A stretch of DNA of 64,000 bases from Marsupella aquatica (lineage: Eukaryota; Plantae; Marchantiophyta). Both the position numbers and the translations under genes were made by a program. Location of the stretch: the NCBI GenBank assembly GCA_973895155.1, contig OZ316899.1:2997455-3061454 (forward strand), read 5' to 3'. Within the stretch, counting starts at the first letter, position 1. Each line of letters opens with the position of its first letter. Of the stretch, positions 1 through 64,000 are shown piece after piece. The notes beneath the pieces were generated by a model, which worked only from the letters and a program-made list of their open reading frames with translations, was not told where the DNA came from and did not search any database.

Positions 1-553
1 TTGCAGATGCCGAACTTCCCTTGCGCTTCATCTCTTCAATACCTGAATACTCCCCAAGAATAGCTTCCTTAGTCCACTTCGCAGTGTGACCCTTCAATTC
101 TGAAAGTGGTTGCCCTGCGTTCTTGATTGCCTCCCTAATCCCCACGACCTTATTCTCCTGAATTAGCAATTTGTCAAGCTCCACACTGGTGGGTGTCCAC
201 GAGAACTTTTCCAACACCTCCTCCATATCTACAAATGCCGTTTTGTGAATTCCCCACAATCACTCCGCTCGTTCTCTAGCTACGCGCTCCGGCTCAACGT
301 CTTCATACGTAGGTATCAGCTGCCTTGCTTCTTCAAGCAAACAGCCCCAAAACTTCCCTGCCTGATTCACCGTGTTCATTCCACCGAATGCCAAGAACTT
401 GTGCAATCTCCCAATCCACCACATGCACTCAACTGACAGTCGCTCCTCAATGTCGAGACCGTGTACACGAGGATGCAAAATGGCAGAGTATTGGTCTCCT
501 CACTCTGAAGCCGCCACTTAGTGGTCTTTGTGATCAAGCATGGATTAGGTCAT
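1..553 (-). mobile_element. Element D, left part: decayed relative of unit C (N-terminal part of the LTR-borne accessory ORF), split by insertion A
   Basis: 1-553 aligns by eye to 20578-21138 of C (ttgcagatgccgaac...gtgatcaagc..gattaggtcataac). It encodes the same GGMNTVNQAGKFWGCLLEEARQLIPTYED motif, with frameshift damage upstream. Confidence 0.85.
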
Positions 554-558
554 AACTC

Positions 559-3500
559 TGTGATGCCTAGCCAGGAACCATTAGGCCAGTTTAAATAGTA
601 AAATCATGAGTGTACCCTAGGAAACACCTTAGTATAGTAACAAAAATAGGGAAATATAAACAATTAAGGGTGACTATGGAACCCAAGCCAAGGCCAAAAG
701 TAAGGACGCCGAGGGAGGGAACACGATTAGGGTTAGGGTGCGCTAAGTACCGGCGGCTATGGGTAACCAACGGGAAGGAAGACCAGCCAAGGGGGGGGGG
801 GGTAAGGACCGAGCGCAAGGAATGGCGGCTCATTTGCAAACACAAGCCAAGCGGACGACTACGGGAGGCCAACTACTGTCCGCTGCTCAGGCAAGCACTC
901 GAGGTGGAAGCAGATACCGACAATCAACTCAAGAAGGGTATGAGCAACGTCAATCAAGCTGCTCATTTTTGGGGATGCCTGTTAGAACGGGCAACTGAGT
1001 ACATTGGGACCTAGGAGGACGAAGAATCAGAGAGAGCAGTTTGAGAACGGCAGGAGCTCGCTCGGCTGTGGGAGCTGCAGAAGTCTGCTTTCTCAGGAGG
1101 AGAACTCATTACGACTGAATTCTTGTGGATGCCTACTGCCGACGAACTTGACGATCTTCTGTTTTGTGAGAACAGAATAGTCGGCATCCGGGAGGCCATC
1201 AACCGCTGCAACGACATACATTGGGAGTTGAAGGGTAGCACGGAGGGGTGGACAAAGGCAACCGTGCTAGGAGAAACATCCACGGCAGCCGCTATGAAGA
1301 GGAAAGGGAACAACAACAAAGAAGCCACCCCTGCGAAAAGAACAAGGTCGGCGGCACCCAGGAAACCAATAGAGCAGGGAAGCAGGAGGCAGGCAAAAGC
1401 CAAAGAGGAGGAGGTCAACCCCGTCAATGCCGTTCCAACAAGAGATGACACCTGGAAAGGCTGGGCGGCGACCCTCCCCGAGGAGGTGCAATTACACTTT
1501 GCACGGGAGGAGGATGCATGCTTTATGGCTATGCAGACTCGAAAATACCAAGGTTTTATGGCCGGATCCGGCTTGCAAGCCTTCGTAAAGTTACCATGGC
1601 TAAAGCCGGAGGTGCCGGATTCAAACTTACTAGAATTCGTGGGATCATGGGAGCCCAAGACCAATTCCACAAGGGTGTATGGGAAGGATTTCTATCTCAC
1701 TCCCCGGGTGATTGCCGAAGTGTTTGGCTTGCCGATGGGCAATAAGACCAAAGTAGATATGAGGAAGAACTTGCCAGACAGGGAGTTCCGATCATTTCCA
1801 GGGCCATCAACAAAGAATGGCTTCTTCCGAAACACCTGCACCAACCCGCACATAGGAGAAATGATTGATTTCTTGCGGGTAACCATGCATTGTAACTTGC
1901 CGAGGGCAGAGATCGGCAAGGCACGGGTCTATCTGGTGGAGAGGCCAGACCCAAGCCGAGACTACAACGGGTACCTCCTCACCCAACTAAAGAAGATCTT
2001 GAAGGAGGAACAACTGGTGATCGGCATGGGAAGCGTGTCCCGGCTTGGTTATCATATGCCGTTGTTGTGCCAGTATGCCCCAAGTCAGATATTCGCCCCT
2101 GTACTGCCCCTGCAGGCAAGAGCACCAGAGGAGGTTTCGGAACCGAGGCCGACAACAGAGAAACCGACCCAGCCCGATAGTCCTACAATCGAGCAGGTGT
2201 TTAGGCTGAGGAAGGAGGACTTGTCGATGCAGCAACCAGGCATGCAGAATCTGCTGAAATTGCTGGAGAAGGAAAGGAGAACGACAACGGCAACGGGACC
2301 GGTACAGAATACTGCTCCCGAAGTTGGCCTTAGCCAACTTACCAGGGAAAACCCCTTTACCGGGGTCAAGGAGAGAAGGAGGCAGGAACACGAGCCGAGA
2401 GTCCAAATGTATGTAGGAGCTTCAAGTCCCGAAGCCGAGAAAAAGCAGCCCGAGGCTCCTAATCCTGACAGGGAGAAGATGAGATCAACGTGGAAGCCAG
2501 AGAAACCAGGACCCGTGATCTCTGAGGCCGTGTTCACGGCAAGACCAGGACAGGAGCGAGGGGAGCTGGTAGTCCAAGCCGAGGAGGAGGCAGTAGAAGG
2601 CTACAACAATGATGACTCCGACTATGGGTCGGACCATCATGTTCCAGGAATAAGGACCTGTGGCAAGTTTATCCCCACTCTTCCAAGAGTAGTTCGAGGG
2701 GACCCAACCCAGCAGAGCAGCCCCGAGTCTCCCCCACCAGATGTCGCTCCCCCAAGCTTTGACGGCATAAAACAGACGGCACAAGAGTTTCAGGAATGAC
2801 TCAGGGAGGAAGAAGAGGCAGCCCTGGCTAGGGAGAAGCATTTACCAGGAGGAGAATGGCCAGAGGACATCAGGCGGCTTGCAGAAAAATGAAGCAGCCC
2901 GCCAGCCATGATAGAAGAAATTTGCAAGGCGGCTTGGGAACAAAGGCCACGGTGGATGATGCAGATGACTTCTACTCACTCCGCCTATGCTAAAGAACGA
3001 GCCATGGAGTACAAGGAGATGTGTGGCATCTTTGGGGAGGAGTTGGAGAAGGGACCTTTTTTCCAGAGGGAAATGTTGGAGAAGCGCCGATTAGAAGAAG
3101 CGGTGGCTTTGGAGAGAAGCAAGAAGGACAAGGTCATCCGTCGGCTTAGGGCAAGGGAAGCCAAGGTAGAAGACCTGAAGGCGGGCAAGAAAGCCCAAGA
3201 TGAGCTGCGGATTAAGCGGCATGAGCTCAACATCATGCAGGGGCAATTGGATACCGCGCAGTCTGATAATCAGATTATCAAGGATAAACTGACTCGGACC
3301 CAAGGTGAGCTGGCCGATTCGGTCAAGGAAAAGGAGAAGTGGAAGCGAGAGCTGAGAGACGCAGAGGAGGCCCACATAGCAGCCAACAATCGGGCCATGG
3401 TGGAAACTCAGAGAAGGGAAAGGTCGCTGAAGGGGGAACTCGAGGATATCTGCGGAGCCCTTGAGCAGAAGGAGGCTGAGTTAGGGAAATCCTATTAGGC

Positions 3501-5241
3501 AATTATCGTGCTGCGGCAGGAGCTTGCATCCATGACGGCCAGCTTCAAGGCCGACCTCCGCGAGAAAGACGACCAGCTCGACCAGACTTATGCCAAGATG
3601 AATAAAATGGAGTCTGAGGTCGTTACGGAGCTCGACAAGGAGCTGAGAGCAACCCAAGAGGAGAGGGCTACCTTAAAGGAGGAGTTGGAGGAAGCCCAGA
3701 AGGAGCGGGAGGAGGCACGCAAGGACCTGGACAAATTGCAGGAGGAGTTGGAGGAAAGCACGCGGAAGATGGAGAACTTACAGCGGCGAGCCGACAACCA
3801 AACGGAGCGGCTGAAGAAATAGGCCGCAGTATTTAAGTGCTTGGCTTCCTCAGGTCCAACTCCAATTGGGGCAACCAAGTTACCAGGAGTAGTACTGGCC
3901 GAAGGACAAGCCGAGACACTCGCACCGGTGCCGGAGGTAAGTGGCAAGGGGAAGGGGCCAACTGCCGAACCAAAGAAGAAGAAGAAGCGGAAACCTTTTG
4001 GGTCAGGGAGTAATACGGCGCCTCGAGCCGTTGTGAGCAAGGAGGTAAACCCAGCACCAACCTTAGGCAGGGTCACGGCAAAGGATCCAACTGCCCTAGA
4101 AGGCGGGGATGGCAAAGCCGAGGCCAAGATACTCGGTGATGAAGCCAGGATACCGGATCCACCACTAGAACATGTCGGGGAGGCCGTGGCCGATGCTGAG
4201 GCCAAAGCCGAGGGTGGACCCAGTCAGGCCGATAAAGAGTTGACTCGGTCTGGAGCAGGTAATCTGTCAGAGGACGGACCTACGGTAGTGGCTGCGGAGG
4301 AAGTGTTGGGGGCGTCCATTGAGGACCAGACACCGCTGCCATGACAGTGGTGGAGGGCCGTTCCTTTTAAGGAGGGCGGACGTGGAGGGAGGAGGCGTGA
4401 GTGGGCAGGGCGGGCTCAGATCTCCAAGTTTAGAATTAGGATCAGGACCAAGGGGCGGCCCTGACACTTAGCTTAGTGGGATTGCGGATCCACTAGTAAG
4501 AGCAACACTTGTGCTCCTGCCTCGCTGTACATAGGTAGATTACAGTTAGGGGTAGATTACAGTAGGGTAGATTAGGCTTACACTGCAAGGAATTAGGCGG
4601 ATCCACTACCAGGATAAGTACCTGGGCAGCGGGGAGTTGAGGGTCCTCTTCCTTAGCAAGTTTTTAGTGCACCAGCAGGGCTGGGATCAAGTAGTTAAAG
4701 AAGCTCTCGGTTAGTTCATGTTTCCTCATACCTAAGAGATGAATAGAGTTGGCCTCACGGCTTAGTTTGCAGATCTTGTATATGAGAAGTACTGTTTGTA
4801 TGGCAAGTGCATGGTATAACTCAGTCCGAAGGAGTCATTTTGCTATTTGTGTGTCGCATGAACTTGTTTGAAGATTGCCCACATCAACCAAGAAGGGAGA
4901 GTAAGCAAGGTAGTAAGAGTTGGATGTGTCGAGCTGAGAGAGGTCTTAGCGGCTTACCCAAGCCAGTTGGGGATCATTCCGGCGGTGGAATCCAAACATA
5001 CCTAAAGGGAAACCAAGAGAGGAGGACAAGGGAAGGCCTAGAATAGGTCGGCTACGTATCTCATGACCTGATGAAGGATCTGTCCAGTATATGTGAGTAA
5101 AATGTTAAATAGTAGTAGAAGGAAGTTAGCAGCGTCCCATGCCATTAAGCCGCAAAATCGGCCTCGCCAAGAGCAAAACTTGCGGGAATCGGCTTGTGCA
5201 GAGGGGTTTCTTGGGTTTAGGGAGCCATGGGACGCACCACA
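559..5241 (+). mobile_element. Unit A: 4683-bp solo-LTR-like element with an internal long ORF
   Basis: Starts TGTGATGC and ends GCACCACA (imperfect 8-bp inverted termini). Perfect 5-bp TSD AACTC at 554-558 and 5242-5246. Colinear with 58977-63632. No RT, integrase, PBS or PPT. Confidence 0.9.
676..4344 (+). pseudogene. LTR-borne accessory ORF of A (~1222 codons; PMD/plant-transposon-like domain, coiled coil, acidic tail); 5 in-frame stops, no frameshift
   Basis: ORF-track pieces 610-1014, 1123-2799, 2908-3498, 3508-3822 and 3841-4344 are all in one frame. Stops at 1012, 2797, 2890, 3496 and 3820. Homologous to the ORFs of B and C. Domain name is inferred from motif style (GLQAFVKLPW...LLEFVGSW...LTPRVIAEVFGLP). 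Confidence 0.85.
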
Positions 5242-5246
5242 AACTC

Positions 5247-5397
5247 AAATCCCGCCGGATCTCAACCATTGGATCCTTTCCCTTATCATCTAACACGTAG
5301 TAATCGGCATCGGTCTTTATTGTTACCTTATACTCTGTATTCATCCTTATTTAGCCATTATTTTAGGCTTAATTATTCTTTGTGATCCCAAAATGAG
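5247..5397 (-). mobile_element. Element D, right part (near its 5' terminus), truncated by F
   Basis: Shares tatttagccattattttaggcttaa and gtgatcc with 21239-21281 of C. Joins to 553 once A and one TSD copy are removed. Confidence 0.8.
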
Positions 5398-7666
5398 TGT
5401 AACGCAAAATCCGGAAATGGATTAATTTCCGGGTCTACTACTAAATCCGGATTTAGATCCTAACCGGATCCGGAAATGCTAACTCTAGCTAACTAATCTG
5501 AAAATTGCTAAGCTACTGTGGAATCATCTTCTATCTCTACTCTAAATGGTTCACGTGCAATATCAACTGGACTAACTGGCTTCTAGGAAGGAGGTGTCCC
5601 TAAACTCGTAGTAGCCTCCAGGTCCTTCAAATCAAAGGGTGAGCCGCGTGCTGGGCTGATGGTCGAAGGTGACACTGACGGAAAGCGAAACTCAACCTTC
5701 TCAAATCCGGGTGGAGTGCCTTCTGGTTCGGTTTCATCTCGGAGCACCAGAGACGTTCCGGATTCCGGGATTTGGATTCTGGCAGGGGTCAACATGGACT
5801 TCGCATCCAAAATCGCTTTCTCCATTTGCTCAAATGCTCCCGTGATCTTCTTGGCAAAGCGGTTATTGCACTCAATAACCTTGGCAAGGGTGTCTGGTTT
5901 GGCTGTTGCCAAATACTTATCGATCAAGTTGGCTTCCAACAAGTCCATGGCCGGATCTGGAGATGGTCCTCCAACTTCTTCTGGGCCACATCCAACTGGT
6001 CTACCAAGGAATCAATCTTCCTTCTGTCCCTGTCTGCCTGGTCCTCCAAGTCCCAGATCTTCTTCTTGGCCTGACTTTTAATCACCATATCTAGAGTTGA
6101 AATGATGACAACCGGACTACAGTTGAGCATCTCAGGAACCTTCCCAACCAGATCCTCAAGCTGTTTAACCTTTCCGGTTGCACTCTCCACAAACGTCCGG
6201 ACATGTTCCAACTCTGCCAAGGCAGTCCACTTGGAACTGGGGGTAACACCCAAAAGACTCCCTCTACTTTCTGGTCTACAGACAGGTTTCGGATCTGCAA
6301 CTGGATCCGGTTCTAGACTTTGTACCAATCTCTTCTGGGTCCTGGGAGGTCGCACTTCCACAACTGGCTCTTCTTCTGATTTAGTCCCCTCTGATTGTTG
6401 CCGGTCCGGATCTCCTAGCTGAGCCAACATTACTTGATTCTCATACTCCTCCGCTTCTTCATCTGTAAGTATCCGGTCCATCGAGTAAAGATTGGCCAGA
6501 TAGCAAGAAAGGGATGTGGGGGTCTTCAAATGAAGATTCCGGACCTCCTTGGCTATAACTTCCTCCAAAACTTTGGCCCAGGAAATCTTCTTCTCTCTTA
6601 TGTAAGAAGCAGCGATCGTGTTCCCAATCCGGATTGTAACCCGTTGAGGCTTGGCAGGGGAGAGAATTGGTAGCAGAAAAGACACAACGTCAAAAAACTC
6701 CTCATTACGGCACGGGACACCTTCCATCCATCTTTCGGATCGACTTCTCCATCAAAGTAGTTATTAGCAAAGTTGTTCTTAGAGGTCAAAAGGCCTTCTC
6801 CCTCCAAAGGCACATCCAAAAGCGACGACATAATTGCCGCGGTCCACTTTTCCGGTTTGGCTCTAATCGAATCCAGAAATTCCGGAATTAGAGTGGAACG
6901 GTTCCGGACCTCCTTGATGAATATGGCGCTCTGGTAACCCCAGGGGAACTCCATCAACTTTGCGCATCCCATGGCCTCAAGGTTCTTCTGTAAACGATCC
7001 CTTCTCTCTTGATCTGAAGGTATCTTCGGTCGCAATGGCTTCTCGTTAACAATTATTGTTCGCTCTTTTGTAGACCTCTTTGGTAAGGTCCGGATTTTGG
7101 ATTTTCCCGGGGAGAAATCCGGATTCTCTCTCTTCACCATGATGAGCAATGGAGATAAAGAAAACAAATTCCAAACCCTAGTGAAATTCCAGAATTCCTA
7201 TCATGAGTCTCAAATCCGGAACTCAGAAGCTGCGTCTTCTCTTCCCCACTCAAGCAAACGATCACCACTTCCCCCATCACCAACTTCCTCACGACTAATG
7301 CCTTGAATCGGCAGCCTCGTCCGGCTCTAGACTCTCCTGTAGTTTCTTGCAAGAGATTTCAACAGCAGTTCGGTGGTGTGAGGAATGCCCGGTCTATAGT
7401 GGCCTTAAGAACTCGGTCACCAACTTTTGGTATCCGTCCGGATGTTAAACTTATGGTTTTAGTCGTCATTCCCATACGCCTCCTCTCGCGGTGCAATTGT
7501 ACCGGTATTTGCAAGACGTTCCGAAAAGAGTGGTATCCGGATATTTCCGGATTTTGTACTGAAAACTAGACTTTGTAGTCATTTCTAGGTTTATTATACT
7601 TCATTAGCCCAGTAATGAGCAATTTATTTTTTAAATTCACTTTTATTGTAACCCAAGTTAACTAGA
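5398..7666. mobile_element. Element F: fragment of an LTR-type element starting TGTAAC, with a minus-strand accessory ORF and 16 TCCGGA sites
   Basis: Homology to C/D stops abruptly at TGTAACGC (5398). The other end is cut at the presumed start of E. Confidence 0.6.
5583..7167 (-). pseudogene. Frameshifted accessory ORF of F (PMD-like domain and short coiled coil)
   Basis: Overlapping pieces 6598-7167, 5924-6727 and 5583-5948 read as one protein. Motifs MGCAKLMEFPW, IRAKPEKWT, YFDGEVDPKDGWKVS and ISWAKV parallel the ORF at 56688-58976. Confidence 0.75.
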
Positions 7667-7762
7667 TGTGACATCGCCGGTACGGTGGCTAATAAATGAT
7701 TTGGCCTAACCACGCTTAGCATGCGCAGTAGAGGTATCTTAGGCCGTAATTATTAGCATAAC

Positions 7763-9630
7763 TGAAATGTTACATTTTAGCCAGTTAAGATTAGTAGCAA
7801 TTAAGCTAATAGTTGAGTTATAGTTAAGTAGAAATCAAGACTTTAAAGCCTTCACAGTGTTAACCCTAGAAACCTCTAGACAAACTTCATTTTTCTAGTC
7901 GAGGTTCAGTTTTTGTGATATAGCGACAACTTTACGGAGATGGAGCAATCTGGAGTCCTTTGTCTGATTGGAGTAACCATTGAAGCTATTTGGGGCATGC
8001 ATGGTAGCGAGCTAGTTTATGAAGGATGTGATATTCCCTTGGAAGATGGGAAAATGTGTGCTTTAGGTCCAAATGCTCGCAGAGCTAGAATGAATAGAGA
8101 ACACCAGGATGTAGGGTCGTCGAATCAGAAGTGAATCAATCATTTTTGTAGAACGGTTGGATCAGGCCAACACCTATACAATTTCTTTGTGCAAATCAAC
8201 ACTGTTGTGTATCAAGTATGGGAAGAAGTTGGATGTCAATTGTTTGGAGTGCCTGGTCATGAATTTCACAAGCAACTTGGAACCCAGTAGAGAGACCGTC
8301 ACTGTGTAATGAATGAGTTTTGGGTAGTGAGAATTGCAGAGAATCGTAGCAAGAGTACTCAACAGATACTGGGATTCCAGAGAATGAGGACTCACCCCAC
8401 ATACCGGCGATCAGAAGCAAGAGTCAGTGAAACGCCAGTAGAACCGGTGGAGGTAGCCATTCAAGCGCTTAACGTTGGAGCCACCGAACCAAAGGACAAA
8501 CTTTCGACTGTCGTTCCAAAGAACGATTAACCAAAAGACAACCAGTTAAGAGATGCACAATCCAGTAGCGAGTAACAGTTAATAGTTACTGTGACAAGTA
8601 ACAATTAACCTGTGCCTTTAGTAGAATAAAGCGGTTAGAAAAACTGAATAAGCAGTTTGACAGTTACAACTGCTAATTGTTAGAGTAAGTTGGGCAAACT
8701 TTCCCGTAGCAGAAATATAGGGTAGCAAAGTAGGAATGGGAGAGGTCTTTTGTTGTGGAAACTTTCAGGATCAGGAAGCTCGAGAGGCAGCCCAGGAGGA
8801 GGTAGTGCCGGATGCTAGATCTGGAGGTAGATGGAAGCCCATGCAAGAAAAACCATGTCAAGAAATTGATGTGAAAGATGCAATCAAGGCCTATTGGCAG
8901 GAATTCAAGGAGCATTCGATTGCATAGCTTGTATTTGTTGTATGTCAGTAGAATCAAGACTAAGAAATTGATATTGAAAAAGAGATGGCTGGAAATATTA
9001 ACCTTTGACAATGGAGAATTCATTTGGATTTGGTTGGAACCTGTAAAAGGAAATATCAGAATAGTATGGCATGTGGTGATTGAGATTACAAACAGTTAAA
9101 GGAATCCTTGCCAAAGTGAAATGTTGAGTAATGGATAAGAGGCAACTTCTGAGTGAGACCCAGAGTAGGTAACATGGAATTAGCTACCTCTGATTGGTCG
9201 TTTAAATTGGAACACATCCCATTTGGGCTACAAAATGCCCCAAATGAATGTAAAGCCCTGATTGAGAGTTGGGTGAGAATTATTAGGCAGGAAGAAGAAG
9301 AGTCAATGTCTGAGGAACTTTCTACAATGGGTTTGGAAATCCTATTTGAAGAAACCTTAACTGAAAGGGAAAAGGGAAATTGACATTCAATTCAAATAAC
9401 AGGCAGAAGATCAAACTAAGATAGTTAGATCACTGTCTCGAGTAATCGTACAGGTCATCATTAATGGTTTGACAAAAAGGTTAAATGGTAGATGACAAGT
9501 GAATGAGAAATTGGATCAATTGAAGCCGTATGATGTTTAATTGATACAAAGAAGGATAGAGGAGGAGTTAGGAGTTCCGGAGGAGGGTTAACTCCAAGAG
9601 TTGGCAACCAGTCAACTTCAGCGGTTAACA
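7763..9630 (+). repeat. H 5' LTR (1868 bp)
   Basis: TGAAATGTTACATTTTAGCC...GCGGTTAACA, a direct repeat of 36040-37909 with scattered substitutions. Confidence 0.95.
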
Positions 9631-9650
9631 TTTTTGGCGACCATACTGGG
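9631..9650 (+). promoter_or_regulatory. H primer-binding site
   Basis: TTTTTGGCGACCATACTGGG immediately after the LTR end; a TGGCG core is typical of Athila/Tat-like Gypsy PBS. tRNA not assigned. Confidence 0.75.
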
Positions 9651-10944
9651 GAAAGCCGATTAAGGATTCTCGGAAGGAGAAAGCTACTGATACTTGTAGC
9701 CCAAACCAAAATCAAGAAATGGAATTCAGAGAAAGAAAGTACAACAGACAGTCGTAATGGAATCAAGAAATGAATTATGGACTTTATTTTGCTTTAGTGA
9801 GGCTAGTGAATTACCGGTGATAAGTTCTTTGAGCGAAGTGGAATACAAAGCCTTGAACAAAGGGGAGACGAGGTTAGAAGGAGGAGAGGTGATCTTGTTG
9901 ATACATAATTCTCCTACTTATACGGAATTAACTATGAAAGAGTTGCAGGAAGGAATTTGGAGACCAGTTAGACAGGCCAGATACAAGAAAGAGGAAAGAA
10001 ATCAAGTTGTGTCGAGCCAGCAAGATGAGGAACGATTCAAGAAAGGGGCCGTGTGTCCCAGTGAGGCCACCCAGCAAGAGTATGGAACTAGAAAAGATTT
10101 TAGTTGTATGTTTGTGGCAGAGGTCAGAATACCCAGCACCGGTGGCGTTGCAGATTGGACGAGTGCTGAGGCGATTGCAGAAGAAATTGAGAGAGAACAC
10201 CACCAATGAGGACGGGAGCCTGTTCTGGAGCAGAGAGGAAGTGTTTGATTATAATATGTTAAAGGAGCTGCTGTGGTTATGCAAAACTCAGCTGATGCTA
10301 CCAGAGAACTGCACTCCAACGTTGAGTGAATAAGGAGCAGAGGTGATTAGTCGGAAAAAGGTAGTTTGACGGAGCTGTTGTTTTGCGAAGTAGAACAGTA
10401 AGTCAGAATGCTAAATTTAATAGTATCTCAAAGTTGCGGAAGAGTTCTGTCCCACTAAGGATGGTAACTGTTAGTAAAAACTATTTATATCTGTTATAGT
10501 AGTCATGAGGTTCTCCACTATGGGAAGAACGGAGCTTATGAAAAGTTTTCAGTTGGAACTGTGGATTACTCATCGTGAAATATATATAGTTATTAAGGAT
10601 TCGAAGAGAAAGTATCGACCAGTTGTGGTGGGGGTATTCGATGAATGGAATAGTGTAGCCACAACTTTATACAAGAAAAGTATAGTTAGGTGCGCAGCAG
10701 AGGAAGTGTTGGACGCATCCCAAACCTAACCTAAATTAGGTGTCGGAAAAGAGAAATTGAATTACTTGTTAACAGAATGACAAGGAATTTTAAGAAAGAA
10801 ATAGTATACCTTGTGGAAATTGAAATTAACTGTGTGCAAGTATAAAGTGGAATGGGTAATTACACCTAGAAGAGGCAAGAAATGAAAATAGACTGTTGAT
10901 AAGTTAGAATTTGATCAATTAATCATGCATTGGTATAACGAGGA

Positions 10945-13076
10945 GTGAACTGGAAGTTCAGAATGATGGGGAAGACTTCAGGGGAGACTAGTTCAGAAGG
11001 AATGGGGGAAGAATTCAAACCCTTTAAAGAGGGGACTCCTAAAATGGAATTCATGAAGGAGGAAGTGACAAAGGTACATTCCAGAGAACCAATGAGCAGT
11101 GAAGGAGTGAAATCGACCGTGATACCTTTGAGGCGGGTGAAAATTCCCATTTTTAAAGGTACGTTGGAAGAGGACGCTGATACCCATCTGGCCAGATTTG
11201 AGGAAATGCTTCGGGCTAATCACGAGCAAAATGATGTAACAAGATTGGAATTGTTTCCAAGTTCCTTGGATAAAGGTGCTTTTGTCTGGTACACCCAATA
11301 CTCACCTGGTCATTTTCAAGAATGGAAACATTTAGCAAAGTCCTTCCTAGACCAGTATCGGGTGGCTAAAGAGGAGACTGATTTGTATAGCATTTTGCAA
11401 AATATGAAGCAACAAAAGACAAATCTGTTCAGAGTTACATAGGGAGATTAAAGGTGGCTATGCGCAGGTTGACTCATCAACCATCTGATGCTCAACGGAT
11501 TAGTTGGATGAGAAGAGCAGTCAAAGAAAATTTAGTAATTGTGGTGGAACAAAATCCCACCCAGGATGCAGATGAGTATGAAAGAAGGCTTATTAGGTTA
11601 GAAGGGATTACTCAAATGATGAAGACTGATTTTTCTACTCAAAGTGAGGGGGAAACAAATAGGGTTAAAGGAGAGGGATCCAACAATGAAAAAAAGGAGC
11701 ATAAACGAAGAAAATGTTGTGAAATTCACATGAGAGCAGGGCACACTACCCAGGAATGTTTTCAGAATCCCTATAAGAAAGGGGGGAATGTGGCAGTGAA
11801 TGCAGTTGAGCAAGGTGCTAGAGAAACTGAGAGAATAGAAAAAAATCAAAACTACTACAATCCAGACAGGCAATTTACTAATAAAAGGAACTTTCGAGAG
11901 GAAGGAGAAAGACCTCCTCTTACATGTTATTACTGTGGGAAGATTGGTCACATAAGAGGAACTAAATGTGAATTGTGGGTACAACATAATAAGGAAAGAA
12001 CAGAAGCACAAAATAAGGCTCCAGTTAATCATGTGAGGATTCAAACAAGGGATGTGAATATAGTAACACAGTCACAACAAGCGGAACCACCCATTGTGTT
12101 AGCCTTACCTTCCACTAGTGGAGTTTCGAGTTGGGAACAGTTGGATAATACCACACGGAACACAGTAGAACAAATTTGGCAACAGCAGCAAAGCAAACTG
12201 CTACCAAGACCGGAGAAGTTAATGGGGTTGGATGGAAGAAGAGAAAGTGGACCTGAAATCTTGGAATCTAAGGAGAATCTTGATGAAGGAAGTGGAGAAT
12301 CTGTCATACTAGAGGGCGATCCAGTAAGTGAGAACCCATTAAGGGAAGAACCCTTTAATGCAGAAACATCCAGGGTCAAAAATGAACAAGATATAATTAG
12401 GAAATTAGTAGAGGTTATTTCAAAAACTAAGGTGGAGTTAACAGTGGAAGAGTTGTTATGTATAGCTCCACAATGCAGAGAAGCAGTATTCAAGAAAATG
12501 AGTGAAGAAGCCCCTGGAAAGGCGGCACCAAACATCAGTAGAATGAAGAGAGGGACAGCTGAAACTGAAAGCGAGAGAGAAGATTCGCAGGAGTTACCAC
12601 GAGCACCAACTTATAAGTTGGAAAAGACAGTATTGGCGGATAAGGGGGCAATGGTACAGTTAAATATAAAAGGAACAAAAATTAAGAATGTTTTATTGGA
12701 TGGCGGTTCCGCTGTTAATTTAATGAGTGAGGATATATTCCGGAGACTTGCAAAGGTAAGAATAGTGCCTGCACCTTTTAACTTATTAATGGCAGATCAA
12801 AGTAGTTGTCATCCATTGGGATATATACCAGAATTGCCAATACAAATATCAGGAATCAAGTATAACATAGATGTGGTAGTTTTAAGAAGAGGGGATTCGT
12901 CAAAGAGGCAACCGATGATATTGGGGCGACCTTGGTTAAGGCAAGCCAGAGTTAAACAAAGTTGGGCTAAAGATAAGGACTATATAAAAATTGAGAGTGA
13001 AGGAGAAACCTATAAAATTTACACTACACCAGCCTTGGATGGGACCGAGTATCAACGGGTACGAGTATGTACCTAA
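10945..13076 (+). pseudogene. gag: H gag plus aspartic protease (frameshift near 11415)
   Basis: Retrotrans_gag-like FKG...HLARFE...LELFPSSL...AFVWY; Zn knuckles CEIHMRAGHTTQEC and CYYCGKIGHIRGTKC; protease VLLDGGSAVNLM. Confidence 0.9.
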
Positions 13077-13322
13077 ACTGGGAAGAGGGATTGTCGGAAG
13101 AAGAAGAAACCACATTATTTGAATGTTGTCCAAATTTAATTCATTTGGCAGAAGCAAAAGTAGTAAGGAGAGAAGGAACTATTGAGCAAGAGAGAGAAAT
13201 CATGGAACAGGATTTGAAGAAGGATCTCTTATTACATGTTAGACCACAGGAAGAGCATGATTGTAAATTAAAGGAAGAAAAAACACATTCAAACTACTTT
13301 ACAGTCGAGTCAACAAGACGTA

Positions 13323-16225
13323 GTGGGTTGGAGTGTAACAGATGAGGAACAAATTAAGAAAATGAACATAGGGGATGAGGGAATCACCAAGGAGGTCAAG
13401 ATAGGGAATAATCTGGAACTGGGAATTGAAACACAGTTAAAGGAATTATTAATAGAATTTCGAGATGTGTTTGCCTGGGATTATACAGACTTAAAGGGAA
13501 TACCTGAAACTATTGGGGAACATTGTATAAGATTGGAACCAGGAACTATTCCCATACAAGCACAGAGGTACCGTTTAAATCCTAACTATGCGCTTAAAGT
13601 GAAAGAAGAAATACAAAAAATATTGGATGCTGATTTTATCTATCCTGTCAATAGATATACTTGGTTATCAGCGATAGTAGTGGTACCTAAAAAAAATGGA
13701 AAACTTAGGGTTTGCATTGATTATCAAAAATTTAATGCAGCTACTATAAAAGACCCATTTCCAGTAACCTTTATAGAATCTGTATTAGATCAAGTGGGGG
13801 GTAAAGAAGCATATTCTTTATTGGATGGATTTAGTGGGTACAGCCAAGTGAAATTGTCTCCCATGGCTCGAGAAATGACTACTTTTATAACTGAGTGGGG
13901 AGCGTTTCAGTATAAAGTGTTACCATTTGGGCTATGTAATGGGCCAAGTACTTTTCAGCGTATTATGATGATGCTTTTCCATGTGTATTTAAATGATTTT
14001 ATGCAAATCTTTCTGGATGATTTTACAATTTATGGGGATAGGGATGTGCATTTAGTGCAACTAAAACTCTATTTACTTAGATGTAGGGAGTGAGTTTAAA
14101 TCCGGATAAATGTACATTCTTTGTAACATCTGGGAGGTTATTAGGGCATATTGTGTGTAAGGACGGGTTGCTAGTAGACCCAAACAAGGTTAAAGTCATC
14201 AAGGAAATGTCAGCACTTGAAACTGCCACTCAAGTTTGAAGGTTCCTAGGAGCTAGCGGATTTTATCAAAGATACATTCGAGGTTATTCAGAGATAAGTG
14301 CCCCATTAGCCAAGTTAACAGGGAGTACTAGTGTTTTCAAATGGACCTCGGATTGTGAAATAACATTTGAAACACTCAAAGACAAATTAAGTGAAGCACC
14401 TATTTTAAAGCAACCAGATTGGGGTAGGGTGTTCCATTTGCATACTGATGCTTTGTTGACTGCAGTAGGTGCAGTCCTAGCTCAACCAGAGGATGAAGGG
14501 TTGGATTTGCCAGTCTATTATGCTAGTAGGCTGTTAAATGTACATGAAAGAAATTATACGACTACAGAGAGAGAAGCTTTAGCTATGATATAAGCAGTAA
14601 AGAAATTCAGACATTACTTACTAGGGAACAAGTTCATATTTTATATAGATCACAATGCTTTAGTGAGTTTAGTGAATAAACCTCAATTGTCTGGTCGAAT
14701 TGCTAGATGGATATTGCTGCTTTCAGAGTTTGACTATACTATCGTTTATAAGCTAGGAAAAACCCATGTCATCCCGGATCAACTAAGCAGGTTGGAGTCA
14801 GGCGAAGACCCAACGGGAGTAGAAGACAGCTTACCCGACATGGAGTTATACCAGGATAAATTGGAAAAAAATACAGAGAGAGGTGATTCTTTAAAACAAG
14901 TAAAGGAGACAGGCAGTTCTTTGGGACTGGAGCCAGATAGGAGACCAGTATTGAGAGTAATAGTGGACTCCAGTGAAGAGCTACAACATTACCTGAGAAC
15001 AGCAGCATACCCAATGGGACTTAGCAACAAGGAAAGAAAAATTTATGCTCACAAGGCAAGACCTTACACACTCATGGAAGGAGTGTTGTATTACAAAGGG
15101 CCAGATGATCTTTTAAGAAGAGTGGTGGCACCAGCAGAACGAGACAATATTCTGAAGGTGGCCCATGAAGGATTTGGAGGAGGACATTTTGGAGCAGATA
15201 TAACAGTACGAAAAATACTACAACAAGGGTTGTGGTGGAGAACCATCCACCAAGACACTTACAAGTTTGTAAAGACTTGTGATGCTTGCCAACGATTGGG
15301 CCCTATTAAGGAGAGCATGGAGTACCGACCAATCATATCACCATACATTTTTCAGAAATGGGGATTGGATTTCATAGGACCAATAAACCCTGTGGCAAGG
15401 TACAGTCAGATTCAATTCATCATAGCAACAACAGAATACACCACCAAGTGGGTGGAAGCAGTGGGAACCAGAGAGAGCAATGCTAAAGTAACAGCTAAGT
15501 TCCTTTACCAGAACATTATAACCCGTTATGGACCTCCAGAAGAATTAATCAGTGACCAAGGAACCCATTTTATGAATACAGTCATCCAGGAGTTAACAAA
15601 CAATTATAAAATCACCCATAGGTTTTCAACACCCTATTACCCTCAATGTAATGGACAAGCAGAGTCCACAAATAAAATACTGTTAAATGTGTTAAGAAAA
15701 GTAGTGAATGAACAATTAAATGATTGGGATGTTCAACTACCAGCAGTAGTTTGGGCATTCCGTACAGCCTATAAGGTTACCACAGGGCACACTCCATTCA
15801 ATATGATGTTTGGTATAGAAGCAAGAATGCCAGCTGAATGGGAGTTACCTAGTCTAAGATTAGCAATTCAACAAGATATAAACCAGGACAAAATACTTAC
15901 TAAAAGATTAGAGGAATTGCTAAACGTAGCTGAAATTAGAGAAGAAGGGGAGAAAAAGTTAGAATTAATGCAAGAGTAGAGAAAGAAAAGGATAGATAGG
16001 TATAGAAAAATACAAGTTTTTAAAACAAATGACTTAGTCTTGTGGTGTAGGAAAATGGCAAAAATTTAAAAAGGAAAGTTGAGAATGAGATGGGAAGGAC
16101 CCTTTATCATAGAACAAGATAAAGGAAATGGAACGTATGAAATCAGCAGTTCGGATGGGCAAGAAAGACAATTACTTAATGGCAACAAACTGAAATTGTA
16201 TTTTAAGAGAGAGGACATTATCTAA
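13323..16225 (+). pseudogene. pol: H pol: reverse transcriptase, RNase H and integrase, with several stops and frameshifts
   Basis: RT: VVVPKKNGKLRVCIDY, LDGFSGY, PFGLCNGPSTFQR, IFLDD. RH end: RWILLLSEFDY. INT: HEGFGGGH...CDAC, WGLDFIGP, ISDQG, PQCNGQAE. No room for an extra archaeal-type RNase H between RH and INT. Confidence 0.93.
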
Positions 16226-16230
16226 GGGAT

Positions 16231-19200
16231 TTGGAGAGAACCATCTGGGATACGGAAGTAGGGTTACCAAAACAAGAGGAAAATGAAGAAATGCCAGTAG
16301 AGGTTGATATAGCAGTTAATAGCTTGGATAGATTGATTACTCATTTAAGTAATCCTATAGAATTTAGGATAAAAGATTGCCCCTGGCACTACTCGGTAGG
16401 GTCCATAAATCTGGACAGAGCAAATATTCCTTTTTCTTCATTTGTATTACATGTTAGTAAAGTAGATGTGGCTGAAGTATACTCAAAACAAATCTTGAAA
16501 GGGACAAGTTGTAAGAAACACAGGAGATGTCCTGAGAATTTAATGATAATTGGATATTGGGTTGGGGCAAGAACTATTTTCATAGAAAAAAGAATCCCTA
16601 GGCTCACACCAGTAATTCCTTGTATCAGAAATGAAGAAACCGGGGAGTTAGGGGTATTAATGGGTATTGAACATGATGGGCGTGGCACGGTTCCCAAGAC
16701 CTCTAACACCGAGAACTACCCTCAACCGATCATAAACCACTTGGTTATGTCGGTCCTCTTTCCTTACGGCAGCTATTCAGCTTGGAAACGCGATACTCTC
16801 CTTGGGTCCACACTTACCGGACCGATTCTTTCACTGGGCTTGTGAATTGTGCACAACTGAGACACCTAATTCCTCTTTAACTTCTTCAGGTATATTTGTA
16901 TTCCGCCCCCGGAATGTACCTCTATGGCTTAATTTCTTAAGCCGGCTGACGGTCTTTTTCAGACTGACTCAACCCACACTTCACCGACTAACACTCTCAA
17001 TCCTCACTGTTCTCTCAGAGTTTGATTTGGGCAGTCTCCAATCAAGGCAATGCGATTGTATTTTGCTCAATAGTTCACCCTATCTGACTTTAATCGATCA
17101 AGCAACAGATATCATAACACTCAACTTCTTGGATGGCAAGAATCTGTGAACTATGCAACGAAGCCAACTCAATTCAAACAATTGCTCAGAAATCCAAGGG
17201 AACTGGTGGTTTACTGATACCCTCCGGTCTAGATTTAGCCGAGAGCTTCCTGTGTTTACAACAATACAGATTAACACTAAAGCCTTGACTAAGAAAAAGC
17301 CCCTGAAACCACGCTGCCCAGGTTTTTATCCTTGCAGCGCTTTCAAAAAAAACAACAGAGATCCTAACCACCACACATGGCCTTCCACCGCGATAATCCT
17401 AAAAAAAAACTATCACCTAAAAACTTGAATGGCCCGGAACCCTGTGTGAACCGAGCATCTACTACTATCTAAGCCAACAGGGCGCTACTTGCCCTGTCCC
17501 ATCCTACAACGGCCGCGCCCTTCTGGCCCAAGCCCTTCTCCTGTCGCCACGTCCTCCTTCCAACCAATGACTGGCCCTCCTTAATTGTCAGATGACCGGG
17601 GGTAAGTCTGAATCTTCCGACTCTGCACCTTCTCCTGCCATCGGCCCCGGCCCGACCCCTTCGGCTTCTGTTTTGCCGGCCCCGGCATCGGTCTCGACAT
17701 CGGCATCTGCATCTGCATCTGCATCCGCATCCTCCTGGGAAACGGCTTGGAGAGCCTTTGCCTTAACTTCCTCAATCCAAGCCTTTTCCCCGATGCGCTC
17801 GGTCTCGATAACCCACGGTTTCACGTTCTGTGTGTCCATAGAAGCAGTACCATCATCTAAACCTGTTACCGCAGCTCCAAGTTGATCCGCAGTACTTACC
17901 TCTACCACCGCTGCCTTCAGGGCCACAGTACCACAAATGTGAGCAGCCATGCTCTCGACTTCCTCCGGAGTGGCTTTAAGGGTTTTAACTTTATTATCGC
18001 CTGGCCCCATGAACGTCTTTGCCAAGTCTGCCACCAACTGCATGGCTTTGCCCCCAGTCACACTTGACAACAGAGAGCTTGGCTTCGGCTTCGGCTTCAC
18101 TATATTTCCGCCTACCATACTACTGTCGGGAAGCCTTTCAGTTGGTGACCCATATCCCGCTTCGGCATACTTCTTCAATTTCTGCGTTTGATTGTCGGCA
18201 TGCCTCTGCAGCCCGATCATCTTATCCTTGGCATCCTCCAATTCTTGAGATACATCTTCAACTTCATCGTTAAGCCGTAGTATCTCGGCCTTGGCCGTCT
18301 TCAACTCCTCATTTAAGATCTGCACGATCTCCAACTCTTGCTTATCTACGGCTGCTTTCAAGGAGTCGTTGATACCTTCCAGTTTTGTGACCTTGTTTGT
18401 CCATGCCTGCTTTGTCCTGGTTAGCTCCTCCTGAAGCTCCTTGCGTATCTGTTGAACCCGGTTTAGGTGATCATTGGCCGCCGTGCACATGGCGTCATCA
18501 TGCTTTTCACGCATGGTCTCCAACCGGTCAAGTAACTTATCATACTTCCTTTGGGCTTCTACCAAGGCCTTTTTGCTCTGGGTGGCCTGCTCCTTAGCTG
18601 TCTTTCTGAGCCTCTCAACTTGGCGATTTAAACCCTGTACCTCTACTTTTGAATCGGCTAACTCTAGCTCTATCTTCGTCAACTTTTCCTTGATCTGCTG
18701 GTTATCCAATTGGTAGTTTTCCAATTGGTTGTTTGCCACGTCCAATTCCTGCTGCCTAGCCAAGAGATCCTGCTGAGTTGGTTGAGCAGACTTCATCTTA
18801 GCAACTTTGGCCTCCATGGAGCGAAGCCGAGGGATTACTTCCTCCTTCTTCAATCGCTCCAATGTCATTGCCTCCTCCAGTCTCGTTTGATCAGCCATTT
18901 CTTTTCTAAGAAATGGCCCGGATTCCAACTCGTTGCCAAAGATTTCTAAGGCTAAGAGTCCACACATGTCTCCATACTCCTTAGCCCGATTTCTTGCATA
19001 GTTTGACCTCCCAGGTAATACTGGCATCTGCCATCGAGGTCGTCTCTCCCAAGCTTCAGCCCGTAATTGGTCAAAGTTAGTGAGAGGTTCGGCTTGCCTC
19101 TCACTAAGCCGTCTTATTCCTTCTGGCCACTCACCTCCTGGTAGCTGGCATTCGTGTTCTGCATTCCGGGCCCCCCACTCCTTAATCTTCTCATGTAGCC

Positions 19201-21475
19201 CGGCTTCAGCTTCCTTCATCTTGTCGAATTCCAATGGCGTCACATCTGGTGGAGGAGATTCTGGCATTTTCTGGTCCTCCAGTTTGCCATAGAAGACCGC
19301 GGGAAGTCTTCTACAAAACCTTCCCATCGTTCTAACTCCTGGGACCGGCCTCTCCCCATGATCGACATAGTCATCGTCGTAATCATCCACATTGACCTGA
19401 CTACCTAACATGCCGGCCTCTCCTCCAAAGCCCCCAATCTCCTCCTCTGAAAATTGTTGGGCTGCAGCTGGTTGACCTTCCACCACGGATCCGTTCACTT
19501 GGGCTCTGTTAGAAGCTTTTACAACCGGCCTCTCCTGGCCTCGGCTTACCTCCTCGTCTGTCTCCGAATCCATTCGCTCGTCATATTTCTTTCTCTCTTC
19601 GGGAGTCATCTTCCTCTCGACCAACTGGATGCCTGCATATGGATTATTGCGAGTAGGCTGGCGTAACGGATTTCTCACTACATCATATGTTACTACCTCT
19701 GGCTCCTTGATAGGGGAATGCTCCCGTTCTCGTGTTGCCTGTGTTGCCGACCTCCTCCCATGGCGTCGTATGTTTAGAGACTCCTTGTCCTCCTCCACTT
19801 CCTCAAGTGGTGCAGTGATCTGCATCCGCTCCTGTATAGGCAACACTGGTGCAAAAGACTGGCTTCTTGCATAACGGCAAAGCAATTGCAGATGGTACCC
19901 TAGTCTAGATACCGCTCCCTCCCCAATGCTCTGCTTCTCTTCGTTTAATGCCTTCTTTAACTGCATTAAGAGATAGTCGTTGTAGTCTCGGCTTGCATCG
20001 ATATTCTCTACCAAAAATACCTGGGCTTTGCCGATTTCTGCTCTCGGCAAGGTACAATGCAATGTGACTCTCAGGAAATCAATCAACTGCCCTATATGTG
20101 GGTTGGTACATTGATTCCTAAAAAACCCATTCTTAGTGGAAGGCCCTGGAAATGACCTGAACTGGTCGTCCGGCAACGTCTTCCTCTGCTCCACCTTTGT
20201 TTTCCTTCCTGTTGGTAAAGCAAACACGGCTTCGATAAGCGCAGGAGTTAATTCGAACACCTTTCCATACAACAGCGTTGTGTTGGAAGAAGCCTCCCAG
20301 CATCCCACGAAGTCCAACAGATCCTCATCCGGTATGTCTACCATTCTCCAGGGCAACCTGACAAAGCCCTCCAACCCAGTGTCATTCATATATCCTGCAT
20401 ATTTGTTATCCTGAACGGCACTGAAGACCTCATCCTCATCTCTTGCGAACTGTAATTATAAATCGGCAGGTAACCTGTTTGCCCACCCTATCATGTTTTT
20501 ATCTTCTACAGCCCGATCTCTAATTGGCCCGGATTCCATCTTGATTGGTCTCTCCAACCTAGTTCGCTTTGCTGGAGTTGCAGATGCCGAACCTCCCTTG
20601 CGCTTCATCTCTTCAGTGCCTGAATACTCCCCAAGAATAGCTGCCTTTGTCCACTTTGCAGTGTGACCCTTCAATTCCCAAAGTGGTTGCCCGGCGTTCT
20701 TGATTGCCTCCCTGATCCCCACGACCTTATTCTCCCGAATTAGCAATTCGTCAAGCTCCGCACTGGTGGGTGTCCATGAGAACTTTTCCAATACCTCCTC
20801 CGTATCTATGAATGCCGATTTGTGAATTCCCCACAATTGCGCAAGCTCTGCTCGTTCTCTGGCTGCGCGCTCCGGCTCAACGTCTTCATACGTAGGTATC
20901 AGCTGCCTTGCTTCTTCAAGCAAACAGCCCCAAAACTTCCCTGCCTGATTCACTGTGTTCATTCCACCGAATGCCAAGAACCTGCGCAATTTCTCAAACC
21001 ACCTCCCCCGTTCGATCGGCAGCGGATTCGCTAGGTTGATCGAACAAGCAATTGCACTAGTGTACAGAGTGTCGGTCCCCTCCTTACGAAGCCGCCTCCT
21101 GATGGCTTGTGTGATCAAGCCCTGATTAGGTCATAACCCTAATCGCGACCGTTGGATCAGATCCCATCACAATTTCCCCCGAACATATTGAAATCGGCTT
21201 CAATCTTTATAACTCCCTAATTATATCTACCTAATCTTTATTTAGCCATTATTTTAGGCTTAACTAAGTACTTCGTGATCCTGGCACGGCATCACAATGG
21301 GGGAGAAAAAAATAATTGGGACCCATTCAACTTATTAGAGTTAAGTAAAAGATATTCAGGTGTGCATATCAAATGTAGTCAAGAAGTATATCACAATCAA
21401 CATTGGAAAGAACTAGAAGAACAAGCTTTCGATGAGCTAAGCAACGGTTTAGGGTTAAACCATTGGAGGAAATGA
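16231..21475 (+). CDS. H extra ORF downstream of INT (~207 aa; 16231-16680 joined to 21302-21475), split by unit C; unknown function
   Basis: Removing C and one TSD joins ...LMGIEHDG to GEKNNWDPF... in frame. The ORF-track start is TTG; the first ATG is at 16291. Confidence 0.6.
16681..21296 (-). mobile_element. Unit C: 4616-bp solo-LTR-like element with an internal long ORF
   Basis: Perfect TSD ATGGG at 16676-16680 and 21297-21301. Minus-strand ends TGTGATGCCGTGCCAGG...GGGAACCGTGCCACG (A: TGTGATGCCTAGCCAGG...GGGACGCACCACA). Confidence 0.9.
17588..21118 (-). pseudogene. LTR-borne accessory ORF of C (1176 codons, one internal TAA at 20456-20458)
   Basis: The 220-aa and 933-aa ORFs share one frame with 22 sense codons between them. 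Homologous to A/B (FPGPSTKNGFF.N.CTNPHIG, LPRAEIGKA, VPG.RT.G.F, PESPPPDV.P, ADNQT..LKK). Confidence 0.88.
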
Positions 21476-21514
21476 GAGAAAACAGTTAGAAGACAAGGGA
21501 TACTAGTTGATGCA

Positions 21515-24500
21515 GTGTGCTTACCAGAGCGACTGGTAAGCAAGGCCCGACACAAGAACCAGAGAAGAAGACCGAAGCAGGAACGGCCGCCAAGACAGCA
21601 AGACGACAATCTAGTAGCAGGTGGAGCAAGTAGAACGACTATGTTGTCCGATCAAGCCAGGGAAGAAAGAAGAAAAACTCGTTACAATCCTATTAACGAC
21701 CATAGCAGTGAGGGAGAGAAAGACGAAATGGAACCGGAGAAAGAATCAAGACTGGAGACAATGTCCATTACGACGGTGGGGTTTATCAGGTCAAAGGCGC
21801 ATCAGGAGTTTGTGAAGACACAGTCTTTGACGGAATTCATCAACCTGGATTGGGAGATCACTCGGTATAAAGATCATGACATTGAGGGTTTCATTTTAAG
21901 TTGGAATGAGCAAAAGAACGAAGGCAGATTCCTGAATCAGATCGTCAACACTAGTTACCAGACTGTGATGGCTGCTTTTGGATTGGACAAAGGTGGAGCA
22001 AAAATCACCAGGAGGGTTGCAGCTACATATGAGTCGAAGCACTTTCATGAGAGTTATTGTAAGCCGGAAGGATCAGGATTCATGATGAATCAATGTACAT
22101 CGAATGTGGTTAGACAGAGAGCGGAGTTCATTAGTCATGCAATGATGTGGAAGAAACCAAGAAACGAGTGTTCCAGGTACATTATCAAATTAGTGGAGGA
22201 TTGCGAGGAAGGAAGAAAGAATTGGAGTACGTTATTTTACGAGAGTTTGCGCAAGGCGTTAGTAAGAGCCAAAGATCATTTGAGGAGTTATGAAGACAAC
22301 ATTACACTGGAGGTGGGAACGCACACGAGAATATTGTTGCATCATTGTCTAACTACTGGGGGAAGATCGAGGAAGCCAACTGAGTCAACAACCAAACGCT
22401 ATCAACTGAGGGGGAAGAAACAGAGTAAAAGAGCCCGAATAGAAACGGAGTTGGTGGGAATCAAAGAGTCAGGGGAGAAAGATTCAAGTCCAAGACTTGG
22501 AAGTGAGGAAGGACCCGAAGTGGACACAGGAGATATCAGTAACAACCATCAAGAACCAGAGGCGACGAAAGAAGAAATTGAAATTACTCAGGCAAAACTC
22601 AGGGAACGAGAAGATGAGGAGGACAAGGGTAGTGATCAGCACATGGAAGTGAACCAAGATACCAATGGAGGAAAGTTGGGAGATGACATGATCAGGAAGG
22701 AAGAAACCAGTGAAGGAATGGTTCTAGAAATGCTTGCACCAGAACGGACGGACGTAACTACCAAAGTGAATAGTACTAGGGCGGGGATTCATTCTAAATC
22801 CACAATGGGAGTCACAGCTCCAACTCCACCGCGAATGACAAACACCGAGCTGGAAATGTTTTCAAATCTCAGCAGAGAGGAAATCAAGCGAAGACTCAAC
22901 CGAATCATCACAGACAAGGAGCAGACCTCCAAAAAGGGAACCAAGCAAGTAGGTCCAATGCTGAGGAAAACTGAAACTATCACTCCACCAATTCCGGGAA
23001 GAACACAAAGTCAAGAAGGTATCCCTGATACAGTACCCATTTCTAAAAAGAGAGGGGTAGATCAAGTCATATTGCTGAATGAACTTCTAGGGTCTGTTAT
23101 GAAGTACCATAATAGTGGATTAGCAAAACAAGAGGTTGCAACAAATCGATGGATTTTGCAATTGAAGGATCAGGCCAAAAGCAAGCTAGAGGGGGTATTA
23201 TTTGATGTCACAAATGTCACATTTCAAATACCATAGAGGATGGTACTTGAAATGTACAAGGACCAAAAAGGACCATGGAAGGGCTCAGATGTATTTGAAT
23301 GGATGGCCAAGATTAGACAAGCATTACTGTGTAGCCCAAGAAGTAAAGGTGATGATTTCCTTGGTGTTGCCCTTCACTACCCACAGCCGACATTGTCACT
23401 TAAGGTACTAAGCTTAAGTAGTACTTTCTTGGAATTCAAATACCTCATAACTCGTGTTGACCCTATGGTTTGAACTCTATGCAAGTTCCCAAGTCCATTG
23501 TACATGGCGCGTTAGGTTGTGAGTCCTTCTACAAACATCGTTACGTGTCATATACTCGTGGACGCACTACACCTGTAAGTTTTTCTTAATCTTGAGTAAG
23601 TTTTTCTTGAGGGAAACAAGTTGCCCCGACATTGCGATGCAGAAATTTGGTGGTACTCACGGATGCACTATACCAAGTAAGTTTTTCTTGCGAGAAACAA
23701 GCCCAAACATTGCGTATGTTGCAGAAATTTAGTGGTACTCACAGACGCACTATACTTGTAAGTTTTTCTTGCAAGAAACAAGCCCAGACATTGAGAGAAA
23801 CAAGCGCGGACATCGCGTTGCAGAACTTTTGTGTTACCTTGTCCTTTTCGTGTTCGACATTCACCTTCTTTTGCTCCTGTTTGGAGCTTCAATGTTGCGT
23901 TTTGCGTCGCATTGCCATGCATTGTGGTCTAAGGGATATTAAGGACTGTAAACATATGACCTCGTAGCGAATGTTCCTTACTCTGCGACAGGAAGCTGCG
24001 GCATTACTCTGCGGCATTACTCTACGTTTAGACCTTCATTACTCTGTGGCATTACTCTGTGTTTAGGAGAACAAACATTGTAGCTCAAGGGCGGTTGAAG
24101 TAGGGTGAATCTCTACCCTCACACATGATCTCATGGTGTTAACCCAACATCATGAGTAGTGTTTGGGATGAAGCAGCGAAAGCCAAAAGAGACCGACAAA
24201 ATTTTAAGAGAAGAGAGCGTAGGGCAGGGCAAGCAGTGAATGCAGTAAGAACACATGCCAAAGAAACGTTACAAGATGCTCAGGGGCAGGCAGAGAAGCT
24301 GGTGATTCAGGAGGCTGCCATAGAGGCCGAGAAGTTGCTTGCTAAGGCTAGACACAAGGCTGCAATAGAGGTAGAGCAGTTGATTGCTCAAGCTAGACAC
24401 AAGGCTACCATAGAGGCGGAGAAGCTGCTTGTTCAGGCTGGACGAGAGGCTGCAATAGAGGCAGAGAAGCTGCTTGCTAATGCAAGAGAGCAGGCTGACA

Positions 24501-27500
24501 ACTTCAAGGATGAAATTCGGCTACAATTGGCTGGGGAGTTTGCAACTTTGGAATACCAAATTCATGACTTGCAAAATCAAACTATTGATTTGGAGTCCAG
24601 GTTGAGATCAGCGGAGGAGTGCAGTGCAAATGATCAGTCTTTTGGAGATGCAACAGGGGTGGCAACTCAAGAGGCTATGCGTGCATCAGTTAGAAGGAGA
24701 CAACAGAAGTCTCGTTTGAGGAAGCGGTGTCTACTTGGTGAGGTAATCGAGAATTATGATGCCTCTGATATCCCAAACAGAAGTGTCCGTAGCCAGACCC
24801 AAGTTGTCACTGGGATGGTAAAGCACTTTTCCGAATTAACGAGACGACATAATTTTGCTGCTAAGAAGATCATCATGGAACATTTCTGGACTCATAAGGG
24901 AATGGTTCAATTGCACCCCACTTCACTAGGCTGCCCTAAAGCGGATCTGTCATGGAGTACAGCTATCGATGATATAAAGAACACTTTGAAAACAGTCAAG
25001 TATGCAAGGCGTAAAGATCATAAAGCAGCCAAAGATATTCTACTATCTTCTTTTATAGGTCCCAAGATTGTGGATGCAAGATACCAATCTTCTCTTGCTC
25101 GAGCATTGTGTATCAAAAGAGCATCTGTGTATGCTGCTAGTAAGAAAAGAATTCTGCTAGATGGTGATGCAACACTGCGTTTTCCAATGGGTCAGCGAAA
25201 GGAAAGGAGTGATTGCCTTTCTCTGGAGATTCGAGGTGATGTTGCGTGGTTCTGGGAGGCGCTTACCAGGCCTGATCCAGGCAAGAAGGATTTTGTAAGA
25301 AAAAGGATTGCAAAGAATGAATATGTGGAGCACAGGACTCACCGCCTTGAGGATACTGAGGTAATTGCTAATTATGTAGTAGTGCATCTCATTTCTAATC
25401 GTGTAGTAAGTCTGCAAGTGTAGTAGTGCAAGTCTGTAATCAATATTGGTTTATTTTGTGCACTACTCATTTTGTTCACTTATGTTGCACATGGTGACAG
25501 GCAGAGTACTTTTTCAAGTTCCAGGAATGGCTGAAGAAAGAACATAAAGCTTACACTATCGGTTTGCGATCTTTTCAAGCCCTCAAACCTTACTTCATAC
25601 GTACAATGAAAGATAGGGATGTCTGCTGTTGTAAGCAACATGTTGAGATGCACCTACTTTGCAAAGCCTTTGCCAAGCAACGACAAGCTCAACATCCTGT
25701 GGGTTGCACATGTCAATGTGTAGTTTGTTCCCCTATAATTGTTGCTGGAGTGAGTCATAGTATTGATGGTAGTGTTGTCGACGGTACTTGCAGTACCACT
25801 ACTCATGTGAGTCTGAATAGTTATGATGAACCCTGCAAAGCTCACAAGTATACACAATGCTCTGTGAGAGAGTGGTGCGCACAGACCTTATGTAAGAAAG
25901 GAGAGGATGATCTTTGGCACAAGAGGAACTGTTTACTAGGTAGTTGTGAGATCTGTGGGCCAGGGTTGTTAGAGTTGTGTCCGTGGGAGGAAAGAGTGGA
26001 TGAAGAGGATGAGTTTGTGGTGTGGCAAACATATGAGTATGTTAACCTGGATGATTTACCAAAGCCAAAGAGTGCCAAAAAGAAGAAATTCCAGAATCGT
26101 GATGATGCAGAGATTTCCAAGGTTAGAAAGAGGCTTAGATTAGTAACTAAAGTCACCTCAATGGTGGTGTTTATGGAAAAAGTAACAGCTACTATAGAAA
26201 CGTTTATAAACATGACTTCTATGCTAGATGGCAAGCTGAGCAGTACCAGAATTGTCTCAAGTCCTTTCCTAAAGGCACCATAGTGAGTTCGATTGACTTT
26301 GCAGAGAACTACACGTTTGCAACGCAAGATGAGGTACAATCCCTTCACTGGGATAATAGACAGGTCACTATTCTTGTTCTGATCACCTACCGGCACCAGT
26401 ATGACAAGGAGGAGGAGGATCCTGTGGTGTACAACAAAATGGGCCAGAGGATCACCAGATTTATTGAGGCTGATTACCACTTCTTTATTTCAGATGACAA
26501 TAGCCATGATACCTTCTTTGTGCAACACAACTTGGATTTCCATTGGAAGTGGATGAAAGAGAAAGAGATTTTTGTAGACAATCACATTATGTGGTCAGAC
26601 GGGTGTGCAGCACAGTTTAAAGCTTGCCACCCTTTTTCCTATGTGGCAAAATACAATCATGACTATGGGGTCCCACTAATGTGGTGTTTCCATGCCTCGG
26701 GGCATGGGAAAGGTGTACAAGTAATTACTTGCCAGGCCCTTTTTTTGCTTCATTGTCTATAGTATGTAATAGTGTTACATTTTTACGTGCTGATTTATGC
26801 GATAGCTTTGAAGTTTTTAGCGTGCAGGATTTGATGCATTTTTGTTGTATGCTTGCTTCCACAGGATGGACTAGGACCTGGGGTGAAGCAAGCTCTTCGA
26901 AAGGAGCAGTTGCGGAAAGAAGGAGGGCATCCAATGGAGGGTGCCAAGGATGTGGTCAAGTTTCTTAAGGAAAGGTTTTGCCTAGGAAAGCAAATGGAGT
27001 ATGACAAGAAGCAGGGTGTGAGGCGTTTTTTCTGGGAGGTCGGTGTGCAAGAGGTGGAGCGGAGTTCAGGCCTAGAATGTTTGCCTATCAAAGGTGTGAG
27101 ACAAAAGCATTGCTTTTGGGGATATAGCCCTGACAATCCCATGATGCTGAAATGTAGACAGTTGGCTTGCTTCTGCATCAACTATGCACTTCATCCAGAA
27201 AGTCAAGAACTCTGTGAAAATCAGGCTCATGTTCTACCGTGGGAGGTAGATTATGTGTACCCCAAAAATGCTGGAGAGATTGCATCCATTATTGAAGACA
27301 TGGGTGGCGGGTTGGATAGTGAGACCTATGATTACGAGGGCTACATTGGTGATCTAGTTGAAGTGGGTGACTATTTTGCTGTGAAGGCTGAAGAAGACAA
27401 CATTTGGAAAGCAAAATTCTACGTTCTTTTGTGTACAAAAAGGGCTCATGTTGTTGAAAATGATTTCATAGACGACTATTCTGCTGAATTTTATAAGGGC

Positions 27501-30500
27501 GATCGAGTTTTGGCAGGCACTTGGTTTCAGCAATATGGCAGGCATCCGACTTGCTTTGTTCGTAACGACAAATCTAGCATTAGCTATTGCCGATGTGGCA
27601 TCCGTGATTCACATAAAATTTGGACTTGTGCCAACAAAAATACTGAGGGGATCACCAGGGTTCAAGCTTGCCCCTAACACTTATCAAGCAATTTTGGATT
27701 CAGCGAACAGGTAATTTTCTTTCACTGCCAATATTTATCTGTTTATTGAAGACACTAAAGACACTCATTGGAAGAGAATAGTTACATTGGGTAGATTGTT
27801 GGTTGTGCTGGTTTAATTCTAATTGCAACTTTATTGACTGCAGAGGAAATCCGAGTGTGGTTGAATTGAACCTGTACTCCTAAAGTTCTAGGTAAGCAAA
27901 TTAAAAGCGCAGATGCTAATGTTTTATGAGGTGGTCGTCCTCACTTGATGTTGGTCCCTCAATCTCAAAACTCTGTGAAAAGGCACTTTGTGACATTCTT
28001 GTACACTGATTCATGTCTTTGACCAATCTAGTTTATTGTGTGCAGGTGTTCAATTTGATGACTGCGCAATGCACATGGCCCATGATTCTCAGTGGCAAGT
28101 AAACTTGCAACTCCTCCTTACCGAATACTAGTTCTTCTTTGTAATACCTATTGCTAATACTTGTAATATTTATTTGCTAATACTTAATGCCTTTTCTAGT
28201 ACCTACTTGATAATAAATACTCATAGTACCTAGTACATAATACTTAGTCAAGTATTAAATACCTTAAGTACCAGTACTGGTTACATATGTACCAAGTACT
28301 CAGTACCATAAGTACGCAGTACCAACTTAAGTACCTTAAGTACCAAATACTCAGTACTTTGAGTACCTAGTACTCAATACATAATACAAAGTACCTAAGT
28401 AAGTACCTAGTACTCAGTACCTTAAGTACATAGTACCTTGAGTACATAGTACCAAGTACCATAAGTACCCAGTACTCAGTACCTTAAGTACCCAGTACTC
28501 AGTACCTTAAGTACTCAGTACCTTAAGTACCCAGTACTCAGTACCTTAAGTACCTAGTACTCAGTACCCTGAGTATCAAGTACTTAGTACCTTGAGTACC
28601 TAGTACTTAATACCGAGCTCAATACGTTGAGTACCTGGTACTCAAGACCTGGCTTTAGTACTCAGTACTTGCAGTCCGACCCAATACTCAATACTATAGC
28701 CTAGGCTAATAGTTTTATACAGTTGAGTGTTTGATGTAGTGGGTGTTGTGAGACTAGTAGCTATATTGCAAAAGCAAGCCACTGATACATTTTTAACTGC
28801 TGGACCTGTCTCTTTTTTCATGCAGGTGATATAATGAGTCTCTCTTTGTTGCCTAGAGGCACGACAATCACTACCCTTGTTTGGCTAGATATGGATATAA
28901 TTTATCATAAATTTTAGTCATGTGAGTTGTGGCTAGCAAATTAGCTAGTTGAGTAGTGGCCACAGGACCATTGTGTCTTCGTTCAGCAGCATTTTGTGAT
29001 CATGCTTCTGTTTCAGAATAAGCTTGAAACGCAATTTGAACCTTGTCTATCAAATCTATAAAAGTTCTCATCAAATGCCAATGGATGTCCATATTCTTCT
29101 CTGTTGCCTTCCTGGACCTCTGGTGCAACTTTAATTATCTCAATTCGGTGATCACCTTAGTCTGTTCCTCCTGTTCGGTGTAGTGCCTTAGTTCCCAGAA
29201 CTTTGCAAAGGGAAGCAAATTTTAGCTCTCAACCTCCATCCAGATCTTATTTTACCCCCATGCATGTTATAGCATACTGTTACTTTTCCTAAATTAAGCA
29301 TTCGTCCATTCATGGACCCAGGTTATTCACAGTTCATGTTGTCTTTTGAGATCTGCCTTAGTTTGATTTCTTTATTTCAATCATCAAAGGAGGAGCATGA
29401 TTGTTTCACAGTACCAGTATGTACACTCATTCAGTTTTTTCCTGAGTGTACATACTGAGATCACTATGAGCATCAATGGCATTTTCTATTCCAAGGCAAA
29501 TGATTGTTATGAAGGGTTCACTTTCTAAGGTTTCTCACAATAACTAATTGCGCTAACATCTACATTATGATCCAAACAACAACCTGGATATAGGTCGAAA
29601 GCTTGGCATTGTTGAAGGCCAACATTTTGGACTATAAACAAAAATTAAACTCATTCATTGTTTCTTCATAAACACGAGTCACAAACACTCGCTCAGTTTA
29701 TTTACAGTGCAAGTCCTGTTGCTTTCAATAGTAAATGCAATACCATGCGGATTACAAAATTGACTGTAACAAATCCATGTAATCCATTGAACTGTTTGGC
29801 CTGTAGAATTCAGTTCACTTTTCCGCGATTAAAAAAACTACTCTAGCAATTGTCAAGTAGGCAACTCTATTTCTCTATAGTTTCCAATACATCAAGATTT
29901 GTACAAAATGAGACATCTTGTAGTCACTCAATTTATTTATGCAAGCTAGACTTTAGCTTTGTACAGTAAATCAAGTACTCACAAGATACAAGATTGATTG
30001 ATTGTAACTAATCCAAGCAGAGACAGAAAGAACCACACTAAACTGTTGGGGCCTGTAGAAAATCCTGGCCACAAAATCCGTATGCAAAAACACTACTGCA
30101 AAAATTGCAGCTCTATATATGTCTCTACAATTCCCAAAACATTCTCCTCAGATCACCTCATTCCTAATCTAAACCTTGATGGCGAAGTGCGGCTAAAATA
30201 CCCTCCAATTGGTCCAAAAGGACAGATCCTCTTGGTACGAGGGATCGTTCCACATTGGTGGACCTTGGGTGGGATCTAGAAACTGTCATAGTGAGAGGCC
30301 AGGGGACCCAACTATGGGTAGGAACCCCAAGGAGAGACAAAATTTCCACTGATAGTACCCCATCTTTTGCAGCCAAGGCCACTGAGCACCTTTGACACTG
30401 CAAGGCAACAGCCCGGATGTAGTCCATCTGCTCCTGTTCGGTGCAAGCTCGTAGGTCTGAAGCTCCTAGCCCCAACCAGACTGAAGCGCTATCCCGAATC

Positions 30501-33500
30501 TCAGCACGAATGGGGGTTGCCTGCTTAAACACCGCATCAACAATCACAACTTCAAAACCATATGTATCAACACCCTCCCCTGCATGGCCACACACCTGCC
30601 GGCCGAGCTCCTTTGATGTGCCACAAATGCCTCCATGTCCTAGCCGATGTGAGCATGCTTTATAAATAAAGCGCCGAGGATGGGGGAAGGTTGAATGAAA
30701 GTTCACAATATGAACCACGACATCTCGAAATGAAGCAGACTGCCCTGCTTCCACGACCTGCTCAACTTCTGTTACAGGAGTCCCCATTCTTCTGCGTCAA
30801 CAAGATCCTGCAAAACTACAAGTCCAATACTCAAATCAATACTCAAGGATTCCCGATGGATATTCAATGACAAAACCTTGCTTGCACTACCACAACATGA
30901 CACACAATCCTCAAGGGATTACACTACTACTCAAAGGTATTGAACTAATACTCGCAGGAATTTGAAACAATACTCAAACGCGTAACTTACATAATACTCA
31001 AAGGTATTTACATAATACTCAAAGGTATTTACATAATACTACAAGGTATTTACATAATACTACTGACAAGGTATTTACATAATACTACAAGGTATTTACA
31101 TAATACTACAAGGTATTTACATAATACTACAAGGTATTTACATAATACTACACGGTATTGTGACAATACTACAAGGTATTATGATAATAATACACGGTTT
31201 TGTGATAATACTCAATGGTATTGAGATAAAAATCAACGGTATTGAGATAATAGTACTTGAGGTATTATGAAAATACCAGGGGAATTGACTAACACCTGAA
31301 ACTCTTACAGTAATACCTTATTGTATTAGACTAATACCCGAAGGTACTAAACTAATACTTAGTATTAGAGTAACAATCACAGGTACCAGGTAAATACTCT
31401 GTGACATGAAAGCACAGCCAGAGAAATTACTTGAGTCTGGTAGTGCATGTAAAGTGAGTATTCAAATCTACATAATATGCATGTATGAAGTGAGTGAACC
31501 CTAAACCAAATAAACCTGTGACAATACATAGAAATTGACTGGTACAAAGGATGAGCAAGAGGAGAGTAAGAAAATTTACCATCAATGCATCCACATTGGG
31601 TATCTAGACAGACATCTAGGGTTCATGAATGCTCAGAGGCAGACAACAATGTCAACATAGTAGTCCTATTTAAATTTCCTAGCTGATCCATGACCTCTTC
31701 CTCGTCCTTTGACAGGTGGTTTAACCTTTTCAACTGACTTTAAGGCAACATTACCACCCTTGTCATGAGCAGGATCCAATCCTAGACTGATAGCAGCACC
31801 CCTTAACTTCCCCTTAGCTTGAGAGGAGCTTGTGCCATTCTTCTCCTCGGCCTTTCGCTTTTTGCTACTCCCCTTACAAGACTCAGAGCCAGGCTCAGAG
31901 TCATTAGAGACATTCTCCACCTGAGTGACCAAACCAGGTTCTGGAGCAGCACCCTTTTTGACCTTCACAATTGAGAGATTCACCTCACCCTTGGACTCCG
32001 GGGCTGAAGTCTGCGTTTGAACTAGAGTAGGAACTGACTTGATGTCAACTTTTGAGACCCTCAACAACTCATGGTGTACATGTGCAGCTTTACCAACAGC
32101 CTCATGATATTCGATAGACTTCTTCACACTTTCTTGCAGCGCAAAACAATATCCCACAATTAGCAATTGACCAATATCCCCGCTAATACCAATGTACGAC
32201 AAAGCCAGATCATACTATGCCAACAACTCGAGTGACCAGGTTTAGTGATTACCTTTGAATATAACTTGGTCACTTTCTTATGCTTCAAGGCTTGATTCTC
32301 CCTCCTTCCCTTTAAATTCAAGGCATTCTTGCAATACAGATCACTAAGGCTCTTTTGAAAAGAGATAGATTGTTCTTCCAAACCCCAATCATCTGCTAGC
32401 TTCACTACATCTGGATGGTCCACTCGGGATGAACCCCAGCACTTCAGCCAGGCTGGATGAAACACTTCAGCACAGGCTAAACACTTAGGAGGTTTACTGT
32501 CACCGTTTCGAAGCAACGGGAACAAACAACTTGGATGATAGCAATGTCCACACGATGTGGGAATCCAATTGTTACAAAAGAAGCCAAGAGAGCAAACAGG
32601 GCATTTGCTTATGGGAAAATAAGCCTCCTCTGTCTGCGCAGGACAAATGATACTAATAGGGCATACATAAATTGCATGAGAGGTATTCAAGTGCTCCTTT
32701 AGTCTTGCGCACTCTAGATTGAGAGCATCATAGGACTTTGTCAATTTGTATGCTGTATGATCTAGCTTGTGCAAGGTCTGTTTCCCATACTCCTGTTCCT
32801 CATCCAACTTATTCAACTCTTTCATAAGAACTTGAGCATCTGCGACTACATCAATGCGCTCTGCTTTGAAGTAGCCAAGTTTGCTTGCAGTATATTTGTT
32901 TCATTGCAACATGAGACATATTTTTCTCGCAACCCTTTGCAAAGTGCCTGCACAAGTCCCGGCCAACACAACAGGATTGTTATAAGCAACTGAAAATCAC
33001 ATTCAACAAAGATAATATGAAAACAAATGTAGCTTTAAACAAAATGAGATCATTTACCTCGTCTTCAGAATGCTCTTCGTCAGGATCTTGCAGCAGTTCA
33101 AGATCCTCAGATACTTGAGCTTGCTCTTTGACCTGAGCATGGATGCGTCGTTGTACGTCGTGGATGATATCAGTGAGTTCATTCTTTTGCACTTTCAACC
33201 TTGACAATGTCGTTTGAATTGAGTTGATTCGATCAGTAGCCTCATTCTGAGCTGCTATGAATTGAATGGCATCTTGTGTAGACTTCTGCATTTCAGGGCC
33301 AAGCTCTGCAAGACTAGCCTCCACTACCTCCAACATTGTTTCAAGAAGTGTATTCTTCTGGTGTGGAATTGGCGTGCCAGTAGTGACTCCAGTGCAAAGT
33401 TTTTTGGTTTGAGCTTCTGGAAAACCTATGAAACTATTTCCTGGTGACATTTCATGATTCGGACCACCTACCTGAGAAAGGGACTCACCTTGCTCTTGCT

Positions 33501-35803
33501 CATTTGCCTCTAGTCCTAACACCGTACCTGGAGATATTGTATCTTGCTGCAATTGGTTCATGTTTTGTGGGAAGTTTTGACTACTCGAATGAGGACCCGA
33601 GGCTTCGGGTGACTTGAGCTCTAGGTTTGCCGGTTTCTCCTCCCCAGGTGATTCACAATGTGCTCCACTCGCAACGGACTGTGTTCTATTGAAGAGGTCT
33701 AGAGGAGGGATATACTTTGTCTCAATCCTCTTCCACGGTGGCGAGTTTCTATCGATTGGAGACTTCCTTACAAACCTCAACCAAAGCTGCCCTCTATGCT
33801 TGTCTGCACCACAAGCTGCCCAATTCACAGGTCTTTTTAAGATCCGCTCATAGTACAAACCTTTGGCAACGTCCACAGTGTATGGTTGAAACTTTCCGAT
33901 TCCGTCCAGCGCACAGGTAAGCATGGCGATGTCGTCGGCAGGAATCCCCTTAACGCCATCCTTCTTGTAGCCGTTCTTCCCAGACTTGTTCCCAAAATAC
34001 TCCTCCAACACCTCAGCGGACACGTCTTCACTTGTGAGCTCCTTCGGAATGCTTCCCACATTGGGCAAGCCAAAGACATTATGGAAATGATCGATGTCCT
34101 TCACAAACTCATCAACTGTCCACTCTTCTGATGAGGGGACCTTTACAAGACTCTCACCGTGTGATTTTGGTGGTAGCTTGTGACTCGTGGACTTTCCAGG
34201 CATTTCAGAAGACATACCTGCTGTGTAGCTTGAGTTCTCCTAGCTGCTCGCTCCAAGCGTTGGCAACAAACTATTTGGGCGCAAACCTGCACTATGCAAC
34301 TCCGCCCGAGTCCCTTGAAAGCGCGTTACTCCAGAGTCTGACTCGTCCCTTCCAGTGCCTTGCGCCTAAATTACAACACAAGAATGTGAGTTCAATGTCA
34401 TCTTATTTGAAAAGATTGAATGTGTGCCTAATGCGTGGCCTAGATCATAGAAGACATTCAATATTAAACAAGTGGGGAAGAAAACAATCAGAGCAACTTT
34501 CCGAGTGTCCTCAACTTTCAAAATTGTAGCTCAGGTCCTGTAACTCTTCAATCTCCACAACGCAAACGAGACTGCAAAAAGTTCCAGAGATTCAAATGCT
34601 TGCAGCCCTCGACTAAAAGCAACTTCCTGCGCCAAAATGCAACGTCATTCCCTCCCGCATTCCCTCCCCTGCTACCTAATCAAGGATCACAATGTTGCGG
34701 TCTTCTCCAACTGGCACATTGCGCAACATTCAAACTGGAGTACGCATCGTGAAAGTTGATTCAACGCGACAAAAAGAAAATAGAAAGGAAGTGCGCACTT
34801 TGCGCCCAGGTCTCCCTTGATTGTAGGCAATGCTACGGTTTGGATCATCCTTCTAGCAGGAAGGGTCAAGATCCAACAATGCTACTCCCTCAACCACCAC
34901 CATTGATCTTCATTGCCACCACGACACGGTCCGGATTTGCTGACCTTTCTAATTTTGAAATGATAGGAGGTTACGGTAGTAATGTCTTTTCGGCCCTTCC
35001 TCCCTCCAACGTGATTGTACTTGCAACAACCTCCTCCCTCATCATTACATGACTTGTAGTACTAACTGTACTATGAGCTTTGTGGTAGGGGTGGTATTAG
35101 GAGGGGTATTATTTTGCTCAAATTAGACCCCCTCTAGCTTGCTTTTGGCCATCAGCTCCGAGAAGCTGAGTTAAAGATCACCAACAATGACAAATTAGAA
35201 GTGATAAAGCAACAATTGGTAGATGGACACGCGGAGCAGCAGCAAAACATCAAAGAATTGGTAACGGTATTGGCTAAGATGATAGGCAAACAGTGCCCTG
35301 AAGTCAGTTATTGGGAAGAAGCACTAAAAATGTTGGATATTGTGAAGCAGAAAATGAATGAATTGGAAATACAGGTACAGATTGTGACAGCAGACAAGGG
35401 CAAGGTAGAAAGATCAAATGAAGAACTACGAGTAGCCCAAGCACTTTTGGAGAGGAAATTGGAAAGCCAGCGCGATCAATTGCAGGAACTTCAACAAAAA
35501 AATGATGAGGCTGAAAAGACGTTAGGTCACAAGCGTGGTGAATTGGAAGAAATGACAGCCAGAGAGATATCACTATCTCACGAGAAGGAAACTGGGGAAG
35601 TGGCCATACAGCGGTTGCAAGAGAAAAATGAGAAACAATTACAGGAGTTGAATGAAGTGCTGAAGGACAACGAAGAATTGGAGACCAAACAAGAACTACT
35701 AGAGGAGCGAATCCGAGATTTAAAGACTATGGTGTTGAATTACAGAGAGAAACAACTTAAAGCAATCATCAAGGAAGTCACAGGAAAAGAGCCGAAGAAG
35801 TGA
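21515..35803 (+). CDS. H internal accessory ORF before the 3' LTR (768 aa; 21515-23172 joined to 35155-35803), split by the TIR transposon; PMD-like plus C-terminal coiled coil
   Basis: Removing 23173-35154 gives an uninterrupted ...WILQLKDQ-LREAELKITNNDKLEVIKQQL.... The motif LTEFINLDW...IEGFILSW...VMAAFGL...GFMMNQC...NWS parallels A-G. Confidence 0.8.
23173..23205 (+). repeat. Left TIR
   Basis: GGCCAAAAGCAAGCTAGAGGGGGTATTATTTGA; reverse complement of 35118-35150 with 2 mismatches. Confidence 0.93.
23575..23795 (+). repeat. Subterminal imperfect ~80-bp tandem repeat (about 2.5 copies)
   Basis: Recurring gtaagtttttcttg..gaaacaag...cattgcg...gcagaaattt.gtggtactcac.ga.gcactatac. Confidence 0.8.
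23995..24065 (+). repeat. Short CATTACTCT repeat cluster (4 copies)
   Basis: cattactctgcgg / cattactctacg / cattactctgtgg / cattactctgtg. Confidence 0.75.
24152..27710 (+). pseudogene. Spliced Sola2-like DDD transposase (exons 24152-25360, 25501-26720, 26865-~27710, possibly more); frameshifts near 26209 and 27590
   Basis: Phase-0 GT-AG introns 25361-25500 and 26721-26864 join in frame. Motifs FQALKP...RDVCCCKQH, (IKHDFYARWQ)...IDFAENY...QDEVQSLHW, WSDGCAAQFK and SGHGKGVQ|DGLG. Superfamily assigned from recalled Sola2 motifs plus the 4-bp TSD. Confidence 0.75.
28190..28670. repeat. AGTAC-based tandem array (core ~23-bp unit AGTACTCAGTACCTTAAGTACCC)
   Basis: Dozens of AGTAC/GTAC cores spaced 7-9 bp apart; best conserved at 28460-28570. 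Confidence 0.9.
30164..30787 (-). CDS. Cargo ORF or exon (207 aa), putative Zn-ribbon OB-fold (RPA70 C-terminal-like)
   Basis: Y-x2-C...C...C-x-H followed by YGFEVVIVD...ASVWLGLGASDL resembles the RPA1 DBD-C pattern. Family assignment is inference. Confidence 0.5.
   Translation of the reverse strand: MGTPVTEVEQVVEAGQSASFRDVVVHIVNFHSTFPHPRRFIYKACSHRLGHGGICGTSKELGRQVCGHAGEGVDTYGFEVVIVDAVFKQATPIRAEIRDSASVWLGLGASDLRACTEQEQMDYIRAVALQCQRCSVALAAKDGVLSVEILSLLGVPTHSWVPWPLTMTVSRSHPRSTNVERSLVPRGSVLLDQLEGILAALRHQGLD
30990..31400. repeat. 21-bp tandem array CATAATACT(A/C)(C/A)AAGGTATTTA: 8 good copies (30990-31150), then degenerate
   Basis: cataatact starts at 30990, 31011, 31032, 31053, 31078, 31099, 31120 and 31141. 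Confidence 0.92.
31666..32825 (-). CDS. Cargo exons containing a RING-H2 finger (32472-32603) followed by a basic low-complexity tail
   Basis: CPVC-x13-CGHCYHPSC-x14-CLAC fits C3H2C3. A probable intron lies near 32135-32248 (AAG|GTAATC donor on the minus strand). Confidence 0.7.
32980..34215 (-). CDS. Cargo exon (411-aa ORF; probably spliced at ~33060) with PMD-like domain and coiled coil
   Basis: WTVDEF...VFGLP...YFGNKSGKNGY...PVNWA matches the pattern of the retroelement accessory ORFs. GAG|GTAAAT donor after HSEDE. Confidence 0.65.
   Translation of the reverse strand: MSSEMPGKSTSHKLPPKSHGESLVKVPSSEEWTVDEFVKDIDHFHNVFGLPNVGSIPKELTSEDVSAEVLEEYFGNKSGKNGYKKDGVKGIPADDIAMLTCALDGIGKFQPYTVDVAKGLYYERILKRPVNWAACGADKHRGQLWLRFVRKSPIDRNSPPWKRIETKYIPPLDLFNRTQSVASGAHCESPGEEKPANLELKSPEASGPHSSSQNFPQNMNQLQQDTISPGTVLGLEANEQEQGESLSQVGGPNHEMSPGNSFIGFPEAQTKKLCTGVTTGTPIPHQKNTLLETMLEVVEASLAELGPEMQKSTQDAIQFIAAQNEATDRINSIQTTLSRLKVQKNELTDIIHDVQRRIHAQVKEQAQVSEDLELLQDPDEEHSEDEVNDLILFKATFVFILSLLNVIFSCL
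35118..35150 (-). repeat. Right TIR
   Basis: TCAAATTAGACCCCCTCTAGCTTGCTTTTGGCC followed by TSD ATCA. Confidence 0.93.
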
Positions 35804-36019
35804 TTTCTCACCGAAAAAATTGAGGTGATTACTCAGGATCAGGTTTCAGAAGCGATGAAGGGGGCAATCAAAGGGACCACAGAAACTCCAATAGAGCAGA
35901 CCCAACAGGATGACAACATGGAGGAAGCGGTAACAACCAAAAAAGTAGTAACTCAACCAGCTTCAGACGCCAACACAATCAATGAGATGGAAGTTGAAGG
36001 GACATCAGGGACGAGTCCC

Positions 36020-36039
36020 AAAGATAAGTAAAGGAGCAA
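36020..36039 (+). promoter_or_regulatory. H polypurine-tract candidate
   Basis: Purine-rich AAAGATAAGTAAAGGAGCAA directly before the 3' LTR; imperfect. Confidence 0.5.
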
Positions 36040-37909
36040 TGAAATGTTACATTTTAGCCAGTTAAGATTAGTAGCAATTAAGCTAATAGTTGAGTTATAG
36101 TTAAGTCAAAATCAAGACTTTAAAGCCTTCACAATGTTAACCCTAGAAACCTCTAGACGAACTTCATTTTTCTAGTCGAGGTTTAGTTTTTGTGATATAG
36201 CGACAACTTTACGGAGATGGAGCAATCTGGAGTCCTCTGTCTGATTGGAGTAACCATTGAAGCTATTTGGGGCATGCATGGTAGCGAGCTAGTTTATGAA
36301 GGATGTGATATTCCCTTGGAAGGTGGGAAAATGTGCGCTTTAGGTCCAAATGCTCGTAGAGCTAGAATGAACAGAGAACACCAGGATGCAGGGTCGTCGA
36401 ATCAAAAGCAAATCAATCATTTTTGTAGAACGGTTGGATCAGGCCAACACCTGTACAATTTCTTTGTGCAAATCAACACTGTTGTGTATCAAGTATGGGA
36501 AGAAGCTGGATGTCAATTGTTTGGAGTGCCCGGTCATGAATTTCACAAGCAACTTGGAACCCAGGAGAGAGACCGTCACCATGTAATGAATGAGTTCTGG
36601 GTAGTGAGAATTGCAGAGAACCGCAGCAAGAGTACTCAACAGATACTGGGATTCCAGAGAATGAGGACTCACCCCACATACCGGCAATCAGAAGCAAGCG
36701 TCAGTGAAACACCAGTAGAACCGGTGGAGGTAGCCATTCAAGCGCTTAACGTTGGAGCCACCGAACCAAAGGACAAACTTTTGACTGATCGTTCCAAAGA
36801 ACGATTAACCGAAAGACAACCAGTTAAGAGATGCACAATCCAGTAGCGAGTAACAGTTAATAGTTACTGTGACAAGTAACGATTAACCTGTGCCTTTAGT
36901 AGAATAAAGCAGTTAGAAAAACTAAATAAGCAGTTTGACAGTTATAACTGCTAATTGTTAGAGTAAGTTGGGCAAACTTGCCCGTAGCAGAAATATAGGG
37001 TAGCAGAGTAGGAATGGGAGAGGTCTTTTGTTGTGGAAACTTTCAGGATCAGAAATCTTGAGAGGCAGCCCAGGAGGAGGTAGTGCCGGATTGCTAGATC
37101 TGGAGGTAGATGGAAGCCCATGGAAGAAAAACCATGTAAAGAAATTGATGTGAAAGATGCAATCAAGGCCTATTGGCAGGAATTCAGGGAGCATTTGATT
37201 GCATAGCTTGTATTTGTTGTATGTCAGTAGAATCAAGACTAAGAAATTGATATTGAAAAAGAGATGGCTGGAAATATTAACCTTTGACAATGGAGAATTC
37301 ATTTGGATTTGGTTGGAACCTATAAAAGGAAATATCAGAATAGTATGGCATGTGGTGATTGAGATTACAAACAGTTAAAGGAATCCTTGCCAAAGTGAAA
37401 TGTTGAGTAATGGATAAGAGGCAACTTCTGAGTGAGATCCAGAGTAGGTAACATGGAATTAGCTACCTCTGATTGGTCGTTTAAATTGGAACACATCCCA
37501 TTTGGGCTACAAAATGCCCCAAATGAATGTAAAGCCCTGATTGAGAGTTGAGTGAGAATTATTAGGCAGGAAGAAGAAGAGTCAGTGTCTGAGGAACTTT
37601 CTACAATGGGTTTGGAAATCCTATTTGAAGAAACCTTAACTGAAAGGGAAAAGAGAAATTGACATTCAATTCAAGTAACAGGCGGAAGATCAAACTAAGA
37701 TAGTTAGATCACTGTCTCGAGTAGTCGTACAGGTCATCACTAATGGTTTGACAAAAAGGTTAAATGGTAGATGACAAGTGAATGAGAAATCGGATCAATT
37801 GAAGCCGTATGATGTTTAATTGATACAAAGAAGGATAGAGGAGGAGTTAGGAGTTCCAGAGGAGGGTTAACTCCACGAGTTGGCAACCAGTCAACTTCAG
37901 CGGTTAACA
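36040..37909 (+). repeat. H 3' LTR (1870 bp)
   Basis: Direct repeat of 7763-9630, followed by TSD ATAAC. Confidence 0.95.
36217..36846 (+). CDS. ORF inside the H LTR (209 aa; open here, broken in the 5' LTR), putative Zn/OB-fold protein
   Basis: ATG start and 209 codons open. The 5' LTR copy has TGA at 8132-8134 where this copy has CAA (36409-36411). Motif spacing matches the cargo ORF at 30164-30787. Confidence 0.55.
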   Translation: MEQSGVLCLIGVTIEAIWGMHGSELVYEGCDIPLEGGKMCALGPNARRARMNREHQDAGSSNQKQINHFCRTVGSGQHLYNFFVQINTVVYQVWEEAGCQLFGVPGHEFHKQLGTQERDRHHVMNEFWVVRIAENRSKSTQQILGFQRMRTHPTYRQSEASVSETPVEPVEVAIQALNVGATEPKDKLLTDRSKERLTERQPVKRCTIQ

Positions 37910-38291
37910 ATAACGATAGTATTTAGGTAGCCATTATGAGTAGGAAATAATTAGTCAATAAGGGGCGTTCGTGTTTGGGCTGGCGGCGGGTTGCCATTCA
38001 CACGCCCGGGTTGCAAGCGTGTAATGGGCCCTCCCCTTTCCCCCTCGGGTCCGTATAACGAACTTTGGGAGGCGGCCACTGACATGCGCTGACCCGGACT
38101 GGCGGAGTGGCCAGTACACTACAAGCGTGAAAGGCTCGGCCTATAAGCAATGAGGAGGCGACGGGCGATCAACGAGCTCTCAGGGTATAAAAAGGGGGCC
38201 AATCCTTTGCAGTGCACCAGTTCTTCAGTCCACGCGGCAGCTTCGACCCTAGTTCTCTCGCTTATCTTTAGTCGCCTTCCATCTCCTCTAA

Positions 38292-41195
38292 ATGTCGCAT
38301 GCAATCCTTTCCAGTTTGGCCATACGATTCTGGACGCAATTCCTATCTATCAGAGGGCACTTGGCCGACTTGTTGAAACACGCCAACCCGCGACAATACG
38401 AGATCGAACGCGAATATGAGAGAGCCATCCGCCTAGCAGGCTGCCATCACTATCTCCTTAACTTTGATTACCCATCCCAGAGCGAGCTTTACCGATCCGA
38501 AGAAATATCAGGGTACTTCTTCAACGGAGGCAAATATATCGGCTTCTAGGAGGCATTGCTTTGGCTCCCGGACGAGGTCTTCAATATCCCGGGCATGATT
38601 GACTTACAGTGGCACCACTTTGACCACATCCCTGCTTGGGTCCGGGACATCATCAACAGCCAGTCCAGCGCTACCCAGTCTACGAGGGCGTCTACACTTG
38701 CATCAGAAAACCTCTACCGGCACCTACAGAATTTCATGGCAACTACACCATCGACCACCGATGCCAGCCTAGCCATGCTCGTACCCGCACCAGCCCAGGC
38801 TCAGGCTCAGTCTCAGCCTCAACCTAGCCAGTCCCCACCGCCGATCGCCCCGCCAGTACAAGTACGCTCCATCGTCAACGCTATGGACCTCAGCGATGAC
38901 AAAGACGATACCTTACCCCTGCTCAGGCGGCCTAGAGGAGCAAGCACCCAGGGAGCCGGCACTACATCGCCCCTTCCCCAGGCCCGGACCCGAGTAGCGG
39001 CTCCAAAGGATAACACGGTGACCGTAGCCTCCCCGGCCCCAATACTAACGGTGGTGGCACAACCCATACCCGATCGGTAGGATGGGGAGGTGTCACCCTC
39101 CCCGAGCCATCACGGGAGCCAGTCTCAAGGAAAGAAGAGGAAGGAACCCATAGCTGTATCCGGGCTACCGTTGGCCACGGTAGCCGCGGCCAAGGTAACA
39201 ATGCACCGCATGGGGGAAAATGTGCATAAGAACATCCTCCACCCCAAATATGCGGTGTACTTGAAGACTCAGGGGTTTGAGCACCTTGCCTCTCTCCCCT
39301 GGAACACTTGCAGATACTACAAGGAGGACATGACGGAGTTCGTCAAGAATTATGACGATGTCCGTCAGCATACTCGGCTGCGGGGGAGGAATATGTCCCT
39401 CACAGAGGAGCGGCTCAGGATGATCTTTGGGCTACCCAAGGGCGATCACCGTGTCGAATCACGGACTCTCGGGGGCAAGGGAGCCAAGTACCAATCCTCG
39501 AGTTTTCCCTCCAAGGGGTCAGTGGACAACGGGTTTGTGATGAGGACCTGCCTCATCCCCGAGATAGCTGAGCGGCTGGAGTTCCAAAGGTACGCCCTCC
39601 ACATGATGGAACCCCGAGGCGAGATCTCCGCTGCCCAGGTTATCCAGGTCGAGAACTATCAACCTAGGAAGTGGGCTTCATACTTTGCTAAGAAGTTCCA
39701 TGAAGAGATGGAGCGGCGAAGGAAGTTGCTATACATTGGCGGGAAGGTGTATTTCACAAGCCACATCAAGATCATTCTTGAGTGGTACGCCCGGTTTGAC
39801 CCACGAACCCTTCCCCGGGTCAATGTAACTAAGTTGGTCCCGACTAAGTGGATCTTCCCGGCCTTGGAGAGATGGCCTCAACCCGAGGCCCAAAGTCTAG
39901 CGGCAATGCAGGCCTCACCCATCCAACCTCCACACGTAGCGGTAGCCATGGCCGAAGAAGTACCAGAAGAGGCAGTGATTGCAACCTTAGACGCGATCAA
40001 CCAGGCTGGGCCTGGTGCAGAGGTCAGGGCAGTGGAGGCCTTGCCCGAGCCCGAGGGTCTAGAAGACCCACCAGTGGCTATTCTAGAGGACAGCCCGATG
40101 GTGGAGGAGGACACTCCAGCCCCTTCCAACACTACATCCCCAGGGCTGGATGTCACTACCCCGGCTCCCACCGAGTTAACGTCTGCCCGTGCCCAACTCC
40201 AGATGGGCACAACCTGGACCACCTGGAACTCTTTGTACCGGGTACATTTCTAAATGGTTTTTTACTTTTTATAAACTTACGCCGCGTTTTCGATTCAAAA
40301 AAGATGGTTTTTTCATGGAATAGAAAATGCTGTTTTTTTCCTTAGCTTCACAGGGTCCTACAAAAGGTCGAAGGCCGGAAATGGCTCGTGGATTGATTTG
40401 ATTCCCGCGCACTTATTTATCGGCCGGGACCCGCGGTAGAGGCCGGTAGGTCCATTTTTCTGTTTTATAGAAAAAGGGCCGGGCACTGCCAGACAAAGAA
40501 AGGGATGATTCTGATAAGTTTTTGGAAAGCTTTTGGGGGATTTCTCCCAACAAATAGCTCGGGATACCGGGGAGTTCATGGCTTGGAAGGTAGCCTACTT
40601 CTTCAATCAGGAGTTGGTTACCGTAGTAAAGGTAGGTCGGGCTCAGTCGAAGGCCCTTCAATGGATAGAGTGGTACCGGGTTGAGTCCGTGTACCTAAAG
40701 GATGAAGTTGCGGCTCAAGAAGATGAGCTTCTGCAACTACGACCCAAGGTTGCAGCCACCGATGAGTTGTTAGCAAATGCGCATGCCCTTACCGCCTTAG
40801 CTGAACAGGCCAAAGCCAAGGAGGCCAAGATTGTACGGCTCCAGACCCAGGTTGACAGTTTGAAGAACAAAATTGTCATCTGGCAGAAAGACCTAGAGGG
40901 GGCCAAAGAGTGGGCCCAACGTCACACTACGAAGATTGCCACCCTGCAGGCCAAAGTGGCACGGCTTCAAGCCGAAGCCGAGAAACAGACCCAGGTGGTG
41001 GACAAGTTGACGAGCAATGCCCAGCAACTGGAAGAGGCATGCCAAGAGGCACCTGAGGAGACGGACGCGGCAAAGCAAGAAAACAAATCTCTGCTGGACC
41101 AAGTCCAGCTCCTCAAGGCGGACAATGACAGACTCCATAGGCAGCGGGATGGCCGCTCCCACTCGGACGGCTCTGGCAAGCGCACCAGACATTAG
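38292..41195 (+). pseudogene. Accessory ORF inside the candidate LTR of E (PMD-like plus coiled coil), with stops and an AT-rich interruption at ~40240-40560
   Basis: Pieces 38292-38549, 38556-39080, 39090-40253 and 40533-41195 are in one frame. GFEHLASLPW...MTEFVKNY...LTEERLRMIFGLP...NGFVMRTC...KWA matches the family pattern. Confidence 0.75.
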
Positions 41196-42083
41196 CGAAG
41201 GGTTAGGCTTAGAATAGACTTAGGAGTAGCTAAAATAGGCTGGTAGGACAAGTGTCGGCCAGAAGATAGCGGCGCTGACACATTAGCCAGCCTGTGTAGA
41301 ATAGGTTAGACTAATAGGACAAGCAGGCACCAGCTTAGCAAGGATATAAGTTAGCATAGATTCGAGCACGAGTCCAAGCCGGTCCTCAGCCCTTAGTATT
41401 TAGCGGCCCCCCAGTAGAGGTTACGGGAGGGGGATTTTAGACTCAGAGGTTGGCCATTCGTAGTACGCGCGGGGAGTCCCGAACTTGGTGAAGTGCCGGA
41501 GTACCAAGGGGAGGGTATACGACTAAGCTTGTTGGGCGAGTGCGGAGCCGGGCTCCGTTGTAGTGTATACTCCTCGGCCTTGGGCCCGTTCATTCACAAG
41601 GTGTCGGGTCAACCAATCGTAAAGTGTATGATCATAAATGAATGAAATCCTTTCCCCTTAATTCCTTTGTGTAAATCGAGATTTTTGTTATGTATGAATA
41701 CATGTATGAGTCTTGTGTGCAAGTATCAACGCCGGGCCAAACACGTTATGCCAACCGTGCACGGGGTGCCCAATACGGGTACGGGGTTGCGAGCCCGGGT
41801 TGAGCCCTTGTACTAATGGATCCGGATTGAAGGCGGTAACACAAAGGCTTAGAAGTTCATGAGCCAGGGTCGACCCCGTGTCGACTAAGGTACGTTCTGG
41901 CGATGGAACACAAACTATACCTAGGAGGTGTCTGTACATAATAGTAAGCGCACTTAGCGCTAGTTTACGTGAGTTAGGAGCATTTTGTGCGTCCCTCCCT
42001 GCCCGAACCCTCATATTTACGAAGGATGTGCCTGTCTAAGCCAAAGCCTGGGTTAATGCCTAGGCTGACGACGTGACATAGCC

Positions 42084-42109
42084 TTTTTTTTGGCGCTAGA
42101 TGGAAGGGG
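42084..42109 (+). promoter_or_regulatory. E primer-binding site
   Basis: T-run plus TGGCGCTAGATGGAAGGGG, 5 bp after the ...GTGACA end and ~100 bp before gag. Confidence 0.7.
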
Positions 42110-42206
42110 CACTCTACGTGTAGTAGAGGGGAGACATGTGCGAATGCACTAGGGCGAGGTACACCAGTCCCCAATTTGTTACTAACCATTGTCATTATAC
42201 GAGTAG

Positions 42207-43709
42207 ATGCCCGTCACCCAATCTCAAGCCGCTTACTTGAGAAGATTCACCAGCAAACGAGAGAGTGCGGCCACAACAAGCTCCGAATCCTCGAGCTTGG
42301 AGGATTTACTATCGCCTCGACGAATGAACATACCATCGGGACCTTCGGGGTCCGGACCATCCGGTCCTGCTCTGGTCCCTGCTGCGCCACCGCTAGCAGT
42401 ACCAATGGCAACAGCCCCACCGGCTATGGCCCGCACTGCCCAAGTTCCCCCACAAGTATCGCATCGGTCACGGTTTCATTATTGACCTTTCAAAGGGCAT
42501 CATGGGGACGATCCGGATGAATGGTTGGATGAATTTGAAGCCATTGCTAAGGCCAATGGGGAAGATGCCATTAAGCTAACCATCCTCCCCAGTGTGATGC
42601 GGGGAGAGGCTTGTCCATGGTACAACTCGCTGCCACCCGGGACCACATGGGCACAATTCCAAGTTGCGTTGCTGCAAGAGTTTTGTGCCATTGGATCGGA
42701 GCAGCGGTCTTTATTAAAAATCGGTCAGCTTTGCATGGGAAAGAAGGAATCCTTGCAAAAGTTCATTCAGAATTTTCATAAACTTGTTGCCAAGATCCGG
42801 CCAAGGCCAAGGGATGCGCTCCAGCTTACGTGGTTTCTCCACGGTTTGCCCACGAATATGCAATTTTGGGTGCGCCAAAATAACCCAATTTCAATGCAAG
42901 CGGCCATAGCGTGCGCCAAAACCTACCGAGAATCCACTTATAACTCTCGGCAAAGTCAACGGGCACGCCGACAGAAGGGCAAATACAAAACCTTCAGTGA
43001 TAGTGACTCCGAATCGGACGATAAGAAGAAGAAGAAACGCAAGAAGAAGAAGAAGAAACATCGTTCGACCTCGTCTAGTTTGGAGACGGAATCTAGTTTG
43101 GATTCGACTTTGACCAGCGGATCCTCCACTTCCAACTCATCGGGGAGTGATTCAGAGAGTGAGAGCCAGAGCAAGAAGAAGAAGAGGCAAGCTAAGAAGG
43201 AAGAGAAGGTCAAGCCTCGTGTTCGACGAACACTCCCCAATCCAAAGGCCGCTGAAGCAGACAAGCTCAATGAAATTATGGATCGTCTCAAAGCATTGTC
43301 GGTACACCTTGCAGACAAGCCCGTGGAGAAAAAGAAACCTTCCAAGACCCGAGTACACGCATGGTGCTCCAAGTGTTTCCAATCCGGTCACGTGGTGCAA
43401 GAATGCCCGCGATGGAAGAATAGGGTCCATCAGGTGGAATTGGAGGACGCTAACAACCCGGGGCCAGAACCGGAGTCCACCGAGTACTTCTTCAAAGATG
43501 CCACAGATTTTGTCTACCAGATTTCCACGATGGGTCCACGCAACTTAGCTGATAGAACGGCTTACCCTTACCCAAACAATGGCAGGAATGTCCAGGTTAT
43601 CAGTAACCCGAGCATTCCTCCTAAACCCGAGATTTGGCGATCCCCAATTTTTTACAACTGTGAGAAGCCGAGTCACTTTGCCAGGGAATGCACCAAGCCA
43701 AGACGGTAG
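42207..43709 (+). pseudogene. gag: E gag with a Lys/Ser low-complexity tract and Zn knuckles
   Basis: WLDEFEAIAKANG...ACPWYNSLP...F...F; CSKCFQSGHVVQEC; a second, degenerate knuckle NCEKPSHFAREC; N-terminal frameshift. Confidence 0.85.
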
Positions 43710-44400
43710 GGAGATGGTCGGGGCACTCCACTATGTCAAGTTTGCAAAATTGAGGCCCACTCCACGGCCAATTTCCCCTTGGTGATCGCTGCCCGAGCAA
43801 GTGCAGCCAGGCCGGCCCTGGGAGGTCCTGCTACTAACGATGCCATCATACAAATGCTCACTGTAGAATGGCAAGATGATACCACAGAATGGGTGAACCT
43901 GGTGGATGTGGGGGAACACCCGAACCCGTCGGACAAAGTTGAGTGCTACCGCGTGGCGACATGCACCAAACGAAAGCAAGAGAAACAGGAAGAGAAGCGT
44001 CAGAAGAAGCAAGATATGACCCCAGTGCAGCCAGCAGTAGAAATCTCCCCAGAGGAGGATGACGACTACCGACGAGACAACCCAAAGCTATTCTTCCCCC
44101 GTATCGAAGAATTGGTTAAGAAGCAGTTGGAGGCTTATGAAGCACGCGAATACTAGAAGGCTATCGACAAGGATATCAAAGCAGCTGAAGCCGCCCAACG
44201 ACAAGAGTGGGAGAAGCAACAAGAGGAAGCCCAACGACGTCCCAAGGAAGAGAAGGAGGACTACGATATCCGGCAAGACATAAAAAGTTGCCTGGTCATG
44301 GCAACAGTAGGGCAATTACTGCACAATAATCCTCAGTATCGACAGCAATTGAGGCAGTTTACTCACGGGTCGACGATGAAGGCGGCTACCATGGGTAGGG

Positions 44401-46985
44401 ATGGCAGATTGCAACATGATCTACGAAGACCTAGAGGCGCCGGACATATCTATTGAGATAAACAATTGCACCATTAAGATGGTCCTGGTCAATGGTGGCG
44501 AGGGAGTCAACATCATGACTGAAGAAACGTTGATCAAGCTGGGATATCTCACGTATCAACCCACTGCCCAAGCCATTCGATTAGCTAATGGGGCACAGGT
44601 CCTTCCTTTGGGCACGCTCACACGGGTGCTCACTCTTATAGGGGGCGTTGAGTTCTACCTCAACTTCCTAGTCATGAGACCGGTGAGACCATCCTCTTAT
44701 CCAATTCTGCTAGGGAGGCCATGGCTGTATGGGGGCAACGTAGTCATGGATTGGGGAAAGAAAGAGTTGAGATTCGGGACACCCACCGTGCGAGTGTCAT
44801 GGGCCTTGGATGACTATCAGGGAGAGACACCTCAGGGGCCAAAGGGATATGATTCAGAGACCTCGGAGGAAGAAGAGCTCAACATGATAGAGCTCATTTC
44901 ATCTCTTTCCGAGGAAGATGTTTTTGGAATAGAGGCAACACAAGACACCCATCTCATGAACTACCCAAAGGAAGACACGTGCGACCTCAACCCAAATTCC
45001 TCTAACCTCTCGACTAAGGTGCAGCCCGCCCAAAGTCTCAGCCCAAAGGACACACAGAATGTAGCTCCAGCTAAGCTGGGAGCTGAAGCCATTATGCATA
45101 CCATCAACCCCTCAGGAAGCGAGGCCACCATGACCTCAGCCAAAGCCAAGATTTTGGGGTCCAAGCAAAGGAAGCAAGTATCCTAGGACCCTTCTATCCC
45201 GATGAAAGAAGACGCGGTCGCAGCACCAAAGTCAAACCCTACCCCGCCAATGTACGGAGGAGTCCGCTTAGCAGAGCTAGACACTAGCCTGGACCCGGGC
45301 TTGCGTAATCAAGTAGAAGTCATCAAGAAGGAGCACTACTGGAAGTACACCACGAGGATGGATAAGATGTTCAACTTAGGCCACGCCTTGACGGGTGAGG
45401 CCAAGAAATCCATTCAGTCATTGCTCAAGGAGTACAAGGATGTGTTCGCATGGAGCCATCATGACCTGACGGGTGTCTCTCCCAAGCTAGGAGAACACAC
45501 AATCAACCTGAACCTAGGTGCACACGCGGTACGGTAGTCCCAGCAACGTATAAACCCAAGATATTCAATCTTGGTGAAAGAAGAGATCGATCGTTTACTG
45601 GCCGCGGATATCATTTACCTGGTAATGGCAAGTGATTGGGTATCTCCCATTGTCATCGTGCCGAAAAAGGGAGGCACGGAAGGGAAGCCCAAAATCCGCA
45701 TCTGTCAAGATTATTGTAAGCTGAACGATGCTACCCAAAAGGACCATTACCCGTTACCATTCACGGATATGGTTTTGGATATGGTAGCCCGGAATGAAAT
45801 CTATACCTTCCTTGATGGCTATTTGGGCTACAACCAGATTTGGATCTGCCTCTTGGATCAGCTAAAAACCACATTCACTACCGAGTGGGGGACATTCGCA
45901 TTTTGGAGGATGCCGTTTGGGCTGTGTAACGCCCCGACTATGTTCCAGCGACTCATGATGAATATTTTCCATGATTTCCTATGGGAGTTTTTGGATATAT
46001 TTATCAATGACTTTGCCATCTTTGGAACTGTGGCCATGCACCCCAAACACCTACGACGTACTCTACAGCGATGCCGGGAGGTTAACCTTAAGCTCCACCT
46101 GGGCAAGTGTTTAATTGGGGTAGAAGAGGGAGTGTTGCTTGGCCATCGGGTATCCAGATGGGGTATTGAAGTGGACCAGGAGAAGGTAGCAGCCTAGATG
46201 GCAGTAGTGTTTCCCATGGATCAAAAAGATGTAAGGTCTTTTCTAGGCTATGTCGGGTACTATCGCCGGTTCATTAAAGACTTTGCTAGAATTGCATTGC
46301 CCTTAATTGAGATGATGAAGAAGGATGCGTTGATCAAGGAGACACCCCGAAGACCGATTGCTTTTGAAGAACTCCGTAAACGACTCACCACCGCACCTAT
46401 CATGGTCACCCCAGACTGGAACAAGGAATTCCATGTGTATGTCGACGTGTCCGGGTTCTGTATCGGGTCCGTGCTCAGTCAGCTTGATGAGAATGGACGT
46501 GACCACCCCATCTACTTCGCTAGCCGTCAACTATTCGCAGCCGAGAAAAACTATTCTCCCACTGATCGAGAAGCTCTGGGTATTATCTACTCATGTAAGA
46601 AGTTCTGACACTATCTGCTCGACTATAAGGTCATATTCCACACAGATCATGATACCCTGAAGTACATGGTCAACAAAGCAGATGTCATGGGAAGGATAGC
46701 CCGGTGGGTGTTACTAATGCAAGAGTTTAATTATGAAGTACGGGTTCGACCCGGGAAGGCACACCTCAATGTTGATTTCTTTTCAAGACTGGATGGAGTA
46801 CCAGTCGGGCAACCTATTAACGACACCTTCCCTGATGAGGAATTGTTCCACGTAGGGATGGGAGCGCCAACATGGTATGGGCCAATCATTACGTTCCTTC
46901 TAACTAGACGCATCCCCGACGGCATCAACCAGGAAGCTGCCGCCGTATTTCTCCGAAAGGCGGGGCCATACATCATGATACGGGG
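44401..46985 (+). pseudogene. pol: E pol: protease, RT, RNase H and start of integrase; truncated by I
   Basis: VLVNGGEGVNIM (catalytic D to N), VIVPKKGG...IRICQDY, PFGLCNAPTMFQR, IFIND (D to N), EFHVYVDVS, RWVLLMQEFNY; ends at PYIMIRG. Confidence 0.88.
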
Positions 46986-48464
46986 AGTCGCGGAACTTGA
47001 CTACCTTAACACTTAGCTCCGGCGTCGCTGACTCTGACGCCGAGCTCACTTATGGTCCAGGCCCGGATAGGCCATCCGGGAAGGACTGAGGAGACTTGTG
47101 GGCAATGAGATGTGGCACTGGGGAGGCAAGGGGCCAAGCTGGGGACACACACTAAGGACTTGGACTAGCCTATGGCTGGTCGGGTCAAGGGGAAATGGGC
47201 CGGGCTCAAGGATGGCCGTCCGGACCGTCGGATGGACTTTGAGTTTGGAGGACTTGGGAGTGAGCTCCTCTTGGGCCCAAGGCCAATGGAGTTGACGCCA
47301 TTGGCAATGGACACTTGGGGCGCAAGTTGTGGCCCGATCCGGGTTGGGCCGGTCGGAGGCCCCAAGCGGCGGTCAGAATTGAGGGCCTAGGCATGAGCAC
47401 TGGGTCGGCCTGGTCACAACGGGCTAAGGCACTCCGCTTGCGGATGCCTATCAAGAAAGTTATGGGCGTTGCCAGTTGGTGGCGCACCCATTATGCGCGA
47501 TGGGATCCGGGTTGGGGGCCAAATGTTTAGGGACCAAAGCTGGTCCGGGGGTGACAGGTCTCCAGAAGCATATATGAGGGGAGTGGTGTCTCCCTGGGGG
47601 CTAAGGCTGAGCCGAAGTCGTGAGCCGCGGCGGTCGCGACACTAAGGGAAACCGACAAATGGAAATGACGATATCTCCCCAACGGGAAGTCCGTTGGAGG
47701 ACTTCTTGGGTGCGTTGGAAATCTCTTGAGGAGGGCTACGCCCTCCTAAGCTCAGATGGGTCCGGGAGTGCCATGGGTTCTTGTGGTTTGCGGGTGTTAG
47801 CTCGCCCACTTGCCAAATCCTGCCGAACAGCAGCCAAGCCGCGTTTAGCCTCCCAAGGGAGCTTGTGTTGGGGAGGAAAGGCCAAGTAGGTATGGAGGCT
47901 GAGTCCCAAGGGCGCTTGGTCCCTAGACCATTAGTGGGGCGAACCGGGAGCGGTTGTTAGAATCGGGGCCGTTTTGGTCCCGGCGTGTTGAGACAAGCTT
48001 TAGGACAAGCTACGCTAATTGGGCCATGAGCATGTCCTGAGGTCAGGGCGGTCAGTTGGTGATGGATAGGTACGAGGGGGAACTTGGGCCACGCCCAAGG
48101 AAGGAGCTGTTCTGGACAAACGGTGGGCGTGGGTTGTGGTTCCGGCTTATGGCATCGGGAGGACCTATCGCTGACCTATTTCCCAATGTCTGTTGAACTT
48201 GACTTAGGATGCTAGACTTGTCGAGTTCTAGATCCTGAAGGGTTACTTACCGAGGTGTTTGGTTGCTTGTGCAGATAGGGAGGACCGTTGAGTAGCGGTC
48301 GTGTTAGAGAGCAAGTGCGGCTTTGTATGGGAGAGGCCGTTGGCGGTGCAAGGGGCACTAGGTTACTTGCTCGAGGTATTCCATGGAGGCGTTCGGGCAC
48401 CAAGGGCACTTAGGCGTGAGTGCTGGGATTGGTGAGGGCGCTGGGTGGCAAGGTCCACCACTTG

Positions 48465-48476
48465 TGGTATCAGAGC
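48465..48476 (+). promoter_or_regulatory. I primer-binding site (tRNA-iMet)
   Basis: TGGTATCAGAGC exact match. Confidence 0.92.
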
Positions 48477-48765
48477 GATTGCTGGCATAGACACCGAGCT
48501 GGGGTTGTGCTAAGTCGGAATCCAAAAATCTTAGCGGATTTTTGAGGGGACTTAGTGCTTCAACGTGCCCGGCGGGTCGACTGCGGGCAGATTCGGTCGC
48601 TGGGAACATGGCTAAAAACACTCAATCAAAGAGTGGCAAACAGGCTCCCCCACCAAGGGGAGAACCCAAGTCCAAGATGAACAGAAGGAGGACGGGTTGA
48701 CTTCCTTAGACAAACGTTTTAAGTAGGACAAAGAAGACGCAACAGCCAAACCGTCGACCGCTACG

Positions 48766-50160
48766 GTGAACATGGCAAGTGCAGAACGCCGTCAACTTAA
48801 AGGGAATGAGGTGGCTGATCCTTCAGAGGATGGGTTGGATGACGACGACTCCGATGCAAAAGGAAGCGACAACAAGGCTGAAGCCAAAATAGAGGAAGAG
48901 GGTCAGGACCCAGAGAAGGAACTGATCCTAGCCTTGAGAGGGTTGAATGCGGAACCAGAGGATGATGTCAAGCCGGACGTCATCCTGGATAATTTGACCA
49001 AGCAGAACTAGGATGACGCGGGTGATACCTCAGTCCCGGGAGGTCATGGTGCTTGTAAGACACGGGGGGTATCACCAAAATCCATAAGAGAACCTAAGGA
49101 CAGGTGGCCCGCAAAGGAAAGACGGTTGGAGGACTGTCCTCATACAACCCGCAAGGGCCCGACCGCTGACAACGGTCTGGGTCCGTTGACTCAAGACCAA
49201 CGACTCATCTATGAGCAATTGGAACACAACAAGGGGGCCCAGATTAAGTACTTACTTAGTCTGGGTAGTCAGAGTGCGTCGCGTCCCGAGGGGGGAATGG
49301 TAGTTGGACGGAGTGTGTTTCAAGTGAACCAGCTACCGACTCCTCCAACTTACGATGGGGCCTACGAACAAAGTGGACAAAAGTTCCTGAGTTGGCTCTC
49401 CACGATGGAGATTCATCTCCAAGCGTGCGTTGAGCGTTCCACTTGGGCTACCGCAGCCGCTCCTTACTTGAAGGACTATGCCTTGACTTGGTACAAGTCA
49501 TGGAAGAAGTCGTGAGAGGACTCCTCCTTGCCGTTAACTTGGGAAAACCTGGTTGAGGGTCTCTGTGCTCATGTCACCACTAAGTACCCGGAACGGCACG
49601 CTCAGAAATGTGTAACGGAGATGAGCTTTAGGGGTGATATCCAAAAGTTCATCACTTATTACCAGAATTAGCTGGCGTGTATCCCGGCGGGACAAGACAC
49701 CCTACATACACAGCTTCACAACTTTATCGTGAAGCTCCCGCCGTTGCTCAGGGAAAAGTTGCAGGAAAAGTGTCATGAGTTCAAAACGCTTTCTAACGCC
49801 TTCGACAAGGCCACTATGTTGGTGAATAACCATCCGGACTTGGCAAAGGTGGGTGGCAAGGGATCCGAGGGGGAAGCTGGGAAAGCGAAAGGTCCCGGGA
49901 ATAAGCGTAAGCAACCTGAGGGGGCGGGGGCTGGTGGTTCGGATCCCTAGCCCCAGAATGGAGAAGCTAAGCAAAACCGGAAGGCCGACAACTTTAAGAA
50001 AGGAGCCTCATCGGCACAGAAAGCAAAGAAGCAAGAAACCATGGAGCAGAGGCGGGCTGAAGGTTTGTGCTTCACATGTGGTGCCATGGGCCATCAAAGT
50101 AAGGATTGTTCCACAAAAGGTGGCAAACCAAATGGAGATGGTGGAGGGCAGAAGAGCATT
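48766..50160 (+). pseudogene. gag: I gag (multiple stops)
   Basis: PPTYDG...FLSWLSTME...YLKDYALTWY; knuckle CFTCGAMGHQSKDC. Confidence 0.85.
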
Positions 50161-50215
50161 AAGGTAAGTATCGCTCTAATCAAACCCTTAGTAGCTGACA
50201 AGGTCCCTGTAGGGG

Positions 50216-53100
50216 ATGTCCCTGACGGAGAGAGGGTGTTGTTGCGAGAGAAGATACCTAAAGTTAAGACAATGGATCCGGAAAAAACTGATTTTTGTGA
50301 ATGTCACTTCTAACCGTAATCTGGGTGTTGCTTTGGTGGATACAGGCGCAACCGCCTGCTTCATAAGTGGGCAGGCGGCAGCTTGTCTTGGGGTGGACGT
50401 GTTGCTACAACCGCTGGTGTGCAAGTTCGCCAACGACACAAAGGGGATAGTGTCGAGGGTAGTGCATAGACTTCGGGTAGAGGTCATAGGCAAACAACAA
50501 AATTTTGTTAGTCAGGAGATGTTCTACGTTCTAGACGGTCTAGCCGTAGACTTCATTTTGTCGGTAGGTTATCTCAGAAAGCACAATGTTACCTTGAAAC
50601 CGAGGGGTGAGGTGCTCCATTTTACCAATAAGGGCGGTGAGGCCATCGTTGTACACAAAATTACTGAAAATAAAGAAAGATTTCTTAAAGCAAGTAAAGT
50701 GTCGTGGATGTCTCCGTGTGTATCGGCAAAGCAATGGTGGAAAGACTTCAAGGGTGGACATGAATGTTTCTTCTTTCATCTCCACCCAACTAAGGAGGTT
50801 GCGTCGCAGCCAAAGGTCAAGTCAGCTAAGGTCGGGCCCGACTTCGGTCGAATTCCTGAAATTTTAGAGGAATTCAACGACGTGCTCTCGCAGAAGCTAC
50901 CTAAAGGTTTACCCCCGTGGAGAGAAGTGGATCACCAAGTTGAGTTGGAGCCGGGATCGGCTCCTCGGGCTAAAGCTCCTTATTGTCTAAACCTGAATGA
51001 GCGAATGATGTTGAAGAACACCTTGGAAGAGTTGATTGACCAAGGGTTCATTCGCCCTAGTAAGAGTCCTTACGGGGCGCTGTTTGTGTCCAAAAAGGAT
51101 GGTACTTTGAGATTTGCGCAGATTACCGGGCCCTCAATAAGCAAACGGTAAAGAACAAGTACCCGTTACCTCATATGGATGACCTCTTCGTTTGCCTCTC
51201 CGGGGCTAAGAAGTTTTCAAAGGTGGACTTGCGGTCTGGGTATTACCAGATCTGCATGGCTAAGGGAGACGAGTATAAGACCGCAATGGGCACAAGGTTC
51301 GGATCCTATGAGTTTTTGGTTATGCCGTTCGGGTTGTGTAATGCAACCGCAACGTTCATGAAGATGATGAATACCATTTTTCATGACTTGTTGGACCAAG
51401 GAGTGGTCGTCTTTATTGACGACATCCTAATCTACTCGAAAACGTTGGAGGAACATGAGCAGTTACTCAGAGAAGTGTTCTCTCGCGTTCGTAAGGCTCA
51501 TCTCTTTGCTAAACCTTGCAAGTGTGAGTTTGCGATGAACGAGATTCAGTTCCTCGGCCATACCTTTACCCCAAAAGGGATTACGCCTAGTCAGGACAAG
51601 CTTAAGGAGATCAAAGAATGGGAGCACCCGTCCAATGTAAGGCAAGTTAGAGCCTTCTTAAGATTTACGGGGTTCTATCGAAGATACATGAAAGACTATG
51701 CAAGGATTGCGAGACCCCTAAACGCGCTAATGTTGAAAAACAAAGTGTTTGTGTGGACATAGGATTGCGAGTTAGCATTCCTAGAACTTAAGAGGTTAAT
51801 GATAACGCCGCCGGTTCTAAAGTTACCTGAGATGGGGAAGCCGTTCGAGATTTGGACAAACGCAAGTGATTATGCCATTGGCGCCTGTCTTCACCAAGAT
51901 GGGCGTCCTGTGGCCTTTGAGTCATGTAAGTTGGAAAATCACTAGATCACGTCGGAAAGGGAAATGTATGTTGTGATCTATGCGTTGAAGAAGTGGGAGA
52001 TTTACCTTAAGAACGGTCCCAAAGTGGTAATCCATATAGATAGCTCGCCAGCCGGGTACTTCAGTTCTAAGCCAAGGTTGAACCCCAAGGAAATGCGTTG
52101 GCAAATGTTCTTGGCGGATTTTGATTTTGAAGTCCGCCACGTTCCAGGGAAGACAAATACGGCAGTGGACGCATTATTGCGTAAGGACCAACATCGGGTC
52201 AATGGGATCACAATGCTCGAATCCGAGTGGCCAAAGGTTCTGGCCGCAGCGTATGGGGATGACAGGTTAGCTAAGGAATGGCAAAGCAATGGGGGTAGCC
52301 AAGGCAAGGTAAGGCACGTATCGTTGGGGTTGGATAAGACACATAATGTCCAGTTACGGCGATACAAGCAGAGGCGTGTGTACATACCGGAGTCTCTAAG
52401 GTTAGAGGTTCTGCAAAAGTACCATGACTCGCCCTGGGGAGGGCATGGAGGACAAGCCACTACGTATTGCAGCATGTTGCGAGATGTGTATTGGCCGGAC
52501 ATGAAGCAACCAAACGGTCTATAGGGCAAAAGGAGGACTCCTACAACCCTTACCAGTAGCTGCGGCTCCATGGGAGTCTATCTCCATGGACTTCATTGTT
52601 GGGTTACCTGAGTCCCACGGCAGTAACTCCATCTTAACAATCGTGGATCATTTTTCCAAGATGACATATTTCTTGCCTACTACGAAGATGGTTTCAACCC
52701 GAGAGGTTGCCAATCTAGTATTTGACAATGTCTTCCGACAATGGGGATTGCCGTTGCATATCCTGTCCGACCGCAATACCAAGTTCACGTGCCATTTCTG
52801 GAAGGCGTTGTTACAGTTATCCGGAACAGACCTGACTAGAGGATCAGCGTATCATCACGAGATAGATGGCCAAACGGAACGGGTTAATGGTATTGTGGAG
52901 GACTACTTGCGTCACTTTGTGACGGCCAATCAGAAGGATTGGGCGAAGCATTTAACAATGGCCGAGTTTAGGTATAACTCGACCAAGCATTCGACGACGG
53001 GGTTTGCGCCGTTTGTGTTGGCCATAGGGAGGACGCCAAGGGCGCCCTCCTGGTTTATAAATCCGGAAGGTTGGCGGACGGAAAGCAAGGTTCCTTCCTT
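50216..53100 (+). pseudogene. pol: I pol: protease, RT, RNase H and integrase (damaged, truncated)
   Basis: LVDTGAT, KVDLRSGYYQ, MPFGLCNA, VFIDDILIYS, RWQMFLADFDF, HDSPWGGHGG, MDFIVGLP, LSDRNTKF, DGQTERVN. Confidence 0.92.
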
Positions 53101-55318
53101 GGGCCCCCACTCCCAGTAAAAAATCTCTACCCCCCTGTGAACGGACCCCCCCTTGGTACCCCTTGTTATTATTGTTGAAACATTAAAAAATTACCTTGTT
53201 ATTTAGAAAAACACACATTTTCAAAATAATTAATACCCTTTAGATAATTATAAAATCAAGATTTGAGTATTTTTTATATGCTTCAATAGTTACATTTTAT
53301 TTGTTCAAAGATAATGATTCATAGAAATGAGAACCAAGATAGTTAATACGATGAAGTATGCACTTTATTGAGAACACTATTACTAGAAATAGAAATTACT
53401 CTTATATGCCTATTTGGCAACATGATAAAAATAACAAAACACTATTTTTCTAGAACTGAGGAAATGTAAACTCTCTCCAGTTCTCCTACTATAAGTAAGA
53501 TTGACAATGAAATTCATAAGCTCAACTAATCTAATCACTAGGCTTCTCCTCACTAGACTTCTCCATTTCAGCTCCATGCTCACCAGCATGCTCACTTAAG
53601 TAGGTCAATTGTAACGGCCACTCTGCACGCCAAAATATGTGCTTGTAAAAATGAGTCGGCACAGCTGCACAGACTTCTGCAAATTCCGTGACAGGAATAA
53701 CTTCCAATATTCCCTTCAAACCCACCTTGGCAGGAAAAATAACATTGGAAGTTTCTTCACATGAATTACATAGATCACTATCAACACCACGAACATAACT
53801 TTGTATAACATCATCCCTCATCCTTTTTGACATTTTATGCTCCGCGCTAAGTTATTATTGACATTCTGCACACGAAGATCAACCCCAATCTTGGCAACTT
53901 GTCTCTGCTTTGCAATAGCTCTGCTCTTGTCACCCTTCATCATGCCACTTTTGAGCATATATCTTTTCAGTCCTGAATTGACCTGATTCAACATAGGTCA
54001 AAAGGGAGATCATCAATAGCTTTTGTTGTTCTCTAATTACAAGTTGCATTATATATAAATTCCAAGCATATATATATGAATGAAATGAATGAACCAAGAC
54101 AAGTAGTCGGGGAAGTAGTAGGTTCAAGATGTACCTTCTCCGCACAACCTGATTACACAATGTTGTTCCTGACAAAATTGTCCAGAGCAATCACATCATC
54201 TGGATTTAACAGGAACACAGATGGATACAAAGGATCAATTGTAAAATTGACAGTTGATATCACGCAGTCTAAGTCAATGATTTGAGGATCACACACGTTG
54301 TAGTAGAATTTGTGCCTACCAACCCCAATAGGAGTGAACCAATTGAAAACAACTTGACACGCTGTTTCAGAACCAGGCCTATCAAGTAAATCCAAGGCTT
54401 CTCTAGATCTGGCAACACTATTTCCATACTTCCGATGGATGCTTTGCACTCTGCCAATCCACCAAACATATTTTGGCCCAGAAATAGAACATGCTTTAAC
54501 TGGTTGACCTCTTGGCCTCTTTGGATTGCTGATAGGATCTTTTGATTTCCTTGCTTGCTTTTTCCCCTTTGCTGTTGTTTGCACAACACTTGTGCTGCGG
54601 GTAGTCCTAACCTGTAGTGTTTCATCAAGAAAAAACACACCACAGTCACTACCAACTGTCATGTACATAGTTGGAACACCTTCCTGATGGTTGGGTTTAT
54701 CAACTAAATTGTTGAAGTATATACTCTGCTTCACCCGAGTGAAATGGTCCTTACTCAGATCTGGGTTCCCAATCAATTGGCTAACTAAAGTACTCTTGTA
54801 GATCTGTCGGTCCTTAAAAGTAACAATTGGTTTGACATCTACTATTGGCGCACCATACAACAAGTCTGAGTGCATTATGTTCAGTGTGGCCTCAAGTTCA
54901 GAGGCAGCTACCTCTATATCAGGGTCTACCATTCTCTCTATGGAAACTTCAGCTTCAGCAGATGAGGCAGGTGCCTCTCTATCTAGGTTTTGCAAAACCG
55001 GTCCATCTAATATGGAGACTTCCTCCTGTGAGGTTGGAGCAGATGCAGCTGCTGCAGATTGACCTACAGCAGGACGGGGCCCTACTTCACCATCCAAAGT
55101 ATCCTGGACATCTACTAGTGAATCCAAATTGATTTCACACCAACCACCATACTTCACCCCTTTGGCCTCCACCTTCCAAGGAGATTTCCACCAGGTGATG
55201 TCCCTGCAAGAGATTGAAGGATTCATTTGCAACTCAATTGCTGTAGTTTGTGCCAACTTTAACCCTTCTTGCAAAATAGTGACAACCTGTGCATCATTTG
55301 TTGAGCATAGACGACATT
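53101..55318 (-). mobile_element. Element J: fragment of an unclassified, probably DNA-transposon-like element carrying an intron-containing gene
   Basis: I integrase breaks at GGGCCCCCACTCCC (G/C-run end resembling a TE terminus), followed by an AT-rich tract and minus-strand exons. The partner end is not in the window. Confidence 0.4.
54153..55286 (-). CDS. Large exon of an unknown protein in J; further damaged coding sequence at ~53531-53985
   Basis: GCACAG|GTT acceptor at 55286 followed by ~377 open codons (KSTLVSQLIGNPDLSKDHFTRVKQS, VGSDCGVFF, WWIGRV). The ORF-track N-terminus is borrowed from G. Confidence 0.55.
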   Translation of the reverse strand, partial: VVTILQEGLKLAQTTAIELQMNPSISCRDITWWKSPWKVEAKGVKYGGWCEINLDSLVDVQDTLDGEVGPRPAVGQSAAAASAPTSQEEVSILDGPVLQNLDREAPASSAEAEVSIERMVDPDIEVAASELEATLNIMHSDLLYGAPIVDVKPIVTFKDRQIYKSTLVSQLIGNPDLSKDHFTRVKQSIYFNNLVDKPNHQEGVPTMYMTVGSDCGVFFLDETLQVRTTRSTSVVQTTAKGKKQARKSKDPISNPKRPRGQPVKACSISGPKYVWWIGRVQSIHRKYGNSVARSREALDLLDRPGSETACQVVFNWFTPIGVGRHKFYYNVCDPQIIDLDCVISTVNFTIDPLYPSVFLLNPDDVIALDNFVRNNIV

Positions 55319-56400
55319 TGTAACAGCAAGCCCATAAACCATCCAACGCACAATAGTTGACACAGAGCGATACGTGGTTCACCTCCACATGAGGCTACGT
55401 CCACGGGAACACACAAGAGCTTTACTGCACTCTAGGCCGACCGGCCATACCAAGCATCCACAGCACAAGCTCTCCCTATGTAGTTTGCTATGAAGAACCA
55501 AAAACAGATTTATAGGTCTTCAAACTCGGTATTCGTTCCCGTAAAGAACAAGATGGGGTTGATTTGATACATAAAAACACAAATGAGAGTTTAAGGACTC
55601 TCTTTAACACATAGTAATCAGGATTGATTACTTTAATAAGGTATTTTGAAGATCGCTCCACAGCGGTGAGTAGTTTTTGATGATAACTCAACATCATATA
55701 ACCATCAATTAAGTAAAAGGTTGCAATTAACAAAACACAAGGAAAAATCTCTTAGAGTATGTTTAAGGGAGTTTGGAATATACCAAGGTTACTCCTTAGA
55801 CATAAGCAATAATGGAATGACTTTAAGGGAATTCAAATCCACACAGCTTTTCAGATCTAAACTGCATACTAGAGTATCCTTTTAAAATGCCGGCAACATG
55901 TCTTGACTTTTCTTCCTAAGTGATACTTAGTCAAGATCTAAAAGGATAAATACTTCAGCATTTAAATGGTACTAAGCAACATGAAGGTGAAAACATCATT
56001 TCCAATGCAACTTAAACTCAATGGGTTAACTCTAAGAACTTGTGAGATTACAATGTGTCACCAAAGCGGAATCTGACATTATAATTCACGAGATTCATAA
56101 CTGAGGTTTTACTTCAAGTATTTGGGTTCCAAAATACAAGAAGGAGGTAAGTCCCTCCTAGGATTGCCTGCTCTGAACTTCAAAAAGTCCAAAATCACAA
56201 GGACAACACCAAGGGGCGACAAGTCATGTCTGACTTACTTACTGCTGCTTATTAGAAGTGGAAGGTACTTATAGTGAAAAACATCGAGGAAAAACCCTTG
56301 GGGGTTGAAGAGTCATGACCCTTCAAAACCCTCAAAAAGTCAAAAATGAAAACTAAGTATGAAAAGGTCTAAAACTAACTAAGTTAAGTTTACCGTAGTA

Positions 56401-56461
56401 TCGTAAGATCGTAATTCGTAAAAGCGTAGGTTCGTAAGATCGTAATTCGTAAAAGCGTAGG
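56401..56461 (+). repeat. 31-bp tandem duplication rich in CGTA
   Basis: TCGTAAGATCGTAATTCGTAAAAGCGTAGG(T) twice. Confidence 0.9.
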
Positions 56462-56687
56462 CGCGGGAACTTAACGATAACCCTAAACTCAGCAAACTAA
56501 AGTATTTCTAACTTTCTAACTACAATCCAAAGTGATTGAGACTTTGCCAATGTGTTTTCCTATGTATAAGCTGTCTACTGAAAAAAAGACTTGATGAGTT
56601 TTGGAATCTTAAAACATGTCTAATAAAATCGAGCGGGGTACAGTAACTGAAACTGCCTCTGACACTTAACAAAATTGCAGGTCTGCT

Positions 56688-58976
56688 TCAATCTTTTGGT
56701 TGTCGAATATCCTCTGGTTCTCTAATTTCTACTTTCCAAATAGTGCGCGTCCGAATAGCTTCCCTTACTTCATCACAGTGAGGTTGATCCCGGATGTAAG
56801 GTAGACATCTCATCTGTCTTCCCCAATACATAAGTGGCATCCTTTTCTCCAAAAAGCACTGGTTGATTCTAATTGCTTCCCGTAAGATGCCTATGACATC
56901 TAAACAATTGCACGAGTTGGCGTAGACAGATGGGTAGAATTGTAAGAACATCTCTGTACTCAGCATCTTGTTGTAGGAGGATCGTAATTTCCACTGCACA
57001 TCCCGGAAGTAGCGAGTGTAGTTTGTTAGCTGCTGCGTGCTGATGTTGTTCCATACTCGCTGCTTGTCTTCATAAGAAGTGGTTGAAGTAAGGATAACCT
57101 TGGGTCCAGTGGGAATATATGAGTGATCAGGGGTAGTAGACTTGTTGCTCTGTTTTAGAAAAATCAGTAAGAAATCTAAAGCATAAGCGGCTATATTTCC
57201 CAAATAGGCCAGGATTAAATCCGGGTCATGAACTTCAACATCACCTTGTAGAAACATAACGGCCAGTATAGGTCGGAAGTAGACTGAATCTGTCCAGTAC
57301 TCATCAAACTGAGCCAACTCCACGCGAGAGGTACCAATCATCCTGAGATCAAAAATGTAGCTAGCCTCTGCTTTCTTCAAATAATAAAACCTCCAGAACT
57401 CACTTATAGGCGGTGTATTGGCATGCATAATCTTACAAGTGGTGACATACTTCTGGACTTGTTGCTCTAGTGTTCTAGGCTCCATTTTATAGATGATAGC
57501 GTTTCTAGGAGTCTGGGTAGAAGAAGTGACAACTGCAACAAGGTTGGGGTTAGATCGCAAGGCTGCATTAACTCTTTCGAATCCCTGATCTGGTGAGTCA
57601 CAGACTGGAATATCATAGGGAGAGAAGTATTCTGGTGTGGATGGAGGATCAGAATCTTCAGAAAAGGGAAATCCTTGATGAGAGAAGGGCTGTGTGGAGT
57701 GCAAAGATTTATGAGGTAGACTATCAGTAGGCTCATAATTTGAATCAGGACTATAGGGAAACTGAGAGGATGGCAGTGGGGAGCGTGAAGGTTCAGGTCT
57801 ATCAAGAAATTCATCGACTATGGAGGTGACTTCTTCTGAACGGCAGCCTAACATAGTAGTTAACTCATGGACAATCTTAAGGCAGGAGTGATGTTCTACA
57901 GATGAGCAGGGAGGAGGCTCTGAATTTGTAGGTGAGGTCTCCTTCAAGTCCGTAGGGGATGGAACTGAGATTTGAGCCCTAGTCTTAACAGCAAAAAGTT
58001 CCTCTGTGGAGAACTGAATTTCTGCTGGAGGTGAAGATGATGGCGAATTCTCATGATCCGGAGATGAAAGTGCAGAAGGAGGAACCTGTGTCACTGCGTC
58101 ATGGCGCAATTGCTCAATGGTCTCGTACAGTGAATGAAAGTCACAGTTGAGCAAAGCACACACCTTACTGATCAGGGTCTGATTGGAGTCGTCCTGTGCA
58201 AGTCGAATAGGAAACTTCCCCATTCCTGTGGAAAGGGGTGGTGAGGGGATCCCTGGGTAGTCTATCATCTCAGCATCTGTAGTAAGTGCTTCTAGGTCCA
58301 TGGGTACCTCATCTGAAGGACTTGAATTGTGAAGACTTGCCCGGCTGCCTGGAGAAGCTGGCGATATGACGTTTGCCTCTTCTGCTGTAGTAGGCATAAT
58401 TTCATCTTGTTCCCACAACTTGGAGATTTCTTCCATAAGATAATCTCTCTCCATCACCTCCTCAGGAAGTGAGCAATCAAAAGCGGAGTATAGCTGGGCT
58501 AGATAGTTTTGCAGTTGAGTTGATTGACTCGCCCTTAATGTCCGAAGTTGATCCCTCACAACATTGAAAAATACCAAAGCCCAATTGACCTTTACTCTAC
58601 CACTGTGCGCAGCGATGATGGTATTGGCCAGAGAAATGGAGCAAACAGTTGGTTTCTTGGGATGAAAAATAGGAACCAAAAATTCCAAAAGAATTCTTAG
58701 CTCCAAATGATTGCATTGACTCACATTCCAGCCATTTCTCTTATTCCGGGTACCTGAAAAGTATGGAGTGGATGTATCATCCTTGGGCGAAAGTAGCGCT
58801 TCTCCGTCAGCAGAACATCCAAAAGCATACGCGAAGTGATCTATGGTCCATTTGCTGGGCCGTCCTCGAATAGAAGTAGGCAAAGGTGAGGCGACAATTG
58901 ATCCTCTGACAAAATCTTCCAGGTAGGTGTCCAACTCTGAAGTCCATGGTAGTCGTAATAATTTCTCCAGTCCAAG
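56688..58976 (-). CDS. G accessory ORF (>762 aa, 5'-truncated by B), PMD-like N-terminus and Ser/Pro-rich middle
   Basis: The frame stays open upstream of 58934 to the B junction: LGLEKLLRLPW-TSELDT...; IRGRPSKWT...FG...YFSG...NGW...VNWA. Confidence 0.8.
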   Translation of the reverse strand, partial: LGLEKLLRLPWTSELDTYLEDFVRGSIVASPLPTSIRGRPSKWTIDHFAYAFGCSADGEALLSPKDDTSTPYFSGTRNKRNGWNVSQCNHLELRILLEFLVPIFHPKKPTVCSISLANTIIAAHSGRVKVNWALVFFNVVRDQLRTLRASQSTQLQNYLAQLYSAFDCSLPEEVMERDYLMEEISKLWEQDEIMPTTAEEANVISPASPGSRASLHNSSPSDEVPMDLEALTTDAEMIDYPGIPSPPLSTGMGKFPIRLAQDDSNQTLISKVCALLNCDFHSLYETIEQLRHDAVTQVPPSALSSPDHENSPSSSPPAEIQFSTEELFAVKTRAQISVPSPTDLKETSPTNSEPPPCSSVEHHSCLKIVHELTTMLGCRSEEVTSIVDEFLDRPEPSRSPLPSSQFPYSPDSNYEPTDSLPHKSLHSTQPFSHQGFPFSEDSDPPSTPEYFSPYDIPVCDSPDQGFERVNAALRSNPNLVAVVTSSTQTPRNAIIYKMEPRTLEQQVQKYVTTCKIMHANTPPISEFWRFYYLKKAEASYIFDLRMIGTSRVELAQFDEYWTDSVYFRPILAVMFLQGDVEVHDPDLILAYLGNIAAYALDFLLIFLKQSNKSTTPDHSYIPTGPKVILTSTTSYEDKQRVWNNISTQQLTNYTRYFRDVQWKLRSSYNKMLSTEMFLQFYPSVYANSCNCLDVIGILREAIRINQCFLEKRMPLMYWGRQMRCLPYIRDQPHCDEVREAIRTRTIWKVEIREPEDIRQPKD

Positions 58977-61900
58977 TGTGATGCCTAGACAGGAATCACT
59001 CGGCCAGTTAAGTGGGTAAAGCAGGAAGGCACCCTAGGAACACCTTAGTATAGGGACAAAACAAGGAAAATATAAACAATTAGGGGCAACCATGGAACCC
59101 GGGCCGAGGCCGGAGGTAAGGACGCTGAGGGTGAAAACTCGATTAGGGTTAGGGCGCGTTAAGCGTCGGCGGCTAGGAAGGATCAACGGGAAGAAGGACC
59201 GGCAAAGGAGAGGGGTAAGGAGCGCTTGCAGGAGATGGTGGCTCATTTGCGAGCACGAACTAGGCAGACGACTACGGGAGGCCAACTACTGTCAGCTGCT
59301 TAGGCAAGCACTCGGGGAGAGAGTAGATACCGATGATCAACCTAAGGAGGGTATGAGCAACGTCAATCAAGCGGCACATTTCTGGGGATGCCTGTTCGAA
59401 CGGGCAACTGAGTACATCAAGACTTACGAGGACGAGGAATCAGAAAGAGCAGCTCGAGAACGGCAGGAGCTCGCTCGATTGTGGGAGCTGCAGAAGACAG
59501 CTTTCTTAGGAGGCGAACTCATCAAGGACGAGTTCCTGTGGACGCCTACTTCCAATCAACTCGACGATCTTCTGTTTTGCAAAGACAGCGTCGTCGGCAT
59601 CCGAGAGGCCATCAAGAACTGCAACGACATACACTGGGAATTAAAGGGTAGCACGGAAAGGTGGACCCAGGCAACGGTGCTAGGAGAAACCTCCACGGCA
59701 GCAGAGATGAAGAGGAAGGGAGCCGTCAACGATGAAGCCACCCCGGCAAAAAGAACGAGGTCGGCGGCACCAAAGAAGCCAGCCGAGCAGCAGAGCAGGA
59801 GGCAGGGAGAAGCCGAAGAGGAGGAGGTCGATCCCATCAAGGCCATTCCAACCAGGGATGACACCTGGAAGGGCTGGGCGGCAACCCTACCGGTGGAGGT
59901 GCAACTACATTTTGCACGGGAGGAGGATGCATGCTTTACGGCCATGCAGACCAAGAAGTACCAAGGCTTCATGGCCGGATCCGGCTTAGAGGCCTTTGTA
60001 AGATTACCATGGCTGAAGCTGGAGGTACCGGAGTCAGACCTATTAGAATTCGTGGGGTCATGGGAACCCGAGACCAATTGCACGAGGATATATGGGAAGG
60101 ATTTCTATCTTACTCCCAAGGTAATTGCCGAAGTGTTTGGCTTGCCGATAGGCAATAAGACCAAAGTTGATACCAGGAAGACCTTGCCTGACAAGGAGTT
60201 CCGGTCGTTCCCCGGGCCATCAACGAAGAATGGCTTCTTCTGGAACACCTGCACCAACCCGCACATAGGAGAGATGATCGACTTCTTGCGGGTGACCATG
60301 CATTGTAACTTGCCGAGGGCAGAGATCGGCAAAGCACAGGTCTATCTGGCAGAAAGGCCAGACCCAAGCCGGGACTACAACGGGTACCTCCTCAACCAAT
60401 TGAAGAAGATCTTAAAGGAGGAGCAGCAGGTAATCGGCATGGGGAGCGTATCGCGGCTTGGCTATCACATGCCGCTGTTGTGCCGGTATGCCAGAGGTCA
60501 GACTTTTGCCCCAGTACTTCCCCTGCAGGTAAGGGCACCCGAGGAAGCTCCAACGCCGAGGCTGTTGGCTGAGAAGCCTCAACCACTTGTTAGCCCTACG
60601 ATCGAGCAGGTGTTTAGGCCCAGGAAGGAGGACTTGTCGATGCAGCAACCAGGCATGCAGAGTCTGCTGAAACTACTGGAGAAAGAAAAGAAATCGGCAT
60701 CGGCAACAACAATGGCAACGGCAACAATGCAGGACACTACTACAGAGGTAGGCCTACACCGGCTCACAAGAGAAAACCCCTTTGCTGGAGACAAGGAGAG
60801 AATCAGGCCGGAATCCAAGCCAGGTGTTCGAATGTATGTGGGAATCTCAAGCTCCGAATCTGAGGCAGAATTGCCTGAAGCTCCTACCGACGAAGAGGAG
60901 AGGAAGAAGCCGGACGTCCAAGAAGTAGAGGAGGCAGTGGAGGACTGCAGCCATGATAATTCCGGCTATGGGTCGGACCATCATGTTCCAGGAGTAAGGA
61001 CCTGTGGCCGGTTTGTCCCCACACTTCCAAGGGTAGTGCGAGGGGACCCCAACCAGCAGAGTAGCCCTGAGTCTCCCCCACCAGATGTTGCTCCCCGAGC
61101 TTTGACGGCATAAAACAGACGGTGCAGGAATTTCAGGAGCGAATCAGGCAGGAAGAGGAGGCAGCCCTGGCTAGGGAAAAGGATTTACCAGGAGGAGATT
61201 GGCCGGAGGACATCAGGCGGCTAGCCGAAAAAGGAAGCATACCTCTAGCCACGATTGAAGAGATCCGCAGGACGGCTTGGGAGCAGAGGCCGCGATGGGC
61301 GATGCCGATCACTTCTACTTACTCCACCTACGCTAAGAATAGAGCCATGGAGTATGGTGAGATGTGTGGGGAACTTGCGCTCGGCATCTTTGGAGAGGAG
61401 TTGGAGGTAGGACCCTTTTTCCATAGGGAGCAGTTGGAGAAGCACCAATTAGAAGAAGCGGTGGCTTTAGAGAGAAGCAAGAAGGACGAGGTCATTCGGT
61501 GGCTTAGGAGGATGGAAGCCGAGATTGAAGATCTAAGGGCGGCCAAGAAAGCCCAAGATGAACTGTGGATTAAACGGCATGAGCTGAACATCATGCAGGG
61601 GCAGTTGGACACCGCGCAGGCTGATAATCAGAATATCAAGGAAAAACTGACTCAGACGCAGGGAGAGTTGGCCGACACGATCAAAGAGAGGGAGAAGTGG
61701 AAGCAAGAGCTGAAGAATACAGAGGAGGCCCACATAACAGCCAACAGCCGGGCCATGGCGGAGACCCAAAGAAAGGAATGGGCGTTGAAGGGGGAGCTCG
61801 AGAAAATCTGCGGAGCCCTTGAGCAGAAGGAGGCCGAGTTAGGGAAATCCTATCAAGGGATTATGGCGCTGCAGCAGGAGCTTGCGTCCCTGACGGCCAG

Positions 61901-63632
61901 CTTCAAGGCCGACCTAAGGGAGAAGGACGAGATGCTCGAACAGACTTACGCCAAGATGAACCAGATGGAGTCTGTCATCATTGCAGAGCTCGACAAGGAG
62001 CTAAGAGCAACCCGGGAGGAGAGGACTACCTTGAAACAAGAACGGGAGGAAGCCCAGAAGGAACTAGAGGAGGCACGCAAGGACCTGGATGAGACCCAGG
62101 AGGAGTTGGAGGAAATCACGAGGAAGATGGAGAACCTCCAGCGGCGGGCCGACAACCAAACGGAGCGGCTGAAGAAACAAGCCGCAGTATTTAAGTGCTT
62201 GTCTTCATCAGGCCCAACTCCAATTGGGGCAACCAAGTTACCAGGAGTGGTACTGGCCGAAGAAAAAGCCGCGCCACCTGCACCAGTGCCGGAAGTAAGT
62301 GGGAAGGGGAAGGGACCAGCTGCCGAACCAGAAAAGAAGAAAAAGCGGAAACCTTCAGGGTCAAGGAGTAATCCGACTCCACAAGCCGTGGTGACCAAGG
62401 AGGTAGAACCAGCACCATCCTCCGGCATGAATACGGCAATAGATCCCGCTATCATCACAGGTGGGGGTGGTGCGGCCCAAGCCGAACTACTCAGTAATGA
62501 GGCCGGTATTCCAGATCCGCCTCTTGAGCAGGCCGGGGAGACCGTAGCCGAGGCTGAGGCCGTAACCGATTCCCGAGCCGACGCCGATGGTGGACCCAGT
62601 CAGGCCGATGGAGAGTTGACTCAGTCAAGGGCAGGTAATCTGTCAGAAAATGAACCTATGGCAGTGGCTGAGGAGGAAGCGTTGGGGGCGTCCATTAAGG
62701 ATCCACCATCGGTGTCGTGACGGTGCAAGGGCGCCGTTCCTTTTAGGGAGGGCGGACGTGGAGGGAGGAGGCGTGAGTGGGCAGGGCGGGCGCTGATCTC
62801 CAAGTTTAAGATTAGGATCAAGACCAGGAGCGGCCCTGACACTTAGCTTAGTGGGATTGCGGTCCCACTGGTAGGAGCAACACTTGTGCTCCTGCCTTGC
62901 TGTACATAGGTAGATTCGGGCAAGTAGATTACTATTAAGTAGATTAGGCTTACGATGCAAAGAATGGCGGATCCACTACTAGGATAAGTACCTGGGCAGC
63001 GGGGAGCTCAGGGCCTCTTCTTTAGCAAGTTTTTAGTTTGCACCAGCCGGGCTGGGATCAAGTAGTACGAGAAGCTCTCGGTTAGTCATACAGTGACCCT
63101 TGTGTATATTCATGTTTCTTCATGCCTAAGAGCTGAATAGAGTTGGCCTCACGGCTTAGTTCGTAGAGCTTGTGTATGAGATATACTGTTTGTATGGCAA
63201 GTGCATGGTATGACTCAGTCAGAATGAGTCATTTTGCTATTTGTGTGTCGCATTAACTTGTGTGAAGAGTGCCCACATCAACCAAAAGGAAGGAAAGTAA
63301 GCAGGGGAGTGAGAGTTGGATGTGTCGAGCTGAGAGAGGTCTTAGCGGCTTAACCAAGCCTATTGGGGATCATTCCGGCGGCGGAATCCAAACATACCTA
63401 ACAAGACGGAGGGGAAGACAGGGGAAGGCCTAGATTAGGCCGGCTACGTATCTCATGACCCGATGAAGGATCTGTCCAGTATATGTGTGTAAAATGTTAA
63501 TAGTAGTAGTAGAAGGTTAGCAGCGTCCCATGCCGCTAAGCTGCGGAAACAGCCTCGCCAAGCGCGAAACCTGCGGGAATCGGCTTGAGCTGGGGGGTTT
63601 CTTGGGTTTAGGGAGCCATGGGACGCACCACA
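58977..63632 (+). mobile_element. Unit B: 4656-bp solo-LTR-like element, same family as A, no TSD
   Basis: Same termini as A (TGTGATGCCTAG...GGGACGCACCACA) and colinear with it; flanks CCAAG and CATCA differ. Confidence 0.88.
59092..62720 (+). pseudogene. LTR-borne accessory ORF of B (~1209 codons, one 1-bp deletion near 61095)
   Basis: The 673-aa and 532-aa ORFs join if one base is restored (A gctcccccaagc versus B gctccccgagc); no stops otherwise. Confidence 0.88.
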
Positions 63633-64000
63633 CATCATCATTTTTTGAAGGCAAATCCCTTACAGAGAAAGACAGGCACTGATTGCACACTTTGGCAATG
63701 AGATTGAGCAACGTGGACCCCCAGCACGAGTGACCAAAGAGGAGATCAGGCAGTGGGGAGCATTGAGGGATGACTATATCAAACAAGGGGGCAGGGAAGA
63801 TGGAGTGAGTGATCCAATAAAGCGATATGGTGTAAAAAGACTGAGCATATTGGACTTGGAGCTCAAGTATTCGAGGGTAGCCTCTTGGAGTTGATGCTAA
63901 TTGGGATACATGTTTTGGTTCAGAGCATGTGCATTCATTTTGAAGAGAGAGACTAAACTTGAGGCATTTGCTGACGCTTTTGCATTGCAACGGTGCAGGA

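Follow-up and report, generated by a model that had tools for sequence, protein, structure and literature searches.

Probable solo LTRs of a Ty3/gypsy family carry a whole accessory gene with a predicted VANC/PMD-like core

Four related units (A to D) in the window, that is, the whole stretch of 64,000 nucleotides that was analysed, are probably solo LTRs of a non-chromovirus Ty3/gypsy family whose ~4.6-kb LTR holds a whole accessory gene. Its product is predicted to be a DNA-binding regulator of the nucleus that combines a coiled coil with a VANC/PMD-like core. The solo-LTR reading is suggested by two further elements of the window: E2 has a homologous ORF unit, with a tail block in common, ahead of a PBS-like site and gag-pol, and in E1 a homologous ORF occupies its classical place. 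The full element would have the layout LTR-PBS-gag-pol-PPT-LTR, and its LTR may have been enlarged by absorbing the accessory ORF that relatives such as E1 hold immediately ahead of their 3' LTR. The ORF would come to lie in the LTR if the plus-strand priming site shifted, the direction of this change being our proposal. Repeats of 4.6 kb would then recombine readily, giving rise to solo LTRs that retain the candidate promoter, the ORF and the tail. The units are:

559..5241, + strand: unit A, likely solo LTR, 4683 bp, TSD AACTC on both sides, sits inside unit D
58977..63632, + strand: unit B, 4656 bp, ends as unit A, without TSD
16681..21296, - strand: unit C, 4616 bp, TSD CCCAT, within element E1 between E1 pol and the E1 accessory ORF
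1..558, - strand: unit D, partial, leader and N-terminal domain, 1 stop, C subfamily; leaves the window at position 1
5242..5390 (end approximate), - strand: 5' leader of unit D beyond unit A, terminal ~10 bases missing

A previous reading made from the sequence alone had described three complete units and a partial one, with perfect 5-bp TSDs for A and C; both statements are borne out, the partial unit D being interrupted by A. The CCAC(A) ends which it also listed hold for A and B but not for C. Unit A begins with TGTGATGCC and ends with CACCACA; C likewise starts with TGTGATGCC and ends GCCACG, i.e. with CG rather than CA. Thus, of the TG..CA ends and 4-6 bp TSD typical of a solo LTR, A has both, C has the 5-bp TSD with the altered end, and B has the ends only. 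The terminal inverted repeats of A are imperfect (8/10 match) and do not extend beyond ~10 bp. At the DNA level A and B are 82-83% identical, D and C 85%, and A and C 70% in the core only. In place of the terminal ~10 bases of D there is another element, which begins at 5398, and unit B adjoins element G, where an ORF on the minus strand belongs to the same domain family. Joints between 553 and 5242, corresponding to D-family copies that lack A, occur in contigs of all four sequencing runs analysed, and the family depth of the read contigs drops sharply just past 5241, into mixed flanks; the unit ends are therefore real.

No internal region is present in any of the three complete units, and no A-D pair around gag-pol was seen in the window. 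As the earlier reading had stated, PBS, PPT, RT and integrase are lacking: neither of the first two was found flanking A, B or C, and the unit ORFs matched no Pfam family at cut-off, those of RT and integrase included. Absence of attached PBS, PPT and gag-pol is what a solo LTR would show. The longest internal direct repeat in A, B and C is 13-17 bp, and none is terminal; an ordinary non-autonomous element with nested short LTRs, which the sequence-only reading had also considered, is refuted by the lack of any nested direct repeat >17 bp. TRIM, LARD and TR-GAG elements, in the accessible descriptions, resemble the units in lacking pol and requiring a helper, but in them a pair of terminal direct repeats encloses PBS and PPT, whereas A-C have none of these. 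Large LTRs are expected to leave many solo copies.

The units might instead be self-contained single-gene elements that arose from a coding LTR and whose present copying and insertion depend on a helper Gypsy element supplying RT and integrase. That all three complete units are solo would fit this, as would the number of distinct contigs matching A (8,359-26,017 per sequencing run), the strong conservation of the tail and the contig flanks at the 3' end of A, which are mixed without a dominant PBS (agreement 0.36-0.45). However, such units would have no PBS, PPT or terminal direct repeat to prime reverse transcription, the solo copies are expected from large LTRs anyway, and E2 places a homologous unit ahead of a PBS-like site and gag-pol within the same window. 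We consider this explanation unlikely; of the two options offered previously, E2, with its PBS-like site, gag-pol and tail block, thus favours the giant coding LTR over the self-contained element.

The coding sequences of the units are arranged as follows:

940..4344, + strand: unit A ORF, 1134 codons from the conserved Met, 6 internal stops
~940-1290, + strand: N-terminal helical domain of the unit A ORF
~1492-2121, + strand: predicted VANC/PMD-like core of the unit A ORF, then a variable linker
~2631-3180, + strand: conserved mid block of the unit A ORF
~3181-3830, + strand: coiled coil of the unit A ORF
59353..62720, + strand: unit B ORF, one frame change near 61071-61113, no internal stop
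20962..17588, - strand: unit C ORF, 1124 codons, 1 stop, at 20458

The start Met is common to all copies (A 940, B 59353, C 20962). Counted from it, the protein comprises ~1,124-1,134 aa, or 72-73% of the unit; the share was put at ~75% earlier, and the previous figure of ~1200 aa included the leader upstream of the Met. The single frame change of B and the single stop of C agree with the previous count, but A has six internal stops (1012, 1042, 2797, 2890, 3496 and 3820) rather than five. The C-terminus of the unit A ORF is of low complexity, with a KKKKKRK run. The ORF evolved under purifying selection: dN/dS, a check proposed earlier, is far below 1 between A and B (0.27, CI 0.23-0.33, 1201 codons) and reaches 0.11 in the core. 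The leader upstream of the Met evolves near-neutrally, with a dN/dS of 0.79 for its in-frame part in A-B, and 0.97 ahead of the Met compared to 0.24 past it in C-D. Between A and C the synonymous sites are saturated, yet 66% identity is retained in the core.

The non-coding parts of the units contain:

655..660 in A (+ strand) and 21211-21206 in C: TATAAA, aligned across the leaders of all three complete units, candidate ORF promoter
4345..5241, + strand: non-coding tail of unit A, 897 bp, 91% identity A-B, homologous to the C tail
~4970-5006, + strand: ~40-bp tail block of unit A, recurring in the end part of the likely E2 LTR

The TATAAA lies 86-97 bases from the 5' end of the unit, a position that may place the ORF in R/U5 instead of U3. 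The tail is the best-conserved non-coding part and exceeds synonymous sites in A-B conservation; within it, the shared block is located 213-244 bases from the unit end in A-C. A consensus hairpin of this block has 6 pairs with 1 compensatory pair, but since single-sequence folding was no better than shuffles (z 0.76 to -1.77), the block is taken as a sequence motif only. Among 6-8-mers compared with 200 shuffles, in five non-coding sets only, homopolymers alone were enriched and no VANC-type motif arrays appeared; Rfam matches in the window numbered zero. Telo-box-like motifs are present in the leader, for which an opposite LTR orientation with an antisense ORF was considered; it is less likely, as the E2 tail matches in sense only (sense z 2.6-4.1, opposite z -0.3-0.7).

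The two gag-pol elements with a homologous ORF are:

7667..7762, + strand: likely 5' start of the E2 LTR, TGTGACATCG, agrees with the inverted end of E2 in 8/10 bases; interrupted by inserted E1; boundary putative
37910..42078, + strand: rest of the likely E2 LTR, 883-bp tail, ends GTGACA
near 38186, + strand: TATAAAA of the E2 LTR
38322-41195, + strand: E2 homologous ORF with N-terminal domain, core and coiled coil; broken
42079..42108, + strand: E2 PBS-like site, T-run then TGGCGCTAG, 12 bases past the LTR end
42217..46985, + strand: E2 gag (zinc knuckle), protease, RT, RNase H and integrase start; broken
7763..37909, + strand: E1, 1868-bp LTRs 97.2% identical, TSD ATAAC, PBS, gag-pol
21476-23236 plus 35138-~36028, + strand: E1 accessory ORF, homologous to the unit ORF; split by nested insertions

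E2, which was overlooked in the sequence-only reading together with the accessory-ORF class and predicted VANC/PMD-like fold of the ORF, is cut by element E3 near 47000. Its unit of ~4.3 kb, consisting of ORF and tail, directly precedes the PBS-like site and gag-pol and has their orientation; for A-D this evidence is indirect, E2 being of another family. Because the E2 3' LTR is not in the window, the LTR status of this unit is deduced from the PBS position and the probable ends. The E2 ORF shares 31% identity with the C core (E 6e-20), and the A/B/C tail profile matches E2 at 41886-41923, equally oriented and at a distance of 162 bases from the E2 end; none of 300 shuffled E2 tails attained that score. 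The N-terminal domain joins A-D to E2 mainly via the database proteins P0012 and P0034; directly, the similarity is weak, its score being reached by 2-22 of 300 shuffles.

E2 could also be a composite in which the ~0.9-kb tail is a short true LTR and the upstream ORF stems from another element, A-D then being internally deleted elements or recombinants that combine the ORF with one short LTR. The tail is the part common with E2 as well as the best conserved non-coding one, the E2 5' end is a deduced one, and unit B has no TSD, all of which would agree with such an origin. Yet the perfect TSDs of A and C enclose the whole 4.6 kb and two diverged subfamilies keep the same layout; neither a tail copy at the 5' end of any unit, nor a TG start plus PPT where the ORF meets the tail, nor a pol end upstream of the E2 ORF was found. 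This renders the composite improbable compared to a solo-LTR origin of the units.

Structural modeling of the 213-aa core (pLDDT 93.6) suggested a fold similar to that of VANC21. In a search of 48,161 chains with the predicted model as query, VANC21 was the sole chain above Z 2.2 (Z 8.0, 196/213 residues, rmsd 4.0; next Z 2.2), although the match is borderline on the search tool's own scale, where Z 7-8 is common. The Foldseek comparison, advised previously for the protein and run with the core, gave E 1.1 and TM 0.50 against VANC21; sequence identity is 7%, and a sequence profile does not retrieve VANC21. From the ESM Atlas, clusters of DUF1985 (0.91) and PMD (0.90) were obtained. According to the accessible text of the respective studies, DUF1985 is a domain of VANC (PMC5735166) and VANC structurally resembles MAIN (PMC13547354). 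The core is thus predicted to adopt a PMD/MAIN-like fold as in VANC21. At Pfam cut-off, PMD (PF10536) and DUF1985 (PF09331) were detected in 0/5 unit ORF pieces and 0/37 homologues; below it, Transposase_32 matched in 4/37 homologues.

That the nearest core fold belongs to a DNA-transposon protein might indicate that the units are non-autonomous DNA transposons without long inverted repeats, carrying a VANC-like accessory gene as in VANDAL, with TG..CA ends that are coincidental or due to a Ginger-type transposase. A weak DDE_Tnp_4 match in 3/37 homologues scanned and the imperfect inverted ends of A point in the same direction. However, MULEs generate a 9-bp TSD and Ginger elements have long TIRs, whereas the units display a 5-bp TSD and inverted ends of only ~10 bp; furthermore, two Gypsy elements in the window hold homologous ORFs, and the tail block is common to the PBS-flanked E2 end. 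We regard a DNA transposon as very improbable.

A profile built from outside homologues alone matches the cores of A, B, C, E1 and E2 (E 1e-40 to 1e-51). In a core-domain tree, constructed by a quick method from 48 rows excluding partial matches <130 aa and 7 near-duplicate cluster members, A-C, E1 and E2 fall into three clades, that of E2 being separate; as the deep forks are open, no order of events is drawn from it. The N-terminal domain was modeled with a pLDDT of 86 and returned no Foldseek match in the PDB and no usable Atlas match. A candidate from a viral fold library (best E 0.008, rmsd 20) was rejected. A protein search with a 955-aa piece of C retrieved 0 among 7,994 candidates of 525-1,672 aa, and the search for related loci confirmed 0/18 pattern matches in viral contigs and 0/100 in metagenome contigs, with 0 for the tail motif.

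Extra ORFs of OTA non-chromovirus Gypsy elements include PMD (PF10536) in Ogre, Transposase_28 in Retand and Athila ORF-1 (Neumann et al. 2019, accessible text of PMC6317226; Vicient and Casacuberta 2020, PMC7264820). The unit ORF likely belongs to this known class, with which the units share a conserved accessory ORF, a 5-bp TSD and a proposed nuclear or regulatory role; LTRs of these elements reach ~5 kb. Described eORFs reside in the internal region, upstream or downstream of gag-pol and often in antisense. The E1 ORF conforms to this in its classical internal 3' place between pol and the ~1.9-kb LTR, ending 12 bases ahead of the 3' LTR, whereas the unit-type ORF is in sense, inside the LTR and upstream of the PBS; located there, it survives in solo LTRs. 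The accessible part of the survey by Neumann et al. 2019 does not state whether any eORF was LTR-internal, and its table gives 5' as well as 3' eORFs for Tekay, possibly including LTR-borne ones (PMC6317226). In the accessible literature on ORFs inside plant LTRs and on extra plant ORFs no LTR-internal case was found, and a precedent is possible. Like VANC21 and VANC6 of Arabidopsis VANDAL elements (PDB 9LNJ/9LNK; Hosaka et al. 2017, accessible text of PMC5735166), the unit protein is transposon-encoded and accessory, with a coiled coil, as also reported for VANC21 in the available portion of PMC13547354, and a predicted core fold of this kind; unlike it, VANC resides on a Mutator-like DNA transposon of eudicots. 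The published VANC-MAIN similarity would extend the fold family to MAIN/MAIL1 and the Gypsy PMD-A clades; these were surveyed in angiosperms, with no LTR-internal position reported in the accessible text (PMC5418596), and the unit ORF has no sequence-level PF10536 match. Coding sequence within a retroviral LTR is found in MMTV sag and in the nef overlap; these proteins are much shorter and unrelated, whereas the unit ORF fills 73% of a 4.6-kb LTR.

The role of plant Gypsy extra ORFs is an open question (PMC7264820), for which the fold link to VANC21 offers a testable function. By analogy to VANC and the VANDAL transposons, it might be speculated that the unit protein binds LTR DNA of its own family and counters silencing or boosts transcription; this is the least certain step, and we put it forward only tentatively. 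Anti-silencing use of transposon-borne PMDs has been speculated upon, and Gypsy-encoded PMD members exist (Ikeda et al. 2017, accessible text of PMC5418596); the same source describes the fold in MAIN as serving host silencing, which counts against such a role. A gene placed in the LTR would be present twice per element and persist once gag-pol is deleted. It is conceivable, if rather doubtful, that each solo LTR acts on its own as a transcription unit, yielding a VANC-like protein that recognises the LTRs of its family, that LTR-LTR recombination multiplies this counter-defence gene, and that the VANC/PMD fold has been present in transposons since before flowering plants. If so, the host's main route of retrotransposon deletion would spread an anti-silencing gene rather than remove it. 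The predicted fold would also reach into a liverwort-like lineage, a point relevant to the question of whether PMD was transferred from Gypsy to host or in reverse, left open in the accessible text of PMC5418596. In practical terms, genome annotation will record such solo LTRs as orphan host genes by the thousand, and programs that detect LTRs within customary length limits may overlook the elements.

The extra (archaeal-type) RNase H that marks polyproteins of the Tat clade (Ogre, Retand, TatI-III) was not seen in the pol of E1 or E2. Marchantia Tat Z1/Z2 likewise have no extra RNase H (accessible text of PMC10508981), so its absence is no bar to a Tat affiliation. The best matches of the E1 integrase are polyproteins of Calypogeia (70%) and Riccia (47-49%).

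Self-comparison of the window recovered the four related units of about 4.6 kb described in the sequence-only reading, each with a long ORF and the last of them partial.

Repeat units A to D (window coordinates)
559-5241, forward strand: unit A, target site duplication (TSD) AACTC on both sides
58977-63632, forward strand: unit B, no target duplication
16681-21296, reverse strand: unit C, TSD CCCAT on both sides, end CG
Leaving the window at its edge: unit D, a C-type copy split by A, with about ten terminal bases lost to the insertion at 5398

Both 5-bp duplications are perfect, as had been read. For B, a deletion or the recombination of two different copies may account for the missing TSD. 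A and B are 82-83% identical and D and C 85%; the strong divergence claimed for C from A and B also held (70% identity, over the core only, a 213-aa part of the encoded protein with a predicted VANC/PMD-like fold). Contigs from four public sequencing runs, covering two organisms and two studies, confirmed the unit boundaries: each run has contigs leading directly from 553 to 5242, the empty site of D-family copies elsewhere, and contig depth falls by a factor of 15 to 17 in the first bin past 5241 and is near zero three bases on, with mixed flanks past this 3' end. Each run has 8,359 to 26,017 contigs matching A; these are contig counts, not copy numbers, and they indicate a highly repeated, diverse family.

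A to D are real units and most probably solo LTRs of a non-chromovirus Gypsy family whose LTR took up a 3' accessory gene. Nested Gypsy elements make up the window, and the ORF family also occurs in two others of these, E1 (7763-37909), where it lies between pol and the 3' LTR, and E2. The E1 integrase is nearest to polyproteins of Calypogeia fissa (70%) and Riccia (47-49%); with the Calypogeia proteins among relatives of the ORF core, this points to a liverwort as the probable host.

Layout of element E2
38322-41195: ORF, upstream of gag, preceded by a leader with TATAAAA
ending at 42078: tail (non-coding 3' part) of 883 bp, last bases GTGACA
past 42078: stretch resembling a primer-binding site (T-run, TGGCGCTAG), followed by gag, protease, RT, RNase H, integrase

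Since the primer-binding site (PBS) comes right after the 5' LTR, the E2 ORF would sit within a roughly 4.3-kb LTR, read from the 5' copy, as the 3' LTR falls beyond the window. This LTR likely starts at 7667 (TGTGA, the same as in A to C) and was later split by E1. Besides its own tails, a profile of the A, B and C tails had a single best match across the window, at E2 41886-41923, on the same strand and at a similar distance from the unit end (E 0.057 in the window, E 0.005 in a five-region control set; none of 300 shuffles reached the score). In the core-domain tree E2 belongs to a different family; the ORF, layout, 5' pentamer and tail block are common to both, and on these grounds A to D are likened to the unit that precedes PBS and gag-pol in E2. 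As stated earlier, A, B and C have no flanking PBS or PPT; E1, by contrast, shows both. None of the A-D copies in the window has a PBS, and the contig flanks of A are mixed. A to D might thus be thought self-contained units moved in trans, which we regard as unlikely next to the layout shared with E2. A composite with a short true LTR is less likely still. No direct repeat longer than 17 bp lies inside any unit, which refutes nested short LTRs at the unit ends. Nor was a long inverted repeat found within the units, and a DNA transposon appears highly improbable. Under the solo-LTR reading, once the accessory gene had been absorbed, gag-pol-bearing copies would carry two ORF copies, one per LTR, and recombination between the paired 4.6-kb LTRs would leave a solo unit bounded by a single TSD, the state observed for A and C.

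The protein had been put at about 1200 aa; the long ORF stands, and its product comes to 1,124-1,134 aa counted from a shared Met. B has one frame change and C one internal stop, as reported, and A has six internal stops instead of five. At two of these, 3496 and 3820, nearly all contig depth carries another base (among the matches listed, 40 of 911), so both are private to A. The proposed dN/dS comparison (Nei-Gojobori, stop codons dropped, transition bias ignored, leader as internal control) gave 0.27 for A-B (CI 0.23-0.33), well under 1, with 0.17 in the N-terminal domain, 0.11 in the core, 0.23 in both the mid block and the coiled coil, 0.49 at the C-terminus and 0.79 (0.49-1.45) in the 105 in-frame codons ahead of the shared Met. 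For C-D, it was 0.24 past this Met and 0.97 ahead of it. Selection thus starts at the shared Met, which sets the protein length. Judged from these substitutions, the element has a genuine gene in this ORF, and purifying selection acted on its active lineages; this says nothing on the present function of solo copies.

A and B differ by 0.10 in the 897-bp tail versus 0.47 at synonymous sites, and the tails of A and C are clearly homologous (z 40), a pattern as would be expected of cis elements. The leaders of A, B and C share an aligned TATAAA, at a distance of 86-97 bases to the unit's 5' end; in A it lies just 5' of the first, unused ATG, a position that would fit a transcript starting past this ATG. 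The ORF could lie either in U3, the tail then holding a second promoter, or in an R/U5 of great length served by one promoter at the 5' end. In E2, AT-rich sequence interrupts the ORF at 40241-40517; it contains poly-T tracts, has intron-like termini (GT..AG) and keeps the reading frame on either side, and the E2 LTR gene may be spliced.

No Pfam family matched the protein at its own cut-off. A profile of five window cores found 84 proteins (E <=0.001) among 1.84 billion representatives; the top identity to the C core was 37% among the 46 aligned. Three of ten ORF-core clusters looked up are Calypogeia proteins, Transposase_32 matched below threshold in 4 of 37 homologues scanned, and the N-terminal domain recurs in six homologues. 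This domain has a confident helical model, for which matches were sought and none found. The core model (pLDDT 93.6) had no Foldseek match at E 0.001; the sole row with a TM-score near 0.5 was DNA-bound VANC21 (E 1.1). An exhaustive structural search aligned 196 of 213 residues with VANC21 (Z 8.0, rmsd 4.0, 7% identity), a Z borderline on the tool's own scale, with large coverage and a large gap to the next chain, the only other at Z >=2 among 48,161. A separate language-model search listed DUF1985 (0.91) and PMD (0.90) clusters. In the literature, DUF1985 is given as a VANC domain (PMC5735166), VANC and MAIN as structurally homologous (PMC13547354), and PMD as the commonest named domain of extra ORFs (eORFs) in Ogre elements (PMC6317226); PMD clades encoded by Gypsy elements are described as well (PMC5418596). 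Accessory ORFs of this fold family are already known from non-chromovirus Gypsy elements, as are LTRs of about 5 kb. A search of largely open-access papers turned up no plant LTR described as containing a gene of this type. The long coiled coil and basic runs would fit a dimeric nuclear protein. From its fold, the protein is tentatively predicted to bind the LTR of its own family and oppose silencing; against this role count that no VANC-type motif arrays were found in the five non-coding sets scanned and that the fold is also used in host silencing.

Further features of the window
5398-7666, reverse strand: element F, more distant ORF of the same kind, by eye
56688-58976, reverse strand: element G, more distant ORF of the same kind (core profile E 6e-10)
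about 47000-53100: element E3, a Gypsy copy cut at about 53100, containing gag, protease, RT, integrase and, at 48465, a Met-type PBS
23595-23793, 24312-24487, 28289-28614, 30906-31256: tandem arrays within 23250-35100
24143-25423, forward strand, and 32980-34239, reverse strand: ORFs without Pfam match within 23250-35100
54153-55394, reverse strand: 413-codon ORF without Pfam match, in an AT-rich stretch with an abrupt start at about 53100

A lies in D, with F at the 5' end of D; C lies in E1 (LTR pair 97.2% identical), E1 in the E2 LTR, E3 in the E2 integrase, and B at the ORF of G, while E2 is likely inserted in F. The F ORF ends about 530 bases ahead of a terminus in TTACA, and F itself could represent a further coding LTR of smaller size. 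By eye, E3 appears chromovirus-like. About 12 kb of nested insertions (23250-35100), probably DNA-transposon remains, divide the E1 accessory ORF, and the 413-codon ORF resembles, by eye only, the C-terminal part of a transposase. In the 3' flank of B (63633-63660), a T-run followed by GAAGG vaguely recalls a decayed PBS; on the opposite strand, it could alternatively continue the ORF of G past a short deletion.

Follow-up and report, generated by a model that had tools for sequence, protein, structure and literature searches.

A 12-kb Sola2-type DNA transposon with a putative RING-H2 partner gene

Sola2 is regarded as chiefly an animal group of transposons. To our knowledge, it is among the least studied of the DDE/D superfamilies, and we know of no solved structure, Pfam model or demonstrated activity. 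Two-gene transposons are known from plants: PIF/Harbinger elements have a transposase and a Myb-like ORF, CACTA/En-Spm elements have TnpA and TnpD, and the VANDAL MULEs have an anti-silencing factor, VANC. Large Sola2 elements have been described in dictyostelids, where DFa-2 and PPa-1/4/5 are 10-15 kb and have Fanzor cargo (Bao and Jurka 2013, PMC3627910). The transposases of Sola2_DFa-2 and Sola2_PPa-1 contain the motifs DFKEN / SDGAKHFK / HGKSxxD, and the elements have 4-bp TSDs (PMC3627910). Sola elements have been reported in Azolla (PMC6786969) and Ceratopteris (PMC6890710), and in Cupressus sempervirens Sola2 is said to be more abundant than any other superfamily of DNA transposons (preprint 10.64898/2026.07.23.736688).

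We analysed a 64-kb stretch of DNA (the window) that contains an element of 11,978 bp (23173-35150; Table 1). We consider it likely that this is a Sola2-type class II cut-and-paste transposon that inserted in a retroelement ORF and carries a lineage-conserved accessory RING gene.

The element, its transposase gene and its relatives

The element has well-defined ends. Its TIRs are complementary at 31 of 33 nt (94%), and a 23-nt terminal word occurs in two places in the window, both of them TIRs; shuffled sequences give an expectation of 0. Deleting the element together with one ATCA produced a host ORF of 768 aa with no interruption. In contrast, when both copies of ATCA were retained, the host ORF had a stop at codon 558. 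The TIRs, the 4-bp TSD and the clean interruption of a host ORF that an earlier note on this DNA had described were thus all borne out, the TSD from a single insertion. Domains paralogous to the host ORF are present elsewhere in the window. When the window was searched for an empty copy of the target site, the only matches were the element's own two flanks. An exact scan of JGI metagenome contigs for the terminus gave 0 matches. The 12-kb element is real, a DNA transposon that inserted recently by cut and paste and is probably of the Sola2 type.

Table 1. Positions of the features in the window
Feature	Position	Strand	Remarks
Host ORF, 5' part	21515..23172	+	resumes 35155-35803; coiled-coil accessory ORF of a retroelement
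TSD, left copy	23169..23172	.	ATCA, 4 bp
Left TIR	23173..23205	+	33 nt, begins GGCCAAAAGCAAGCTAGAGGGGG
Subterminal tandem repeat	23595..23793	.	81 bp, 2.5 copies
Transposase exon 1	24152..25360	+	residues ~200-403 conserved with liverwort/moss homologues
Coding repeat within exon 1	24312-24487		45 bp
Transposase exon 2	25501..26720	+	CCCK.H zinc-type motif, H.F.ARWQ, DFAENY (D1), SDGCAAQFK (D2), HGKGVQ
Transposase exon 3	26865..27677	+	CxC zinc-type motif, then beta-rich C-terminal domain
AGTAC/GTACT array	28190..28690	.	dense short repeats, ~0.5 kb past transposase stop
207-aa ORF	30164..30787	-	uncertain status
21/42-bp tandem array	30906..31373	.	TTACATAATACTACAAGGTAT; downstream of second gene's final clear ORF
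178-aa ORF	31666..32202	-	candidate C-terminal ORF of second gene; basic, low-complexity
Second gene, 221-aa ORF	32160..32825	-	coiled-coil end and RING-H2 finger
Second gene, 411-aa ORF	32980..34215	-	N-terminal domain (YFG.K..K.G.K ... A.GL ... PVNWA), linker, coiled-coil start
Right TIR	35118..35150	-	33 nt
TSD, right copy	35151..35154	.	ATCA, 4 bp

The transposase gene (24152-27677) has three exons, encodes ~1,070 aa, and its introns (25361-25500 and 26721-26864) are GT..AG; another intron may be present beyond ~27710. Exon 3 opens with the codon for the third catalytic Asp, so that HGKGVQ is followed across the intron by DG. Homologues are colinear with frame 2 (24758-25363), frame 1 (25468-26208) and frame 3 (26211-27587). 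There are two frameshifts in the window copy, each of 1 bp, at about 26207/8 in exon 2 and at 27587 in exon 3. In addition, the codon at 27184 is for Tyr in the window copy and for Cys, a conserved zinc-type cysteine, in other copies. The spliced transposase with DFAENY / SDGCAAQFK / HGKG..D, proposed earlier, has all of its motifs, and its coding part is indeed a minority of the element (~3.5 kb of the 11,978 bp). Pfam scans of the transposase pieces and of full-length homologues gave nothing above cut-offs. DUF7869 clusters were neighbors in a protein atlas, and hmmscan did not confirm this assignment. Among relatives with a name, those closest to the two genes of the element are from streptophytes: Ceratodon (a moss), Calypogeia (a liverwort) and Klebsormidium.

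We compared reads from four public runs to the element over 4.8 kb from its left end. In run X1 the word depth was ~25 in the flank compared to 114-255 within the element (contig word depth is not equal to true copy number), and one contig begins exactly at 23173. Contigs with different upstream flanks terminate at the left TIR, with loose ends in X1 and X4. A branch at 23205, found in all four runs, enters the subterminal sequence of the right end; contigs also part at 25365, the intron boundary. A joint in contigs from 23212 to 25058 is a deletion derivative. The element is a member of a multi-copy family that is also inserted elsewhere and includes one or more derivatives with internal deletions. 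Second-gene words were present in these four runs at a share of 0.62-0.71, the same as for transposase words. The four include the runs from organism B, in which the flank from 22,400-23,000 had mostly zero depth.

The same runs bear on the two frameshifts, which had been noticed earlier. Each of the differences (+A after 26207, -1 at 27587, and A>G at 27184) was present at full depth in 4/4 runs, and the assembled copies were in frame at both frameshift positions. The two frameshifts and the change from Cys to Tyr are private to the window copy. An intact transposase would bind the TIRs, excise the element and integrate it by cuts staggered by 4 bp. The window copy would be unable to produce its own transposase, and in-frame copies in the family could mobilise it in trans.

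Other parts of the element are repetitive. The AGTAC/GTACT motif has 59 matches per 500 bp in its array compared to 2.5 per kb window-wide, and a Calypogeia locus (L001) has a similar array in an equivalent relative position. We found no homologue of the 207-aa ORF, and because of this it may not be a gene. None of the ORFs in the element had similarity to the rest of the window (tblastn, E<=1e-3), and a proposed match of the 207-aa ORF to an ORF of the adjacent LTR (36217-36846) was rejected on this basis.

The second gene and its distribution

We found that the antisense gene in the right part of the element encodes a helical domain at its N-terminus, followed by a long hairpin of coiled coil and a putative RING-H2 finger. 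The 411-aa ORF matched the moss family profile A3 by hhalign (88.5%, E 2.7e-6) and was colinear with a Ceratodon ORF by BLASTP (E 0.003). The 221-aa ORF matched the same profile (97.3%, E 2.8e-11) and had BLASTP matches to Ceratodon (E 4e-9) and contig L010 (E 1e-6). The N-terminal domain is a small helical module that is confined to its own gene family. We considered the Plant mobile domain (PMD) for it and rejected this, as there was no match to the Pfam PMD even at E<=10. No relatives of the 178-aa ORF were found, and public assemblies had no record of the exact 411-aa ORF.

The ligands of the putative finger are spaced C-x2-C-x13-C-x-H-x2-H-x2-C-x14-C-x2-C, which agrees with the C3H2C3 signature C-x2-C-x(9-39)-C-x(1-3)-H-x(2-3)-H-x2-C-x(4-48)-C-x2-C, and ligands 1-6 are conserved in the moss family. 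The second-gene ORFs had no Pfam matches above cut-offs; the RING models zf-RING_16 (E 0.008) and zf-RING_2 (E 0.043) were both below gathering scores. RING/BRAP2 clusters were neighbors of the gene in the protein atlas, with a weak score of 0.77. In a structural model the RING region had a pLDDT of 50-69, and a fold search with the model returned generic coiled-coil matches only.

Homologues of the second gene are located downstream of and convergent with related transposases at three loci in Ceratodon purpureus and in contig L010. The transposases of these loci and of the window are 26-45% identical over aligned blocks. The second gene, which has 848 aa in Ceratodon, is itself highly divergent between the window and mosses, and nothing outside the N-terminal domain and the RING can be aligned. 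No counterpart of the further moss exons, including a second RING, was detected in the window. At the Calypogeia locus L001 and at another locus, L009, the 10 kb that follow the transposase contained no homologue of the second gene. The left end of the Ceratodon element was defined by comparing two loci, L008 and L007, and an exact scan of JGI metagenome contigs for this terminus gave 0 matches. The limits of similarity at L002 and L007 were rejected as element ends; they are masked runs of N.

The earlier note had proposed a large cargo. This cargo is not arbitrary, as a coiled-coil/RING-H2 gene recurs in convergent orientation at the Ceratodon loci and in L010. Based on its recurrent convergent position beside related transposases, the second gene is better read as lineage-conserved, and probably as an accessory gene. 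Since the RING gene accompanies the same transposase in mosses, elements of this plant-associated lineage appear to have two genes. The product would most likely be an E3-ligase-like factor, with either a host protein or the transposition complex as its target.

A more far-reaching reading, which we offer tentatively, is that a Sola2 lineage associated with streptophytes has retained a coiled-coil RING-H2 gene as its dedicated partner, in hosts as far apart as mosses and the window host. The partner would be an E3-ligase-like factor that the element requires, perhaps because it removes a host factor for silencing or repair or because it regulates the transpososome, and two-component DNA transposons would gain a new class.

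Alternatively, the transposon is real and the RING gene is a passenger without a role, either a captured fragment of a host gene or an independent insertion, and its co-occurrence in mosses reflects repeated capture or an ancient hitch-hiker. The lack of a Pfam-level family, the divergence from the moss version and the two related transposases (L001 and L009) without the gene within 10 kb are all consistent with a passenger, as is the finding that dictyostelid Sola2 elements swap unrelated 3' cargo (PMC3627910). However, domain order, orientation and position are repeated beside the diverged transposases of the window, the three Ceratodon loci and L010. In addition, the ORFs have stayed open (411 and 221 aa in the window, 450-500 aa in 14 members of the family), and there is no paralogue of the second gene elsewhere in the window. 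Weighing these points, we regard a passenger as unlikely, though it is the strongest of the competing explanations, and we prefer a conserved accessory gene.

Catalytic core and classification of the transposase

In alignments A1 and A4, the Asp residues of DFAENY, SDGC and HGKGxxD are each shared by 90% of the rows or more. We examined a structural model of the Klebsormidium homologue (pLDDT 86.9), which has the topology b1-b2-b3-a-b4-a-b5-a. In this model the Asp of DFAENY is on beta1, that of SDGC is after beta4, and that of HGKGxxD is on the following helix; these are the canonical sites. Residues 1-197 of the model matched the integrase cores of PFV, RSV and HIV, as well as IstA and TnsB, with Z of 8-10.4; the top value (10.4) was for retroviral integrases. 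As modeled, the transposase core is RNase H-like with a DDD catalytic triad.

We also compared the transposase to published Sola2 proteins. The family profile A1 aligned by hhalign to a 68-aa block of the 888-aa Sola2_DFa-2 (89.7%, E 1.9e-6), a comparison to one reference and one block, in which the D2 and D3 blocks align. By eye, using supplement 3 of PMC3627910, D1 is DFKEN in the published proteins and DFAEN here, and the motifs follow one another as they do in the published proteins, at comparable distances. The earlier view that this is a Sola2-like DDD transposon thus gains from the catalytic motifs, the fold, the 4-bp TSD and the similarity to Sola2_DFa-2. Sola2 membership is supported, not proven; what ties the element to Sola2 is its motifs, the length of its TSD and the one 68-aa block.

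It is possible that the transposase merely resembles Sola2 and belongs to a separate superfamily or to another Sola subgroup. The hhalign value is below 95%, the TIRs are 33 nt compared to 12-22 nt in dictyostelid Sola2, the TSD is not AT-only, and the protein atlas placed the transposase near DUF7869, a placement that the Pfam scan did not confirm. We think that this is quite improbable, and less probable than a passenger gene, because all three catalytic motif blocks fit published Sola2 in order and spacing and the TSD is 4 bp. Moreover, Hydra, sea urchins, molluscs and hemichordates are rich in members of the transposase family, and these animals are reportedly the host range given for Sola2 by Bao and colleagues in 2009. 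We therefore keep the assignment to Sola2.

Least probable is that the 12-kb unit is a composite of a shorter transposase element and unrelated DNA caught between matching ends (by neighbouring copies or nested insertion): the read comparison covered the left 4.8 kb, and the AGTAC/GTACT and 21/42-bp arrays could be junction marks, but TIR-to-TIR excision with one TSD restores the host ORF, no third TIR copy or long direct repeat was found inside the element, second-gene words were retained in the same four runs in a share equal to that of transposase words, and the two-gene layout is seen again in other taxa.

Comparison with known transposons

The fern and conifer annotations show that Sola elements had been recorded from plants before. 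It had been suggested that a giant, cargo-carrying plant lineage might be undescribed. As a general claim this is tenable only in part, as both plant Sola/Sola2 and 10-15 kb Sola2 with cargo (in Amoebozoa) are published. It may hold for the two-gene plant architecture, of which we found no description, Repbase/Dfam aside. What is new is the conserved partner gene, and the function of this partner is what we infer. If the RING partner is truly retained in distant hosts, it would be an accessory protein of a kind new to transposons and a handle on how DNA transposons contend with host control in bryophyte-type genomes. If it is a mere passenger, the finding shrinks to a well-annotated new Sola2 family. 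A young multi-copy family on the plant side, with defined ends, a TSD and apparently in-frame copies, is a practical base for a first Sola2 transposition assay.

The fern and conifer repeats (Azolla, Ceratopteris, Cupressus sempervirens) share with our element the superfamily label and non-flowering plant hosts. These records are repeat-library classifications without element anatomy. There were no fern or conifer proteins among the best 120 matches listed for the streptophyte profile.

Like the dictyostelid Sola2-Fanzor elements, the element described here has a large DDD transposase with the blocks DF.EN / (S)D....FK / HGK[GS]xxD, a 4-bp TSD and short TIRs. It is similarly within 10-15 kb, with the transposase a minority of the length, and it carries a second protein. 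It differs in its host, which by the nearest relatives of both genes is a streptophyte and not an amoebozoan or animal, in its longer TIRs, and in its TSD (ATCA compared to AT-only). Its partner is a coiled-coil RING-H2 protein and not a Fanzor/TnpB nuclease. Furthermore, this partner appears conserved across distant hosts, whereas the dictyostelid cargo is swapped between families.

With PIF/Harbinger, CACTA/En-Spm and VANDAL it shares the plan of an autonomous element with a second protein that is conserved in the family. The transposase superfamilies and the accessory proteins are unrelated. The accessory functions in those systems (DNA binding, anti-silencing) have been demonstrated experimentally, whereas the function of the RING-H2 partner is predicted.

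Element ends, the interrupted host ORF and other copies of the element

We found that the element (11,978 bp, 23173-35150) has the ends expected of a transposon. Inverted-repeat analysis gave a single outstanding pair of 33 nt, at 23173-23205 and 35118-35150, complementary at 31 of 33 positions. The 23-nt terminal word GGCCAAAAGCAAGCTAGAGGGGG has only two sites in the 64-kb window, the two ends of the element, and none was expected from 100 shuffles. ATCA adjoins the element on either side. Removal of 23173-35150 and one ATCA fused the ORF that begins at 21515 with the one that ends at 35803 into 768 unbroken aa; keeping both copies of ATCA introduced a stop at codon 558. Such rescue of the ORF by deletion of the element and one ATCA is the mark of a transposon insertion that duplicated 4 bp of its target site. 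The terminal inverted repeats, the duplication and the clean interruption of a host ORF, all described in the earlier note, were borne out.

Domains paralogous to those of the interrupted ORF recur in retroelement-like units elsewhere in the window. The N-terminal domain of this ORF (residues about 91-380) has distant paralogues at four other places (22-25% identity, E 1e-9 to 1e-11; Table). A 209-aa ORF in the neighbouring LTR (36217-36846) has a 95% identical copy at 7940-8565, and no similarity was detected between it and the ORFs of the DNA transposon.

The element is a member of a multi-copy family. We placed Logan contigs from four public runs (X1-X4, with two organism labels) on window positions 22000-27999. 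One 1,934-nt contig from X1 spans 22000-23202 with zero differences at a word depth of about 25, so the very same insertion is present in that sample. Inward from 23173, word depth was 114-255 in X1 and hundreds to thousands in the other runs; word depth is not copy number, and these values read as several copies and no further. In X2 and X4, depth was 0 over most of the flank (22,400-23,000), indicating that these samples carry the element, though apparently not in this position. One contig starts exactly at 23173, and contigs from X1 and X4 with different upstream sequence stop there. In all four runs, a contig branch at 23205 leads into the right-end subterminal sequence. A joint from 23212 to 25058 in contigs from X1 and X2, skipping 1,845 bp, indicates an internal-deletion (non-autonomous) derivative of the family. 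The number of 13-bp repeat units at 23996 also varies between copies. The window copy differed from X1 contigs at at least 32 of about 4,830 positions, and is thus roughly 1-3% diverged.

Structure, family and predicted fold of the transposase

Streptophyte homologues aligned colinearly with three frames of the window and, read together with the sequence, defined three exons (Table). This upheld the spliced transposase with family motifs that had been proposed. The family consensus, HGKGxxDG.GG.VK, locates the second splice site better than an HGKG|DG junction does. Contigs branch at 25365 and 26723/4, matching the starts of the two introns; this points to subfamilies whose exons are conserved and whose introns have diverged.

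Coordinates of features in the window and, where stated, in Calypogeia fissa locus L001
Feature	Position	Strand	Remark
Homologue-aligned block	24758-25363		frame 2
Homologue-aligned block	25468-26208		frame 1
Homologue-aligned block	26211-27587		frame 3
Transposase exon 1	24152-25360	+	donor GT at 25361; homologue alignment and sequence
Transposase exon 2	25501-26720	+	ends HGKGVQ, then GTAATT
Transposase exon 3	26865-27677	+	first residue Asp
Second-gene ORF	32980-34215	-	411 aa
Second-gene ORF	32160-32825	-	221 aa
Further ORF	31666-32202	-	178 aa
Doubtful ORF		-	207 aa, in element
Host-ORF domain paralogue	19556-20416	-	
Host-ORF domain paralogue	39258-39686		
Host-ORF domain paralogue	1531-2064		
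Host-ORF domain paralogue	59944-60573		
AGTACT-rich array, L001	13160-13517		
AGTACT-rich array, L001	18000-19000		

The two frameshifts noticed earlier were found again, as frame changes at about 26207/8 and at 27587. In addition, the window copy encodes Tyr at 27184, a position that in homologues and other copies is the conserved Cys of a CxC...C motif. Contigs from all four runs, at full depth, have an extra A behind 26207, one base fewer at 27587 and G at 27184. All three changes are thus peculiar to the window copy or to a minority of copies; the assembled copies of these runs are in frame at both frameshift sites. Exon 1 contains a 45-bp tandem repeat (24312-24487, 3.9 copies), translated as repeated heptad-rich units resembling AAIEAEKLLAKARHK; the conservation with the liverwort and moss homologues does not extend to this N-terminal stretch.

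No Pfam model matched the transposase. An exhaustive phmmer search with a 159-aa core gave 1,580 relatives at E<=1e-3, of which the named ones are from Klebsormidium, Priapulus and a liverwort, Calypogeia fissa. With a profile as query, further relatives appeared in molluscs, echinoderms, hemichordates, insects, Hydra and a moss, Ceratodon purpureus. Among the best 120 matches to a streptophyte-only profile, the named proteins came only from Ceratodon (V chromosome included), Calypogeia and Klebsormidium, alongside many further contigs. The D residues of DFAENY, SDGCAAQFK and HGKGxxD are near-invariant in family alignments. The AlphaFold model of the Klebsormidium homologue (mean pLDDT 86.9) has the order b1-b2-b3-a-b4-a-b5-a and places the three Asp on b1, behind b4 and on the helix that follows. 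Its residues 1-197 could be superposed on the cores of retroviral integrases, and on IstA and TnsB (Z 8-10.4); Foldseek alone gave only weak E-values. The transposase is of the DDD type and has an RNase H-like fold.

The beta-rich C-terminal domain (GD.FA...FYVL.CTK...VL.G.Y..GR; window 27290-27586, residues about 300-416 of model m8199734c53df) resembled histone-mark-reading BAH domains (EBS, AIPP3, polybromo) in Foldseek, with probabilities of 0.84-0.99 (0.97-0.99 for EBS and AIPP3) and E-values of 0.06-0.16. As a lead only, it is possibly a chromatin-reading module for target choice. Some family proteins (P0199, P0234, P0246, P0331) have a Peptidase_C48 (ULP1-like) domain, and the Klebsormidium nitens protein has annotated LRR domains. 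They may represent more cases of added modules in the superfamily, or gene-model fusions.

A gene with a coiled coil and a RING-H2 pattern beside the transposase

The element also contains an antisense gene, here called the second gene. Its counterpart at Ceratodon locus L002 is annotated as a gene of 848 aa, matches RING weakly and lies about 6 kb downstream of the transposase, convergent to it. The 450-aa first ORF of that gene is colinear with the two larger minus-strand ORFs of the window element, through an N-terminal block (YFG.K..K.G.K...A.GL...PVNWA, E 0.003) and a finger (CPVC...NN..P.SCGH.YH..CL, E 4e-9). A search with the 450-aa ORF found about 18 relatives, on moss-like contigs. 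Against their profile the window's N-terminal domain scored 88.5% (E 2.7e-6) and its finger 97.3% (E 2.8e-11). The window finger, C-x2-C-x13-C-x-H-x2-H-x2-C-x14-C-x2-C, fits the canonical RING-H2 pattern. One member of the family, when modelled, has a small helical N-terminal domain, a disordered linker and a long coiled-coil hairpin (pLDDT above 90), with pLDDT 50-69 in the finger region. Atlas and AlphaFold-DB neighbours were RING/coiled-coil proteins with weak scores. No paralogues of the minus-strand ORFs were found elsewhere in the window.

The earlier note had described the element as having large cargo. We compared the position of the second gene at other loci. At three Ceratodon loci (two on chromosome 1 of one isolate, separated by 3.5 Mb, and one on chromosome 11 of a second isolate), the transposase (+) is followed by the RING gene (-). 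At L010, a contig of an ENA assembly, an intron-less transposase 26-40% identical to that of the window has a clear second-gene homologue about 8.6 kb downstream on the opposite strand (98.6%, E 7.9e-16). No homologue was found within 10 kb downstream of the transposase at Calypogeia L001 or at L009, another locus of the same ENA assembly. In the lineage of the window, the same four runs contained 0.62-0.71 of second-gene words versus 0.67-0.75 of transposase words, including runs without depth over most of the insertion flank. The same order and orientation beside very divergent transposases favors a conserved partner over a chance passenger. We infer from these sequence comparisons that the second gene is probably a lineage-conserved partner of the transposase. 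This makes cargo a poor description of it.

Ceratodon loci L008 and L007 are 96.5-99.6% identical from L008:4022 and L007:4552 onward and unrelated leftward, placing a sharp left terminus of the Ceratodon element there (GGGTGCGGTTTCTATCGGGGGT...). This terminus and the window inverted repeat both have a leading GG and a CTAnnGGGGGT motif. The Ceratodon element exceeds 20.8 kb, and its transposase gene lies about 6 kb from the left terminus. M758_1G230800, M758_1G187400 and KC19_11G036500, annotated as hypothetical proteins, are Ceratodon transposases of this family. Copies lie on chromosomes 1 and 11, and the V sex chromosome has an annotated protein homologous to the transposase (KC19_VG074600).

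About 0.5 kb past the transposase stop, 28190-28690 is dense in short AGTAC/GTACT repeats (59 motif matches per 500 bp). Calypogeia L001 has a like AGTACT-rich array at the matching relative position and another 5 kb beyond it; in the Ceratodon element, arrays of other repeats take their place. Within the window element, AGTACT motifs are found near each end as well, in the subterminal regions. The arrays could be putative binding sites, a terminator region or a source of small RNA.

Relationship to Sola2 elements

Our results confirm what the earlier note observed and largely confirm its interpretation: the window element is a young copy with mutations, one of a multi-copy family of Sola2 type in which the second gene seems, from sequence, to be lineage-conserved. 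The suggestion that a giant, cargo-carrying plant lineage was undescribed held only in part. Sola elements are mentioned in Azolla (PMC6786969) and tabulated in Ceratopteris (PMC6890710), and a preprint (10.64898/2026.07.23.736688) ranks Sola2 first in abundance among the DNA-transposon superfamilies of Cupressus sempervirens; a broad survey states few or no plant members for most DDE superfamilies. Large Sola2 elements with cargo are described from Amoebozoa (PMC3627910). Plant Sola2 and giant Sola2 with cargo are thus each on record. We found no description of the conserved coiled-coil RING partner in the literature.

Full sequences of two transposases classed as Sola2 are available from Bao and Jurka (2013; PMC3627910); they have the blocks MDFKENI, FWSDGAKHFKS and YHGKSDVDRHF in Sola2_DFa-2 and CDFKENI, FWCDNARHFKS and YHGKSECDQHF in Sola2_PPa-1. 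The block order is that of the window transposase, the spacing from the second D to HGK is 38 residues in DFa-2 and 36 in the window, and the HGKSxxD variant also occurs within the window's family. In hhalign, a 68-aa block of Sola2_DFa-2 aligned with the family profile over exactly the motif columns (probability 89.7%, E 1.9e-6). The published elements have 4-bp duplications and 12-22-bp terminal inverted repeats, measure 10-15 kb and encode Fanzor as a second protein (PMC3627910). Based on the block order, spacing, profile alignment and likeness of these elements, we accept the earlier Sola2 assignment as probably right, in the form "Sola2-type", the comparison having covered Sola2_DFa-2 and Sola2_PPa-1.
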